Assembly (NCBI RefSeq): GCF_963921235.1
Contig: NC_086098.1
Location: 24,180,001 to 24,244,000, forward strand
Source of the DNA: Mobula hypostoma
Taxonomy: Eukaryota
Length of the DNA stretch: 64,000 bases
Reading direction: 5' to 3'
Shown: positions 1 to 64,000 of the stretch, one piece after another
Layout: the number at the start of each line of letters is the position of its first letter
Numbering within the stretch: position 1 is the first letter of the stretch
The notes under the pieces: generated by a model
The model's database searches: none
Told to the model about the DNA's origin: nothing
The model's input: only the letters and a program-made list of their open reading frames with translations
Translations under genes and position numbers: made by a program

Positions 1-139
1 ATGGTCCAAGTGTATCAACTGACATTCATTCTAGAGTCACCCCACTTAAAACTGCATAATATTTTTGATCATGGATGCAGGATATTTTTCAGCAGATAGC
101 ATTGTTGATACACTCCTGGGACATGAATATGAGCCTGGC

Positions 140-255
140 CTTTAGTGGTGTCAGTAAGGAGCTTGCACATTCACCCTGTGTGTGCATGTGGTTTGTTTTG
201 GCTGCTCTGGTTTTTATCAATAATCCAAGGTCATGCCGGTAGCTAAGTTAGTTGA
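140..255 (+). mobile_element. Degenerate V-SINE core fragment
   Basis: ggagcttgcacattcaccctgtgtgtgcatgtggttt...gctctggttttt...tccaag resembles the V-domain seen in better copies at 6150 and 12440; boundaries approximate. Confidence 0.5.
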
Positions 256-429
256 TCAGGAACTCAAGAAATGTAGCTACAATCTATGCAAAATTATCAA
301 AGCAACGAAACGATAATGCAGGGACAAGATCCAGACGCAACTCTCCACCAACAACACAGGTAGCTTATAGAAAAGTCTGCACACCATTCGCAGATTTCAA
401 AGCTAAGTTCAGTGGTGCTGCCCCTCTCA

Positions 430-1697
430 CAGATGAGCTAAATCTTTTTTACACTTGGTTCAATGTTGTCAACACTGGGTCCCCGAGGAGAGCTGCCGAA
501 GCAACCTCTACCTGGCCACGTGTTTCCAGTGAGTGGACATTTGCAAGGCTGTGGGACCGGATGGCATCTCAGGGTGTGCGTGGCACAACTGGCAGGTGTG
601 CTTACAGACATTTCTAATCTCTCCCTCTCCCAGTGCAGAGCTCCCTCTTGCTTCAAAACATCCACCATTATTCCTGTACCTAAAAAGACCAAGATAACAT
701 GTCTGAACAACTGGTGTCCTGTCGCACTCACCTCAATAAGCAAATGCTTGGAGAGGCTGGTGAAGGGCTACATCTACAGCATGCTACCACCCATACTGGA
801 CTCCCTACGATTCGCCTACCGACACAACCAATTGACATGACACGAGCCACAGCTCAACACACCATCCTTGCACATCTGGAGAAGAGGGATGCTTATGTGA
901 GAATGCTGTTCTTGGTCTACAGTTCAGTATTCAACACCATAATTCCCTCCAGGCTTGACGAGAAGCTCAGAGACCTCAGCCTTCACCCTGCCTTGTGCAG
1001 CTGGATCCTGGACTTCCCGTCAGATCGCCAGTAGATGGTAAGAGTAGGTTCCTTCACCTCTTCCCCTCTAACCCTCAACACAGGAGCCCCTCAGGGCTGT
1101 GTACTAAGCCCCCTCCTTTACTCTCGGTATATCCATGACTGTGTTGCCACCCACAGGTCCAATCTGGTAATTAAATTTTCGGACTATACTGCATTGGTTG
1201 TCCTTATCTCAAATAACAACGAGGCAGCCTACAGAGAAGAAGTTATCACCCTGATACAGTGGTGTCAAGAAAACAACTTCTCCCTCAATGACACAAAAAC
1301 AAAGGAGCTGATTGTGGACTACAGGAGGAATGGAAACAGGATAACCTCTACTGACGTCAATAGATCTGGGGTTTTGAGAGTAAACAGCTTTAAGTTCCTC
1401 AGCATACATATCAGCAAGGATCTCATGTGGTCTGCACATACCAGCTATGTGGTGAAAAAAGCACAACAGCACCTCTTTGACCTTAGACGGTTGAAGAAGT
1501 TTGGCATGAGTCCCCAAATCCTAAGGACTTTCTACAAGGGCACAATTGAGTGTAAATTGTTAACTGTCCTGTTGTACGTATTATTTATTACAAAGTACTA
1601 TAAATTGCACATTGCATATTTAGACAGATGTAACATAAAAGATTTTTATTCCTCATGTATGTGAAGGATGAAAGAAATCAATTCAATTCAATTCATT
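430..1697 (+). mobile_element. Decayed Rex1/Babar-type non-LTR retrotransposon, RT region and 3' end
   Basis: Broken ORFs with TIIPVPKK, VALTS, GAPQGCVLSPLLY, IKFSDYT (FADDT variant), KTKELIVDYRR, KAQQHLFDLRRLKKFG; ends in an (attca)n tail at about 1678-1697. Confidence 0.85.
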
Positions 1698-2180
1698 CTA
1701 GTGTAGCTGCGAAGCAGGAGAATTTGGAAGGGGAGATTGTGCTTTTGGGAAGTAATTGGAAATGGGATTGATGAGATTGAAGGACTAGCATAGACTCGAT
1801 GGGATGAATAGCCACTTGTAAGAAAAATGAAATTATACACTAACAGGGAAATTTAATTGCTTCTCCCAGTGGCCTTACGGATTTTTATGTTCTCTGTAGA
1901 GTTAATTAGGGAGCTACGGAGGATTCATTACAAAAGCAAATGTATTGAAACTTGGATGTGGTAATCAAATTTCTGATGCTGGAGTTTCAATCAATAGCAA
2001 GCAAAGTTTTATGTCATGAAGATAATTTTGTCATTTATCCGGCTATCTATTTTACTGACCTTTCCTGATTTCATTGACTTTTAAATAAAAAAAACTTTGG
2101 GGGTTTTGCTGGCTGTAATATGCCGCATGTTTCAGTGTTTGAAATGGTGAGAAGAAATTGGTTGTGCTCCAGTTCTGTTC

Positions 2181-2220
2181 TGACTCACTATTAGGAATTT
2201 ACCATCTGGAAAATGAAACT
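2181..2220 (+). promoter_or_regulatory. Candidate immune enhancer: AP-1 + NF-kB-like + ISRE
   Basis: TGACTCA at 2181-2187, GGAATTTACC at 2194-2203 (reverse complement GGTAAATTCC, one mismatch from GGGAAATTCC), GAAAATGAAACT at 2209-2220 (matches GAAANNGAAACT); motif match only. Confidence 0.45.
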
Positions 2221-2339
2221 TAAAATTTTTGTGGTAATATTTTTAAAGCAATGAGTGCTGGTGATTCAATAACGTATCATTCAAGCTGAGAAGATATGAC
2301 AAGAATATTTGTGTTTTTCAATGTTGTTCTTTATAGATC

Positions 2340-2530
2340 CAAACTGAACACACCCAGCTTTCTCTCCTTCTCAACACTAGCTTGTTTTTTTTTCCTGTTT
2401 CTCAGTTCTGGGACAGGGTCTTAGATCTGAAATGTTTTGTGTTTTTCTTTCCAAAGATGCTGCCTAACTTGCTGAAGTACTGAGGCCACTTTCTGTTTCT
2501 ATTTCAGATTTCCAGTATCTGCAATTTCTT
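2340..2530 (+). mobile_element. Old Penelope-like terminal repeat remnant
   Basis: cagggtcttagatctgaaatg...agatgctgcctaacttgctga...atttccagtatctgca is a diverged match to the family at 16326-16688. Confidence 0.6.
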
Positions 2531-4818
2531 TATATAATTTATTGAGTCAAATTATTTAGCACTGATAAGAATTGATTACTAGCACTAGCATCAGATCTAA
2601 TACACAGTCTCTTCAAAATAGTCCTTTCACTGACTAAAGGAAGTTACTAATAGGGTGTTTTTTTTACACCAGCTTTGATATTTAGCAAATTTTTCAGTCT
2701 TTAGATTATAAAACGCCCCCAGTTGCCATATTTACTACTATGACCTCCTTTAAGATACTACTAAAAATCTTTTATTGCACTCATGTATTTTGGTCTTGAT
2801 TGGGTACTCTTCCTGGTTTTAATTTGGAATGAGTATTTGGTTCCTTTTAAGGTAGTCCAGTAAGTTCAAGAATGATTTGATTCTACTAGATTTGTGGGTG
2901 CTGATATTGCTGATGAGGCTAATGTGGGTGTTACAGACACTCCTACAGATGAGACAAAAGGCACCTGTTAGGGTGGATCTGTACTTTGGGAGGTGGTACC
3001 TTCTTGTCAACTACACAGTATCTCTAAGTGTGTCCAATGTATAGGCTCTGTTTTCAATATCTTCCAGCTGCTCCTTCTCCATTATGAGAGGTTATGGGCT
3101 GGAGATTCCCAGAACGCACTTTGGTTTTGCTTTTTTTTTAAAGGCAGCCTTGAATATTTTCCTCAGTCTGTCTTGAATCTTTTCCATCTCTTCCTATGAT
3201 GGTAGGGAATATTGTCAATTTATTCTATACACATTCCAGTTCTTAGAATATATAAGAGGGCAGAGATCACTGTTCTGTGCCAGGTCTCAGATCTAGATCT
3301 TCAAACATTCTTGCTTTCTGGTGCTTTAAAAGTGATGGTGAATTCTGTCGTCACTGAGAGGTGGCTTTGGGGATAAGGGCACCAGTGGTTTTTTCTGTAT
3401 CTCACTATGAGCCTTCATTGTCAGAGCAGCTTTGCACAGAGGTGGCAGGTGGATAACAGGACCCATTTCTTTTTGAATACAAGGCCAGTCCTTGAGTGTG
3501 CTTTGATAAACGTGTCAGTGATGTCTTGGTGCCCCAACACACACATCATCTGCTTATTTTAGCTTAGCTACCGTGGTTGGGGTGGCCTTATTTGGTGTTT
3601 AGTTGCTGTAGGTTGAACAGCTTGTCATTAGCTCCTAAAGATCAGCTGTACTTGTGCCAGAGCTTGGAAGAGTGACACGTTGCAGTGATAAAGCATAAAA
3701 AAGTGACAGGCGGTATGTAGTCCTGTTTGGCTTCATGCAAGCTAGCTTGGAAGGACCATGACTTGAAATTTCATTATAGATGCATTTTTTTCTGAACAGT
3801 TGAACTTGAGAGGCTGTTTGACAGTCCCTCCTAACTGATGGAGTTAAAAGACATCAGTGAATTCGAAAATAATACTGGAGGGTTCTACTTTCTGCATTTC
3901 TCTTGATATGTACAGACCGGGTCTAATGTGCATCAGTTGGATGGACTTCACAGTGTAAGTTTTAATTTTGTGGCCTCACTTGCATCAGTGCTAACTTTGG
4001 AAGGATTGAGAAGGCAATGCAAGTAGGACACCAAAAAGGGCATAATCGTGAAAAATCTTTGTGAATGAACAAAAGTAGGTGAACAAAATACTTTTTTTGG
4101 GCTGTACATTCCTTTACTTCTCCCCCATCCCCACTTGCATAACAAACAGTCTGTAAAAGAATGGAGTAAGAAAGCATTTCCTCTTGAATGGTGCCTAGTG
4201 AGAGAAGTCATTTTTCACCAACTGATCTTTAAGTGCAGGCTTTCCAAGTTAAAATGGCATGCACATCCTGGCAATATCATCCAAGTGTGATATTGACAGT
4301 TAAGTACTCTGCCACTCTCTTAAAATGTTTTTTTATGTGACTGAATTTAGGCCAGCTAGCAGTGAGTTTCTCCTACCCCTTCATCTTGACTTTATCCTGC
4401 ACCACTTTCACTCAGTAAAAGTGAAGACTGCATGTTCACCTTCAGGTTGCACAATGCCTACAAAGAAACCAATCAAAGCAAAATATCTCCCTCTGATTAC
4501 CTGGCTGCTTCATCTGCCATTAATCAGATCAGGATTTCAATAAAGAACTCTTAATTTTGTTAAAATTAATAGCTGTATTTTTGTCTGGTATTAGGGTGCT
4601 TTTTATTCTAAACCTGAGCTGAGTAGAATTGAATCTGCTGTTGCAACTTTGAAATTATTTAATTTGTAGTTACTAACTTGAAAAGAAAGAATTATTTAAT
4701 TTTAAATCTTGCTTCCTCTATATGAAATCCAATAAAAGTAATAATGTTTGAACTGAGAGATCTTTTTTGATTAAAGCATGTATGCATTACTTTGAGTGGG
4801 TGGAATAGGAAGCTTGGC

Positions 4819-4893
4819 TACGTGCCAGTTTTGATTTCAGGAAAAAACGAAAGTTACTACGTAAAATGTAAATTAGCTCGCAATAGCCAATCA
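4819..4893 (+). promoter_or_regulatory. Putative proximal promoter of the short NCOA7 isoform
   Basis: TACGTG at 4819-4824, AGTTTTGATTTC at 4827-4838 (ISRE-like, one mismatch), TTTCAGGAA at 4835-4843 (GAS-like TTNCNNNAA), AAAAACGAAAGT at 4843-4854 (IRF-E-like), AGCCAATCA at 4885-4893 (NF-Y); 110-185 bp upstream of the ATG at 5003. Confidence 0.55.
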
Positions 4894-5002
4894 AGTACAG
4901 TTAAGCAAAGCAGCAAGCCTTTCATAAGCGATAAGGATGTAAAGTTCTTCACATGGATTTTCAAGTGCTGTGCCAGAATTTTGAGCAGACTAAGCTGGAG
5001 AA

Positions 5003-5077
5003 ATGAGGGGTTTAAGAAAAACAGCTAATATTCAGATTTTATTCAGGGCAAAGGGAGATGATGGATCTTTTGTACAG
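5003..5077 (+). CDS. NCOA7: NCOA7 alternative first coding exon (NCOA7-AS/short isoform-like)
   Basis: Encodes MRGLRKTANIQILFRAKGDDGSFVQ (25 codons) followed by donor CAG/gtcagt in phase 0; resembles the 25-aa unique N-terminus of human NCOA7-AS as I recall it ([25 protein letters not shown]). Confidence 0.85.
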
Positions 5078-6149
5078 GTCAGTTATATTTTCTGAATTGA
5101 TTCAGTATAGGGCTTTTAAATACGTTTGTACCTAAAAAAGCATTTTTATAATTTTACTGTCAATCATGTATTTTCAATTTCTAAAGTTAAAATTTGACAC
5201 ACTAGTTTTCCTTTGTCATTTATGTGAGCATTTCAATTGTCTTAGACTTGTAGATATTTACAATATTTTACACAAAAATGATATTTGGAGTATTACAAGT
5301 ACTGTAAGGTTTATAAAAAAAAATCATATCCACATATGCCATTTTGTTTTCTGCTAGCGAATTTTCAGGTTCTTAGAAATAATTCTTTTTTCTTGCTTAT
5401 GTTGATGCTTTTAAGTTCATTGTAGTATGTTATGCTAATCTCGTAAGTGATATTTATAATGAAGAGAACCTATAGAAATTTAAAATACTATGATTATTAT
5501 GTGCTGCTGTAAAAATATTCTACATTTTTAAATGTTAAAAATAAGATTATTGAGTTTTAGACGTATTTGTGTATTGAGGCAGTACCTTAAGTGATAAAGA
5601 TTTAGAAAATAGCATGAAAATTTGGTTTTTAAACTTAATTAATCTAATACATAAAAAATATTATTTGAATTGCCTTACCAAATTGAAATGCTGAAAGCAG
5701 GAAATCAAAAAGTTTTGAACTTTTTCTCCACCCATGTGTTCTGAATTGTCAATAGTTATAATAAAAGAATGGTATAATAAAAGAAATTGGAGATAGCTGA
5801 TATTTTTGCATATAGTTTGAAACTCTGCTGCAAATGTGTAATTTTTAATTTTTTTTTGGCTCAGTGTGAACTTTAGTTTTAAGGAAACAGTTGCATAAAT
5901 TCAATGAGAACTAGGTGAAAAAAATGATAAATCCCCCTTGAGGTATGCTATTTTTTGTTATGTTGTATTTCTGCTCTTTTCTGAGAGCACTGATTCATTC
6001 TGGGTATTTTTGCCTCTCACCCAAGCATGAGTTTTAACAGTGTGCCACAAATTCATTGTGAGGAGGCGTTATTCCAAAGGCAAGATATATCTTGTAAAAG
6101 TTGAAAATATTAAATAGCAAATTGGCGATGGGAAACCAGAGTGTTGGAG

Positions 6150-6432
6150 AAATGGGAGCGTAGTGGTTAGTGTGATGTTTTTACAGTTCAGGACATTCCG
6201 GAGTTTGCAGTTCAATTCCGGTGCCATTCTGTAAGGAGTCTGTATGTCCTCCCCTTGGAGTGCATGAGTTTTCCCTGGGCACTCTGGTTTCCTCCCACAG
6301 TCCAAAGACATAATGAATAAGTTAAATAATGTAAATAGTCCCATGATTAGGTTAGAGTTAATCAAGTTTGTGGGGGGGTTGTGTGGCCTCGCTTGAAGGG
6401 TCTGCTTTGTGCTCTAACGCTGAATAAAATAA
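6150..6432 (+). mobile_element. tRNA-derived V-SINE
   Basis: Box A-like gtagtggttag, box B-like gttcaattcc, V-domain ctctggtttcctcccacagtccaaagac, A-rich end. Confidence 0.8.
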
Positions 6433-6480
6433 AAATGAAAACTTTGAAATGTGTTCAAGATTTTGAAATTGGTTTTCCAG

Positions 6481-6606
6481 ATCATCACTATTGAGGAAGC
6501 AAAACGACGCCAGAGCATAGGTAGTTTTTATGAAGAAGAGATAGAAGATCTTCAGCCTGTACTTACAGACCCCAGTGAACTGCTGGAGAGTTTCCACATT
6601 GAGAAG
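6481..6606 (+). CDS. NCOA7: NCOA7 exon preceding the TLDc core
   Basis: ttttccag acceptor; IITIEEAKRRQSIGSFYEEEIEDLQPVLTDPSELLESFHIEK; gtaaat donor; matches the NCOA7-type IITVEEAKRR motif. Confidence 0.95.
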
Positions 6607-6688
6607 GTAAATATATGAAACACTTTCTTGTGGTTGTAATCTTTAATAGATTGAGAAACCTGCTAATGAAATGCTTTTGTCATTATAG

Positions 6689-6841
6689 CTTATGCTGCAT
6701 CTTCCTGCAAGAACACAGGGATACGCCTGGCGCCTTATGTACAGCACAGCTGTCCATGGGACAAGTTTAAGGACACTTTACCGTAGTTTGGCTGTTATCG
6801 ATTCCCCAGTTCTCTTAGTTGTCAAAGACATGGATAATCAG
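6689..6841 (+). CDS. NCOA7: NCOA7 TLDc exon
   Basis: tatag acceptor; LMLHLPARTQGYAWRLMYSTAVHGTSLRTLYRSLAVIDSPVLLVVKDMDNQ; gtaaac donor. Confidence 0.96.
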
Positions 6842-6954
6842 GTAAACAACTTGAAATAATCTTAAGAAGCAAATCGACGGTGTATAATTTGCTGGCTAAG
6901 TTTTAGTATTGGTGTGTGTAAATTTGTGACCTATCATTTTTTTTCTTTTTGCAG

Positions 6955-7050
6955 ATATTTGGAGCTTTGGCATCACACCCTTTCAGATTAAGTGACCATT
7001 GTTTTGGTACAGGAGAAACCTTTCTGTACACATTTAATCCACAGTTCAAG
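6955..7050 (+). CDS. NCOA7: NCOA7 TLDc exon
   Basis: Polypyrimidine tract and gcag; IFGALASHPFRLSDHCFGTGETFLYTFNPQFK; gtatct donor. Confidence 0.96.
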
Positions 7051-7289
7051 GTATCTATTTTCATGCTTTTTTTTTTAAGAAAATTGGGTAGACCTGAGAA
7101 ATTGCCAGAGAGTCTCAAAGAAAAATTAGTCTGGAACTTCTTCACAGCATCTCACTACTTGCAGCCTTCCTACCTTATTCTCAGTGAAGCTGGTTGTAAG
7201 CCATTTTAAAATCACACAGAAAGGCTTTAACAATGTGGGAAATTGTCAAGTTATTCACTTCTGTAGAAAAACAGAAGTGTCTACTATCT

Positions 7290-7775
7290 TCTGTAATGGA
7301 TTGATTGGGAAATACTAATATACATGTGTATAAGTCTTTAAAAGAGGTGCAGCAGGCAATTAGAAAGTTAAGTGGTATGGTGGCACTTTTTGCAGGGGAA
7401 CTTGAGTACCTGAATAGAGAAATTGTAAAGAGACTTGGTAAGGCCATGTACAGAATTTGTTTTTCAATGTTGATCCCCATTCCTTAACAAGAGCATACTT
7501 GTTATAGAGGGAGTGCAGGCAATATTTGCTGGACTGGTTCCCGGAATGATAGACTTGCCATGCAAGGTGAGATTAAGTAGGTTAAACCTCTGTTCTAAAG
7601 AGTTTAGAAAAATGAAAGGTAATCTTTTTGAGGAAATGCTGAGAAGACTTCACAGTGTAGATGTGGGGTGCAGCCTTCCCCTGCTCAAAGAGTCTAGATT
7701 AAGGAATTTAAGTGTTAAAATAAATGCTAGGCTATGTTGGACTGAATTGAGAGGTTTTTTTTAATCAGAGGATAA
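7290..7775 (+). mobile_element. Old CR1 LINE 3' fragment
   Basis: Translation EVQQAIRKLSGMVALFAGELEY resembles the CR1 ORF2 C-terminus of the 16962 element. Confidence 0.7.
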
Positions 7776-7899
7776 AAAACTATGAAAATTAAACATGCTA
7801 TTAAATATTCAATGATTACATATGTTTCTAGTAAAAATAAAATGAAAGAATTAGGAAATTAAATACATTTAAATTTTGAACAAAATAAATTTGTAGATT

Positions 7900-8215
7900 T
7901 GAATCAGAATCAGGTTTACTAACACTGGCATGTGTTTGAAGCTTGTTTTGCGGCACCAGTATAAAGCTATATATAAACAATTGCTTTAAGTTACAACAAG
8001 AAGTTAAGAAAAGTAGTGCAAAAGGGAGAAAAATACTGAGGTAGTGTTCATGGGTTCGCTGACCATTCAGAAATCTGATGGCGAAGGGGAAGAAGATGTT
8101 CCTAAAATGTTGAGTGTGTCTTCAGGCTTCTGTACTTCCTCCCTGATGGTAGTAATGAGAAGAAAGCATGTTCTGGGTGGTGAGCATTCTTAATGATGGA
8201 TGCAAACTTAGGGCA
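7900..8215 (-). mobile_element. Rex1/Babar-type LINE 3' end
   Basis: Minus-strand IIKNAHHPEHAFFSLLPSGRKYRSLKTHST and (gattct)n tail. Confidence 0.8.
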
Positions 8216-8769
8216 TTTTACCAGAAACTTGTACGTTTCCACTGTATCATTGCACTCTGAAATTAATGGAGTTGCTAAATCTGCACCATGTATAACCTGG
8301 AACTGCTTCAGCTGGTAGATCTTCCAGTATAATAACTGGGAAACAGTTGAAATACTGCAGATTGTCATATGTTTCTATTCACAATTAGAATGGCATTGAA
8401 TTACCTTAATCATTATAGAGCAAATGCCAGCATTTTCTGTGTACAATTTCAGGCAATTTTATTTTTAGCTTGGAAATATGCATATGATTTGTGATGTAGG
8501 CTTATATAATGCTATGTTAAATTGCTGAATCAAAAGCTGTTTTGGGGCTGTTGTTGGAAAAAATATTCAAAGAAAAATATTTTAAAATACTAGATTGGCT
8601 GGTTTGATACTTGGTTTTTAATTTTAGAGGAAGATTGCAAGTTTTTTATTGGGATAATTATAAAACTAATGCCATAACATATCCTATGCAAGTATACTTG
8701 AAAAGCTTTTAATAGACACTACTGAAGGTGGGCTATATTGTAGATGTTCCATTGTCATGAATGTTGCAG

Positions 8770-9125
8770 AAGTTATTGAACAAAGAACACAAACTGTATT
8801 CTAATAAGGGTTTTATAGAGCTGCAACATTTTGCAACTCTTGAACTTAATCCCCCGACTAATGAAGGCCAACACACTATACGCTTTCTTAACAACCTTAT
8901 TATCTTTGAGGGATCTATAGACATGAACCTCAAAATCCCTCTGTTTCCCCCACACTAATAAGAATCCTGCCATTCAAATTCAACCTTCCAAAATGAATCA
9001 CTTCACACTTTTCCAGGTTGAACTCCATCTGCCACTTCTCATCCCTGTTTTGCATCCTTTCAATGTCCTGTTGTAATGTATGACAACCTTCTACACTTTC
9101 CACAACTCTGCCAACCTTCATGTCA
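8770..9125 (-). mobile_element. CR1 LINE RT fragment
   Basis: KWQMEFNLEKCEVIHFGR and VVKKAYSVLAFISRGI on the minus strand. Confidence 0.85.
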
Positions 9126-9286
9126 TAATTACAGTATGTGTTCAAATTAAGCATGTTTCCTACATTTAGAAATTGAAAATATGTAATTGGTTTGTGAAAC
9201 AGAATGAAAGTTCCATAGTAGAAAATCTGCCTGTTCTAATCTGTGAAGTAATTTGAATATAAGAATAATAGTGTTTTATTTAATAG

Positions 9287-9360
9287 ATATTTAGGTGGAG
9301 TGGAGAAAATTCGTATTTCATTAAAGGAGATAAAGACTCTTTAGAACTCGGTGGAGGAAG
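9287..9360 (+). CDS. NCOA7: NCOA7 TLDc exon
   Basis: taatag acceptor; IFRWSGENSYFIKGDKDSLELGGG plus AG (phase 2); gtatgt donor. Confidence 0.96.
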
Positions 9361-9684
9361 GTATGTACTCACATCATAATATTGTTTAACATATTTCTTG
9401 CATATTACCCTGCAAATTAGTATAAAATCATTTACATTATGTACATTACATATTAAAATAAGACTATTGCAATATCCTAGTGGACAGTTGTAGAAGGAGA
9501 ACAGCACATGGAGGCTACAACATGAGTCGTATTGTAGATGCAGAAATGGCCTTTCCAAGGAGGAAAAATTGGACTGATTTTTCAAAATCTTAAGGTGGTA
9601 TCCTGAGATAAATTTTATTCTTGCCAAAGTATCTTATAATTATATCCATTTAACATTTTTTTTGAACTGAGCAATATTTATTTA

Positions 9685-9935
9685 TTGTGATATGGTGCAG
9701 AATGGGCACTTCTGGCCCTTAGCCCAGCAATCCCCTGATTTTAATCTGAGCCTAATCATGGGATAATTTACATTGTCCAATTAGCTCACCAACCGGTACG
9801 TCTTTGGACTGTGGGAAGAAACTTGCACAGTCACAAGGAGAACATACAGACTCCTCACAGGCAGCGGCGGGAATTGAACCTGTGTCATCTGTACTGTAAA
9901 CCATTGTGCTAATCACTGCACTACTGTGCTGCCCA
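9685..9935 (-). mobile_element. V-SINE
   Basis: Reverse complement of the V-domain (gtctttggactgtgggaagaaac) and tRNA-like head (gggaattgaacc). Confidence 0.8.
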
Positions 9936-10287
9936 CAGTGTACATTTATGAAATTTCTCATGTTCAACAATATATGAATAAGGTGGATTGGAAAATCCCT
10001 TGTGCATTATACTCTAAAGATTCTAGAGCTAGAAGATTATGCTTTTTTGAGAACTCCGTTGAACAGACTGAACTAACTCAAGGTAGTTATACTTGGTAAA
10101 GTGGAAAATATTTCCTAAGACTTAGATCTGCATTTACCTCCTCATAAGAACAATGCTTCCTAGTGCTAATGAACGATTGTTTTTAATTAAGAAACCAAAG
10201 ATCAACTTTAACTGTAAATTTGAGAAGGAAACACAAACATGATGATGAATTTGTTGATGACTACTTTATATTCTAATAATCCAATAA

Positions 10288-10440
<153 letters not shown>

Positions 10441-11908
10441 GTTAGCCTGATTCAGTAGTCCACTTGGTTCTGTTTTCCAGTCCATTGGATGTTATGATTC
10501 CACTGCTAGCTGCCTTATATTGTGTCCAGTGCTCACAATTTACTGTAAATGAGCATGTTTCTGAATGCTTAAGCTACACTTCTCAACCTGAATTACAAAG
10601 GAGATCACAGGGCACAGCTTTCCAGAGAGGCAACAACTTCTTTCCATTCTGTCAACTTGCTTGGAACTACCTACATGCTGAAGGAAACCAACTGAGTTGG
10701 CAAAGTCTTTTTAGCGGAACTGTTTTTGGTTGAAAAGGGAGAGCAAAACCATACTTTTGCTATGACAGATGTAGCTTATTCCAAATGCTGTATGCTAGTT
10801 AAAGAATGGCTGGCAATAAACGGAGTACAGCCAAAGCCAGGGTGCAAGGCAGTGCTTTTCAATTTAAGAGGATATTTAATATTTAAACATTCAGTGACAA
10901 TGCATGTTGAAGACATTTTTAAATATTCATTTGCTTTTCTGATTTTTTAAAATTGTTTTTATCACATTGCCTAAAGTCCAACTGGAATATTCAATATCCT
11001 CTAAGAACGTTTGATGGTTTTCCCAGCAGGTGGGGAAAAAATGTTGAAGAGGTAATAGTTCTGGAAGAAAAGAATTGCAGTTAAGCCAGGACCATTTAAA
11101 TGCTATAGTACAGTACATTAACGTTTATTTTTAGTTACAATGGATGTTGTATCCTTTCTTTTAGGGATGGTTTTATATCGGTGCAGGCACTGAACGCCAT
11201 GGTGTGAATACTTGTTTACAGTTAGCAGAAAGATTATGTAATATTCTTATTTCTGTATGCATTTTTGCATTCATTTGAACATTCCAGTGTCTTGCGGGTA
11301 CCAAGGGAACCCAAATGCACATGAAGCATATTAGAGCACTTTGAAAGAAATGGTAGTTTATGGCACCAAATACAATTTAAATGTGTAAATTTCATTTTTT
11401 TTTAACATTGTTCTCCATTTTGAATTACAAGTTCATTTTGCACAAAGAAGGGTGTGAAAATGTACTTTAGTTTCTGGATTATTTTCATAAATTGTTAAGC
11501 ATATTATAATACTTCAGGAAAGCTTAAAACACTTAAATATGTTAAACAGGTTTGATTTCTTTCCAGTCCTGGAGTAGATTATTGTAATATCAAAGCATAA
11601 TTTTTTGATTTCTATAGGTGCCATTTCTACTTGTATCACCAAATTTGAAGAACTAAAGAATATACAAAGTTACAATTTTCTATAATGTTTTTGCATATTT
11701 GTTTTTGTGGTGCTGTTTAAAAAATACCTGAACTGAGCACTAAAAGGTTTCACCATTTTTTTTTTAAGTTTAGCATTTGATATGTTAAATTAGCTTAAAA
11801 ATCATATTGTATTTAATACACTATACCTGTATTGTCAGAACAATCAAAATTGTGTCTGAATTCTGTATCTGTGAATGTCATTAAGAACAAAAGACTTGCA
11901 GTAAATTG

Positions 11909-11914
11909 AATAAA
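11909..11914 (+). terminator. Likely NCOA7 polyadenylation signal
   Basis: AATAAA ending about 1.5 kb of repeat-free AT-rich 3'UTR-like sequence; an alternative AATAAA lies at 10815-10820. Confidence 0.55.
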
Positions 11915-12049
11915 TCTGTGTACTTAAGAGCATTGTGAAATAGATGTTTGGAAGATAAATTGGGAGGAAAGAAACTGATGATATCCAATTTCTGATGATA
12001 ATCTTTGAACATTTTAATCAAATCCTATCTTATGAAAACCTCCTATCGT

Positions 12050-12185
12050 TGTCTGAAGACAATGTTTCTGCCTGAAACATTGACAATCTATTCTTTTCCA
12101 CAGATGCTGCATGAGCTGCTGAGTTCCTCCAGCATTTTGTGTGTGTTGCTTTGGATTTCCGGCATCTGCAGGTTTTTTTGTGTTT
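12050..12185 (+). mobile_element. Penelope-like terminal repeat remnant
   Basis: cctgaaacattgac...agatgctgcatgagctgctgagttcctccagcattttgtgtgtgttgc...catctgcag. Confidence 0.7.
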
Positions 12186-12439
12186 ATCTTTGTCTTTATC
12201 TTTATCGTTACAAAATAGTAATGAACAGGCAGAATGAATGACGTTTCAAACTAGTGAGAGCCCCATGCTGAGCTTTTCCTGGCTGATATTTTTCTTTCAC
12301 AGCAATAGCATCACTCAAACAAATGGGTTCTCAGGACAAAATGAAACACATTTACTCAGTTGATTTCCTGAAGAAGCAATGGAGGCCTTATTACTAAGTA
12401 GTGTGATCTGCACACTCTCCCTGATTGTATAAAGCAGCA

Positions 12440-12732
12440 TGGAGGCACAGCAGCACAGTGCCAGCAACCCGGGCTCAATTCTGCCACTGTCTGTAAGGAA
12501 TTTGTACATTTTCTTATGAATGCCTGGGTTTCCTCTGTGTACTCTGGTTTCCTCCCACATTCCAAAGAGGTACGGGTAGTAAAGGCCAGTAAGTTATGGG
12601 TATGCTATGTTGGTACTGGAAGCATGGCGACACTTTTGCAGGCTGCTCTTAACACAACCTTGGACTGTGTTGGTTGTTGTTGCAAACAATGCATTTCACT
12701 GTATGTTTTGATGTACATGGGACAAATAAATC
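12440..12732 (+). mobile_element. V-SINE
   Basis: gggctcaattctgccactgtctgtaaggaatttgtac...ctctggtttcctcccacattccaaag; AATAAA near the end. Confidence 0.75.
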
Positions 12733-12744
12733 TAATCTTTGTAT

Positions 12745-12789
12745 CAACACACATCAAAGTTGCTGGTGAATGCAGCATCTCTGTATACG
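12745..12789. mobile_element. Very short Penelope-like insertion with 12-bp TSD
   Basis: caacacacatcaaagttgctggtgaatgcagcatctct flanked by taatctttgtat at 12733-12744 and 12790-12801. Confidence 0.7.
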
Positions 12790-12899
12790 TAATCTTTGTA
12801 TATGCCTTTTAGAGATAAGGTACAAACACACTGAAGTAAAGAGGTTAAGTTATCATCTGCCAACCAGACTAAAGCAAGAAGGTGCACAAATTAGAAACA

Positions 12900-15590
12900 T
12901 CACGACCTGCCTTTGACAAAGCCATGCAGACTATTCCTAATCATGCCTCTCCAAATGTTCATAAAATCCTGCCTCTCAGGATCTTCTCCATCAAGTTACC
13001 AACCAGTGAAGTAAGACTCACTGGTCCATAACCTGGGCTATCTCTACTCCCTTCCTTGAATAAGAGAACAACATCTGCAACCCTCAATCTTCCGGAACCT
13101 CTCCCATCCCCACTGATGATGCAAAGATCATTGTCAGAGGCTCAGCAATCTCCTCCCTCACATTCCACAGTAGCCTGGGGTACATCTCATCCGGTCCCAG
13201 AGACTTATCCAACTTGATGCTTTCCAAAAGCTCCAGCATATTCTCTTTCTTAATGTCTATATGCTCAAGCTTTTCAATCAGCTTTAAGTCATCCCTACAA
13301 TCGCCAAGATCCTTTTCTGTAGTGAATACTGAAGCAAAGTATTCATTAAGTACCTCTGCCATCTTCTCTGGTTTCATACACACTATTCCACTGTCACACT
13401 TTGTTGGTCCTATTCTCTTGCTCTTCACATACTTGGAGAATGCTTTGGAGTTTTTCTTAATCCTGCAGACCAAGACCTTCTCATGGCCCCTTCTGGCTCT
13501 CCTAATTTCATTCTTAAACTCCTTCTTGCTAGCCTTATAATCTTCTAGATCTCTAACATTACCTGTTGTTTTTTTTTTGAACCCTTCGTAAGCTTTTCTT
13601 CTTGAATAGATTTTCAACAGCCTTTGTGCACCATGGTTCCTGTACCCTACCATCCTTTCTCTGTCTCATTGGAACATATCTATACAGAATGCCACGCAAA
13701 TATGCCCTGAACATTTGCCACATTTCTGCTGTACATTTCCCTGAGAACATCTGTTTGCAATTTATGCTTCCAAGTTCCTGCCTGATGGCTTCATATTTCC
13801 CCTTACTCCAATTAAACATTGCCCTAACTTGCCTTTTCCTATCCCTCTCCAATGCTATGGTAAAGGAGATAGAATTGTGATCACTATCTCCAAAATGCCC
13901 TCCCACTAAGAGATCTGACACCTGACCAGGTTAATTTCCCAATACCAGATCAAGTATAGACTTATCTTCATATTGTGTCAGGAAACCTTCCCGAACACAC
14001 CTAAAACTCCACCCCATCTAAACCCCTCGCTCTAGGGAGATGCCAACCGATATCTGGGAAATGAAAATCTCCCACCACGACAACCCTGTTATTATTGCAC
14101 CTTCCCAGAATCTGTTTACCTATCTGCTTCTCGATGTCCCTGTTACTATTGGGTGGTCTATAAAAAAACACCCAGTAGAGTTACTGACCCCTTTCTGTTT
14201 CTAACTTCCACCCACAGAGACTCCATAGACAATCACTCCATGACTTCCTCTTTTTCTGCAGCCGTGACACTATCTCTGATCAGCAGTACCACACCCCCAC
14301 CTGTTTTGCCTCCCTCTCTGTCCTTTCTGAAACATCTAAAGCCTGGCACTTGAAGTAACCATTCCTGCCCCTGAGCCATCCAAGTCTCTGTAATGGCCAC
14401 AGCATCATAGCTCCAAGTACTGAGACACGCTTGAAGGTCATCTGCTTTGTTCATGATGCTTCTTGAAATAGACACATCTCAAACCATTGATCTGAGCGCA
14501 TCCCTTCTCTGTCACCTGCCCATCCTCCAAACTGCATTGTCTCCAAACTTTCTCTATTTGTGAGCCAACAGCCCGTTCCTTCTTCAGTTTGGTTCCCCAA
14601 CCCCCAGCAATTCTTGTTTAGACTCTCCCCAATAGCCTTAGCAAACCTCCCTGCCAGGATATTGATCCCCCTGAGATTCAAGTGCAACCTGTCCTATTTT
14701 TACAGATCACTCCTGCCCCAAAAGACGTCCCAATGATGCAGAAATCTGAATCTCTGCCCCCTGCTCCAATCCTTCATCCACGCATTTATCCTCTATCTCA
14801 CTCTATTCCTGAGCTCTCTGTCGCGTGGCACAGGCCGTAGTCCTGAGATTACAACCCTTGTGGTCCTGCTTCTCAACTTCCTTCCTAACTCCCTGTAGTC
14901 TGTTTTCAGGACCTCCTCCCTTTTCCTACCTATGTTGTTGGTACCAATATGTACCACGACCTCTGGCTGTTCACCTTCCCATGTCAGGATATCATGGACG
15001 CGATCAGAAACATCCCGGACCCTGGCACCTGGGAGACAATTAACCATCTGTGTTTCTTTCCTGTGTCCACAGAATCGCCTGTCTGACCCCCTAACTATAG
15101 AGTTCCCTTCTGAGTCACAGGGCCAGACTCTGCCAGAGTCTATTGCTTCCACCAGACAGGCCGCCCTGGAGTACTTATTGTTAAGGGGGACAGCCACAGG
15201 GGTACTCTCTAGTATCGGACTCTTGCCCTTCCCTCTCCTGACTGTCACCCACTTATATGTGTCTCGAGGCCCCGGGGTGACTACCTGCCTATAGCTCCTC
15301 TCTACCACCTCCTCACTTTCCCTGACCAGACGAAAGTCATTGAACTGCAGCTCCAGTTCCCTAACGCAGTCTCTAAGGAGCTGCAGCTCGATACACCTGG
15401 CACAGATGTGGCTGTCCGGGAGGCTGGGAGTCTCCCAGACATCCCACATCTGACACCCAGTACAGAACACCGGCCTCACAGATATACTGCCTGTTTCTAT
15501 TCCTCACAGGTAACTTTCCTTGCCCCGACGTGTTATCGCCAAATCCCTCCTACTCTGTCTACCTCTACTTACACTCCAGCTCTATAAAGA
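12900..15590 (-). mobile_element. CR1 LINE retaining its 5' region, ORF1 and the 5' half of ORF2 (disrupted, 3'-truncated)
   Basis: ORF1 14793-15479 has CxxC...CxxC, a coiled-coil segment and an SGNH-esterase-like part (PGARVRDV, VVVHIGTNNIG); ORF2 pieces AITETW, GDSDHN, EVLNEYFASVFT, KSLGPDEMYPRLL. Confidence 0.92.
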
Positions 15591-15609
15591 ATATCACAAC
15601 ACAATATAT

Positions 15610-15935
15610 CTTAAGGCCAATTGTGAGGATTTTCCACCTTGTGGTAGAAATTAAAACCAGTGGGTACAGTCTCAGAATATGGGAGTGTCCATTTAAATGA
15701 AGAAATTCATCTTTCAAACTGCTGATTTGGGATTTCCTGCCTCAAAAAAATGATGAAGGCTAAATCCTTGAATATGTTTAAAGCTGAGATATATTTTAAT
15801 CAATAAAGATATTGTGTGTTATAGGAAGAGAATAGGAAAGTGGACATGAGGAAATTTGGATCAGCAATGGTCTCATTTAATACTAGTGCATACTTGAGGG
15901 ACCAGTTGACGTACTCCTGCTCTTGTTTCTTGGCC
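15610..15935 (+). mobile_element. Old CR1 3' end
   Basis: Diverged match to the CR1 3' end and 3'UTR (ggatcagcaatggtctc...tactcctgctcttgtttct). Confidence 0.65.
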
Positions 15936-16325
15936 TATAGCAAGAACTAGTTTTTCTGTACCCAGTGATTAAAAACTGGTCTTGTTTGCCCTTTCAATTG
16001 AACTAGAGGTGTATAAAACGAGCTGTGATATTTACCCTTCAACTGAAACAGATTATCTGGCTGTTCGAGATATGAGACTGCAGATGCTGGATGCTGGAAT
16101 CTGGAGCAACACAATCCACTGGAAGAATTAGCCTGCCTGCATTGGTCTTCGCAAAGGGGCAAAATAGAGAATAAATGTATTCTGTAATTACTGGATCGCA
16201 GAGGCTGTAGGTGAAAATCACACCAGAGACAATATCAAAAATCTACAGTCCTGCTGCTGTTCAAACTCAGTGCATAGAATAGCCATTTGTTAAGAATAGC
16301 CTATCTAATCATTATCACATTGCTG

Positions 16326-16688
16326 CAACACACATCAAAGTTGCTGGTGAACGCAGCAGGCCAGGCAGCATCTCTAGGAAGAGGTACAGTCGACGTTTCA
16401 GGCCGAGACCCTTCGTCAGGACTAACTGAAGGAAGAGCTAGTAAGAGATTTGAAAGTGGGGGGGAGGGGGAGATCTAAAATGATAGGAGAAGACAGGAAG
16501 GGGAGTGATGGAGCCAAGAACTGGACAGATGATAGCTCTTCCTTCAGTTAGTCCTGACAAAGGGTCTCAGCCCGAAACGTTGACTGTACCTCTTCCTAGA
16601 GATGCTGCCCGGCCTGCTGCGTTCACCAGCAACTTTGATGTGTTTTGCTTGAATTTCTAGCATCTGCAGAATTCCTCGTGTTTACGTT
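16326..16688. mobile_element. Penelope-like element remnant with inverted terminal repeat pair and 15-bp TSD
   Basis: Arms at about 16325-16440 and 16533-16648 are near-perfect reverse complements; attatcacattgctg is duplicated at 16311-16325 and 16689-16703. Confidence 0.8.
16388..16423 (-). ncRNA. Minimal type I hammerhead ribozyme motif
   Basis: Minus strand reads AGUC-CUGACGA-AGG gucucgg CCU-GAAA-CGUC-GACU: stem I AGUC/GACU, complete core, 3-bp stem II, palindromic ACGU in place of helix III, GUC triplet. Confidence 0.7.
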
Positions 16689-16961
16689 ATTATCACATTG
16701 CTGTTTGTTTCAGAAAGGGAAGATCAGACAAGTTTGTTAGAGGCAATTTGAACACTTCTAGAATGGCAGAAAGCATAGGAAAAAAAAGAATCTGTGGATG
16801 TAGAATATTTGGAATTTCCAAAACCATTTGTTACAATATCACACAAATGTTATCTCTAAAAGGTATTTTATTAGCTTTTATTAGCTTTAGCATAACATAT
16901 CCAAATACGTTTGTAGATTGAAGGTAGGTTAATAGACAAAATAACAAGGTTATTTACAGGG

Positions 16962-19961
16962 TTGGGGGGTGGGAATCAAATTAAAGAGGCTAGGTGTGAG
17001 GAGGTTAGTTCACAACAGAGGGATGGGAACCAGTGCAGAGAGACAGAGGGGTGTAAAGTGAGCGTAGAAGCAAAAAGTACAAAGGGGAAAAGTAAAAGTG
17101 GCAGGCCGACAAATCCAGGGCAAGCATTAAAAAGGGCTAAGAGAGTTGTAAAAGAGCGCCTGAAGGCTTTATGTGTCAATGCAAGGAGCATTTGTAATAA
17201 GGTGGATGAATTGAAAGTGCAGATTGTTATTAATGATTATGATATAGTTGGGATCACAGAGACATGGCTCCAGGGTGACCAGGGATGGGAGCTCAATGTT
17301 CAGGGATATTCAATATTCAGGAGGGATAGACATGAAGGAAGGGGAGGTGGGGTGGCGTTGCTGGTTAAAAAAGAGATTAACGCAATAGAAAGGAAGGACA
17401 TAAGCCGGGAAGATGTGGAATCGATATGGGTAGAGCTACGTAACACTAAGGGGCAGAAGACGCTGGTGGGAGTTGTGTACAGGCCACCTAACAGTAGTAG
17501 TGAGGTCGGAGATGGTATTAAACAGGAAATTAGAAATGTGTACAATAAAGGAACAGCAGTTATAATGGGTGACTTCAATCTACATGTAGACTGGGTGAAC
17601 CAAATTGGTAAAGGTGCTGAGGAAGAGGATTTCTTGGAATGTATGCGGGATGGTTTTTTGAACCAACATGTCGAGGAACCGACTAGAGAGCAGGCTATTC
17701 TGGACTGGGTTTTGAGCAATGAGGAAGGGTTAATTAGCGATCTTGTCGTGAGAGGCCCCTTGGGTAAGAGTGACCATAATATGGTGGAATTCTTCATTAA
17801 CATGGAGAGTGACGTAGTTAATTCAGAAACAAAGGTTCTGAACTTAAAGAGGGGTAACTTTGAAGGTATGAGTCGTGAATTAGCTAAGATAGACTGGCAA
17901 ATGACACTTAAAGGATTGACGGTGGATATGCAATGGCAGGCATTTAAAGGTTGCATGGATGAACTACAACAATTGTTCATCCCAGTTTGGCAAAAGAATA
18001 AATCAAGGAAGGTAGTGCACCCGTGGCTGACAAGAGAAATTAGGGATAGTATCAATTCCAAAGAAGTAGCATACAAATTAGCCAGAGAAAGTGGCTCACC
18101 TGAGGACTGGGAGAAATTCAGAGTTCAGCAGAGGAGGACAAAGGGCTTAATTAGGAAGGGGAAAAAAGATTATGAGAGAAAACTGGCAGAGAACATAAAA
18201 ACGGACTGTAAAAGCTTTTATAGATATGTAAAAAGGAAAAGACTGATAAAGACAAATGTAGGTCCCCTGCAAACAGAAACAGGTGAATTGATTATGGGGA
18301 GCAAGGACATGGCAGACCAATTGAATAATTACTTTGGTTCTGTCTTCACTAAGGAGGACATAAATAATCTTCCAGAAATAGTAAGGGACAGAGGGTCCAG
18401 TGAGATGGAGGAACTGAGCGAAATACATGTTAGTAGGGAAGTGGTGTTAGGTAAATTGAAGGGATTGAAGGCAGATAAATCCCCAGGGCCAGATGGTCTG
18501 CATCCCAGAGTGCTTAAGGAAGTAGCCCAAGAAATAGTGGATGCATTAGTGATAATTTTTCAAAACTCGTTAGATTCTGGACTAGTTCCTGAGGATTGGA
18601 GGGTGGCTAATGTAACCCCACTTTTTAAAAAAGGAGGGAGAGAGAAACCGGGGAATTATAGGCCGGTTAGCCTAATGTCGGTGGTGGGGAAACTGCTGGA
18701 GTCAGTTATCAAGGATGTGATAACAGCACATTTGGAAAGCGGTGAAATGATTGGACAAAGTCAGCATGGATTTGTGAAAGGAAAATCATGTCTGATGAAT
18801 CTCATAGAATTTTTTGAGGATGTAACTAGTAGAGTGGATAGGGGAGAACCAGTGGATGTTGTATATTTGGATTTTCAAAAGGCTTTTGACAAGGTCCCAC
18901 ACAGGAGATTAGTGTGCAAACTTAAAGCACACGGTATTGGGGGTAAGGTATTGGTGTGGGTGGAGAATTGGTTAGCAGACAGGAAGCAAAGAGTGGGAAT
19001 AAACGGGACCTTTTCAGAATGGCAGGCGGTGACTAGTGGGGTACCGCAAGGCTCAGTGCTGGGACCCCAGTTGTTTACAATATATATTAATGACTTGGAT
19101 GAGGGAATTAAATGCAGCATCTCCAAGTTTGCGGATGACACGAAGCTGGGTGGCAGTGTTAGCAGTGAGGAGGATGCTAAGAGGATGCAGGGTGACTTGG
19201 ATAGGTTGGGTGAGTGGGCAAACTCATGGCAGATGCAATTTAATGTGGATAAATGTGAAGTTATCCACTTTGGTGGCAAAAATAGGAAAACAGATTATTA
19301 TCTGAATGGTGGCCGATTAGGAAAAGGGGAGGTGCAACGAGACCTGGGTGTCATTATACACCAGTCATTGAAAGTGGGCATGCAGGTACAGCAGGCGGTG
19401 AAAAAGGCGAACGGTATGCTGGCATTTATAGCGAGAGGATTCGAGTACAGGAGCAGGGAGGTACTACTGCAGTTGTACAAGGCCTTGGTGAGACCACACC
19501 TGGAGTATTGTGTGCAGTTTTGGTCCCCTAATCTGAGGAAAGACATCTTTGCCATAGAGGGAGTACAAAGAAGGTTCACCAGATTGATTCCTGGGATGGC
19601 AGGTCTTTCATATGAAGAAAGACTGGATGAACTGGGCTTGTACTCGTTGGAATTTAGAAGATTGAGGGGGGATCTGATTGAAACGTATAAGATCCTAAAG
19701 GGATTGGACAGGTTAGATGCGGGAAGATTGTTCCCGATGTTGGGGAGGTCCAGAACGAGGGGTCACAGTTTGAGGATAGAGGGGAAGCCTTTTAGGACCG
19801 AGATTAGGAAAAACTTCTTCACACAGAGAGTGGTGAATCTGTGGAATTCTCTGCCACAGCAAACTGTTAAGGCCAGTTCATTAGCTATGTTTAAAAGGAA
19901 GTTAGATATGGCCCTTGTGGCTACAGGGGTCAGGGGGTATGGAGGGAAGGCTGGGTTCTGA
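16962..19961 (+). CDS. CR1 ORF2: APE endonuclease plus reverse transcriptase
   Basis: GITETW, VYRPP, GDFN, SDH (endonuclease); [27 protein letters not shown] (RT); the track start is TTG and the first AUG is about 200 codons in. Confidence 0.93.
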   Translation: MGGGNQIKEARCEEVSSQQRDGNQCRETEGCKVSVEAKSTKGKSKSGRPTNPGQALKRAKRVVKERLKALCVNARSICNKVDELKVQIVINDYDIVGITETWLQGDQGWELNVQGYSIFRRDRHEGRGGGVALLVKKEINAIERKDISREDVESIWVELRNTKGQKTLVGVVYRPPNSSSEVGDGIKQEIRNVYNKGTAVIMGDFNLHVDWVNQIGKGAEEEDFLECMRDGFLNQHVEEPTREQAILDWVLSNEEGLISDLVVRGPLGKSDHNMVEFFINMESDVVNSETKVLNLKRGNFEGMSRELAKIDWQMTLKGLTVDMQWQAFKGCMDELQQLFIPVWQKNKSRKVVHPWLTREIRDSINSKEVAYKLARESGSPEDWEKFRVQQRRTKGLIRKGKKDYERKLAENIKTDCKSFYRYVKRKRLIKTNVGPLQTETGELIMGSKDMADQLNNYFGSVFTKEDINNLPEIVRDRGSSEMEELSEIHVSREVVLGKLKGLKADKSPGPDGLHPRVLKEVAQEIVDALVIIFQNSLDSGLVPEDWRVANVTPLFKKGGREKPGNYRPVSLMSVVGKLLESVIKDVITAHLESGEMIGQSQHGFVKGKSCLMNLIEFFEDVTSRVDRGEPVDVVYLDFQKAFDKVPHRRLVCKLKAHGIGGKVLVWVENWLADRKQRVGINGTFSEWQAVTSGVPQGSVLGPQLFTIYINDLDEGIKCSISKFADDTKLGGSVSSEEDAKRMQGDLDRLGEWANSWQMQFNVDKCEVIHFGGKNRKTDYYLNGGRLGKGEVQRDLGVIIHQSLKVGMQVQQAVKKANGMLAFIARGFEYRSREVLLQLYKALVRPHLEYCVQFWSPNLRKDIFAIEGVQRRFTRLIPGMAGLSYEERLDELGLYSLEFRRLRGDLIETYKILKGLDRLDAGRLFPMLGRSRTRGHSLRIEGKPFRTEIRKNFFTQRVVNLWNSLPQQTVKASSLAMFKRKLDMALVATGVRGYGGKAGF

Positions 19962-20060
19962 GTTGGATGATCAGCCATGATCATAATAAATGGCGGTGCA
20001 GGCTCGAAGGGCCGAATGGCCTACTCCTGCACCTATTTTCTATGTTTCTATGTTTCTATG
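16962..20060 (+). mobile_element. Young 5'-truncated CR1 LINE with an uninterrupted ORF2
   Basis: 999-codon ORF, CR1 3'UTR (ggatgatcagccatgatc...ggccgaatggcctactcctgc) and (ctatgttt)n tail at about 20033-20060; flanks at about 16720-16950 and 20061-20200 look like an older CR1 it inserted into. Confidence 0.96.
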
Positions 20061-20209
20061 TAATTAGTGGATTACAAGAAACAGCTCTTGTGCCTTAGCT
20101 AGTTGTAACCTATATCAAAGGCATGATTTGTAGGTAGTTGATAAAGGTGGAGATGGGTAATATAATGTAGAAGTTGGGAAATTATTGCAAAAATGCTGTC
20201 AAGGGATGT

Positions 20210-20608
20210 TATAAAGTCATAGAGAAGTACAGCACAGAAACAAGTCCTTCAGTCCAACCAGTTTGTGCCAAGCCATTTAAATTTCCTATTCCCATCGACC
20301 TGTCCCGGATCCACAGCCCTCCATACCCCCACCACATGTACCTATCCAAACTTATCTTAAATGTTGAAATCAAGTTCACTTGCACAGGCAGCTCATTCCA
20401 CACTCTCACAATGCTCTGAGTAAAGAAGTTTCCCCTCATGTTCCCCTTAAACTTTTCACCTTTCACCCATGACCTCTTGTAGTCCCACCCAATCTCAGCC
20501 TGTCTGCATTTACTCTACCTATAACCTCATAAGTTTGTATACCTCTACCAAATCTCCCCTAATCTTCTACATTCCAAAGAATAAATTCCTAACCTGTTCA
20601 ATTTTTCC
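20210..20608 (-). mobile_element. CR1 3' end fragment
   Basis: KFKGNMRGNFFTQSIVRVWNELP on the minus strand. Confidence 0.85.
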
Positions 20609-20609
20609 A

Positions 20610-23185
20610 TGTGGAAAGCTCTAGCAATATGCCAGAAGTTCGAAAGTGTCAGAGGGCAGAAGTGCTCTTACTAGGGAGAAGGAGCTTGAGAAACTAATAA
20701 GTTACCTGGACCAGATGGACTCCACCCCAGGGTTCTGTAAGGGGTAGCTGAAGGGATTGTGGAGACATTGGTAATGATATTTAAAGACTCGCTAGATTCT
20801 AGATTGGTTCTGGAGGACTGGAATATTGCAAATGTCACTCCATTCTTCAAGAAGTGAGGAAGGCAGAAGTAAGGAAATAATAGGCCAATTAGCCTGACCT
20901 CATTGGCTGGGAAGATGTTGGAAACGACTGTTAAGGATGTGGTTTTGGAGTGCTTGGTGACATATGATGAAATTGGCCAAAGTCAGCATGGTTTCCTTAA
21001 GGAAAAATTTTGCCTAACAAATTTTAGAACTTATTGAGGAAATAACAAGCAGGATAGACAAAGAAGAATCATTGGATGCTGTGCACGTGGATTTTAAGAA
21101 GGATTTTGACAAGGTGCCACTCATGAGGCTGCTTAACAAGGTAAGTGTGAAGCAAGTGTGACGAGAATACACATAAATTAAGATGTTTGCTGGCCTGGGC
21201 TAGCATCAGTGGCATCAGCAGTTAGTCTGCCACCCGTCCTCAGGGGAGGGAGAGATAAGGCACACAATGAAGCAGCATTTGGAGGTGTTAATGAAGGAGC
21301 CATCAGTCTGGGTATTGTCAAGAGCGGCTCCCCCTTTGAACCCTGAACTGTTTGAAGTGATGGACAGGCGATACCCCAGCAGGGGGATAAAAAGGGACAG
21401 GTTCGCTAAGGCAGGACACACACGACACCCCGAGGTAACGAGACCCTGGAAGCGGTGCGCCTCTCACAAGTCGGTGGGAAGCTCTTGGATGGCTGATCAG
21501 GAGATCAGCCTTAAACGCACAGGGTGGAAGGGTACGATCAGTGGGAGCCCGGTGTGTATCCGCCCTTGCTTGGGTGCCGGGTTCACTGCAGAGGATCGAC
21601 CGCATCTGGAGGAGGGGTCACAGTCGGTGACCTCAGGTGACATCACAAAGGACCCGCCCAAAAGCTGCTTGTGAGCAATATCGCAGGTCTGTGAGTGGAA
21701 GCCGTTTTGAATGATCAGTCATTCTCGTTCTCTCTCTCCCTCCCCCCATGTTGTCCATCGCCATGGCAACGATTACTGCGAACTGAACTGAACTGAACTT
21801 TGCGTCACTTTGAAACTGGTCATTTGCCCCTAGACAACGATAGAGCTTGATTGATCCTGTTATCTTAATTCTGTGCACATGTGTGTTTATCATTGCTGAA
21901 CTGTTGCATTTATTATCCTTTCGATTACTGTGTTGCTTGTCTCTTTAATAAAACTTTCTTAGTTCTAGTAATCCAGACTCCAACTGAGTGATCCATTTCT
22001 GCTGGTTTGGCAACCCAGTTACGGGGTACATAACACAAGGTATTACAGGAAAGATACTAGCATGGATAGAGGATTGGCTGATTGGCAGGAGGCAAACAGT
22101 AGGAATAAAGGGGGACTTTTCTGATTGGCTGCCGGTGACTAGTGGTGTTCTGCTTTTTTACACTGTATGTCAATGATTTGGATGATGGAATTGATGACTT
22201 TGTGGCCAAGTTTGCAGACAATACGAAGATAGGTGGAGGTGTATAGAGGGTTGAGGAAACAGGGAGGCAGCAGAAGGAGTTGGACAGATTAAGAAAATGG
22301 ACAAAGAAGTGGCAGATGTTTGTACATGTTTGGTACAGCATTGTGGGCTGAAGGGCCTGTATTGTGTTGTAGGTTTTCTATCTTTCTATGATTTTATAGA
22401 ATACAGTGTCTGGAAGTGTATGGTCATGCACCTTGGTAGAAGGAATAAAACAGACTATTTTCTAAATGAGGTGCAAGGGGACTTGGAGTCTTTGTGGAGG
22501 ATTTGCTAAAGGTTGATTTTCAGGTTGAGTCGGTGGTGAGGAAGGCAAATGCAATGCTAGCATTCATTTTGAGAGGGCTAGAATATAAAAGCAGGAATGT
22601 AATGCAAAAGCTTTAAAAGGCGCTGATGAGGACTCTGAGTATTATGAGCAGTTTTGGGTCCCTCATTTAAGAAAGGATGTGCTGATATTGGAGAGGGTTC
22701 TGAGGAGATTCATGGAAATGATTCCAGGAAGGAAAGGTTTATCATATGCGAATGGCTCTGGAGCTTTACCGCTGGAATTTGAAAGAATGATGGGGTGGGG
22801 GTAATCTCATTGAAACCTATCAAATGCTGAAAGGCCTAGATAGAGTAGATGTGGAGAGATTGTTTCCTGTGGTGTGAGGAGTCTAGGATCAGAGGGCACC
22901 GTTTCAAAATAGATGGATGTCCAGTTAGAATGGAGATGAGGAATTTCTTTAGCCAGAGGGTAGTGAATCTATGGAATTTGTTGCCGCAGGTGGCTGTGGA
23001 GGCCAGCTCATTGAGTGTATTTCAGGCGGAGGTTGATAGGTTCTTGATTAGTCAGGGTGTGAAAGGTTATTGGGAGAAGGCAGCAGAATGGAGTTGAGAG
23101 GGAAATGGATCAGCCATGATGAAATGATGGTGCAGACTCGATGGGCCAAATGACCTAATTATGCTCCTGTGACTTATGGTCTTAT
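20610..23185 (+). mobile_element. Decayed CR1 ORF2 3' half, interrupted by a solo LTR
   Basis: RT motifs (SQHGF, DFKKDFDKVP) resume after 22036 as QGITGKILAWIEDW; NFFSQRVVNLWN and 3'UTR near 23100. Confidence 0.9.
21157..22035 (+). mobile_element. Solo LTR (Gypsy-like, 879 bp)
   Basis: TGT...ACA termini; 4-bp TSD CAAG at 21153-21156 and 22036-22039; TATA-like gataaaa near 21385; AATAAA at 21947-21952; (aactg)n near 21781. Confidence 0.9.
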
Positions 23186-23199
23186 AATTTAAATATGAA

Positions 23200-23750
23200 A
23201 TTAATTACTTTGATAGAAAATTAGTGGAGAATGAATTCTAAAAGCAGCAAGATGAGAAAACGCTGCTACTCAGAAGGACTGGGCCATCCTTGAATGCAAT
23301 CCTCAAAAAGGAAAAGTACATGTCAACATTTGTTATCAGCAAGTTAGAGTATAAAAGTCTTACTGCAATTATACAAAATTGGTAAGACCACAGGGGGAAT
23401 ACCATGTACAGTTTTAATCCAAGAATTCACTAAACTACCTTCTCAAAACATTTTCCTATTATGACTAGATAGACTGGGTTTCCATTCACTGGAATTTAGA
23501 AAATTAAAAGATGCAACCCGTTAAGGGCCTTGGCTTAAATATATGATGGAAGGAATCTGGAAGTTTAGAATTAAGATGAAGCCAAGTTTCATCAGAGTTG
23601 TGAATGTTTGGAGCCTTCTATTTCAATGGTCTGCGGATGCTCTTAAAGTACGTTTGAGCTAGCGATCAGATAAATTCAGATACGAGAATGGAGGGAAATG
23701 GAAAACGCGGGGGAGGAATTGCAGTGGATGATCAGTCGTAATCTATATGC
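23200..23750 (+). mobile_element. Highly decayed CR1 3' fragment
   Basis: Residual ttggtaagaccac...accatgtacagttt and tcactggaatttagaaaa segments. Confidence 0.55.
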
Positions 23751-23834
23751 TGCTCCTTGCTAAATGGCACCCTCCTACACTTTCCCGATTACCTGATACA
23801 CCTCCATGAAACGTCAATCATTAACTTTGCATTC

Positions 23835-24562
23835 AAGTTAGCAAGACCAAAGAGCTGATTGTGGACTTCAGAAAGGGTGGGACAAAGGAACACAAACCAA
23901 TACTCATAGAGAAACCAGAAATGGAGAGAGTGAGCAATTTCAAGTTCCTCAGTGTCAATATCTCTGAGGGCCTAATCTAGACGCAATATATTGATGCAGG
24001 TATAAAGAAGGCTATATTTCATTAGGAATTTGAGGAGATTGGGTTTGTCAACTAAAATACTTGAAAACCCTCAACAAATGTACCGTGGAGATTATTCTGA
24101 CTGGCTGCATCACCCTCTGGTATTGAGGGTGGTTTGGGGGTTATTGCACAAAATCGAAGTAAATTGCAGACACTTATAAGATTACTTTGCTCCATATAAT
24201 CCAAGATGTCTTCAAGGAGCGGTGCCTAAGAAAGGCGAGGTCCATCATTAAGGACCCCCTCCACCCAGGGCATGCCCTCTTCTCATTCTGTTACCATCAG
24301 GAAGGACGTATAGAAGCCTGAAGGCACCCACTCAGCGATTCAGGAACAGCTTCTTCCCAGCAGCCATCTGATTTCTAAATGGACATTCAACCAGTGAACA
24401 CTACCTCACTACTTCCTGTTTTAACTTAACTATTTAATCGACATATAATAGAATACTTGCTGTAATTCCATTTTCCTTTATTTATTCATCAGGTATTTCA
24501 TTGTACTGCAAGTTAACAAATTTCACAACATATGCCGTGATATTAAACCTGATTCTGATTCA
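23835..24562 (+). mobile_element. Rex1/Babar-type LINE 3' fragment
   Basis: Encodes KTKELIVDFRK, SNFKFL, IIKDPLHPGHALF; tail aaacctgattctgattc. Confidence 0.85.
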
Positions 24563-25479
24563 ATAAAATGCTGAAACTGCTCTTTTCTTACTCATTCTGT
24601 TTTTAAAAATCTATTTCTTCTTTCTTTCACAATGCAAATAAATACAAGTTGTTGCATTTATCTTTACCCTTCCAGTAAATCAAATTAGGTCAGAATTGGG
24701 AGACGTCCCCCAGCTGCATATGCTGTAGCTGTGGACTTTTTCTTTGACCTCGACAAAAATAATGAAAAGAAATCCCCTTAAGTAAGAATAGTATACACGC
24801 ATCAGTTGCAAGAACAAGCGTCTGGTTTGTCCTTCATGACAAACAATCCAGACACTAATTGCTAAACGAGTTTGAAAATGTTGAGCATAGCAATGATATA
24901 CGTCGCAGGAGTAGTTGCACTATTTGATTCAATCAGTAAATGAAAATTTTAAAAGCTGAAATGTCGGACATCAGAAACACGAAGATGCTGGAAATACTCA
25001 GCTCTTCGTCATAACTACACGGATACCTCATCCGTTCTGTTTCTGTATTCAGTCCATACGGTGTTTTTAAACCATTCGAGCTACTCCGTTTTTTCTTCAT
25101 CATAACCCTCTGGGCTTTTCAACTTTATGAGCCTACCAGCCCAATCCTATCAATTGTCGTGAGCAACACACACAAAATGCTGAAGGAACGCAGCAGGCCA
25201 GCCCAAACTGTTGTGATTTGCTATAACTCATCTACTGATGATGTTGCATGAAATCATAGTGTTTTTACAATTTTTAAATCTGGCGTTCATTTTGTATAAT
25301 TTTCCATTGCAAGGGAGATATCCTATTTCAGGTACATGGATAAGCAACGTTTTGTGCCAAAAGCGGGCGAATACAACTAGCTTAAATTGGGGATTTTGGT
25401 CAGCATGGACCAGTTGGGCAGAAGGGCATGTTTCTATGCTTATGACTCGATGACTTCAGAAATGTTAAAGCGCTGATGT

Positions 25480-26000
25480 ACAATAAGTACGAATAAACAC
25501 CGAAGGAAGGCCAGGAAGATCCAGTGATTGAGACAATTGAGTCTGAGCCGATCCAAGTTCTCGGGTGCGATTGATATGAATCGACGATGTCGGAGTGCGA
25601 TTGCCGCTATCGATGCTCTCGGAGTGCAGCTGATCGCGTTGTCATGGCGGCGGTAGCGGCGGCTGTTGACACTCAGGTTTCGGCCTCGGGAGAGTCCCAG
25701 GCTCCCGATGTGGCCGGAAGGGAGTCCGTCAGCCCAACTCCAGCGCCCGCCTTGACACCCGTCGTGTCTCCGACCCCCGCACCATCCGGTACTCCGTTGC
25801 CAGGGACGGCCCCCGCCCCGGGAGATTCCGAGGATCCCGCCGCTTCCCCCGGTCGCACTTCGGCCCTGGCAGAGACTGGGAGCAGCTTCGATAAAAAATG
25901 CATCTTCTGTAAAATCGGGAGTAAAGAGCAGCCGGCGGACCTGGTGCATTGGGTGAGGCGGCGGAGCTGTCCTCGGGGTGAAGGGAGGTCGGACGGCTTC
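25480..26000. promoter_or_regulatory. CpG island over the HINT3 5' end
   Basis: Dense CpG and high GC against an AT-rich, CpG-depleted background. Confidence 0.75.
25644..25952 (+). CDS. HINT3: HINT3 exon 1 (histidine triad nucleotide-binding protein 3)
   Basis: gtcATGG good Kozak (an in-frame upstream ATG at 25587 is also possible); ends FDKKCIFCKIGSKEQPADLVHW; donor gtgagg. Confidence 0.88.
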
Positions 26001-26454
26001 CTCCCTGTTCAGTTTCATCACTCGGGCTGGGGAGAGGAGGGTGGCATGGAGATGGGGAGAAAGGGTTGATAGTGGTGAGGTTGATAGTTGATGTACTTTA
26101 TTATGGAACTTAACATCGTTAATAACCATTCTGATTATGTTCAAGTGCAGCACTCTCGAAATCAAAGTTAAACCGTTTTTTTAAAAAACCACTCGAGACC
26201 CCAATCTCACACTGAAATAGAGTGGAAAGAAATTTAGATAATGAGTTATTAACCAAACCAACCATAGCATATCTGATGTGCTGAAAGTTTTAACCAGCTA
26301 AATGTACTACTACAATTATGGTAAATTATGCAATCTGTATGAGGGAAATGAATGAAGATGAGTGGGACTGAAATAAATGTACATTACTTTGTATTACCAA
26401 TTTGAAAATGTGACAAGAGATAATTAAAATAAAAACTGCCAAACTGGAAAAGAC

Positions 26455-26648
26455 CCTATCGTAACTGCCTCCACCACCGTTGGCGGCAGCCCATTCCACA
26501 CACCCACCACTCTCTGCGTGAAAAAAAATACCCCTGACATCTCCTCAGTACCTACTCCCCAGCACCTTAAACCTGTGTCCTCTTGTGGCAACCATTTCAG
26601 CCCTGGGAAAAAGCCTCTTGACTATCCACACGATCAATGCCTCTCAGC
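26455..26648 (-). mobile_element. CR1 3' fragment
   Basis: Reverse complement of the CR1 segment encoding TRGHRFKV...RVVGVWNGLP. Confidence 0.8.
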
Positions 26649-26735
26649 AAAATTGTAATGCAACATCCAATAAGAACATCAGATTTAAAATACTACTAAT
26701 TTAACATAGCACAGTAGATATTTCAATGTGTTAAT

Positions 26736-29700
26736 CAGTCGTTCCCAAAGTGGGTGACATCAAGCCCTGGTGGCAGTGGGAGTCTCTAAACAGGTGATAA
26801 AGATAAGGGGTGCTCAGTGGCAAGTGGAGCAGCTGAGGGATTACAGGCTTATTTTAAGAAATTTATTACATCTTATAAGCATTGGATCATCAGTGCCCCA
26901 TAAATGATTACAATTGCAGTGTAATCACTGCTAATCCACTGTTCTCTTAGACTTTGTTCGAACTGCATTATAGTTACACTTCTGTATTTGGCATATCATG
27001 ATAAATCTGGACTGAAGAAATTTGTGTTACTTCCAGACCCAGCCCATGCATTATTGCTGTTCACTACTGTAGTACAGTGTTAGTACGATTCCCATACTCT
27101 AATCATGCAATGACAGAGTTCCTGTGAATTAAGGTACGGTGTTGGATGGGGTGAAGTTCGGAATCTGCCCTTTTGAATAGTCTTGACAGCATTTCTCTAG
27201 CCTATGGCCCAACTGAGATATTGCTGCCCCACTTTATGTACTTTCAGGCAGAGAGTCTGTTTTTGCCTGAGATATGATGACATCATAACTTTCCCCTTTT
27301 TGATCGCACCACTTGAGGTTGGATTTAAACCAAAGCTGATTGACCATGGTTGTTAATCCATAGTGAAAATGGCAGAAGCGGACCAAACAAAAAAGTGTAG
27401 AGTACCTGAAATAATGGATTTATACCAGTACTAAGCAACCAATTACAGCTAACATGTCTGTTGTGTGATGATGTTTTTTTCAAGTGAAGATTTTTTTTTC
27501 AAATGAAGCAATGAAACCGTCCAGGTTCCTTTAACATTTGAAGAGAATACTTACTGTCATTACACATCTGGTGTTTAGGGCAGCAATGAAAGTTCTCAAT
27601 CTCTGCCGGTGTTCAAGGCTTTCTTCATCACGTCAGAAGCTTCCTCTCGGTTTTCACTACGGTCAGTCACACAGGTCCAGAGTGGAGACAGAAATGCTGT
27701 CACACTCAGATGTAGAAGGATTCTTCATTGCTATTTCCATAACAATTTTGCTTTACTGGTCAAAGTTGTTAGCCCTGAGCTAAACCCCCAAACCTGGAGA
27801 ACCGGTGGACCATTCTTAGTCTGGCCTCTACCTTTTGACCTGTTTTGGCATGTTTGACCCTACCAAGAGCCAAAGCATAAAGCTTTGATTCCACACAACA
27901 TAGCTCTCTGGGTCATTGAGGCACACCAGTCTCCAAACGCAACAACAAGGCTGTGGTCTTCTTGGAGGATTTGAAGAGAATACACTCTCATAAATCAAAC
28001 AAGAACCTGGTTTACCTTCAGTCATTTTGTAAAAACTTTCTGAAATGGAAAACACTTCAAAACATGTTTGCACGCACTTCACACCAAAACAGTGATGGTT
28101 TGCGTGCCTCATACATTTCATTGCTGTATCTGGAAAGCCCATACAATTGGAGAAGAACTGATTCTGCCAGCAGTAAGGGAGGTTCTGAGTATGGTTTAGC
28201 ATAAGTCACCAGATCAAATAATTGAAGTGATTCGGCTCAGTGACAACTCTGTTCAAAGGCAAATAGATAAAATGTCTGAGAATGTAAAATACACATGGAG
28301 TATCATATTTAGGACACCAGAATTTGCTCTTGCAGGTGGATGAGACAACTTTGCCAGGCAATGAATCTTTGCTTCCTGGTTATATTCTCATCATACAAGG
28401 TGAAAGCATGGTCCAAGTTATTATTTTCAAGGGCACTTGAAACAGAAGTATTTTGGTTTGTTGAACAATTTTTCAAAGAAGGACATTCTGCTCACCATCA
28501 TCATTACTTATGCAACATATAGGGCATTATCAATGAAAGGATGCCACCATGGGGTTATTACTTTCTTGAAAAAAGCTGTACCTAATGTTTACTGTTCACT
28601 GTGTAATTCACAGCATCTTGTCGCAAAAAGCGTAAGTGATCAGCTGTACAGATAATAAATGCTATTATCTTAGAGGTAACTAAAATCAAGTTCCATTCTC
28701 TCAATTGTCGACTATTTTGAGAGCTTTGTATTGCGAATGATGAACAGTTTGAACACTTCCTGTTGCATACAGAAGTCAGATGTTTCTCAAAAGAAAACTG
28801 CTTGAAAGATGTCAATGTACTTTTTGAAACTGATAAAATTATTTGAAGACTCAAATGCTTCATTCAGCAAACAACTTAAGAATATTAAGCATGACATTGC
28901 TTATCTGTTGCGATTATTTGCAAAGTTTACTGAAATCAATCTTCAATTGCAAGGAAACTATGTGAATCTTATCAAAGTCAAATCAGTCATCTTCACATTT
29001 CTGTCCAAGTTAACCCTATTTAAGTGCAACATCAGTCTTTGTGACCTTTTCCAATTTCTGAGCCTCTCTGAGTTGGAAGAGAAAGAAAGAATACAAGATG
29101 ATCTTCAGGTATACTCTGCACACCTGGGTGAGCTGCATAAAGACATGACAGAGATTTCAGCATCTTCCCACTATCCAAATTCCAGATTGGTTAATAAATC
29201 CATTCCTAACACTGGTAATGAGGAATTAGCAGGAAGGATGGAGGAAGACTTGATCTCATTATGAAATGACTTGGCTAAAGCCAAGGTTCAAAAATCATTT
29301 CAAGACTTTTGGTTGCAGAAAGAAATCTCTGAACACTATATTGCACCTTGGAAAAAGGTCAAGATGTTCTCTATTACCTTTCCGACATATTTAGTGGAGC
29401 ACAGTTTCATTGCAGTTGTCGACAACTTCTTTCAAAACAACAAAGCAGACTGCAAATTACTGAACACGGGGATCTGAGACTCCTGAGTGACGTTTAGCCT
29501 GTATGTCATTGCATCAAGCCCACCCATCTCAGTGAAATGTGATAAAGCAATAAAGTAATGAATAATTGGACTGCTAATGTATGCTCTAAAATTGTTGATG
29601 GAAATTGTTTTACTGTAGTTAAATAAAGAAATAATTTTATTTGTTGCTTTGTATAGATTTTGCAGTTATTTGTCACCGCTTTGAATTTGCAGTTCCTATT

Positions 29701-29830
29701 TTCTTTCACTATGCATCATAAATCAAAATTCTTTACAGTTTTAATGTAATTGCTGGAAAGAGAGAGAGGAGGCACTGGGGATGTAGTCTGGGAGCCAAAG
29801 AAGTTAAATGAAAGTGAATTTGGGAAATCA
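26736..29830 (+). mobile_element. Decayed hAT DNA transposon, Charlie/Buster (ZBED5/ZBED8-like) group
   Basis: Left end cagtcgttcccaaa and degenerate right end tttgggaaatcag; transposase remnants from about 27369 (FSNEAMKPSR, HCVIH, INLQLQG, FWLQKE, FPTYLVEHSF) with many stops and frameshifts. Confidence 0.85.
27551..27968 (-). mobile_element. Short non-autonomous retroelement (RTE-related) with 15-bp TSD
   Basis: atttgaagagaatac duplicated at 27536-27550 and 27969-27983; minus strand has the RTE 5'UTR-like ccaggtttgggggtttagctcagggctaacaac; family assignment is from recall. Confidence 0.7.
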
Positions 29831-29974
29831 GATATTGTGATTAGAATTCTGCATTTACCAAGTTCCGGGTCTGCTTAGTATCACATATAACACAAAATAT
29901 CTCCTAATAATTATATCCTTAAAATAACATGCTGAGGTGTGAATATTTAAACCATTGCATTTTATTTTGTTCAG

Positions 29975-30092
29975 GATGAACAGTTTGCTTGTTTTCGGGA
30001 CATCCGACCTGGTGCACCCCATCATTATCTTGTAGTGCCAAGGAAACATGTTGGAAATTGCAAATCTCTGAAAAAGGAACACATACCAATAG
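29975..30092 (+). CDS. HINT3: HINT3 exon 2
   Basis: ttcag acceptor; DEQFACFRDIRPGAPHHYLVVPRKHVGNCKSLKKEHIPI plus G; gtgaga donor; 118 nt. Confidence 0.96.
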
Positions 30093-30349
30093 GTGAGATT
30101 GTACTGACACAATTTTTTTAAAGAAATCAGAGGGACTTTTTTTTTGTTTTAAATCATGTTCCAACCCTTTACAGTATCCTTTATCTGTTGAAAAGTTCTT
30201 GTAAAAACTTTGCAAATGCATAATTAAAGTTTTCCAAAAAAAACTCTTTAACTTTTGACAGACCAATGACCCGGTTTAGATATAGAAACCTGGGTTAGGC
30301 AGCGTCTCAGGAGAAAGACATTTTTTTTAGTATTTCAGGTCAGTGATTT

Positions 30350-31120
30350 AGCAGATGGAATTCAATGCAGGGAAGTGTATGGTCATGCACTTTGGTAAAA
30401 GGAATAAAGGTGTAGACTATTTTCTAAATGGGGAGCAAGTTCAGAAAGAGAGGTGCCAAGGGATTTGGAAGTCCTAGTGCAGAACCCCTAAAGGTTAACT
30501 TGCAAGTTGAGTCAATGGTAAAGAAGACAAATGTAATGTTAGCATTAATTGCCAAAGGACTAAAACATAAAAGAAAGTTGTAATGGTAAGAGGCTTTTTA
30601 AGTCATTGGTCAGACTGCATTTGGAGTATATGACCACTTTTAGGCCCCGTATTTAAGAAAGGATGTGCTGGCAATGGAGAGGGTCCAGAGAAGGTTTACG
30701 AGAATGACCCTGGAAATGAAAGGGTTAACATATGAAGCTCTGTATTCACTGGAGCTTAGAAAAACGAGGGGAGATATAACTGAAACCAACCAGTATTGAA
30801 AGTCTAGATAGAGTAGACATGGAGAGGATATTTCCAATAGTGGGAGAGTCTGGGACCAGAGGGCACAGCCTCAGAATAGGACATATCTTTAGAACAAAGA
30901 TGAGGGGAATTTCTTTAGCCTGAGGGTAGTGAATGTAGAATTTATTGCCATAGACAGCTGTGAGTATATTTAAAGCAGAGGTTGATATGTACCTAATTAG
31001 TAAGGGTGTTGAAGGTTACAGGAGATTGAAGGCAGGGAAAATAAATCAGCTATGATCGAATGATGGAGCAGACTGGATGGGCTGAACTGCCTAATTTTAC
31101 TCCTTTGTCTTATGGTCTTA
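30350..31120 (+). mobile_element. Decayed CR1 3' fragment
   Basis: QMEFNAGKCMVMHFG and ERVQRRFTRM-type sequence plus CR1 3'UTR. Confidence 0.85.
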
Positions 31121-31639
31121 TTTTTTGGCAGAACTGAATAAAGTTGGGGATGAAACAACATGCTTTTCACTGGCTCTGGATGGAACACTGGCATTTAACT
31201 GTTGAGATGACAGCATCCCAGATGTTTAGCCGTTGAAATGACAAAATATCTGTTATTTTCATGCGTGTTTTACAAATACAGACAGCCTGAAGTGATTGAC
31301 AGCAGGTTACATTATATCTGAGGATACAATCCCTTAAACTGCAGACCCCTCTTGGATTCTGTGGCGGGTTAGTCGGTGCAGCATTTGAGACCTCCAAGTT
31401 TCATTTAGGATTGTAGCGATGTATTGTAAGGCAAGCTCCTTTTTGTTTTTAAATTATTTATGATTAAGTTAGCATTTTTCATTTTTAATGTTTTCATATA
31501 ATTTCATTGTAGTGTGAAGATTATGATAGAACAAGAGGGGGAGGGGTAAGCAGTATTACAATGTCTTTTGGGTATCTTTTTTTAACTCAGAGAGTGGCAA
31601 GTCCATGATGTTAGTAATTATGGGGTCTTGCTGATAAGT

Positions 31640-32630
31640 GAAGGAGGAACTACAGAGAGATCTTGATCAGTTAGGGAGATGGGCAGAGGAATGGCAAATG
31701 GATTTCAACCTAGATAAATATGAGGTGATACAATTAAAGCAGGGAAGGATTCATACAAGGATTGGCAGGGCACTGGGACCTGGAGTGCAAGGGCACAGTT
31801 CACTGAAAGTGGTAACGTAAGTAGACAGGGTAGTAAAGGCGGTGTTTAGTGTGATAGCCTCCTTTGGTCAGGGCATCGAGGTTTGGAGTAAGGACATTAT
31901 GTTGCATTTACACAAATCATTGGTGAGGCCACACTTGGAATACAGTGTACAGTTTAGGTCACCCTGTTATTAAGAAAAACATGGTCAAGCTGGAGGTTTG
32001 CGAAAATGCTGTCTAGACTAGAGGACCAGAGTTATAGGAAGAGGGTGGCTATGCTGGATCTTTATTCCTTGGAGTACAGGAGAATAAGGTATAACCACAT
32101 CAAGGTTTATCATGAAAAGTATTGATTGGGTGAACAGTCATCATATTTTCCCCAGGGTTGGAGAGCCCAAAACTAGAGCGAACAGATAGAAAATAAGTGT
32201 GGAGAGGTTTAAAAGAGATTGAGCGGTAACTTCTTTATACAGAGGGTAGTGCGTAACTCGAATGAGCTGCCAAAGGAAGTGGCTGAGGCAGGGACAACTG
32301 CAAAATTTAAGAGATGTTTGGGTAGATACATGGAGGGGAGGGACTTGGAGAATTATGCAAGGCAGCTAGGACTAGCAGAGAGGATGCTGTGGTCAGCATG
32401 GACCATCTGGGCCAAAGGGTCTGTGCTGTATTACTCTGTACCCGGAATGCATCACCTAAGAGAGTGGTGCAAGCAGAGTTACTAAGAGCATTTAGGAAGT
32501 ATTCTGATGAACAGTTGAAAGACCTAGGCAGAGAAAGCTGTGGGACAAGTGCTAGAAAATGGGATTGATATGGATTGGTGCCCATTGGTCAAGAGTGGAT
32601 GTGCTAGGCTGAATGCTCTTTTCCATATTA
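31640..32630 (+). mobile_element. Decayed CR1 3' fragments
   Basis: LQRDLDQLGRWAEEWQMDFN and NFFIQRVVRNSNELP. Confidence 0.85.
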
Positions 32631-33094
32631 TATAATTATCGCTATTAATAGTTTTTGAATGCCTCATTGTGAGAAACACTTATGAACTAATAGAAAATCT
32701 TTTTGGCTCTAACAGTCAATAAAGTTGGAGCAAGAGGTTTCCTGACTCTTGAAATTCTTGGAGTTTTAGGAAAGGGGCTTTCTTATGCGTCATTGGCAGT
32801 TCTGCAGATTTAGATAGGCTGGAGGCTGCATTGATTAGTATGGTCATCAGGACTAGGTTAGTATTGTCATAGGGCATCCAGGGATGATGATTCTATGAGA
32901 TGAAACTTGGCCAGCTGGATTCAGCTCAACGTGTTTTATAAAGGAGAGGAAGAGTGGAAGGAAGAAGGGTCGAGTACAAGAGGCAGTGATTGTGTGAAAG
33001 GTATGAATGAATAAATTACAAAAGTGTTAATGGAGTAAGATGAAAGAAGGTGCTAAAGAGATGATCTGAAGTTTTTCCTGTATATATCCACTGG

Positions 33095-35150
33095 ACCATA
33101 AGACATAGGAGCAGAATTGTAGGCATTTTAGCTCATCAAGTCCACTCTGCCATAACTGATCCCAGGTTCCATTTGCCTCCATACTCCTGCCCTCTCATCA
33201 TATCCCTTGATGTCTCAACCAATCAGGAAACTATCAACTTTTGCTTTGAATACACCCACGGACTTGGCCTCCACTGCAGTCTGTGGCAAAGCATTCCACA
33301 AATTCACCACTCTTTGACTTAAAAAAATCCTCCTTCTACTCTAAAGAAGCCCCTCAATTTTGAGGCTGTGCCCTCCAGTTCTGAACATCCTCCACATCCA
33401 CCTTATCTAGTCCTTTTAACATTCGGTAGGTTTCAATGAGATCCCCATGCATTCTTCTAAATTCCAGTGAGTACAGACCCAAAGCTGCCAAACACTCCTT
33501 ATATGTTAACTCTTTCATTCCCAAAATCATCCTCATGAACCTCTTCTGGACTCTCTCCAATGACAATACATCCTTTCTGAGATATGAGGCCCTAAACTGT
33601 TGACAATACTCCAAGTGCGGCCTGACTACTGTCTCATAAAGCTTCAGCATTATCTCCTTATTTTTATATTCGATTCCCCTTGAAATAAATGCCAACATTG
33701 CATTTTAGATTAGATTAGATTATGAGGACTCTCAGTTCTCATTTATTGTCAATTACAAATGCATGCATTAAGAAATGATACAATGTTCCTCCAGTATGAT
33801 ATCACAGAAACACAGGACAGACCAAGACTAAAACTGACAAAAACCACATAATTATAACATATAGTTACAACAGTGCAAAGCAATACCGTGACTTGATAAA
33901 GAGCAGACCATGGGCATGGTAAAAAAAAGTCTCAAAGTCCCGATAGCCTCATCATCTCACGCAGACGGTAGAAGGGAGAAACTCTCCCTGCCATGAACCT
34001 CCAGTGCCGCAAACTTGCCGATGCAGCACCTGGAAGTATCTGACCACAGCCGACTCTGAGTCCGTCTGAAAACTTCGAGTCTCCGACACCGAGCACCAAG
34101 CACCATCTCTGCCGAGCGCTTCGACTCTGCCCCGGCCGCTGAGCAACGAGCAAAGCCAAGGACTCGGGGCCTTCCCCTCTGGAGATTCTGGATCACACAG
34201 TAGCCGTGGCAGTGAAACAGGCATTCCAGAAGTTTCACCAGATGTTCCTCCGTGCTCTCACATCTGTCTCCATCAAATCAGGATTGTGCACGACACCCTA
34301 CTTGACAAATAACAGATAACATCACTAGAGTAGCCGCTGCGCGCTGCGTCGTGCCGCCATCTTCTCCTTCATTTGTCTTCTTTACCACAGACTCAACCTG
34401 TGAATTAGCCTGGGAGCCTTGCACTAGGACTCCGAAGTCCTGTTGCACCTTTGATGTTTGTATTTTCTCCCCATTTAGATAATAGTCTGCACTATTGTTC
34501 CCTTTACCAAAATGCATTATCATACATTTTCCAACACTGTATTTCATCTGCCACTTTTCTGTCCATTCTTCCAACTTATCTATGTCCTGCTGCAATCGCA
34601 TTGCTTCCTCAGCACTACCTACTCCTCCACCCATTTTCGTATCATCCGCAAACTTTGTAACAGAGCCATCAATTCCACTACCTAAATCATTGACAAACTA
34701 TGTGGAAAGCAGTGGCCCCAATACTGACCCCTGAGGAACACTACTTGTCACTGGCAGCCAACCAGAAGAGGCCCCCTTTATTCCCATTTGCTGCCTCCTG
34801 CCTGTCAACCTGTCGGATTTGTCAGGCAAGATTTCTCTTTACAGAAACCATGCTGACTTTGACTTATTTTATCATTAGTCTCGAGGTACCCTTAATAATG
34901 GATTCCAACACTTTCCCAACCACTGAGGTTAGGCCAACCGGCCTATAATTTACTCTGTTTTGCTTTTTCCCTTCTTAAAGAGTGGAGTGATATTTGCAAT
35001 TTTCCAGTCCTCCAGGATCAGGCCAGAATCATGTGATTCTTGAAAGGTCATGACCAATGCATCTATTATCTCTTCAGCAACCTCTTTCAGGACTCTGAGA
35101 TGTAGTCTATCTGGTTCAGGTGACTTATCCACCTTAAGACCTTTCAGTTT
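33095..35150 (-). mobile_element. Decayed CR1 (RT to 3'UTR), interrupted at about 33706-34369
   Basis: DKSPEPDRLHLRVLKEVAEEI, LQQDIDKLEEWTEKWQM, LAFISRGIEYK on the minus strand. Confidence 0.9.
33706..34369 (-). mobile_element. Non-autonomous non-LTR element with GC-rich 5' end and (tctaa)n tail
   Basis: Minus strand begins ggagaagatggcggcacgacgcagcg and ends in (tctaa)3; short cattt duplication at both flanks; splits a CR1. Confidence 0.7.
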
Positions 35151-35279
35151 GACTAGTATTGCAAACTGCCTAGACTTGCTGAGTATTCTTGCAGTTCCTG
35201 TTTGTATTTCTGACTTCCAATATTTACAGGATTGATTTTAACCATTCATTGATTGATTACCAATGTTTTTGCTTACCAC

Positions 35280-37035
35280 AAGTTTCTTTAGATACATAAA
35301 AGTGTAAAAGAGAAGCAAGAGTGGATAGCGGACTACTGGAATACAATGCTGAAGAGGTAGTAATGGGGTGCAAGGAAATGGCAGATGAACTGAACAAGCA
35401 TTTTGCATCAGTCTTCACTGTGGAAGACACTAGCAGCATGGTGGAAGTTCCAGGTGTCAGGGATCATGAAGTATGTGAAGTTACCACTACTAGAGAGAAA
35501 ACTCTTGAGAAACTGAAAGGTCTGAAGGTAGATGGTGTACACCGCAGGGTTCTGAAAGAGGTGGCTGGAGTGATTACGGATCTTTCAAGTATCACTAGAT
35601 TCTGGAATGGTTCCACAAGACTGGAAAATTGTAAATGTCATTGCACTCTTCAAGAAGGGAGAGAGGCAAAAGAAAGGAGAGGAAATCATAGGTCAATTAG
35701 TTTGACCTCAGTGGTTGGGAAGATGTTGGAGTCAATTGTTAAGGATGTGGTTTCTGAGTACCCGGAGGCATATGATAAAATAGGCCGCAGTCAGCATGGT
35801 TTTCTCAAGGGAAAATCTTGCCTGGCAAATCTGTTGGAATTCTTTGAAGAAATAACAAGCAGGAGCGACAAAGGAAAATCAGTTGATGTTGCATACTTGG
35901 ATTTTCAGAAGGCTTTTGACAAGGTGCCACATATGAGGCTGCTTAACAAGATAAGAGCCCCTGGTATTACAGGAAAGATTCTAGCATGGATAAAGCAGTG
36001 GCTGAATGGCAGGAAAAAAGAGTGGGAATAAAGGAAGTGCTTTCTGGTTAGTGGCCGATGACTAGTGGTGTTCCACAGGGGTCTGTGTTGGAATGATTCT
36101 TTTTACATTATATGTCAATGATTTGGACAATGGAATTGATGGCTTTGCTGCAAAGTTTACAGATGATATGAAAATAGGTGGGGGGCAGGTAATTTTGAGG
36201 AAGTAGAGAAGCTACAGAAGGACTTACAAAGATTAGGAGAACGGGCAGAGAAGGGGCAGATGGAATATAGTGTCGTGATTTGTCTGGTCATGCACTTTGG
36301 TAGAAGAAATGAAAGCGTTGACTTGTCTAAATGGAGAGAAAATACAAAAAAACTGAGGCGCAAGGGGAGTTGGGAGACCTTGTGCAGGATTCCCTAAAAG
36401 TTAATTTGCAGGTTGATACTGTTGTGGGGAAAGCAAATGTGATGTTAGCATTCATTTCAAGAGGACTAGAATATAAAGCACTGATGACGCCTCACTTGGA
36501 GCATTGTGAGTAGTTTTGGGCCCCTTATCTTAGGAAAGCATGTGCTGAAACTGGAGAAGTTCAAAGAAGGTTCATGAAAATGATTCCAGGATTGAAAGGC
36601 TTGCCATACAAAGAGCATTTGATCGCTCTGGGTCTTTATTCACAAGAATTCAGAAGAATGAGGGGTGACCTTATTGAAATCTATCAAATGGTGAAAGGCC
36701 TTGATAGAGTGGGTGTGGAGAGGATGTTTCCTAAGGTGGGAGAGTTAAGACCAGAGGACATAGCCTCAGAATAGAGGGGTGTCCTTTTAGAATGGAGATG
36801 AGGAGGAATTTTTTTTAGAGGGAGAGTGGTGAATCTGGCAGCAGTGGACGCCAAGTCTTAACGTATATTTAAGGCAGAGGTTGATAGATTCTTGATTGGT
36901 CAGGGCATGAAGGGATAAGGAGAAAGCAGGAGTTTGGGGTTAAGAGGGAAAATGGATCAGCCATGATGAAATGGCGGAGAAGACTCGATGGCCCAAATGG
37001 CCTAATTCTGCTTGTATATCTTACAGTCTTATGGT
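35280..37035 (+). mobile_element. Decayed CR1 ORF2 3' portion
   Basis: MADELNKHFASVFT, SQHGFLKGKSCLANLLEFF, LDFQKAFDKVPH, and 3'UTR. Confidence 0.92.
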
Positions 37036-37478
37036 TTTTCTGTTTACCACTAGGATTACTCAATACCAGCATTGGTAACTATGTTGCATGTTTACCAACC
37101 ACAACAAAACTATAAATGGAAATATTTGACAGATCAAGCAGCATATCTTTGCAACTTAACCAACTCATTTATCACTTTCTCAGTCCTAGTGAAGAGTCCA
37201 CAACCTGAAATGTTAACTGTTATTGTTTGCACTGATGTTGTCTGATCTGCTGAGCTTTTTCTGCACACCACATGTATGCCACTTTTACTAGTTAGATATA
37301 GTAGAAAGCCCATGTATCACCATTACAATGCAGTGATAGCTGGCAGGTAAAATGAGAGAAGTCGGTGATTGTAAAACTACAAATTTAGATGGCTTTAAAT
37401 TACCTGTGTCCATTTTATAAGTTTATTTTGATTTGTTGGAGAATTTTTTATGTTGTAAAATTCTGCTTTGATAAACAG

Positions 37479-37548
37479 TTGAAGCGCTGGTGACTATTGG
37501 GAAAAATGTACTCCTTCAAAATGGCATAGACGATCTGTCGGATGTGAG
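37479..37548 (+). CDS. HINT3: HINT3 exon 3
   Basis: aacag acceptor; (V)EALVTIGKNVLLQNGIDDLSDV plus AG; gtatgt donor; 70 nt; phases fit both neighbours. Confidence 0.93.
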
Positions 37549-38028
37549 GTATGTACACTATTGTAGAAATTGACTGCTTGTATGCCAATAATTTTATTCC
37601 AAAGAAATTATGGTTAGGATGTATGTTAGTTTTGATAAGCAATGAACTTTATAGCAGTTGTCAAGAAAGGCATGAATAGCATTTAGACTAATTAAAATGA
37701 CAAATTACTATGCAACATTAAATGAATCATGATTTTATGAAATTTATTGGTGGTTCATCTTTTAAAATGGTTCATTATTTTGTATTGTTGCAAAATAAAT
37801 TAGAATGCTTGAAGTTAAATTTAATCTAACATTGCATTGTTGAGGGAAGGTGACATACAATGGCTGTGTAGGTTACTTTGTGAATATGCATTTGTGGCTG
37901 GTGTTTTTCCAGTTTGTGGTAATGTAACAGATTCCCTCTGTCAACATCTAGTCAGAGCTGCCCTCAATGTCGAAACATGGAGAGTTAGAAAATTTAAGAT
38001 AGCCTGATGCTACATTACTTTTGTGCAT

Positions 38029-38151
38029 GCAGGGTCTCGGCCTGAAACGTCGACTGTACCTCTTCCTAGAGATGCTGCCTGGCCTGCTGCGTTCACCAGC
38101 AACTTTGCTGTGTGTTGCTTGAATTTCCAGCATCTGCAGAATTCCTGTTGT
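38029..38151 (+). mobile_element. 5'-truncated Penelope-like terminal repeat with 14-bp TSD
   Basis: ttacttttgtgcat at 38015-38028 and 38152-38165; starts inside the hammerhead motif (agggtctcggcctgaaacgtcgact), lacking CUGANGA. Confidence 0.8.
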
Positions 38152-38387
38152 TTACTTTTGTGCATCTTCAATGTTGCTGTAAATATTTAGGCACATTTTC
38201 TCCAACTTGGATTGAATTATTTTTATCCACTGCTGTACTTTGAAAACATTAAATTAAAAATAAACATTAGTTAAATTTAATATTTAGGTTTCATCTGACA
38301 TAATTAATTTTTTATTGAAGCTTTATTGCTGAGATTTTTGTGAAACTTATGTTGAGTATAGTTACTTAATTCTGGGTTTTTTTGCAG

Positions 38388-38514
38388 GCTTGGTTTTCAC
38401 TGGCCACCATTTTGCTCAGTAGCTCATCTACACTTGCATGTACTAGCTCCAGCTAGTCAGATGGGATTTATGTCAAGAATGATGTACAGAGCAAATTCTT
38501 ACTGGTTTATCACA
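38388..38514 (+). CDS. HINT3: HINT3 exon 4 with the HIT motif
   Basis: tttgcag acceptor; (R)[42 protein letters not shown]; gtgagt donor. Confidence 0.97.
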
Positions 38515-38587
38515 GTGAGTATTTTGTTTTCATTTGATGAATAATAATGTTGTAAGTGAAAATGCAAATCATTTCTCTCTGGGTTGT

Positions 38588-38680
38588 TTACTAACATAGT
38601 TAGTAACATAACTGCTAGTCTGGTTATAACATGGTAGCATAACTGCTCGTCTGGTTACTAACATGGTTAGTAACATAGGT
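38588..38680. repeat. Short imperfect tandem repeat
   Basis: Recurring taacatagttagtaacata and cataactgct(a/c)gtctggtta units. Confidence 0.6.
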
Positions 38681-39194
38681 AATCCTTGGTTGTTATAAGA
38701 AAGATCGACACACAAAGATTCATTTTAACACTCCTGGGATTGGAAGATAAATTGGACAGGCTCTGTTCCCTCTTGCTATTGAACTCATGCCGAATGTATA
38801 CTTTGAGTCTGCTATAGTTGTTCAGTTCTAAAGTTAGTTTTAATTAATTGACTACATTGATCCAAAGTTTTGTGTTACAGTACATGAAAGGTATATGTCA
38901 TGGGTTTAAATTATTTGAAGATTTTGTTTTACGTTGAAGATTGCTTGGGATTGTCCCTGTTTAGCAGGCCATTCAATTCAATAATTCGTAAGCATCTGAA
39001 AATAATCACAGCACCTTGATTATCAGAGCCTATCCTACCAGATCTTTTTTGAACAAGCTGCCCAATTTACTCCTAAACACCCAGTGTTTATCCCAAGATT
39101 TTGCACTTCTCTTCGGGTTCCAAATGTCCAGTATTTGGATTGCTGTATTAGAATATTTTAACTAAATCATTCCATGTAGTGTGGATACTTAAGC

Positions 39195-41100
39195 ACTTCA
39201 AGATACATGTTTATTTATCATGTAAAGATCGAACCATACTACAGTGAAATGTGCCATTTGCATTAACATGGGTATGCTGGGGGCAGTAAGTGTCGCCACA
39301 CATTTGGGTGCCAACATAGCATGCCCAGCAGAATGACAAAACAGAACACAACAAACAACAAAGAAAAACAAGCCCTGTTCTTCCCTCCCATGCACGCGCA
39401 CACACACAGCCCTTAACCCCAACACCCCAAGACAGGCTGTCTTCTTTGACCTCCACCCTCGATCAGACTCACACACACATACATTGGGCCTTCAATAACC
39501 CCAGAGCACTCATGGACCCGGGGTTCTGGCCGATGGGCCTCTATTTCTGCACTACTGATTTGGCCCTCCTCATCAACCATAGGACTCGAACTCTGGCCTC
39601 CCTGATGACAGGACCCTGAACATTAGGCCTCGAACTCTGGTTTCACCGATTCACAATCCTAGTGGATCATCGGACCTCATTGCTCCTGCTTGCACAGAAC
39701 TCCAACTCAGGAACCCCAACTCCTGAACCCACTGGCAACTTGCCACCACCTTTCATCCACGCTAGTCTGCCAGTCTGACATATGCCTGAACATCCCAAAT
39801 GTCCCGCATTGCATGACCGTCCTTCAAAGATTCAGAAGTACTTTTATTACCAATGTATACATTATACAACCTTGAGTTTCATCTCCGAACAGGCAGCCAC
39901 AAAACAAAGAAACCCAAAACAACCCATATATTAAAAAGAGACTGTTGAACACCCAATGTGCTGTGAAAAAACAAACTTGCAATCAAATAGCGTTCTGAAC
40001 TAAAGTCCACAGGAGTCCCATAGTTCGGCGCAGAGCCGAGCAAACCTCACGGAGCAGCAACCTAAAACTTGCCTCGGGCCCCGTCACCCTGACCTTTTCA
40101 ATCTGGTTCAGTGCCGAAATCCTTGTCCAAACATCAGGTTCAATTATCTTGATATGCCGTGGGGCCAGGACCCCGCCGCTTTGAGTTGGCCTGTAACCGA
40201 CACTTCTGATCTGCCATGGCGCTTAAATCTCTGTACAAACATCAGGTTCAGTCACCTCGATACGCTCTGGGGCCAGGACCCCACCACTTCGATTCAGTCC
40301 TATGCTTAAATCACCACACAAACATCGAGTTCAGTCGAATCTGAATGCTCTGGTGCTTAGACCCTATCACCTCGATTCGGCTTGTACCCGACCTTTCTGA
40401 TTCATCACGGCAATAAAGTCTCCATCCAAACATCAAGTTCAGTTGAGTGGGTATGCTCTGGTGCCAGAACTTTACTGTCTCGATTTGGCCTTTGGAATGT
40501 CGTTTAAAATGATTGAACTTCGGGTCCTCCTCGCTCTGCCCAATGAAGCAGTGGAGGCTACCTCGGTAAATATATTCAAGACAAGGTTGGATAGATTTTT
40601 GCGTAGTAGGGGAAATTAAGGGTTATGGGGAAAAGACAGGTAGGTGGAAATGAGTCTATGTTCAGGTTAACCGTGACCTTACTGAATGGCAGAGCAGGCT
40701 TGACGGGCCAGATGGCCGACTCCTGCTCCTATTTTCTTATGTTCTTGGTGATAGGCCTGCTGCTTCAGCTGGCCTCTGTTCTGCCACATAGAATTGCCTT
40801 CAAGCTCAAAGGGAAGTTGTAGACTATTACTTGCAATGATCATTTGCCAGAATAAGTGTGATGAACAAAATATTTAGTTTTTCCTGTCGCCAGCCAGAAG
40901 TCGCTGAAGTTTATGAGCGCCATCTTAAACTAGAATCTTCGTACACAGAATGAAGACTCATGACTCCAATCAGGCCTCTCAATTCCCCCATATCCGTCCC
41001 TAAATCTTCACCTGACCCCTAACTCCCTAACCCCCAAAACACTAAAAAACTGCTAAAACTGAGCCATGACTTGAAGAGAATGTAGCTCAGCACCATCTTG
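39195..41100 (-). mobile_element. Nested non-autonomous non-LTR elements with aagatgg(c/t)g 5' ends, plus an internal CR1 3' end (+) at about 40540-40745
   Basis: Reverse-strand starts at about 40930 (aagatggcgc) and 41100 (caagatggtgc); LINE-like tails near 39200 and 39830; family unresolved. Confidence 0.55.
40090..40490. repeat. About 108-bp imperfect tandem repeat, roughly 4 units
   Basis: caaacatc(ag/ga/aa)gttca anchors at 40128, 40236, 40319 and 40427. Confidence 0.8.
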
Positions 41101-41865
41101 AACATTGTTCGTTAGTGTACAGTGGATCCAGGCAAGTTAACAGGAAAATAATTTACCCAGGTCTATCCAGATAAAGAACTGCTTTTCTTTAGTGTACAAA
41201 CTGTTGATGAGAGCTAATGAGTTTTCTTCACTCAGAAGGCAACATTGTTATTAACCATTTAGCATTTAGGTTGATGTACCTGTATTAAAATTATTAAACT
41301 CTACTGGATTCTTTTTTATGGAAGTATTTGATTTAATCTGGTGTGATTCAATGTTAACTAAATGCCCATCAAGTGGAACCTTTGTTCATATCTAGGAATG
41401 CCAGACTTTGCACATCTCTGTCCCTGCAAAGAGAATTTATGGAAATCATCTTAAGTCCCAATATTTTAGAGAAACTAAAGTTTTAGAATCAGAATTATTT
41501 TTCAGCAGAGGTGCAAAAAATACTATAAATTACAAAATGAATAAATAGTGCAATTAAGTATTTATAAAATAATTTATATTGTCCTTTGAAAGGAAGTTTT
41601 GGACTGGATCAAAATAATCTTCCCATGTAATATGTCCAAGAGTTTTATTTTAAGAAATGTTTCTCTACTTCCCTCTTAAAATGATTGGCCCCTTACATCT
41701 ATTTATTTGAACTGTCATATCCATTTGTACAAAGTACCGTCAGTCCGTGCACCCTCCTAGTAAGGTTTAGCTGTTGGGCCACAGTGAACCATTTATCTGG
41801 CTTTAGGGCTTGTTTTGTAAATTTGGTTTGTATTTCCTAGTGTTCAGAATTTCAGAAATGATCAG

Positions 41866-42012
41866 ATTGAGGTTTTGATTAAACCTGGATAAATAGATGT
41901 GAGGAATGGATCAGCCAAGGATAAATTGTCCAACGATCTATTGTCAGTTTAACTTATCCTTGGCTGATCATTATCTCAGCTCTATTTAAGCAAATTCAAT
42001 CAAGACTTCAAT
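41866..42012. repeat. Long imperfect inverted repeat (59-bp arms, 29-nt loop)
   Basis: 41866-41924 versus reverse complement of 41954-42012 is 46/59 identical ungapped, with a perfect 16-bp inner stem GATCAGCCAAGGATAA. Confidence 0.9.
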
Positions 42013-42158
42013 TAGATAAATAGTGCTAAGGTATTGATTAACCACAGTCTAAATGAAAGAACCTGGCTGAATAGCTAGTTCTGTTTCTATTACTGCTCAC
42101 TTCTAGGGATTGCTAACAAATATTAAAGTCTCACCACAATGTTTTTCTCCTCTCTAAG

Positions 42159-42215
42159 GATGAACAGTTGCTTGAAAAGCTTAAGACTCTCCCAGGTGAT
42201 TCCAGTGGAAGCTAA
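42159..42215 (+). CDS. HINT3: HINT3 exon 5 (terminal)
   Basis: Pyrimidine tract and aag acceptor; DEQLLEKLKTLPGDSSGS then TAA; resembles human ADHLIEKLRT. Confidence 0.88.
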   Translation, partial: DEQLLEKLKTLPGDSSGS

Positions 42216-43269
42216 TCAATTGAAGACCAGGGTGTAGATCCAGAAGTTCTTTCTATTTCAAGACTATAATTGTTCGTTAACCTGATCCAACTTTTGGTTT
42301 AATCAAATAGCATTAGGAGGTGATAATTCTATCTGAAAAATGTCATTTAATATGTTCCTGAATACTTGATGTTTTAATACACTATGAATTATATGAATGG
42401 CTTCAAATCCATTTAACTCAATCCAAAGTTGAATGCATAGAAGTTCATAAATAGTTAACTAAATCTGACAGCATGCAATTGGTTGTAACCCAAAATGGAA
42501 AGACTGAAGAACTTTAATTACATATACAAATGTTCTTACACAACTTATCTTACATTTTGTTTAACATTTAATTGCACTGGCATCAATACAACTTTTGTTG
42601 TAAATGTTTCAATGTGCATCAAGTATTTAATTTGAATCTGTATATATAGAATGGAAGTCTCTCCAGACTTTAAGTTAATTTTGACAATTGTATTCCTGGT
42701 TGAACAGTTCAACTTATAAAATTGCACAGGCACAGAACAATCTTTCTCTGCTTGTAATTTATAAACAATGCAAGTTAAAATTGAATGTCCAATGTGTCAT
42801 TGAGTTAAGGATTGTTTATGACTTATTGAATTAATTTATATATGAAAATATACAAATATAATGAATCAAATTATGACAGCTGGTGATGCTTTCCAGCATG
42901 CATAGCCACAAAACATTTGTATTATAAGGAAATGCAATCCATTCTAAATGCACTCTAAAAAAAGGTTAAAATCTGTTTCTCAACTGATTGGAAAAAACAC
43001 TTGGAAAGCTGTTAAGTTGATGGAGAAGGGAAGGGTGAAACTACTTTGACCTCCCCAGTCTGCTAATCACTCTCCTCATCCGTATCCTCCCATCAGCTGC
43101 CAGCTCTTGCCTCAGCTCTTCCCCTAGTCTTTTTATAGGCTACATCTCTAGCTTTCAGTCCAAATGAACCGGAAACAGCAATTGTCCGTTTCTCTCTACA
43201 GATGCTGATTTGCACTGACGTCAATCCTCAGTTTTATTTTGCTCTAGGTTTACTTACTGTTAATTAATA

Positions 43270-44432
43270 TTAGAGCAGTAGATATAGTGGATGTGGATTT
43301 CAGTAAGGCATTTGATAAGGTTCCCCATGTGAGGTTCCTTCAGGAAGTAAGGAGGCATGGGATAAAAGGAGACCTTGCTTTGTGGATCCAGAATTGGCTT
43401 GACCACAGAAGACAAAGGGTTGTTGTGGATAGTTCATATTCTGCTTGGAGGACAGTGACCAGTGCTGTTCCACAGGGATCTGTTCTGGGACCCCTCCTCT
43501 TTATGATTTTTATAAATGACCTGGATGAGGAAGTAGAAGGATGGGTTAGTAAGTTTGCTAATGATACTGAAGTTGGGGGTGTTGTGGATAGTCTGGAGTG
43601 TTGTCAGAGGTTACAGCATGACATCGATAGGATGCAGAACTGGACTGAGAAGTGGCAGATGGACTTCGACCCAGATGAGTGTGAAGTGGTTCATTTTGGT
43701 AGGTAAAATTTGAAAACAGAATATAATATTAATGGTAAGACTCAGCAGGGTGGAGGATCTGTGATATGTTGGATCCATGTCCACAGGACACTTAAAGTTG
43801 CTGTGGAGGTTGACAGTGTTGTTAAGAAGGCGTATGGTGTGTTGGCATTCATCAACCGTGGGAATGAGTTCAAGAGCCATGAGGTAATGTTACAGCTATA
43901 CAAGACCTTAGTTAGATCCCATTTGGAGTACTGTGCTAAGTTCTGAGGGTGCAGAGGAGATTTACAAGGATGTTCCCTGGATTGGAGAGCATGCCTTATG
44001 AGAATAGATTGAGTGAACTTGGCCCTTTCTCCTTGGAGCGACGAAGGATGAGGGGTGACCTGCTAGAGGTGTATAAAATGATGAGAGACAATAATTGTGT
44101 GGATAGCCTGAGGCTTTTTCCCAGGGTTGAAATGGCTAAACACGAGGGAGCATAGTTTTAAGGTGCTTGGAAGTAGGTACAAGGGGGATGTCAGGGGTAC
44201 GTTTTCACACAGAGAGTGGTTGTGTGGAATGCACTGCCAGCGAAGGTGGTAGAGGTGGATACAATAAGGTCTTTTAAGAGACTCTTAGATTGATACATGG
44301 AGCTTAGTACAATAGAGGGCTATGCGGTAGGAAAATTCTAGGCAGCTTCTAGAGTAGGTTACATGGTCGGCACAACATTGTGGGCCAAAGGGCCTGTAAT
44401 GTGATGTAGATTTTCTATATGTTCTACATTCT
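43270..44432 (+). mobile_element. CR1 RT and 3' end fragment
   Basis: DFSKAFDKVPH, PQGSVLGPLLF, KWQMDF, and tail ttctatatgttctacattcta. Confidence 0.92.
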
Positions 44433-44619
44433 ATTTACTTAATTCTATCTATCACAATTACATGCAATTAGGCATAGGCTGATAAGTGACAAGTAACATT
44501 TGGTCAGGTTGCTACAGATTGCCAAGCAACCTTCACTATCTTGGATCTTCTGTGATATTATCTTCAGTAGTCTACAATATGTGGGGACAGTCTTCTAAGG
44601 AACCATGGTAACTAGGCTA

Positions 44620-47600
44620 CAAATCAGAATCAGGCTTAATTTCATTGGCATATGTCGTAAAATTTGTTAACTTAGTAGCGGCAGCACAATGCATTACATG
44701 ATCAATATAGAAAAAGAATTACAGTAAGTATTAAATAGTTAAATTAGAAATAGTGTAAAAACAGAAATAATTTTTTAAAATTGAGGTAGCCGTTCATCAG
44801 TCCAATGTCAATTTAGAAATTGGATAGCAGAGGGGAAGAAGCTGTTCCTGAATTGTTTCTATATGTCCTTTCTAACAGTAACAATGAGAACAGGACATGT
44901 CCTGGGTGATGGGGGTTCTTAATAATGGACTCCGCCTTTCTGAGGCACCACTCCTTGAAGATGTTTTGGATACTATGGAGGCTAGTACCCATAATGGAAC
45001 TGACTCATTTTACAATTTTCTGTAGTTTCTATCAATCCTGTGCATTGTCCCACCTCCCATACTGGATAGTGATGTAGACAGTCAGAATGCTCTCCACGGG
45101 ACAGCTGTATTAGTTTGAGTGTTTTAGGTGACAAATGAGATCTCCGCAAACTCCTAATGAAATATAGCCACTGTCTTGACTTTTTTACAGTTGCATCAAT
45201 ATGTTGGGACCAGGTTAGACCCTCCGAGATATTGCCACACAGGAACTTGAAATTGCTCACTCTCTCCAATCCTGATCCCTCGATGAGAATTGGTTCTTGT
45301 TCCCGTCTTACCCTTTCTGAGTCCACAATCAGTTCCTTGGTCTTACTGATGTTCAGTGCAAGGTTGTTGCTGCGTCACCGCTCGATTAATTGGTATATCT
45401 TGCCCCTTTACGCCCTCTTGTCTCCATTTGAGATTCTGCCAACAAAGGTTGCATCATCAGCAAGTTAATAGATGGCACTTTTGAGTCATGCCTAGCCACA
45501 CAGTCATGGGTATAGAGAGTAGAGTAGTGGACTAAGCACACTGAGATGTGGCAGTGTTGATTATCAGTGACGGAGAGATGTTATTACCAATCCACTCATA
45601 TTATGGTTTTCCGGTTAGGAACTTGAGTATCCAAATGCAGAGGGAGGTACAGAGGCCCACATTCTGTAGCTTATTGATCAGGACCGTAGGAATTGTAACC
45701 CTCAGGTTTGTCCAGCTTCGTTAATTGAGGGGGAAGACAGTCTCCGGCCCAGCCAGACTTGAGAAATCTTCTTTGGATGGATGCTGCGTGATCTGTTTCT
45801 CCCATTACAAATCAGTACCACGAAATAACAAACAGTGCACAATATGGAATTAGATGATTGAGCTTTATAATTCTTAATTTGACTATAGGGTTAGTGAAGA
45901 AATCAAAAAAGAAAAAGGGCCCATTTTAATGTAACAGTTTAATACGCACGTTGGAGTTCACGGTTTTCACTTGCGTTCGTCCTCCATCATTTTCCCCCGG
46001 CTGTCGGCGACTCCTGACCCATTCTGCTCAGTCCTGCAGTCTACGACTTCCACGATCTGGCATCTTCTCCCGAACCAAAAGCCTGCGAATCCCTTCTCCC
46101 AGACACACAAGAAAGAAACAACATGCCTCTCATTTGATGGCACACATTCCAAAGCCCCCGTTATCTCTAGTCATAACCCAAACACTGCTACTACAGAGAA
46201 ACTATTACATTAGAAGTGAAACCTTACAGGGAAACCATTACATTAGCAGTGGAACCTTACAGAACGTTGGTGTTAAACGCTGAGCGGTAGTCAATGAACA
46301 GCATCCCGAGATAGGTGTTTGTTTTGTTCAGGTGTAGTAAAACCAAGTGAAGAGCCACTGAGATTCTGTCTGCCGTAGACCTATTGTGGTGATAGGCAAA
46401 TTGCAGTGTGTCCAAGTCTTTGCTGAGGCAGGAGTTGATTTTAGCCACGACCAACCTCATCACCATAGATGTGAGTGCTACTGAACAATAGTCATGAAGG
46501 CAGCTCACACCACTCTTCTTGGACACTGATATAATTGTTGCCCTTTTGAAGCAGGTGGGAACTTCAAGCGTAGCACTAAGAGACTGAAAATGTCTTTAAA
46601 TACAACTGCCAGATAGTTGGCACAAGTTTTCAGAGCCTTACCTGGTAACTTCTTCGGAGCCTACCACCTTGCAAGGGTTCACCCTCCTGAAAGGCTGATG
46701 TTGGCCTCCGAGACAGAGATCACAGGGGATTCTCACAGCTGTAGTTATATTCTCCCTTTCAAAGCAGGCATAAAAGGTGTTGCTTGTCTGGTAGTGAAGC
46801 ATCACTGCCATTCATGATGTTGGGTTTCACTTTGTAGGAAGTAATGTCCTGCAGACCCTGCCAGAGATGACCTGCATCTGACGTCACCTTCAACCTTGTT
46901 CGGAATTGTTTCTTCACTCTTGAAATAGCCCTCTGTAAGTAGTACTTGATTTTCTTGTATAGACTTCGGTCACCAGATTTAAGAGAACACATATCTAGCC
47001 CTCAGACAATGTACTCCTGGTTCATTCACAGCTTTTGGTTTGGGATTGTACAGTAAGTTTACGTAGTCATACACTCATCCACGCAGGTTTTAATGAAGTA
47101 GGTAACAACTGTGGCATACTTATCCAGAGTTGAAGATGAATCCCTGAACACAGTCCAATCCACCAATTCAAAGCAGTCCTGTAAGCACTCCTGTGCTTCC
47201 CTTGGCCATACCTTCTTGGTCCTCACTACTGGTGCTGCAGTCTTCAGTCTCTGCCTGTACTCAGGGAGTAGAAGTCCATTCAGGCGATCAGACTTACCGA
47301 AGTGTGGGCATGGAATAGCACAGTAAGCACTCTTGGTGATGGTTCAATGTGTTTTTTCCACTGGTACAAGTGACTTGTCTAGGATAACTATTTTGTGACT
47401 TTCAAGCTGGCGGTTAAAATCTCCCGAAATGACAGGAAGCCGTCAGGGTGTGCTGTTTCATGCCTGTTCAGCACATCACTCCGATCGTCTAGAGCCTGTT
47501 TGACATTGGCCAGAGGTGGAACGTACACTGCCACCAAAACAATCACTGAAATTTCCTGCAGCAGGTAAAATGGTTGACATTTCATTGTGAGGTATTCAAG

Positions 47601-47775
47601 GTCTGGTGAGCATGGGACATCACTGACACATTAGTACACCAAGAGGAATTGATCATGGGGCATACACCTCCACCTCTGTTTGAGAGACTCGTCAGCCCTA
47701 TCTTGACAGTGTATAGTGAACCCATCAATCTAAATTGCAGTGTCCAGTACGGAAGGGGTTAACCAGGATTCAGAA
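44620..47775 (-). mobile_element. Decayed Rex1/Babar LINE (endonuclease to 3' tail)
   Basis: VLVAVYVPPLANVKQAL, LWQGLQDITSYK, VALTS, MLFIDYRSAFNT, SNFKFL, QWLYFIRSLRR; (gattct)n tail near 44625. Confidence 0.9.
45694..46261. mobile_element. Solo LTR (568 bp) inside the Rex element
   Basis: TGTAA...TTACA termini; TSD gaat/gaac; about 33-bp tandem duplication at the right end; similar in architecture to the LTR ending at 54733. Confidence 0.8.
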
Positions 47776-47874
47776 GTTGGTATCTTGCCACAAGTGATTC
47801 ACCCGACACTCTAAAGGCTTTCAATCATTTACAAAATCTAAGCCAGGGGTATGAAGGACAAAGCATCCTGCTTA

Positions 47875-48282
47875 AGACCATAACGTATAGAAGAATTAGT
47901 CCATTTGGTCCATCAAGTCTGCTCCACTATTCTTCCTCTCAGCCCCAATCTCCTGTCTTCTCCTCATACTCCTTCATGCCCTGACCAATCAAGAATCTAT
48001 TAACTTCTGCCTTAACCATACACAGAGACTTGGCCTTCACAGCTGGCCTGTGGCAACAAATTTCACAGATTCACAACTCTCTGGCTAAAGAAATTCCTGC
48101 TCACCTCCATAAAAGGACACCTCTCTATTCTGAGGCTGTGTCCTCTGGTTCTAGACTCTCCCACCATAGGAAACATCCTCTCTATATCCATTCTGTGAAG
48201 GCCTTTCACCATTCGATAGGCTTCAATTAGGTCACCCTTCATTCTTCTGAATTCTATTGAGTACAGGCCTAGAGCCATCAAA
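47875..48282 (-). mobile_element. CR1 3' end
   Basis: LGLYSIEFRRMKGDLIE...NFFSQRVVNL and 3'UTR on the minus strand. Confidence 0.88.
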
Positions 48283-50714
48283 CGGCTGGCATTGGTACAC
48301 AGTACATATGGCAACTGGCAGTTTGCAAAGGCCAACATAGGTGCTTTAGTCAGCAACTCTTTCAGCAGATGAAAGGCCTCTTCACATTTTGCATCCCTTT
48401 TTTCTCTGAAGGGCTGATAAACTTTACCTTCTCCTTTCAGTCTCTTCCCCTTCTTCCCCAGGGTAACCACACAGAAGCTGATCTGGAGTAGTCCTTCACA
48501 TCTCTGGTAGTACCTGCAGAATCTAAGGAATGAGCGTAGAGCACTCACATTCTTGGCCCTTGGCCATGTGGTCACCACCTCTATCTTGGACGGATCCATA
48601 GCTACTCCATCTGTGAGACTATGTGCTCGATGTAGCTGACTGACTTACAGAACTGGCACTTGTCTAGATGAGGTGGTAAATGTGGGTTCTTTTTTAACAT
48701 TTAAGAATAAATTGGACAGATACATGGATGGGAAGTGTATGGAGGGATATGGTCCGTGTGCAGGTCAGTGGGACTAGGCAGAAAATGGTTTGGCACAGCC
48801 AAGAAGGGCCAAAAGGCCTGTTTCTGTGCTGTGGTTTCTATGGTTTATGGACAGATTTAATCCTTCTGGTTTCAGGCAGTCTAGCACATTCAGTAGCCTT
48901 GTTTTGTGCTCCACCAGTGTGGATCTGAACACTATGAGATCATCCAAGTACACCAGTACCTCAAGCAAGTTCATGTCCCCAATAGTCTTCTCCATGACAT
49001 GTTGGAAAGTAGCCATTGCTTCTGATATGCCCTGGGGCATTCTTTCAAACTGAAAGAATCCAAGTGGACATATAAGTGCCATCTTCTTTTTGCCAGCTTC
49101 ACTCATGGGTATCTGTTAATACCCATTCCTTAGGTCCAGCACACTGAATCATTTTGCTCTGTTCAGGCAGGCCAGAGCATCCTCGATCCGTAAAACAGTA
49201 TATTGGTCAGGGACTACGCCAGTTCAGCGTCTGATAGTCAACATACATTTGTACCTTCCCATTCTTCTTTCTCACCATCACTATGGGAACACATAGGGAC
49301 TCCTTGACTCAGTGATAATTCCAGCTCCCTTCGGTTTTAGCAGATGCTGCCAAACATTTCACCTCCGCTGATGCCAACCATCGAGACCTTTCTCTGAAAG
49401 GGGTAATCCTCTGCCACTCGGATGGTGTGGCGAGTACTCTTGGAGCAACCCACATCAAACTCTTCAGTAGAAAAGCCATCGTCGAACTTCAGCATCTTCT
49501 CCAGCAGTCTTCTTGACAATCACCGCTATCCTGTTTACGTGTACAGCTGAAGGTTTCTGCATTTCAGGTCTCACCAGCGCCCCAGCAAGTAAGTGTGACT
49601 CTTCTTCATGATCCTCTGGAGCATCCAGAACAAGGGCCTCTGCATCAGGCATTCCTGAGGATTTGGGGTTTTCCCATCACTCCAGCTACTTCCCTGGGAT
49701 GTAACACGGCAGGTTTGGGCTGGGTGTGCCTTGTTTATGATCATCCTGATTAGGAGAAACAGGTACCTTCTCAAAAACAGCTCTGAACACCGGGTGAGTA
49801 GACAAATTCTCACCATTTCTCTCCAACAAGCCTTCTCACAATGGGAGTATTTGTTCCCACAATAATGGAAGCATCACCCTTTTCAAGTCCAGACAGACCA
49901 ACACTGATGTATCAAAGGCCTCAGCTACTCCAATATCTGCTTCCAAAAACCCCTGTTTCAATGACAAGTAACCATCATATGGGTGATCATCGGTACTAAG
50001 GCCCCAAATTTCTAGCACACTGAGTGGCGTCACTGGTAAATGCATCAAATACCGGTTGTAAAGGGATGTGTATAGAAGAGTAGCCTGAGAACCTGTGTCA
50101 AGTATGGCTCTTGCATAACTGCCCTCAATCTGTATGGATACACCAGAGCTTAGCCCCACTAAGCCTTCAGGTAAAGGGTTTTGCACTTTGGGGTTTTCCT
50201 TGATACACTGATTGCAATGTGATCCCCCCAGGACGCCAGGCCATTTCCTTACTGGGTCTCTCCGAAGTTTCCTGACTTCCTATTCTGTTTAAGTAACCGT
50301 TGGGTCACTTTCTGAAGGTTTTCCTGTCCTTCACATTCCCACTTGAAATGTCCAGCCTCACCAGAGTTGTATCAGAAAAATACTAGTCACTTCCCTGGTT
50401 AAAGAACCCTTGTCAGTAGCAGCCTTCTGCTTAGTACATCTTACCAGTGTGTCCAGTTTCCTATCGGACTTGTCACGCTTGGTGGCAGCACTAGCCAACA
50501 TGAACCGAGATACTTCTGCTTGCAGGCTTTTCACTACTTCCTGCAAAACCCCGCTTGTGTGGCATCAGGGGTCACTTCAGCAACTGAGGCTATTACTGAG
50601 GGCTTTGTCCTGCTGATGGAGGCCTCCCACTTCTCCATCATGTTTTCCTCCTCTGATCAGCTCTTATGAGGGATGGGGGCACGCCTTATGAGACATTCAA
50701 ATGCTTAAAGCAAT

Positions 50715-50845
50715 CATGAGGAAATCTGCAGATGCTGGAAATTCAAGCAACACACACAAATTGCTGGTGGAACGCAGCAGGTCAGGCAGCATCTATAGGA
50801 AGAGGTACAGTTGATGTTTCGGGCCGAGACCCTTTGTCAGGACTA
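50715..50845 (-). mobile_element. Penelope-like terminal repeat with a mutated hammerhead motif
   Basis: Minus strand agtcctgacaaagggtctcggcccgaaacatcaact (G8-to-A and other CpG-type changes). Confidence 0.8.
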
Positions 50846-51314
50846 CTTGCTCCATCCCTAATTGATTTATCTCAGCCAAGTTTACGGCACAGGCAATGCA
50901 GTTGTCTCTCTAGCCTGAAAATGCAGGCAGAAGGTTCCTCCCCTTTCTCCTGGAATGTGTGCCTGAACATTATCATAAGCTCAGCTGTCCGTCGTGCCTA
51001 AAACACTTTCTAACTCTTGCACATAGCCCACGGATGAGACCAATGGGTTCTCTGCCTTTAAGGGCCTCACCACCTCAGCAGCTGAACCTTTTAAACTCTC
51101 CACCAGTTGCTGTCTTTTCATATAATCTGAGCACTGCCAGTCCTCTAGTAACTGAGACGTCTGCTCTACCCAAGTCTGATATTTCTCCTCCCAAAAACAT
51201 TTCCAGCCTGTGACAACTTTCCCTCTCTACCTGTACACTTTGGCATTTTCCTACCAGGGATGTAATTACCGAATCCAACCCAGAATTTTCACCACCAGCT
51301 GAAGAGCCCATTAG

Positions 51315-52585
51315 GCAGACATCCCACCCTGCAAAAACTCATTTCAGGGAGGTATCACCACCATTTCAGGGAGGTAACCCCCCCCCCCACCATCGACCTC
51401 CAAGGGTGTATGTAATACTTTGTTTAGTGACTTTGTCTAATCTGTAAACCAAGTTGGGTATATGCAGCAAATGTGACATTAAAATATGTACTTATATTAT
51501 ATTATCATGTTTATTCTATTACAACTTTAAGCAAGTCTACAGGGAGTTTGGCCTCATCATGTGGGACATCAATAGCATAGCTCCTTAGCAGCTAGCCAGC
51601 TAGTTTAAATAATGTTAGCTATGCTAATGAACGAATGACACCTGTTAAACTCACCTCAACATGTCTTTTACACTTTAACCCACCATGGACAATAGAAAAG
51701 TCACTTTTGCAAACAGTGCAGCGAGCAACAGAGTCATTATTTTTGAGGTCGACTGTAAAGCCCGCCCACAGAGAAAACTGATAGGTCTACTTAGCAGGGG
51801 TCCCCAACATATTCTGCACCGCAGACCGGTTTAATATTGACAATATTCTTGCGGACCAGTCGACCGGGGGGGGAGGGGTGTTAATCCCAAGTGGAATATA
51901 AGTGATAAGTTAATAGCATTCATAACATTTTAAGTAACATTTGGATATTAAACACACAGCGCATATTTTCCCCATATGAACATATAAAATCATTGCAACA
52001 CACCAATATCGCTGAATCAGTGGGAGCCCTGGGCTTGTTCTCCTGCAACAAGACGGTACCATGGAGGGGTGATGGGAGACAGCGATACTCGAACGGGGTT
52101 AGTTATGTCCAGTCTATTCCGCAATTTAGTTTGCGTTGCATTCATTGCCGAAAACTCCGCTTCGCAGCGATATGATGTTGGAAATGGAAGCAACGTTTTC
52201 AGTGCTTTCGTGGCTATCTCAGGATATTTAGCCTTGACTTTGATCCAGAATGCCGGCAGAGATGTTATGTCAAACATACTTTTCAGCCCGCCGTCATTTG
52301 CAAGCTCGAGGAGTTGATCTTTTTCCCGCGCTGACATGGATGACGCGCGGGTAATGACCTCACGTGCAAATGACTCATATCGTTTCATACTGCCAAATCA
52401 TATTGTTTCCTCACGGCCCGGTGGTTGGGAACCACTCTTAGCACGAAGAGAGACCAATCAGGATGCTCGCACTCCCTCTCAAGAAAATCTATTTCCGGGA
52501 TATTGTACATAATTTCCGGGCGTCAGAGAACCACTATCGATCCGCGGGAGACTCCCGGAACTTCCGGGAGAGGTGGGATGTCTGC
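51315..52585. mobile_element. Non-autonomous DNA transposon with 14-bp TIR and 5-bp TSD
   Basis: GCAGACATCCCACC...GGTGGGATGTCTGC; ATTAG at 51310-51314 and 52586-52590; subterminal (c)gggag repeats. Confidence 0.85.
51795..52436 (-). mobile_element. Internally deleted hAT Charlie/Buster element
   Basis: Ends caggggtccccaac and gttgggaaccact; ORF 52017-52388 encodes a hAT dimerisation domain (FWIKVKAKYPEIATKALKTLLPFPTSYRCEAEFS). Confidence 0.88.
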
Positions 52586-53074
52586 ATTAGGCCTTTCATA
52601 TCAGACAATATCTACCCCCTCACTTCACAGAAATGAGAACTTGTCTTTAAATTCTTCACCCTCAGCTACATTCCCCACTTCTCTAAAAGTATGGACGGCC
52701 CATGGCCCCACCTCACCATGTGTCTATACACTATCAGGCAGCACAACTTCAGTCATGTCACCACTAGTCTGGACTAACACAACATCCTTATCCACCAATT
52801 GATCAAAACGCCATCCAGCCAGCGTAACTTTCCTCAATTCTTTCACAGAACTTAACACTCTAATTAGCAATTCATCAGGGCTGCGGATACCCACCCTGCT
52901 CAGAACACAAGCATTATTTGTGGATAATCTCTTTGAATCACACTAAAGTTTATCAATCCCTAAGGCATCCATAATAAAGTACCTTAATCACTTTCCCCAA
53001 CACTAGTTTAAACAGAGTCTTAAACACACAAACCACTTAATTAATTCTTACAGCAATAATACAACATTCAGCGA

Positions 53075-53092
53075 ATTCCAGCCAGGCCTCCA
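53075..53092 (-). other. Primer-binding site, probably tRNA-Thr
   Basis: Minus strand TGGAGGCCTGGCTGGAAT, 3 nt after the LTR end; 15/18 match to TGGAGGCCCCGCTGGGAT, the complement of the tRNA-Thr 3' end as I recall it. Confidence 0.6.
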
Positions 53093-53245
53093 CAATGAAG
53101 CCCCCTCACCGGGCTCATATAGAAACTTGGCTCATTAGCCAACTCTGCTAACAGCCAATGGACTCCACTGGTGAGAAGGCCACCTTTCTTAAACAAGGTC
53201 TAGGATCGCTATGATTTGGGACCAACCAAACAGCAAAGTTGGGAT

Positions 53246-54097
53246 CAATGTTCCCTCTAATTTTTAGTAGTCAAACTGCACAAAAATCTTACGTTGTGCC
53301 AATTTTTTCCTGTGACAAAAGTATGTGCACACTGAATACACACATGGCACGGTTTATGTAGGTTTGCAAAATATTTGAAATAAAACTGCACAGAACAACA
53401 ACAAAATAACATACATATTTAAGTCACTCAGCTACTTTTTCTCTCTCCTGTCTTTGGCATTTACCCATTCTTTGTAAGCTCTATCTAATAGAACTTTCAT
53501 CCAATTGATAGCTTTTGATTCTCATTAACATATCCAAATGACATTCACCCAAACGGGTTCTCAGCTTGTTTTTGAGTTAATTCATTAGGCTAAAACCTCG
53601 CTCACAGTCCGCACTAGACGCAAGGAAGGTTCCCCCAATGTTCATCAACTGTGCAAGGTCGCAAAACTGTTCATTTTGAAGTACAAATGCCACCATTTGA
53701 GCAAAGTTTGAAATCAGTTTGGATTTAATTTTTTCTTGCATGCAAAATTTGAAATCATTAAACTTACTTACAGTATTTTTTTCAATAAAAACTTAGTAAG
53801 CTATCTACAAGATTTGAAACAGATCTTTGTAAACTTTATGATATGAACACTGTCCGCCAAACAGGGCTGCCGCCGTGATGCAGCTGTGCAAACCGGAACA
53901 GGAAAGGTGAGGTGACGTAAATTAGTGACGTGCATTGTGGTATTTGAAAAACTGACTGACTAGTTAACAGAAACATTTAGCTAAAAGATTATTTTCAATA
54001 AGTATAATTATTAATTATTACATTATTTTAGGTAACTAACCTTTTGTGTGCACATTAATTTCCTTTGTGCGCTGGTTGAAAAACATGTGTGCGTGCT
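53246..54097 (-). mobile_element. hAT (Tip100/ZNF862-like) fragment inserted in the LTR
   Basis: TIR-like caatgttccctcta; minus-strand TFLASSADCERGFSLMN*LKNKLRTRL; second TIR not found. Confidence 0.75.
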
Positions 54098-54739
54098 TCA
54101 ATTAACAGAAGCCCGACTTCTGCGAATGCTGTGTAAATACTGCCCATACATAATTATCCGTTGGCAAGAAATAACAGATTGTACACTGCATACAATTTTA
54201 AAGAAAGTGTATTTCTAATTTCAGCTTTATCAACCAGTTATTAAGAGGAAAAGAAAAAGAAAAAATAAAAGGGTCCATTACAATTAAAACCAGTCTAAAT
54301 CGGCACATTATTGGAGCTCGTATCTTCCATAAGCTGGGTATGACCGTTACTCACGGTGCTGAATTCTCATCAACAATCACTGGCAGAGCTTCCCATCTTG
54401 GACTCCTTTGCCTCGCAAAGCACTCCTTGCAATGGCCTCTTCCTGCTGGATCGAATCCTATGGCTGTCTCTCCTGATCTTCTCCCCTCTCCATCTCCCGC
54501 AAAAAAGAGCACCAGTGTCCTTCATAACCTTCTCTCTGCCTAGCTTTCTCTAGAACCTTCTCCCAATTCCACCATCCTGATTAGCTGACACAACATTCCT
54601 AAGTTGAACATCATAGCCCCTTAGCTTTAACTGAAACCCAAACACTATCAGCAGGACATACTGCTGCTACAGAAAGCTACTAAATGAAATACCCTATAGT
54701 ATTAGCAGTAAAAATCTTAACCAGGGCATTACATAACCC

Positions 54740-55415
54740 CCAAAACCACATCCTTAATAATCGACTCCAACATCTTCCCAGCCACTGAGGTCAGACTAAC
54801 TGACCTATAATTTTCTTTCTTCTGCCTCCCTTCTTAAAGAGTAGAGGGGTATTTGCAATTTTCCAGTTTTCTGGTACCATTCCAGAATCTAGTGATTCTT
54901 GAAAGATCATTACTAATGCCTCCACAATCTCTTCAGCTACTTCTTTCAGAAACCTGGGGTGTACACCATCTGGTCTAGGTGATTACCTTCAGAGCTCGCA
55001 GTTTCCTATAAACCTTCTCCTTAGTAATGGCAATTTCACACACTTCATGACCCCTGACATTCTGGAACTTCCACCATACTGCCGGTGTTTTCCACAGTGA
55101 AATCTGATGCAAAATACTTATTCAGTTTGTCTGCCATTTCCTTGTCCCCCATTCCTACCTCTCCAGCATCATTTTCCAATGGTCCGATATCCACTCTCAA
55201 CTCTCCTTAACACTTCATGTATCGGATGAAACTTTTGGTATCCTCTTTAATATTGTTGACTAGCTTACTTTCGTATTCTATCTTTTCCTTCTTAATGACT
55301 TTTTAGTTGCCTTATGAAGTGTTTAAAAACTTCCCAATCCTCTAACTTTCCACTCATTTTTGCTCTATTATATCAACTTCTCTTTGGCTTTTATATTGGC
55401 TTTGACTTCTCGGTT
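54740..55415 (-). mobile_element. CR1 ORF2 internal fragment
   Basis: Reverse complement of MADKLNKYFASDFTVE and WKIAN-type sequence. Confidence 0.85.
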
Positions 55416-55419
55416 GCCA

Positions 55420-56295
55420 TGGCATACAGGAGGAAGATTGAAAAATTGGCTGAGTGCTGTCATAACAACAACCTCCTACTCAATGTCAACAAGACCAGTG
55501 AACTGATTATAGACTTCAGGAGAAGGAAACCAGTGGTCTGTGAGCCATTCCTCATCAGAAGATCAGAGATGGAGAAGGTTAACAGCTTCGAATTCCTGGG
55601 TATTACTACTTCAGTGGCCCAACACTTCAGTGCAATTGGGAAGAAAGCATAGCAGTGTCTCTACCTCCTTAGGAGTCTGTGGAGATTCTGCAATGACACC
55701 CAAAACTTTTGACAAACTTCTGTAGTTGTGTAGTGAAGAGTACATTGACTAGCTCCATCATGGGCTGGTATGGAGACACTGATGTCCTTGAGCTGCAGTA
55801 GGGAGTGGATCCTCGCAGTAAGTAGTGGATTTGGCCCAGAACTTCACTGGTAAAGCCCTCCCAACCATCCGAGCACATCTACGTGAAACACTGTCGTAGG
55901 AAAGCAGCATCCATCATCAGAGATCCCCACCACCCGGCCCATGCTCACTTCTCGCTGCTGCCATCAGGTAGAAGGTACAAGAGCCTCATGACTGACACCA
56001 CCAGTTTCATGAACAGTTACTACCCCTCAACCATCAGGCTCTTGATTAGAAGGGGATAACCACACTCACTTGCCCCATCATTGAAACGTTTCCAATGGCA
56101 TCACTTGAAGGACTCTGTGTCTCATTATCTCATGTTCTCGTTACTCATTGCTATTTATTTATATTTGCATTTTCACAGTTTGTTGTCTTCTGCACTGGTT
56201 GATCTTTCATTGATCCTGTTATAGTTGTTGAGTATGCCCACTGGAAAATGAATCTCAGGGGTGTATATGGTGACATATATGTACTTTGAACTCTG
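55420..56295 (+). mobile_element. Rex1/Babar-type LINE 3' end
   Basis: NNLLLNVNKTSELIIDFRR, IIRDPHHPAHAHFSLLPSGRRYKSL; tail ctttgaactctga. Confidence 0.87.
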
Positions 56296-56493
56296 AGTCA
56301 AAAGCATTAGCTCAAGTTGCTGGTTATTCGCTGTACGATAAGCGCAGATTCACTGTTTAAAAAAATAACCTAGAGCCGCGGAGCCCGGGTTTGGAGGTCA
56401 GAAACAATTCCATCTCCAAACCCGTCAACAGTTATCAGCGAAACTTCGCAAGCTGCTCGGCACCATTTCTTAACAACGACTGGGAACCTAATC

Positions 56494-56961
56494 TCACTCC
56501 AGCAGCGTGATGAGAACCTGATCGTCCCTTCCTTGCCACAGCATTTCCCCGTCAAAGTCAATCAGACCGTGTTTCCTCGCTCGTAAGAGAAGCCCCACCA
56601 CTTTATTGGAAATTGTCACATAGGCGTCAAACAATTTTCCAAACCTCACACAAATGTTCCCATCTGGACCGGATTCTCCGTTCTTTCTAATAATATACAA
56701 CAATTCCTCGATTTCTCTGTCGACCAGGCGCTGTGCATCTTTCCCCCTCCGCTCAGTTTTTGATCCTTTTTTCGGACGCCCGTATTCCTCTCCCGCTTTG
56801 TGCGGTTCCCAAGACGGGACATGGGCGCCACTGAAAGGATTACTCCTCTGGTACTCCCTGTGGTCACCAGCCCACTTCTGCCACCTCTGCCTCAGCGTCG
56901 CTATTCCGTGAGGTTCCGGCGTCCGCAGTTCGTCCTTGCGAACACTTTCACTCTCTCCCAT
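56494..56961 (-). CDS. Actin-binding Rho-activating protein-like (ABRA/STARS family, Costars domain), 155 aa
   Basis: RWQKWAGDH..NPFS, YGRPKKGSKTERR, FGKLFDAYVTISNKVVGLLLRARKHGLIDFDGEMLWQGRDDQVLITLLE*; first ATG at 56961 in strong Kozak context (gatATGG); in-frame stop upstream at 57019-57021; CpG-rich. Confidence 0.88.
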   Translation of the reverse strand: MGESESVRKDELRTPEPHGIATLRQRWQKWAGDHREYQRSNPFSGAHVPSWEPHKAGEEYGRPKKGSKTERRGKDAQRLVDREIEELLYIIRKNGESGPDGNICVRFGKLFDAYVTISNKVVGLLLRARKHGLIDFDGEMLWQGRDDQVLITLLE

Positions 56962-57119
56962 ATCCTTCTCCCGGACATTACAATCCTTCAATCCAGGAGA
57001 AGTTTTCGGAGTTACTCTTCAGTGTAGTCAACAGCTGGATTGAATTTGTTGCACATCATTCTCCTGAGTTGGGCAGATCATTTCCCGGCTAGTCTCAGCG
57101 TTTCTTTCCGAAACCCGAA

Positions 57120-57285
57120 AACCAATTGTTCCGCTGCACAGCTTTGCAAACCACCGGATCAGCAGATGCCGATCAGAACGAAGGCGAGGTGCTCATCATG
57201 ATCGACAAGTTAATCAACCAATAACTCGGCAAGCATCGCACCAATGGGCAAGAAAAACAGGGAACGGCGGCTGGCTATTGGACAA
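57120..57285 (-). promoter_or_regulatory. CCAAT-box cluster, putative promoter of the ABRA-like gene
   Basis: CCAAT at about 57122, 57218 and 57241, and ATTGG at 57277, within a CpG-rich zone. Confidence 0.45.
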
Positions 57286-57649
57286 TGTTTCACGTTACCG
57301 CCTTTAACCCCTTTATTGTTACGACCGCCTCTAGGTCAAATTGAGGATGGTTGGGGTTAATTTCTCCAGTCGAGAATGAGTAATGGTTGGGGGAATAATT
57401 AGAATACAGTGAAAAATAGCGCAAATCTGATGTTTCAATTAAGAGATTTTTTTTCAAGTGTTGTCGGATATTACAGGATAAATGAAAATCAGAACACTTA
57501 CTTGGGAGGAGCCGTTCCAAATCGATCGAGCGCTTGGACACCAAGACTGGCCAGGAATAAACAAGCAATGATAAATTTCATCAAGTGAACATGGTCATAA
57601 AAGTTAAACGTGCTGTGCGAAGCTAAGCTATGAAACTTTATATTTTAAT

Positions 57650-57822
57650 CACAAAATGCTGGAGGAACTCAGCAGGCCGCGGCCGACGTTTCGGGCCGAG
57701 ACTCTTCACTAGTCTCGTTGTCGACTGTTCACTCTTTTCCATAGATAATACCTGGCCTACTGAGTTCCTCCAGCATTTTGTGTGTTGCTTGGATTTCCAG
57801 CATCTGCAGATTTCTTTGTTTC
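57650..57822. mobile_element. Penelope-like remnant with inverted arms and 11-bp TSD
   Basis: cacaaaatgctggaggaactcag versus ctgagttcctccagcattttgtg; tatattttaat at 57639-57649 and 57823-57833. Confidence 0.78.
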
Positions 57823-58664
57823 TATATTTTAATGTTTTCCTGAGAGGAGGGAAATGTTAATGCTGCGACGGGGAAAGAGGAAAATGATAAGATGAAAAGG
57901 AATGGTGTTAACTAAATTAGCTTCACATTTTCTCATATTTGCCTACGACGTTCGGATCTAATCAGTCCATTTTATACATGACGGCTTTCCCAATTATTTT
58001 CTTGTATTATCACTCGAAATTAATGTCACGTTGTCCAAATAATATACACTTATAGTTGATATATAGGTTATCAAGGGAAGCTAAAATGGAAATATAAACG
58101 ACACTGGCAACAATATTTTAATCTTCATTAGATGTGGGAGTGATTCAGGGGATCTGGAAGACTGAAAATATTATATCCCTTTTCGGAAAACGAAAGAACA
58201 AACAGCACAACCTGTGTAACATCGATAGTGGAATTATCACTCAAGGTCATTGGCAAAGGCAGAATTAATTATCACATGCATTAAGAACAGCCAGCATGTA
58301 TTTGTTAAGTGCAGTACATCTCACCCTGCCTAATCTGATTTAGTTCTATATCACAATAGTGGAGGGTTGATGGAAACTTTATAAATAGACTTACAGAGAA
58401 ATATGAAAATGAAGTATTACCGGCCAGACTCATTCAGAAAACAGAAGCGCGCGTTATTAAAACGACAGTGATAACTTGTTCCTGTAAATTCAAGTTTAAT
58501 TGTCATTCAACCATGCATGCATACTTATGAATACAGCCGAACTCTAGCATCTGTTAGCGCTATTGCAGCATTACTCCGGGGCCAAGGTGCAAATGCAGTA
58601 TCACCAGTACGAGGCATATAAAGCACATACAGAAAGCAAACACAGATAAGGTATCAATGAATCA

Positions 58665-58745
58665 TAAACACGAGAAATTCTGCAGGTGTTGGAAATTAAA
58701 AGCAAGACACATGAAATGCTGGAGAACTCAGCAGGTCAGGCAGCA
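58665..58745 (-). mobile_element. Penelope-like terminal fragment
   Basis: aaacacgagaaattctgcaggtgttggaaat...atgctggagaactcagcaggtcaggcagcat. Confidence 0.7.
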
Positions 58746-59139
58746 TTGTTACAGCAGTCTACAGTCGAGCACAATGATACTTGTCTTCTGCTGAGTGAAC
58801 ACTAGAGGGCAGCACCGACTACGCAAATGATATCAAGAAGTTGATTTAGGAGAAAATAAAATTGCTATAACATGTTTCGTGGACGATATAAGAAATTTTG
58901 GATGGAAGGAGGAAACTAATTTCTACTTCATGTCTGAATTTAGTTTTTAAAATGATTTTTTGGTATTAAAACATTAGCTTATTTTAAGTTGCCGAAGACC
59001 ATTTCAAAACAAATATTTCACAGGCAACAAATGTAAGTTTAAGAGCCTAAAGAACTCAAACAATAATTCGAATGGACATAATTTTAAGCAATAAGTATTA
59101 ATCAGTGGGTTGTAATGAAAGAGTTTGAGTGCTGTTTAA

Positions 59140-59530
59140 TAGTCGGTCCCGGAACTGATTTTCGGTGTTGAGGGTGCCTGCAGGTCTGGGATGTTGTTTG
59201 TGACGGATGCGAAGATGGCGCTGTCCAGTGGGTTCTTGGGTCGGAGGTTTTTGCTTCTTTTAGCCCAGGAAAACGTGGAGTTCCGGCTCCCGGTGAGTTC
59301 CCGGTGTCGGGAGCGGGGCTGTAGGTTTCACATCGGTCACGCAGTCTCGAAGCGGTTTAATTGTGGGCAGTGACTGCGGGGAAAGCCCGGAGAGTCGCGC
59401 TTGGGGATAGGAGACTGCCGCCTGTCTACGGAGGAATCTCGGCGGATCGAGACCCTGCCTGTGGACTCAGTTCCCCGAGTAAAATTGTTTGATGCTCCTG
59501 CGCTTGGTGTATTGACTGCAGCGGAAAAGG
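59140..59530. promoter_or_regulatory. CpG island and promoter of TRMT11
   Basis: CpG-dense; ETS-like ccggaa near 59149; YY1-type aagatggcg overlapping the ATG. Confidence 0.65.
59215..59292 (+). CDS. TRMT11: TRMT11 exon 1 (tRNA m2G10 methyltransferase)
   Basis: aagATGG; MALSSGFLGRRFLLLLAQENVEFRLP then gtgagt; resembles human MALSCTLNRYLLLMAQEHLEFRLP; NCOA7-HINT3-TRMT11 synteny; no further exon found in the window. Confidence 0.9.
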
Positions 59531-59754
59531 GACGAGATGGACACGATGCTGGAATCTGGAGCATCTCACGGTGTGGTGGAAGAATTCAGCGGGTCATCAT
59601 CTCTTTGTGTGTATCCATCTATCATTTCACCTGCTGCGGTCTTGCACTTTCACCTCCGCTCCCCCTACCTGTCATCTCACATCCCTCCTCAGTCCACCAA
59701 TCGCATCAGAATCCTTTCTTTATCACTCCACATTTTATTATATGTCGAGAGAGA

Positions 59755-59970
59755 GATAGCAACCCACCAATTTTAGCCCTAGCCGAATGACAGGACAATT
59801 TACCATGACCGACTAACCGGTGTGTCTTTGGACTGCGGGAGGAAACCAGAGCACCCGGAGGAAACTCACCCGCAGATGGAAAGAACATACACACTTTCCA
59901 AGAGAGGATGCCGGAATTGAACTCTGAATTTTGATGCCCTATGCTGTCATATTGTTGTGCTAACCGCTAT
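59755..59970 (-). mobile_element. V-SINE
   Basis: gtctttggactgcgggaggaaaccagagcacccggaggaaac and ccggaattgaac. Confidence 0.8.
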
Positions 59971-60174
59971 ACTTCTGCTCTATCTGCTGCCATCTTGTCT
60001 CTCTACTCTCAAGGTTTTGACCCGAAATTGTGACTGGTGTTTTCGTGCTGCTCAGTTCCTCCAGCATATTTAGTTCTAGTTGCCCCTTCCCATCCTCCAA
60101 TATCTACACGCGGCTGTGTGTCCTCTTCTTCCTCGAGATCTGGTTGTTTTCGGGAGCATCCTGTTCATGCAATT

Positions 60175-60592
60175 GATAGCTGTGGGATTGTACTTGCTAG
60201 AGTTTAGAAGAATGATGAAAGATCTCATTTAAACCTATTGAATGTTGAAAGGCCTGGATAGAGTGGATGTGGAGAGGATGTTTCCAATAGTGGAGGAGTC
60301 TAAGACCAGAGGGCACAGCCTCAGAATACAAGAACATCCCTATAGCGCGGAGGTGAGGATGCATTTCTTTAGCCAGAGGATGGTGAATCTGTGGAATGCA
60401 TTGCCACAGATGACTGGAGGCTGAGTTATTGGGTATATTTAAAGCAGAGATTGCTAGGTTCTTGATTAGTAAGGGTGTTGAAGGTTACAGGGAGAAGGTA
60501 GTTGATAAGGATAATAAATCAGCCATGATTGAGTGGCAGAGCAGACACGATGGGCCAAGTGGCCTAATTCTGCTCCTGCGATGTCTGATCTT
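60175..60592 (+). mobile_element. CR1 3' end
   Basis: LKGLDRVDVERMFP...FFSQRMVNLWNALP and 3'UTR. Confidence 0.88.
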
Positions 60593-60929
60593 AAGGCCAT
60601 CTGTCCAAGTGGCTCTTTAGATCGAAAGTGAGCTCCGACAACCCTGGATTAATCAGAGAGCCACACAGTCACATTGCAAACTGTTAGTTTTTGCCAGCCT
60701 CAGCCAATTAAGGCCCCTCCATCAATCCTCCACAGGGTAAACACTAGGGAGGTAGAGTGTTGGGGTTACCTGGATTTTTGTCAAATTTTGTTATTAAACC
60801 ATTCTCGTACAATGGGTGAAAGAATAGTGGCCTACCTTATGTGATGAGCGAGATTCTGACTAATGAAATGGCCAGAGTAATTTTTGGACCATTGGGTTTC
60901 AAACTGACTGGCGGAGGTGAATCACAAGT

Positions 60930-63900
60930 ATAAAGTCACAGAGAAGTACAGTGCTGAAAACAGGCCCTTTGGCCCATCTAGACCATATCAAAACCATTTA
61001 AACTGCCTACTCCCATCAACCTACACCAGGACTATAGGCTTCCAGACCCCTACCATCCATGTACCTATCCAAACTTAAACATTGAAATCAAGCTCGCATG
61101 CACCACTTGTGCTGGCAGCTCATTCCACACTCTCACAGTTCTCTGAGTGAAGAAGTTTCCCCTAACATGTCCCTTAAACTTTACACCTTTCACCCTTACC
61201 CATAAACTCTGGTTGTAGTCCCACCCAACCTCTGTGGAAAAAGTCTGCTTGCATATACCCTATCTATATCCATCCTAATTTAGTATACCTCTGTCAAATC
61301 TCCTCTCAATCTTCTAGGTTCTAAGCAATAAAATCCTAACCTAATTCAATCTTATCTTATAACTCAGGTCCTCCCGACCCAGCAACATCCCTGTAACTGT
61401 AAGGCCCAGGTTCATATTTTCTCTGTACTCTTTCAACCTTATTTATGTCCTTCCTGTAAGTAAGTGACCAAAACTGCACACTATATTCCAAATTCGACCT
61501 CACCAATGTCTTCTACAACATCAACATAACATCCCATCTCCTGTACTCAGTACATTGATTTGAGGGCCAATATGCCAAAAGCTTTCTTTATGACCCTTTC
61601 TACCTGTGACAGCACTTTGAATGAATTATGTCTCTGATCCCTTTGTTCTACCACACTTCTCGGTGAATGGCCTTGATAGAGTGAATGTAGGGAGGATGTT
61701 TCCTACGGTGGGAGAATCTAAGACCAGAGGATACAGCCTCGGAATAGATGGGCGTCCTTTTAGGATGGAGATGAGAAGGAATTTCACCAGAGAGTCATGA
61801 ATCTGTGGAATTCTTTGCCACAGGTAGCTGTGGAGGCCAAGTCTTTATGCATATTTAAGGCAGAGGCTGATTTCTTAATTGGTCAGGGCATGGCGGGATA
61901 CAGGGAGAAGTCAGGAGATTGGGGCTGAGAGGAAAATTGGATCAGCCATGATGAAATGGCAGAACAGACTCCATGGGCCAAATGGCCTAACTCTGCTCCT
62001 ATATTTTATGGTCTTATGGTCTACTGTTCACTGTGTAAGACCTACCCTCGCTGGTCCTACGAAAGTGCAACTCTTCACACTTGTCTGCATTAAATTCCAT
62101 CTGCTATTCTTCAGCCCATTTTTTCCAGCTGACCCAGATCTCTTTGCAAGCCATGACAGCCTTTCTCGCTGTCTACTACATGCCCAATTTGCAGATCCAG
62201 TTTACCACATTATCATTCAAGATCATTGATATAGATGGCAAACAACAACAGACCCAGCACTGATCCCTGAGGCACACCACGAGTCACAGGTCTCCAGTCA
62301 GAGAGGCAACCCTCTACTACCACTCTCTGGCTTCTCGCACAAAACAAACGTCTAATCCAATTTACTACGTCATCTTGAATGATGAGCAACTGAACCTCCT
62401 TGACCAACCTTCCATGCGGGACCTTGTCAAACGTCTTGCTAGAGCACGTGTAGACAACATCCACTGCCTTGCCTTCATCCACTTTCCTGGTAACTTCCTT
62501 GAAAATCTCTATAAGATTGGTCGACGTGACCTACCATGCACAAAGTCAGGCTGACTATCCTTAATCAGTCCATGTCTATCTAAATACTTATATATCCAGT
62601 CCCTTAGAATGCTTCCAATAACTTTCCTACTACCAATGTCAGACTCAGTGGTCAATAATTTCTTGCTTTATTTTAGAGCCTTTTTTAAAACAGCAGAACA
62701 ACATTGGCTATCCTCCAATCCTCTGGAAGTTCTGTTGCTAAGGATGATTTAAATATTTCTGCTAGGCTCCTGGCAATTTCTGTACTTGCCTCCTGTAGGG
62801 CCTGAGGGAACACCTTGTCAGGCCCTGGTGATTTATCCACGCTGATTTGCTTCAGGACAGCAAATGCCTCCTCCCTTGTAAACCGTTTTGGGTCCATGCA
62901 GTTGATACTCCTTTGCCTCACTTCTATAGAGTCCGTGTCCATCTTCTGGGTAAATACAAATGCAAACTATTTATTTAAGATCTCCCCTAACTCTTGGTTC
63001 TACATGTGGATTACCATTCTGGTCTTCCAAAGGACCAATATTGTCTCTTGCAATCCTTTTGTTCTTAACATGTCTGTAGAATCCCTTAGGATGCTCCTTC
63101 ACCTTGTCTGTTAAGGCAAACTTATGCCTTTTATTAGTCTTAATGATTTCTTTCTTAAGTGTTCTGTTGCATTTCTTATACTTCATAAGCAGCTCATTTT
63201 TTCCTACGTCCATACCTGCTATGAGACTCCTTTTCTCTCTTAAACAGGGCCTCAATATCTCTTGAAACCCAAGGTTTGCTACACTTGTTATCTTTACCTT
63301 TTATTCTGTTGGGTACATATAAGTTCAGTGCGCTCAAAATGTCACTTTTCAAGGCCTGCCACTTTCCAAGTACACCTTTGCCAGAGAACATCCTGTCTCA
63401 ATCCACACTTACCAGATTATTTCTGATGCCCTCAAATTGGCCTTTCTCCAGTTTAGAACCTCAACCCATGGATCAGACTTACCTTTTTTGCAGATTTACT
63501 TTGAAACTTAGGGCATTGTGGTCACTGGATGCAAAGTGTCCCCGACACAAACTTCTGTCACCTGCCCTGTCTCATTCCCTAATACCAGATCAGTTATCAC
63601 ACACTCTGTCGTTGGGAATTCTACGTACTGATCAAGGAAACTTTCCTGAACACATTTGACAAACGCTATCCCATCTTGCCTGCTTTTACAGTATGAGACT
63701 CCCAGTCAATATGTGGAAAGTTGAAATCACCTACTATAACAAACTTATGTTTCTTGCAACAGCTTGTGTTCTGTTTACAAATTTGTTCCTCTAAATCCTT
63801 CAGACTGTTGGGTGGTCTGTAATATAGCCCCATTAACATAGTCATACCTTTCTTATTTCTCAGTTCCATTCATAACTTCTCACTACATGAGTTCTCCAGT

Positions 63901-64000
63901 CTGTCCTGACTGAGAACTGTCGTGACATTTTCCCTAACTAGTAACACCATCCCTCCTCCCTTAATTCCGCCCCCCCCAAGCCTGTGGCATCTAATACAGC
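60930..64000 (-). mobile_element. Long decayed CR1 ORF2 running off the window, with a nested CR1 3' end (+) at about 61665-62020
   Basis: YYRPPNS, VGDFNFPHIDW, DKSPGPD, EDWRIANV, FDKVPH, PQGSVLG on the minus strand; many stops and frameshifts. Confidence 0.92.

Follow-up and report, generated by a model that had tools for sequence, protein, structure and literature searches.

The actin-binding Rho-activating protein (ABRA, also STARS or Ms1) is a long protein, and a reading frame that corresponds to only its C-terminal part was found near NCOA7 in the genome of the ray Mobula hypostoma. This raises the question of what such a short frame is: a gene under constraint or a remnant, a copy peculiar to this ray or one member of a wider family, and a relative of ABRA by genome duplication or by another route. 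A window of 64,000 nucleotides (NCBI RefSeq assembly GCF_963921235.1, contig NC_086098.1, positions 24,180,001 to 24,244,000 of the forward strand) was analyzed for this purpose. A first-pass annotation of the window had proposed that a gene pair including ABRA was duplicated in early vertebrates and that the copy survived here in minimal form.

Structure and Conservation of the Short ABRA-Like Gene

The reading frame lies on the minus strand and encodes 155 amino acids from an ATG at position 56961; according to both the ORF listing and the sequence, the frame is intact to the stop codon at 56494. Between stop codons it can be extended by at most ten codons, to a TTG at 56991. An in-frame stop codon is located just upstream of this TTG, so without a splice no in-frame extension of the ORF is possible. 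The window contains no N and has 54 ORFs of at least 90 amino acids; therefore the length of the ORF says little by itself, and homology decides. All features recognized in the window are listed in Table 1.

Table 1. Features of the short ABRA-like gene and of its neighbors in the analyzed window.
Feature	Position	Strand	Basis
NCOA7 3' TLDc-domain exons (6689-6844, 10306-10431)	6689..10431	+	tblastx vs. stickleback TLD gene; Pfam TLD E 1.6e-09, 4.7e-11
HINT3 exons (approximately 25875-25958, 29969-30115, 38380-38529) and last exon/3' end (approximately 42140-42860)	25875..42860	+	tblastx/blastn vs. stickleback and skate HINT3 gene calls
Candidate polyadenylation signal AATAAA, 335 nt past the stop codon	56154..56159	-	pattern match only
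Short ABRA-like (Costars-family) CDS, single exon, complete	56494..56961	-	155 codons + stop
Costars domain, residues 80-154, winged helix, equivalent of ABRA/Ms1 actin-binding domain 2	56500..56724	-	Pfam PF14705, PDB 2krh
N-terminal conserved region, residues 20-66, equivalent of the C-terminal part of ABRA actin-binding domain 1	56764..56904	-	alignment, invariant residues
Interval separating the start codon of the short ABRA-like gene (-) from that of TRMT11 (+), 2.25 kb; presumed divergent promoter region	56962..59214	.	
TRMT11 coding exon 1	59215..59292	+	78% nt identity with the 5' end of the Amblyraja TRMT11 gene call; tblastx match to stickleback exon 1

Two conserved parts can be distinguished in the protein. 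Residues 80-154 match the Pfam Costars family (PF14705) with an E-value of 5.1e-32 and a score of 110.3 bits, the curated cut-off being 24 bits, and the match covers positions 2-76 of the 76 in the profile. The NMR structure of the C-terminal domain of ABRA (PDB 2krh) is matched by residues 76-155 with an E-value of 1.9e-26 over 80 residues, and the match to ABRACL (PDB 2l2o) is far weaker (E 5.4e-07). Thus, the first-pass description of an intact 155-residue ORF with a Costars domain was borne out by the ORF listing and by both of these matches. The second part, residues 20-66, includes a predicted helix (20-39) with a W-Q-x-W motif, an NPFS motif (41-44), and an AT-hook-like YGRP motif (60-63); in alignments it matches a region present in long ABRAs and in invertebrate homologs. 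Among 30 short orthologs spanning the jawed vertebrates, 44 columns are invariant, including W27, W30, Q38, N41, P42, F43, S44, Y60, G61, P63, and G66 of the N-terminal part.

The AlphaFold2 model of the ray protein has a mean pLDDT of 76.8, with values of about 76-93 across the Costars domain. Residues 1-15 are disordered in the model and are followed by the helix 20-39, a linker of low confidence (40-67), and a confident helical and winged-helix body (68-153). The Costars part contains helices at 68-94, 107-113, and 118-130 and strands at 103-106 and 150-153, an order compatible with the winged helix-turn-helix of 2KRH.

Comparison with the ortholog from the skate Amblyraja radiata gave a dN/dS ratio of 0.21 overall at a dS of 0.56, with 0.13 for the Costars domain and 0.32 for the N-terminal half, which indicates purifying selection. 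On the evidence of its sequence, the short ABRA-like ORF is a functional gene under constraint.

Genomic Context

The genes in the window follow the order NCOA7 (+), HINT3 (+), short ABRA-like gene (-), and TRMT11 (+), as mapped by comparison with the stickleback and skate loci and by Pfam scans of exon translations. This puts the short gene in a tail-to-tail arrangement with HINT3 and in a head-to-head arrangement with TRMT11. The HINT3 exon translations match the Pfam families HIT/DcpS_C (E 4.7e-12 and 3.8e-08), and the translation of TRMT11 exon 1 starts with MALSSGFLGRRFLLLLAQENVEFRLP. The TLDc exons of NCOA7 are read on the plus strand, and the ORF is thus on the strand opposite to NCOA7, as had been noted. 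The first-pass placement of the gene at the NCOA7 locus holds insofar as NCOA7 is one gene away; the immediate neighbors are HINT3 and TRMT11.

The interval between the start codons of the short gene and TRMT11 is presumed, from the head-to-head arrangement, to act as a promoter region shared by both genes. A motif scan found CCAAT/ATTGG boxes 165-320 bp upstream of the ATG of the short gene. Scanning for CArG, MEF2, E-box, and CCAAT motifs gave no motif conserved among the sequences upstream of the gene in ray, skate, alligator, and stickleback, and beyond the coding exons no sequence conservation with the skate was detectable at the locus. The rest of the DNA in the window is largely LINE debris, including one intact ORF of 999 amino acids for an endonuclease/reverse transcriptase.

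Distribution of Short Orthologs

Within the length range, 167 relatives were returned by a protein search, the top match being that from Hemitrygon akajei (92% identity over the full length, 155 aa), followed by Amblyraja radiata (79-80%, 156 aa). The Mobula protein itself was absent from the searched collection, in which the best match was the one at 92%. Short orthologs were found in rays, sharks, and chimaera, in ray-finned fishes (gar and many teleosts), in coelacanth and lungfish, and in frogs, a caecilian, alligator, lizards, snakes, birds (partial models), and marsupials (Tasmanian devil and bilby). Nearly all of these proteins have 148-160 residues and are annotated as "actin-binding Rho-activating protein" or "actin-binding Rho-activating protein-like"; the stickleback protein carries the UniRef name Si:dkey-29b11.3. 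Annotated short orthologs are also present in zebrafish and Xenopus. Thus the copy has not survived only "here," as the first-pass annotation had it, and is kept and annotated across nearly all non-placental jawed vertebrates.

In placental mammals, no annotated short ortholog was found in searches of protein collections, as distinct from genome alignments. A second search, with a marsupial protein as the query, returned one further mammal (bilby) and no possible placental ortholog in the range from 69% to 100% identity. The claim that the gene is absent from the corresponding human block agrees with these searches, which return no annotated placental ortholog.

The position of the gene is also kept. 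The order TRMT11, short gene, HINT3 is common to skate, stickleback, and alligator, and in stickleback HINT3 is followed by NCOA7. The gene calls are single-exon in these three species, and the head-to-head distance to TRMT11 is approximately 1.1 kb in skate, 1.0 kb in stickleback, and 4.3 kb in alligator. Logan contigs from stickleback proved collinear with the genome, which says nothing about splicing or expression.

Phylogeny of Short and Long ABRA Proteins

In an exhaustive HMMER search, residues from about 18 to 154 of the query matched the C-terminal 140 or so residues (about 140-160) of proteins of 330-415 amino acids. In lungfish, lamprey, teleosts, white shark, gecko, and chimaera, it is these proteins that are annotated as ABRA. 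The correspondence to only the C-terminal part of ABRA, already recognized in the first-pass annotation, is seen directly with the white shark protein, in which residues 220-359 align with residues 18-153 of the query. Annotations of long ABRA exist for sawfish, Atlantic stingray, skates, and an electric ray as well, and white shark and chimaera each carry both the short and the long gene. In the relatives of Mobula, therefore, the short gene is not the sole ABRA, since cartilaginous fishes have a separate long one.

A maximum-likelihood tree of the shared region was built with 55-56 sequences, 158-160 columns, and the LG+C20 model; the invertebrate branches are long. The long ABRAs form one clade with four lamprey sequences and two frog sequences of approximately 170-200 amino acids (support 95/91, and 99/100 after removal of a contaminant). 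This clade excludes all short forms, including the protein from the window. The window protein groups with Hemitrygon (100/98), then with Amblyraja (100/99-100), and then with sharks and chimaera (96/88-93). The first tree has the short forms as a sister clade (94/91), roughly in the order of the species tree; in the second tree, after removal of the contaminant, they form an unresolved basal grade.

The contaminant was a 170-residue short form annotated as Lampetra planeri and located next to TRMT11, which first looked like a sign that the short/long pair predates lampreys. It is sister to the stickleback sequence inside the teleosts (100/98), and the 55-kb contig on which it lies follows the stickleback locus collinearly, with 70-87% nucleotide identity and near-identical exon spacing. 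It was regarded as a contaminant from a teleost and excluded, and no other lamprey sequence qualified as a genuine short form.

AU tests were applied to alternative groupings, several of which were named after a tree had been seen. A duplication within cartilaginous fishes was rejected (p 0.019), monophyly of the short clade was not rejected (p 0.43), and a position of the lampreys outside all jawed-vertebrate sequences was not quite rejected (p 0.066). The first of these results and the exclusion of the short forms from the long-ABRA clade both support the earlier claim that the gene is a distinct paralog and not a recent copy. The long and the short groups each contain cartilaginous and bony fishes, and the two paralogs thus coexist on both sides of that divergence. 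The short and long genes separated before cartilaginous and bony fishes diverged, and probably before the lampreys branched off.

Ancestral Architecture

Invertebrate homologs of the ray protein are short. Examples are the proteins of the tunicate Clavelina (156 aa), the annelid Owenia (194 aa, single-exon), and mites and ticks (170-190 aa). ABRA-type forms of approximately 150 residues have also been described from invertebrates including insects and nematodes (Zaleska et al., PMC4682817). Since the homologs of tunicate, annelid, and mites or ticks are short too, the short form is most likely ancestral and the long N-terminus was added. Positions of about 10-45 of the short-protein profile, which cover the W-Q-x-W helix, also match the N-terminus and the middle of long ABRAs, and part of the long N-terminus looks like internal repetition. 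Therefore, the short vertebrate gene most likely retains the ancestral architecture. The first-pass wording, a minimal STARS "lacking the long N-terminus," implied a loss, and this part of the description does not stand.

Columns that separate the short from the long forms were also searched for. The sole fully diagnostic column, in the motif I-S-x-K, has N in all 24 short forms and in five of the eight invertebrates, and D in all 23 members of the long clade, including the lampreys; with only one such column, an argument from ancestral residues is thin. At the single invertebrate locus that was inspected, that of Owenia, the neighbors are unrelated and no conserved neighborhood was found.

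Origin of the Short Gene

In sea lamprey and in a gecko, the tail-to-tail neighbor of long ABRA is a gene of the OXR1/NCOA7 type, encoding LysM and TLD domains, at distances of 7.6 kb and 4 kb, respectively. Human ABRA and OXR1 have the same tail-to-tail arrangement. At the short locus, in the window and in stickleback, NCOA7 is one gene (HINT3) away. Within 10 kb of long ABRA, no TLD gene was found in white shark, sawfish, Betta, or for smelt abrab, which is uninformative rather than negative. In total, one pair of paralogous neighbors, the TLDc genes, was found within the 10-kb flanks of the short and long loci.

We consider it quite likely that the ray ORF is the functional ortholog of a short single-exon Costars gene, which is an ancient paralog of ABRA/STARS/Ms1, arose by segmental duplication together with a LysM-TLDc gene, and has kept the ancestral architecture and the actin-binding core. 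An ancestral segment with a LysM-TLDc gene and ABRA would have been copied, leaving an OXR1-type gene beside ABRA and NCOA7 near the short gene; such a pairing would fit the early vertebrate genome duplications. The short copy would have kept the ancestral architecture, and the long lineage would have added a disordered N-terminus with extra copies of the W-Q-x-W motif. The first-pass proposal that a TLDc gene and ABRA were duplicated as a pair thus gains from the antiquity of the paralog and from the TLDc gene near both loci. Its attribution to an early vertebrate genome duplication goes further than 10-kb flanks and a 158-column tree can prove, and we regard a whole-genome-duplication origin of the short/long pair as fairly likely.

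Two other explanations of the locus can be considered. One is a decaying or non-functional copy, either a pseudogene or a chance ORF in repeat-rich intergenic DNA; in its favor, LINE fragments crowd the interval, and ORFs of at least 90 amino acids are common in the window. Such a nature of the gene is effectively refuted by a frame that is intact over the full length of the orthologs, by the dN/dS value (0.21 at dS 0.56), by the 44 columns invariant in 30 orthologs, by the Pfam match (E 5e-32), and by a position kept in four distant lineages. The other explanation is an ancient retrocopy: an ABRA mRNA, either 5'-truncated or of ancestral length, would have been inserted into the HINT3-TRMT11 interval before the jawed-vertebrate radiation and would have acquired a promoter on the TRMT11 side, NCOA7 being nearby by coincidence. 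The CDS is intronless in ray, skate, stickleback, and alligator, but this is not diagnostic, since the annelid homolog and the long ABRAs of shark and sawfish are also intronless. The start of TRMT11 is approximately 1-4 kb away, so that the gene is placed where it could borrow a promoter, and LINE reverse-transcriptase fragments, although much younger, abound in its surroundings. The presence of HINT3 between the gene and NCOA7, unlike the direct adjacency of ABRA and OXR1, also speaks for insertion, whereas a LysM/TLDc-family neighbor at both loci speaks for duplication. Moreover, the short architecture fits the invertebrate homologs and not a truncated long ABRA, and with N at I-S-N-K in all 24 short forms, against D in the long clade, the source of a retrocopy would have to predate the stem of the long clade. 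A retrocopy origin is thus unlikely, and segmental duplication is the preferred reading.

Predicted Function

Actin binding by STARS is reported to require residues 234-279 and 346-375, its two actin-binding domains being ABD1 (193-296) and ABD2 (294-375) (PMC3520124). The ray protein aligns with these actin-binding parts of STARS and with little else. It would consist of an ABD1-like helix and linker (residues of about 20-66, with an AT-hook-like GRP) and an ABD2-like Costars domain (80-154). Since this is just the part of STARS reportedly required for actin binding, binding and stabilization of F-actin by the ray protein are probable. Such stabilization would lower the level of free G-actin, release the MRTF cofactors, and thereby activate SRF. 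For the complete sequence of events, from F-actin binding and stabilization to MRTF/SRF activation by the ray protein, the chances may be put at roughly even.

For Ms1, it was reported that an AT-hook beginning at residue 279 enables sequence-specific DNA binding by ABD2, that the fold resembles the winged helices of transcription factors, and that a smaller homolog, COSTARS (PDB 2L2O), bound neither DNA nor actin (PMC4682817). DNA binding through the AT-hook and the winged helix, as for Ms1, would also be possible for the ray protein. It is accordingly conceivable, though somewhat unlikely, that the main role of the protein lies outside the actin-MRTF-SRF pathway, either as a nuclear DNA-binding factor or as a protein that modulates actin dynamics in an ABRACL-like way and has no SRF output. 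The DNA binding of Ms1 and its transcription factor-like fold would agree with the former, as would the YGRP core, invariant in the short orthologs; the inactivity of COSTARS toward DNA and actin, and the replacement in the ray protein of the ARHRR loop of Ms1, also favor a role of this kind. On the other hand, both regions reported as necessary for actin binding in STARS are present in the ray protein and are its best-conserved parts, and the protein is much nearer to ABRA than to ABRACL (E 2e-26 vs. 5e-07). A role in actin binding and MRTF/SRF activation is therefore preferred here.

Significance of the Short Gene

Vertebrate STARS/Ms1 is described as a protein of just under 400 residues (PMC4682817). 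In the open literature searched, no mention of a vertebrate paralog of approximately 155 residues was found, and the gene dealt with in the zebrafish STARS study had been cloned through its homology to rat STARS. The short ABRA-like gene is not new but has been overlooked and left unstudied, and its apparent loss in placental mammals would explain the neglect. The short gene is a natural "minimal" STARS for asking what the long N-terminus adds. It also matters when knock-down phenotypes of fish or frog ABRA are carried over to mammals, since in fish and frog the paralog may compensate.

A broader picture can be suggested tentatively, as possible rather than probable. Most vertebrates would keep an ohnolog of ancestral architecture, a "mini-STARS," beside the muscle-specific long ABRA. 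With its transcription diverging from that of TRMT11, this gene would serve as a separate regulator of actin-MRTF-SRF signaling, possibly outside muscle, and would have escaped study through its loss in placentals. Jawed vertebrates may then have three ABRA lineages, the short one, "a," and "b" (the latter being tetrapod ABRA), a pattern that two rounds of genome duplication would produce. At the level of the family, a mini-STARS kept by most vertebrates, lost in placentals, and fixed beside TRMT11 may merit a short study.

Comparison With Known Systems

ABRA/STARS/Ms1 is a long protein of striated muscle (approximately 350-400 aa), and its C-terminal 140 or so residues are homologous to the ray protein, sharing the W-Q-x-W helix, NPFS, YGRP, and the Costars domain. 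The Costars part of the ray protein is roughly 65% identical to that of rat Ms1. In contrast to the ray protein, long ABRA has a disordered N-terminus of approximately 200 residues and extra copies of the motif. The ray protein is placed outside the long-ABRA clade (99/100), and its gene is located between HINT3 and TRMT11, whereas long ABRA is tail-to-tail with an OXR1-type gene in lamprey and gecko. Further differences are found within the shared region: the ray protein does not have the F-D-Y segment that follows NPFS in long ABRA, and it has N instead of D in I-S-x-K. In ABD2, rat Ms1 has a basic ARHRR loop, and the ray protein has KNGESGP at this place; since the basic patch is not conserved, the binding properties of the two proteins may differ.

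ABRACL/Costars (81 aa; PDB 2L2O, the chain of which is labeled C6orf115) shares the Costars winged helix with the ray protein and consists of this domain alone, without the N-terminal actin-binding region. Thus, the ray gene differs from canonical long ABRA in length, clade, and neighbor, and from ABRACL in architecture. The ABRA-type proteins of invertebrates (approximately 150-200 aa) have the same two-part architecture, a similar length, and 45-55% identity, and the annelid gene is also single-exon; these proteins belong to outgroup lineages. The closest counterparts are the annotated vertebrate "ABRA-like" genes of Hemitrygon akajei, Amblyraja radiata, Callorhinchus milii, and Alligator mississippiensis, which agree with the ray gene in length, single-exon CDS, position, and sequence and show no difference of substance from it. 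The gene in the window is the expected ray member of this short "ABRA-like" orthogroup, already annotated in most jawed vertebrates except placentals.

ABRA Lineages in Jawed Vertebrates

In the tree of the shared C-terminal region, the teleost proteins annotated as abrab (P0127 and P0128) and tetrapod ABRA (P0131, P0396, and P0400) group together with support of 100/95-96. The proteins placed outside this group include teleost abra, the sturgeon sequence, and the long ABRA of sharks, rays, and chimaeras (P0125, P0287, P0288, and P0292), as well as a 336-aa lungfish protein and frog proteins of 170-200 aa. A single group formed by ray-finned abra and abrab was rejected by the topology test (AU p 0.002), and an "a-type" clade was not rejected (AU p 0.31). 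Jawed vertebrates may have three ABRA lineages. Shark and ray long ABRA is possibly not the strict orthologue of human ABRA.

In cartilaginous fishes, long ABRA is intronless, as found for the white shark (P0125; 1086 bp, 361 aa) and the sawfish (see the table). For lamprey, gecko, Betta, and smelt, the gene range of long ABRA exceeds the coding sequence. The white-shark gene is also spanned by a gene call with a Tim17 domain.

Pairing With TRMT11 and Lamprey Sequences

Ray, skate, stickleback, and alligator all retain the head-to-head arrangement of the short ABRA-like gene and TRMT11, with the two genes 1-4 kb apart. No sequence conservation was detectable in the spacer between these genes when ray and skate were compared.

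Both genes were also found on a 55-kb contig (CBDBYP010001544.1, locus L007) of the assembly GCA_965212315.1, labelled Lampetra planeri. This locus is collinear with that of stickleback, with 70-87% nucleotide identity and near-identical exon spacing, and its protein (P0085) was placed within teleosts with support of 100/98. The contig looks like teleost contamination of the lamprey assembly.

At least three ABRA-type genes were found in lampreys in addition to the 395-407-aa form adjoining a LysM-TLD gene. One of these encodes the Petromyzon marinus protein P0135/P0410, which has 1130 aa and is ABRA-like over its final ~140 residues. This protein and P0413-P0415 all fall within the long-ABRA clade.

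LINE ORF2 and a Possible LINE ORF1 Remnant

The intact LINE ORF2 of the window has 88% nucleotide identity over 2.8 kb to a copy in the skate HINT3 region, located at a non-orthologous position. The similarity of these copies suggests a LINE family recently active, or slow-evolving, in both rays and skates. The 228-aa ORF gave weak OSK (E 6e-06) and GDSL-lipase-like (E 1e-03) matches, both under the Pfam cut-offs, and may be a remnant of an esterase-type LINE ORF1.

Features of the window and of related loci and proteins
Feature	Location	Strand	Size	Remarks
228-aa ORF	window 14793-15479	-	228 aa	weak OSK and GDSL-lipase-like matches
LINE ORF2, intact	window 16962-19961	+	999 aa	endonuclease and reverse transcriptase; between NCOA7 and HINT3
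Skate LINE copy	L004:16898-19721
Spacer, short ABRA-like gene to TRMT11	window 56962-59214			equivalents in loci L004 (skate), L001, L006
Sawfish long ABRA	L012:10001-11113		1113 bp, 370 aa	no intron
P0413-P0415	lampreys		236-305 aa	ABRA-type proteins
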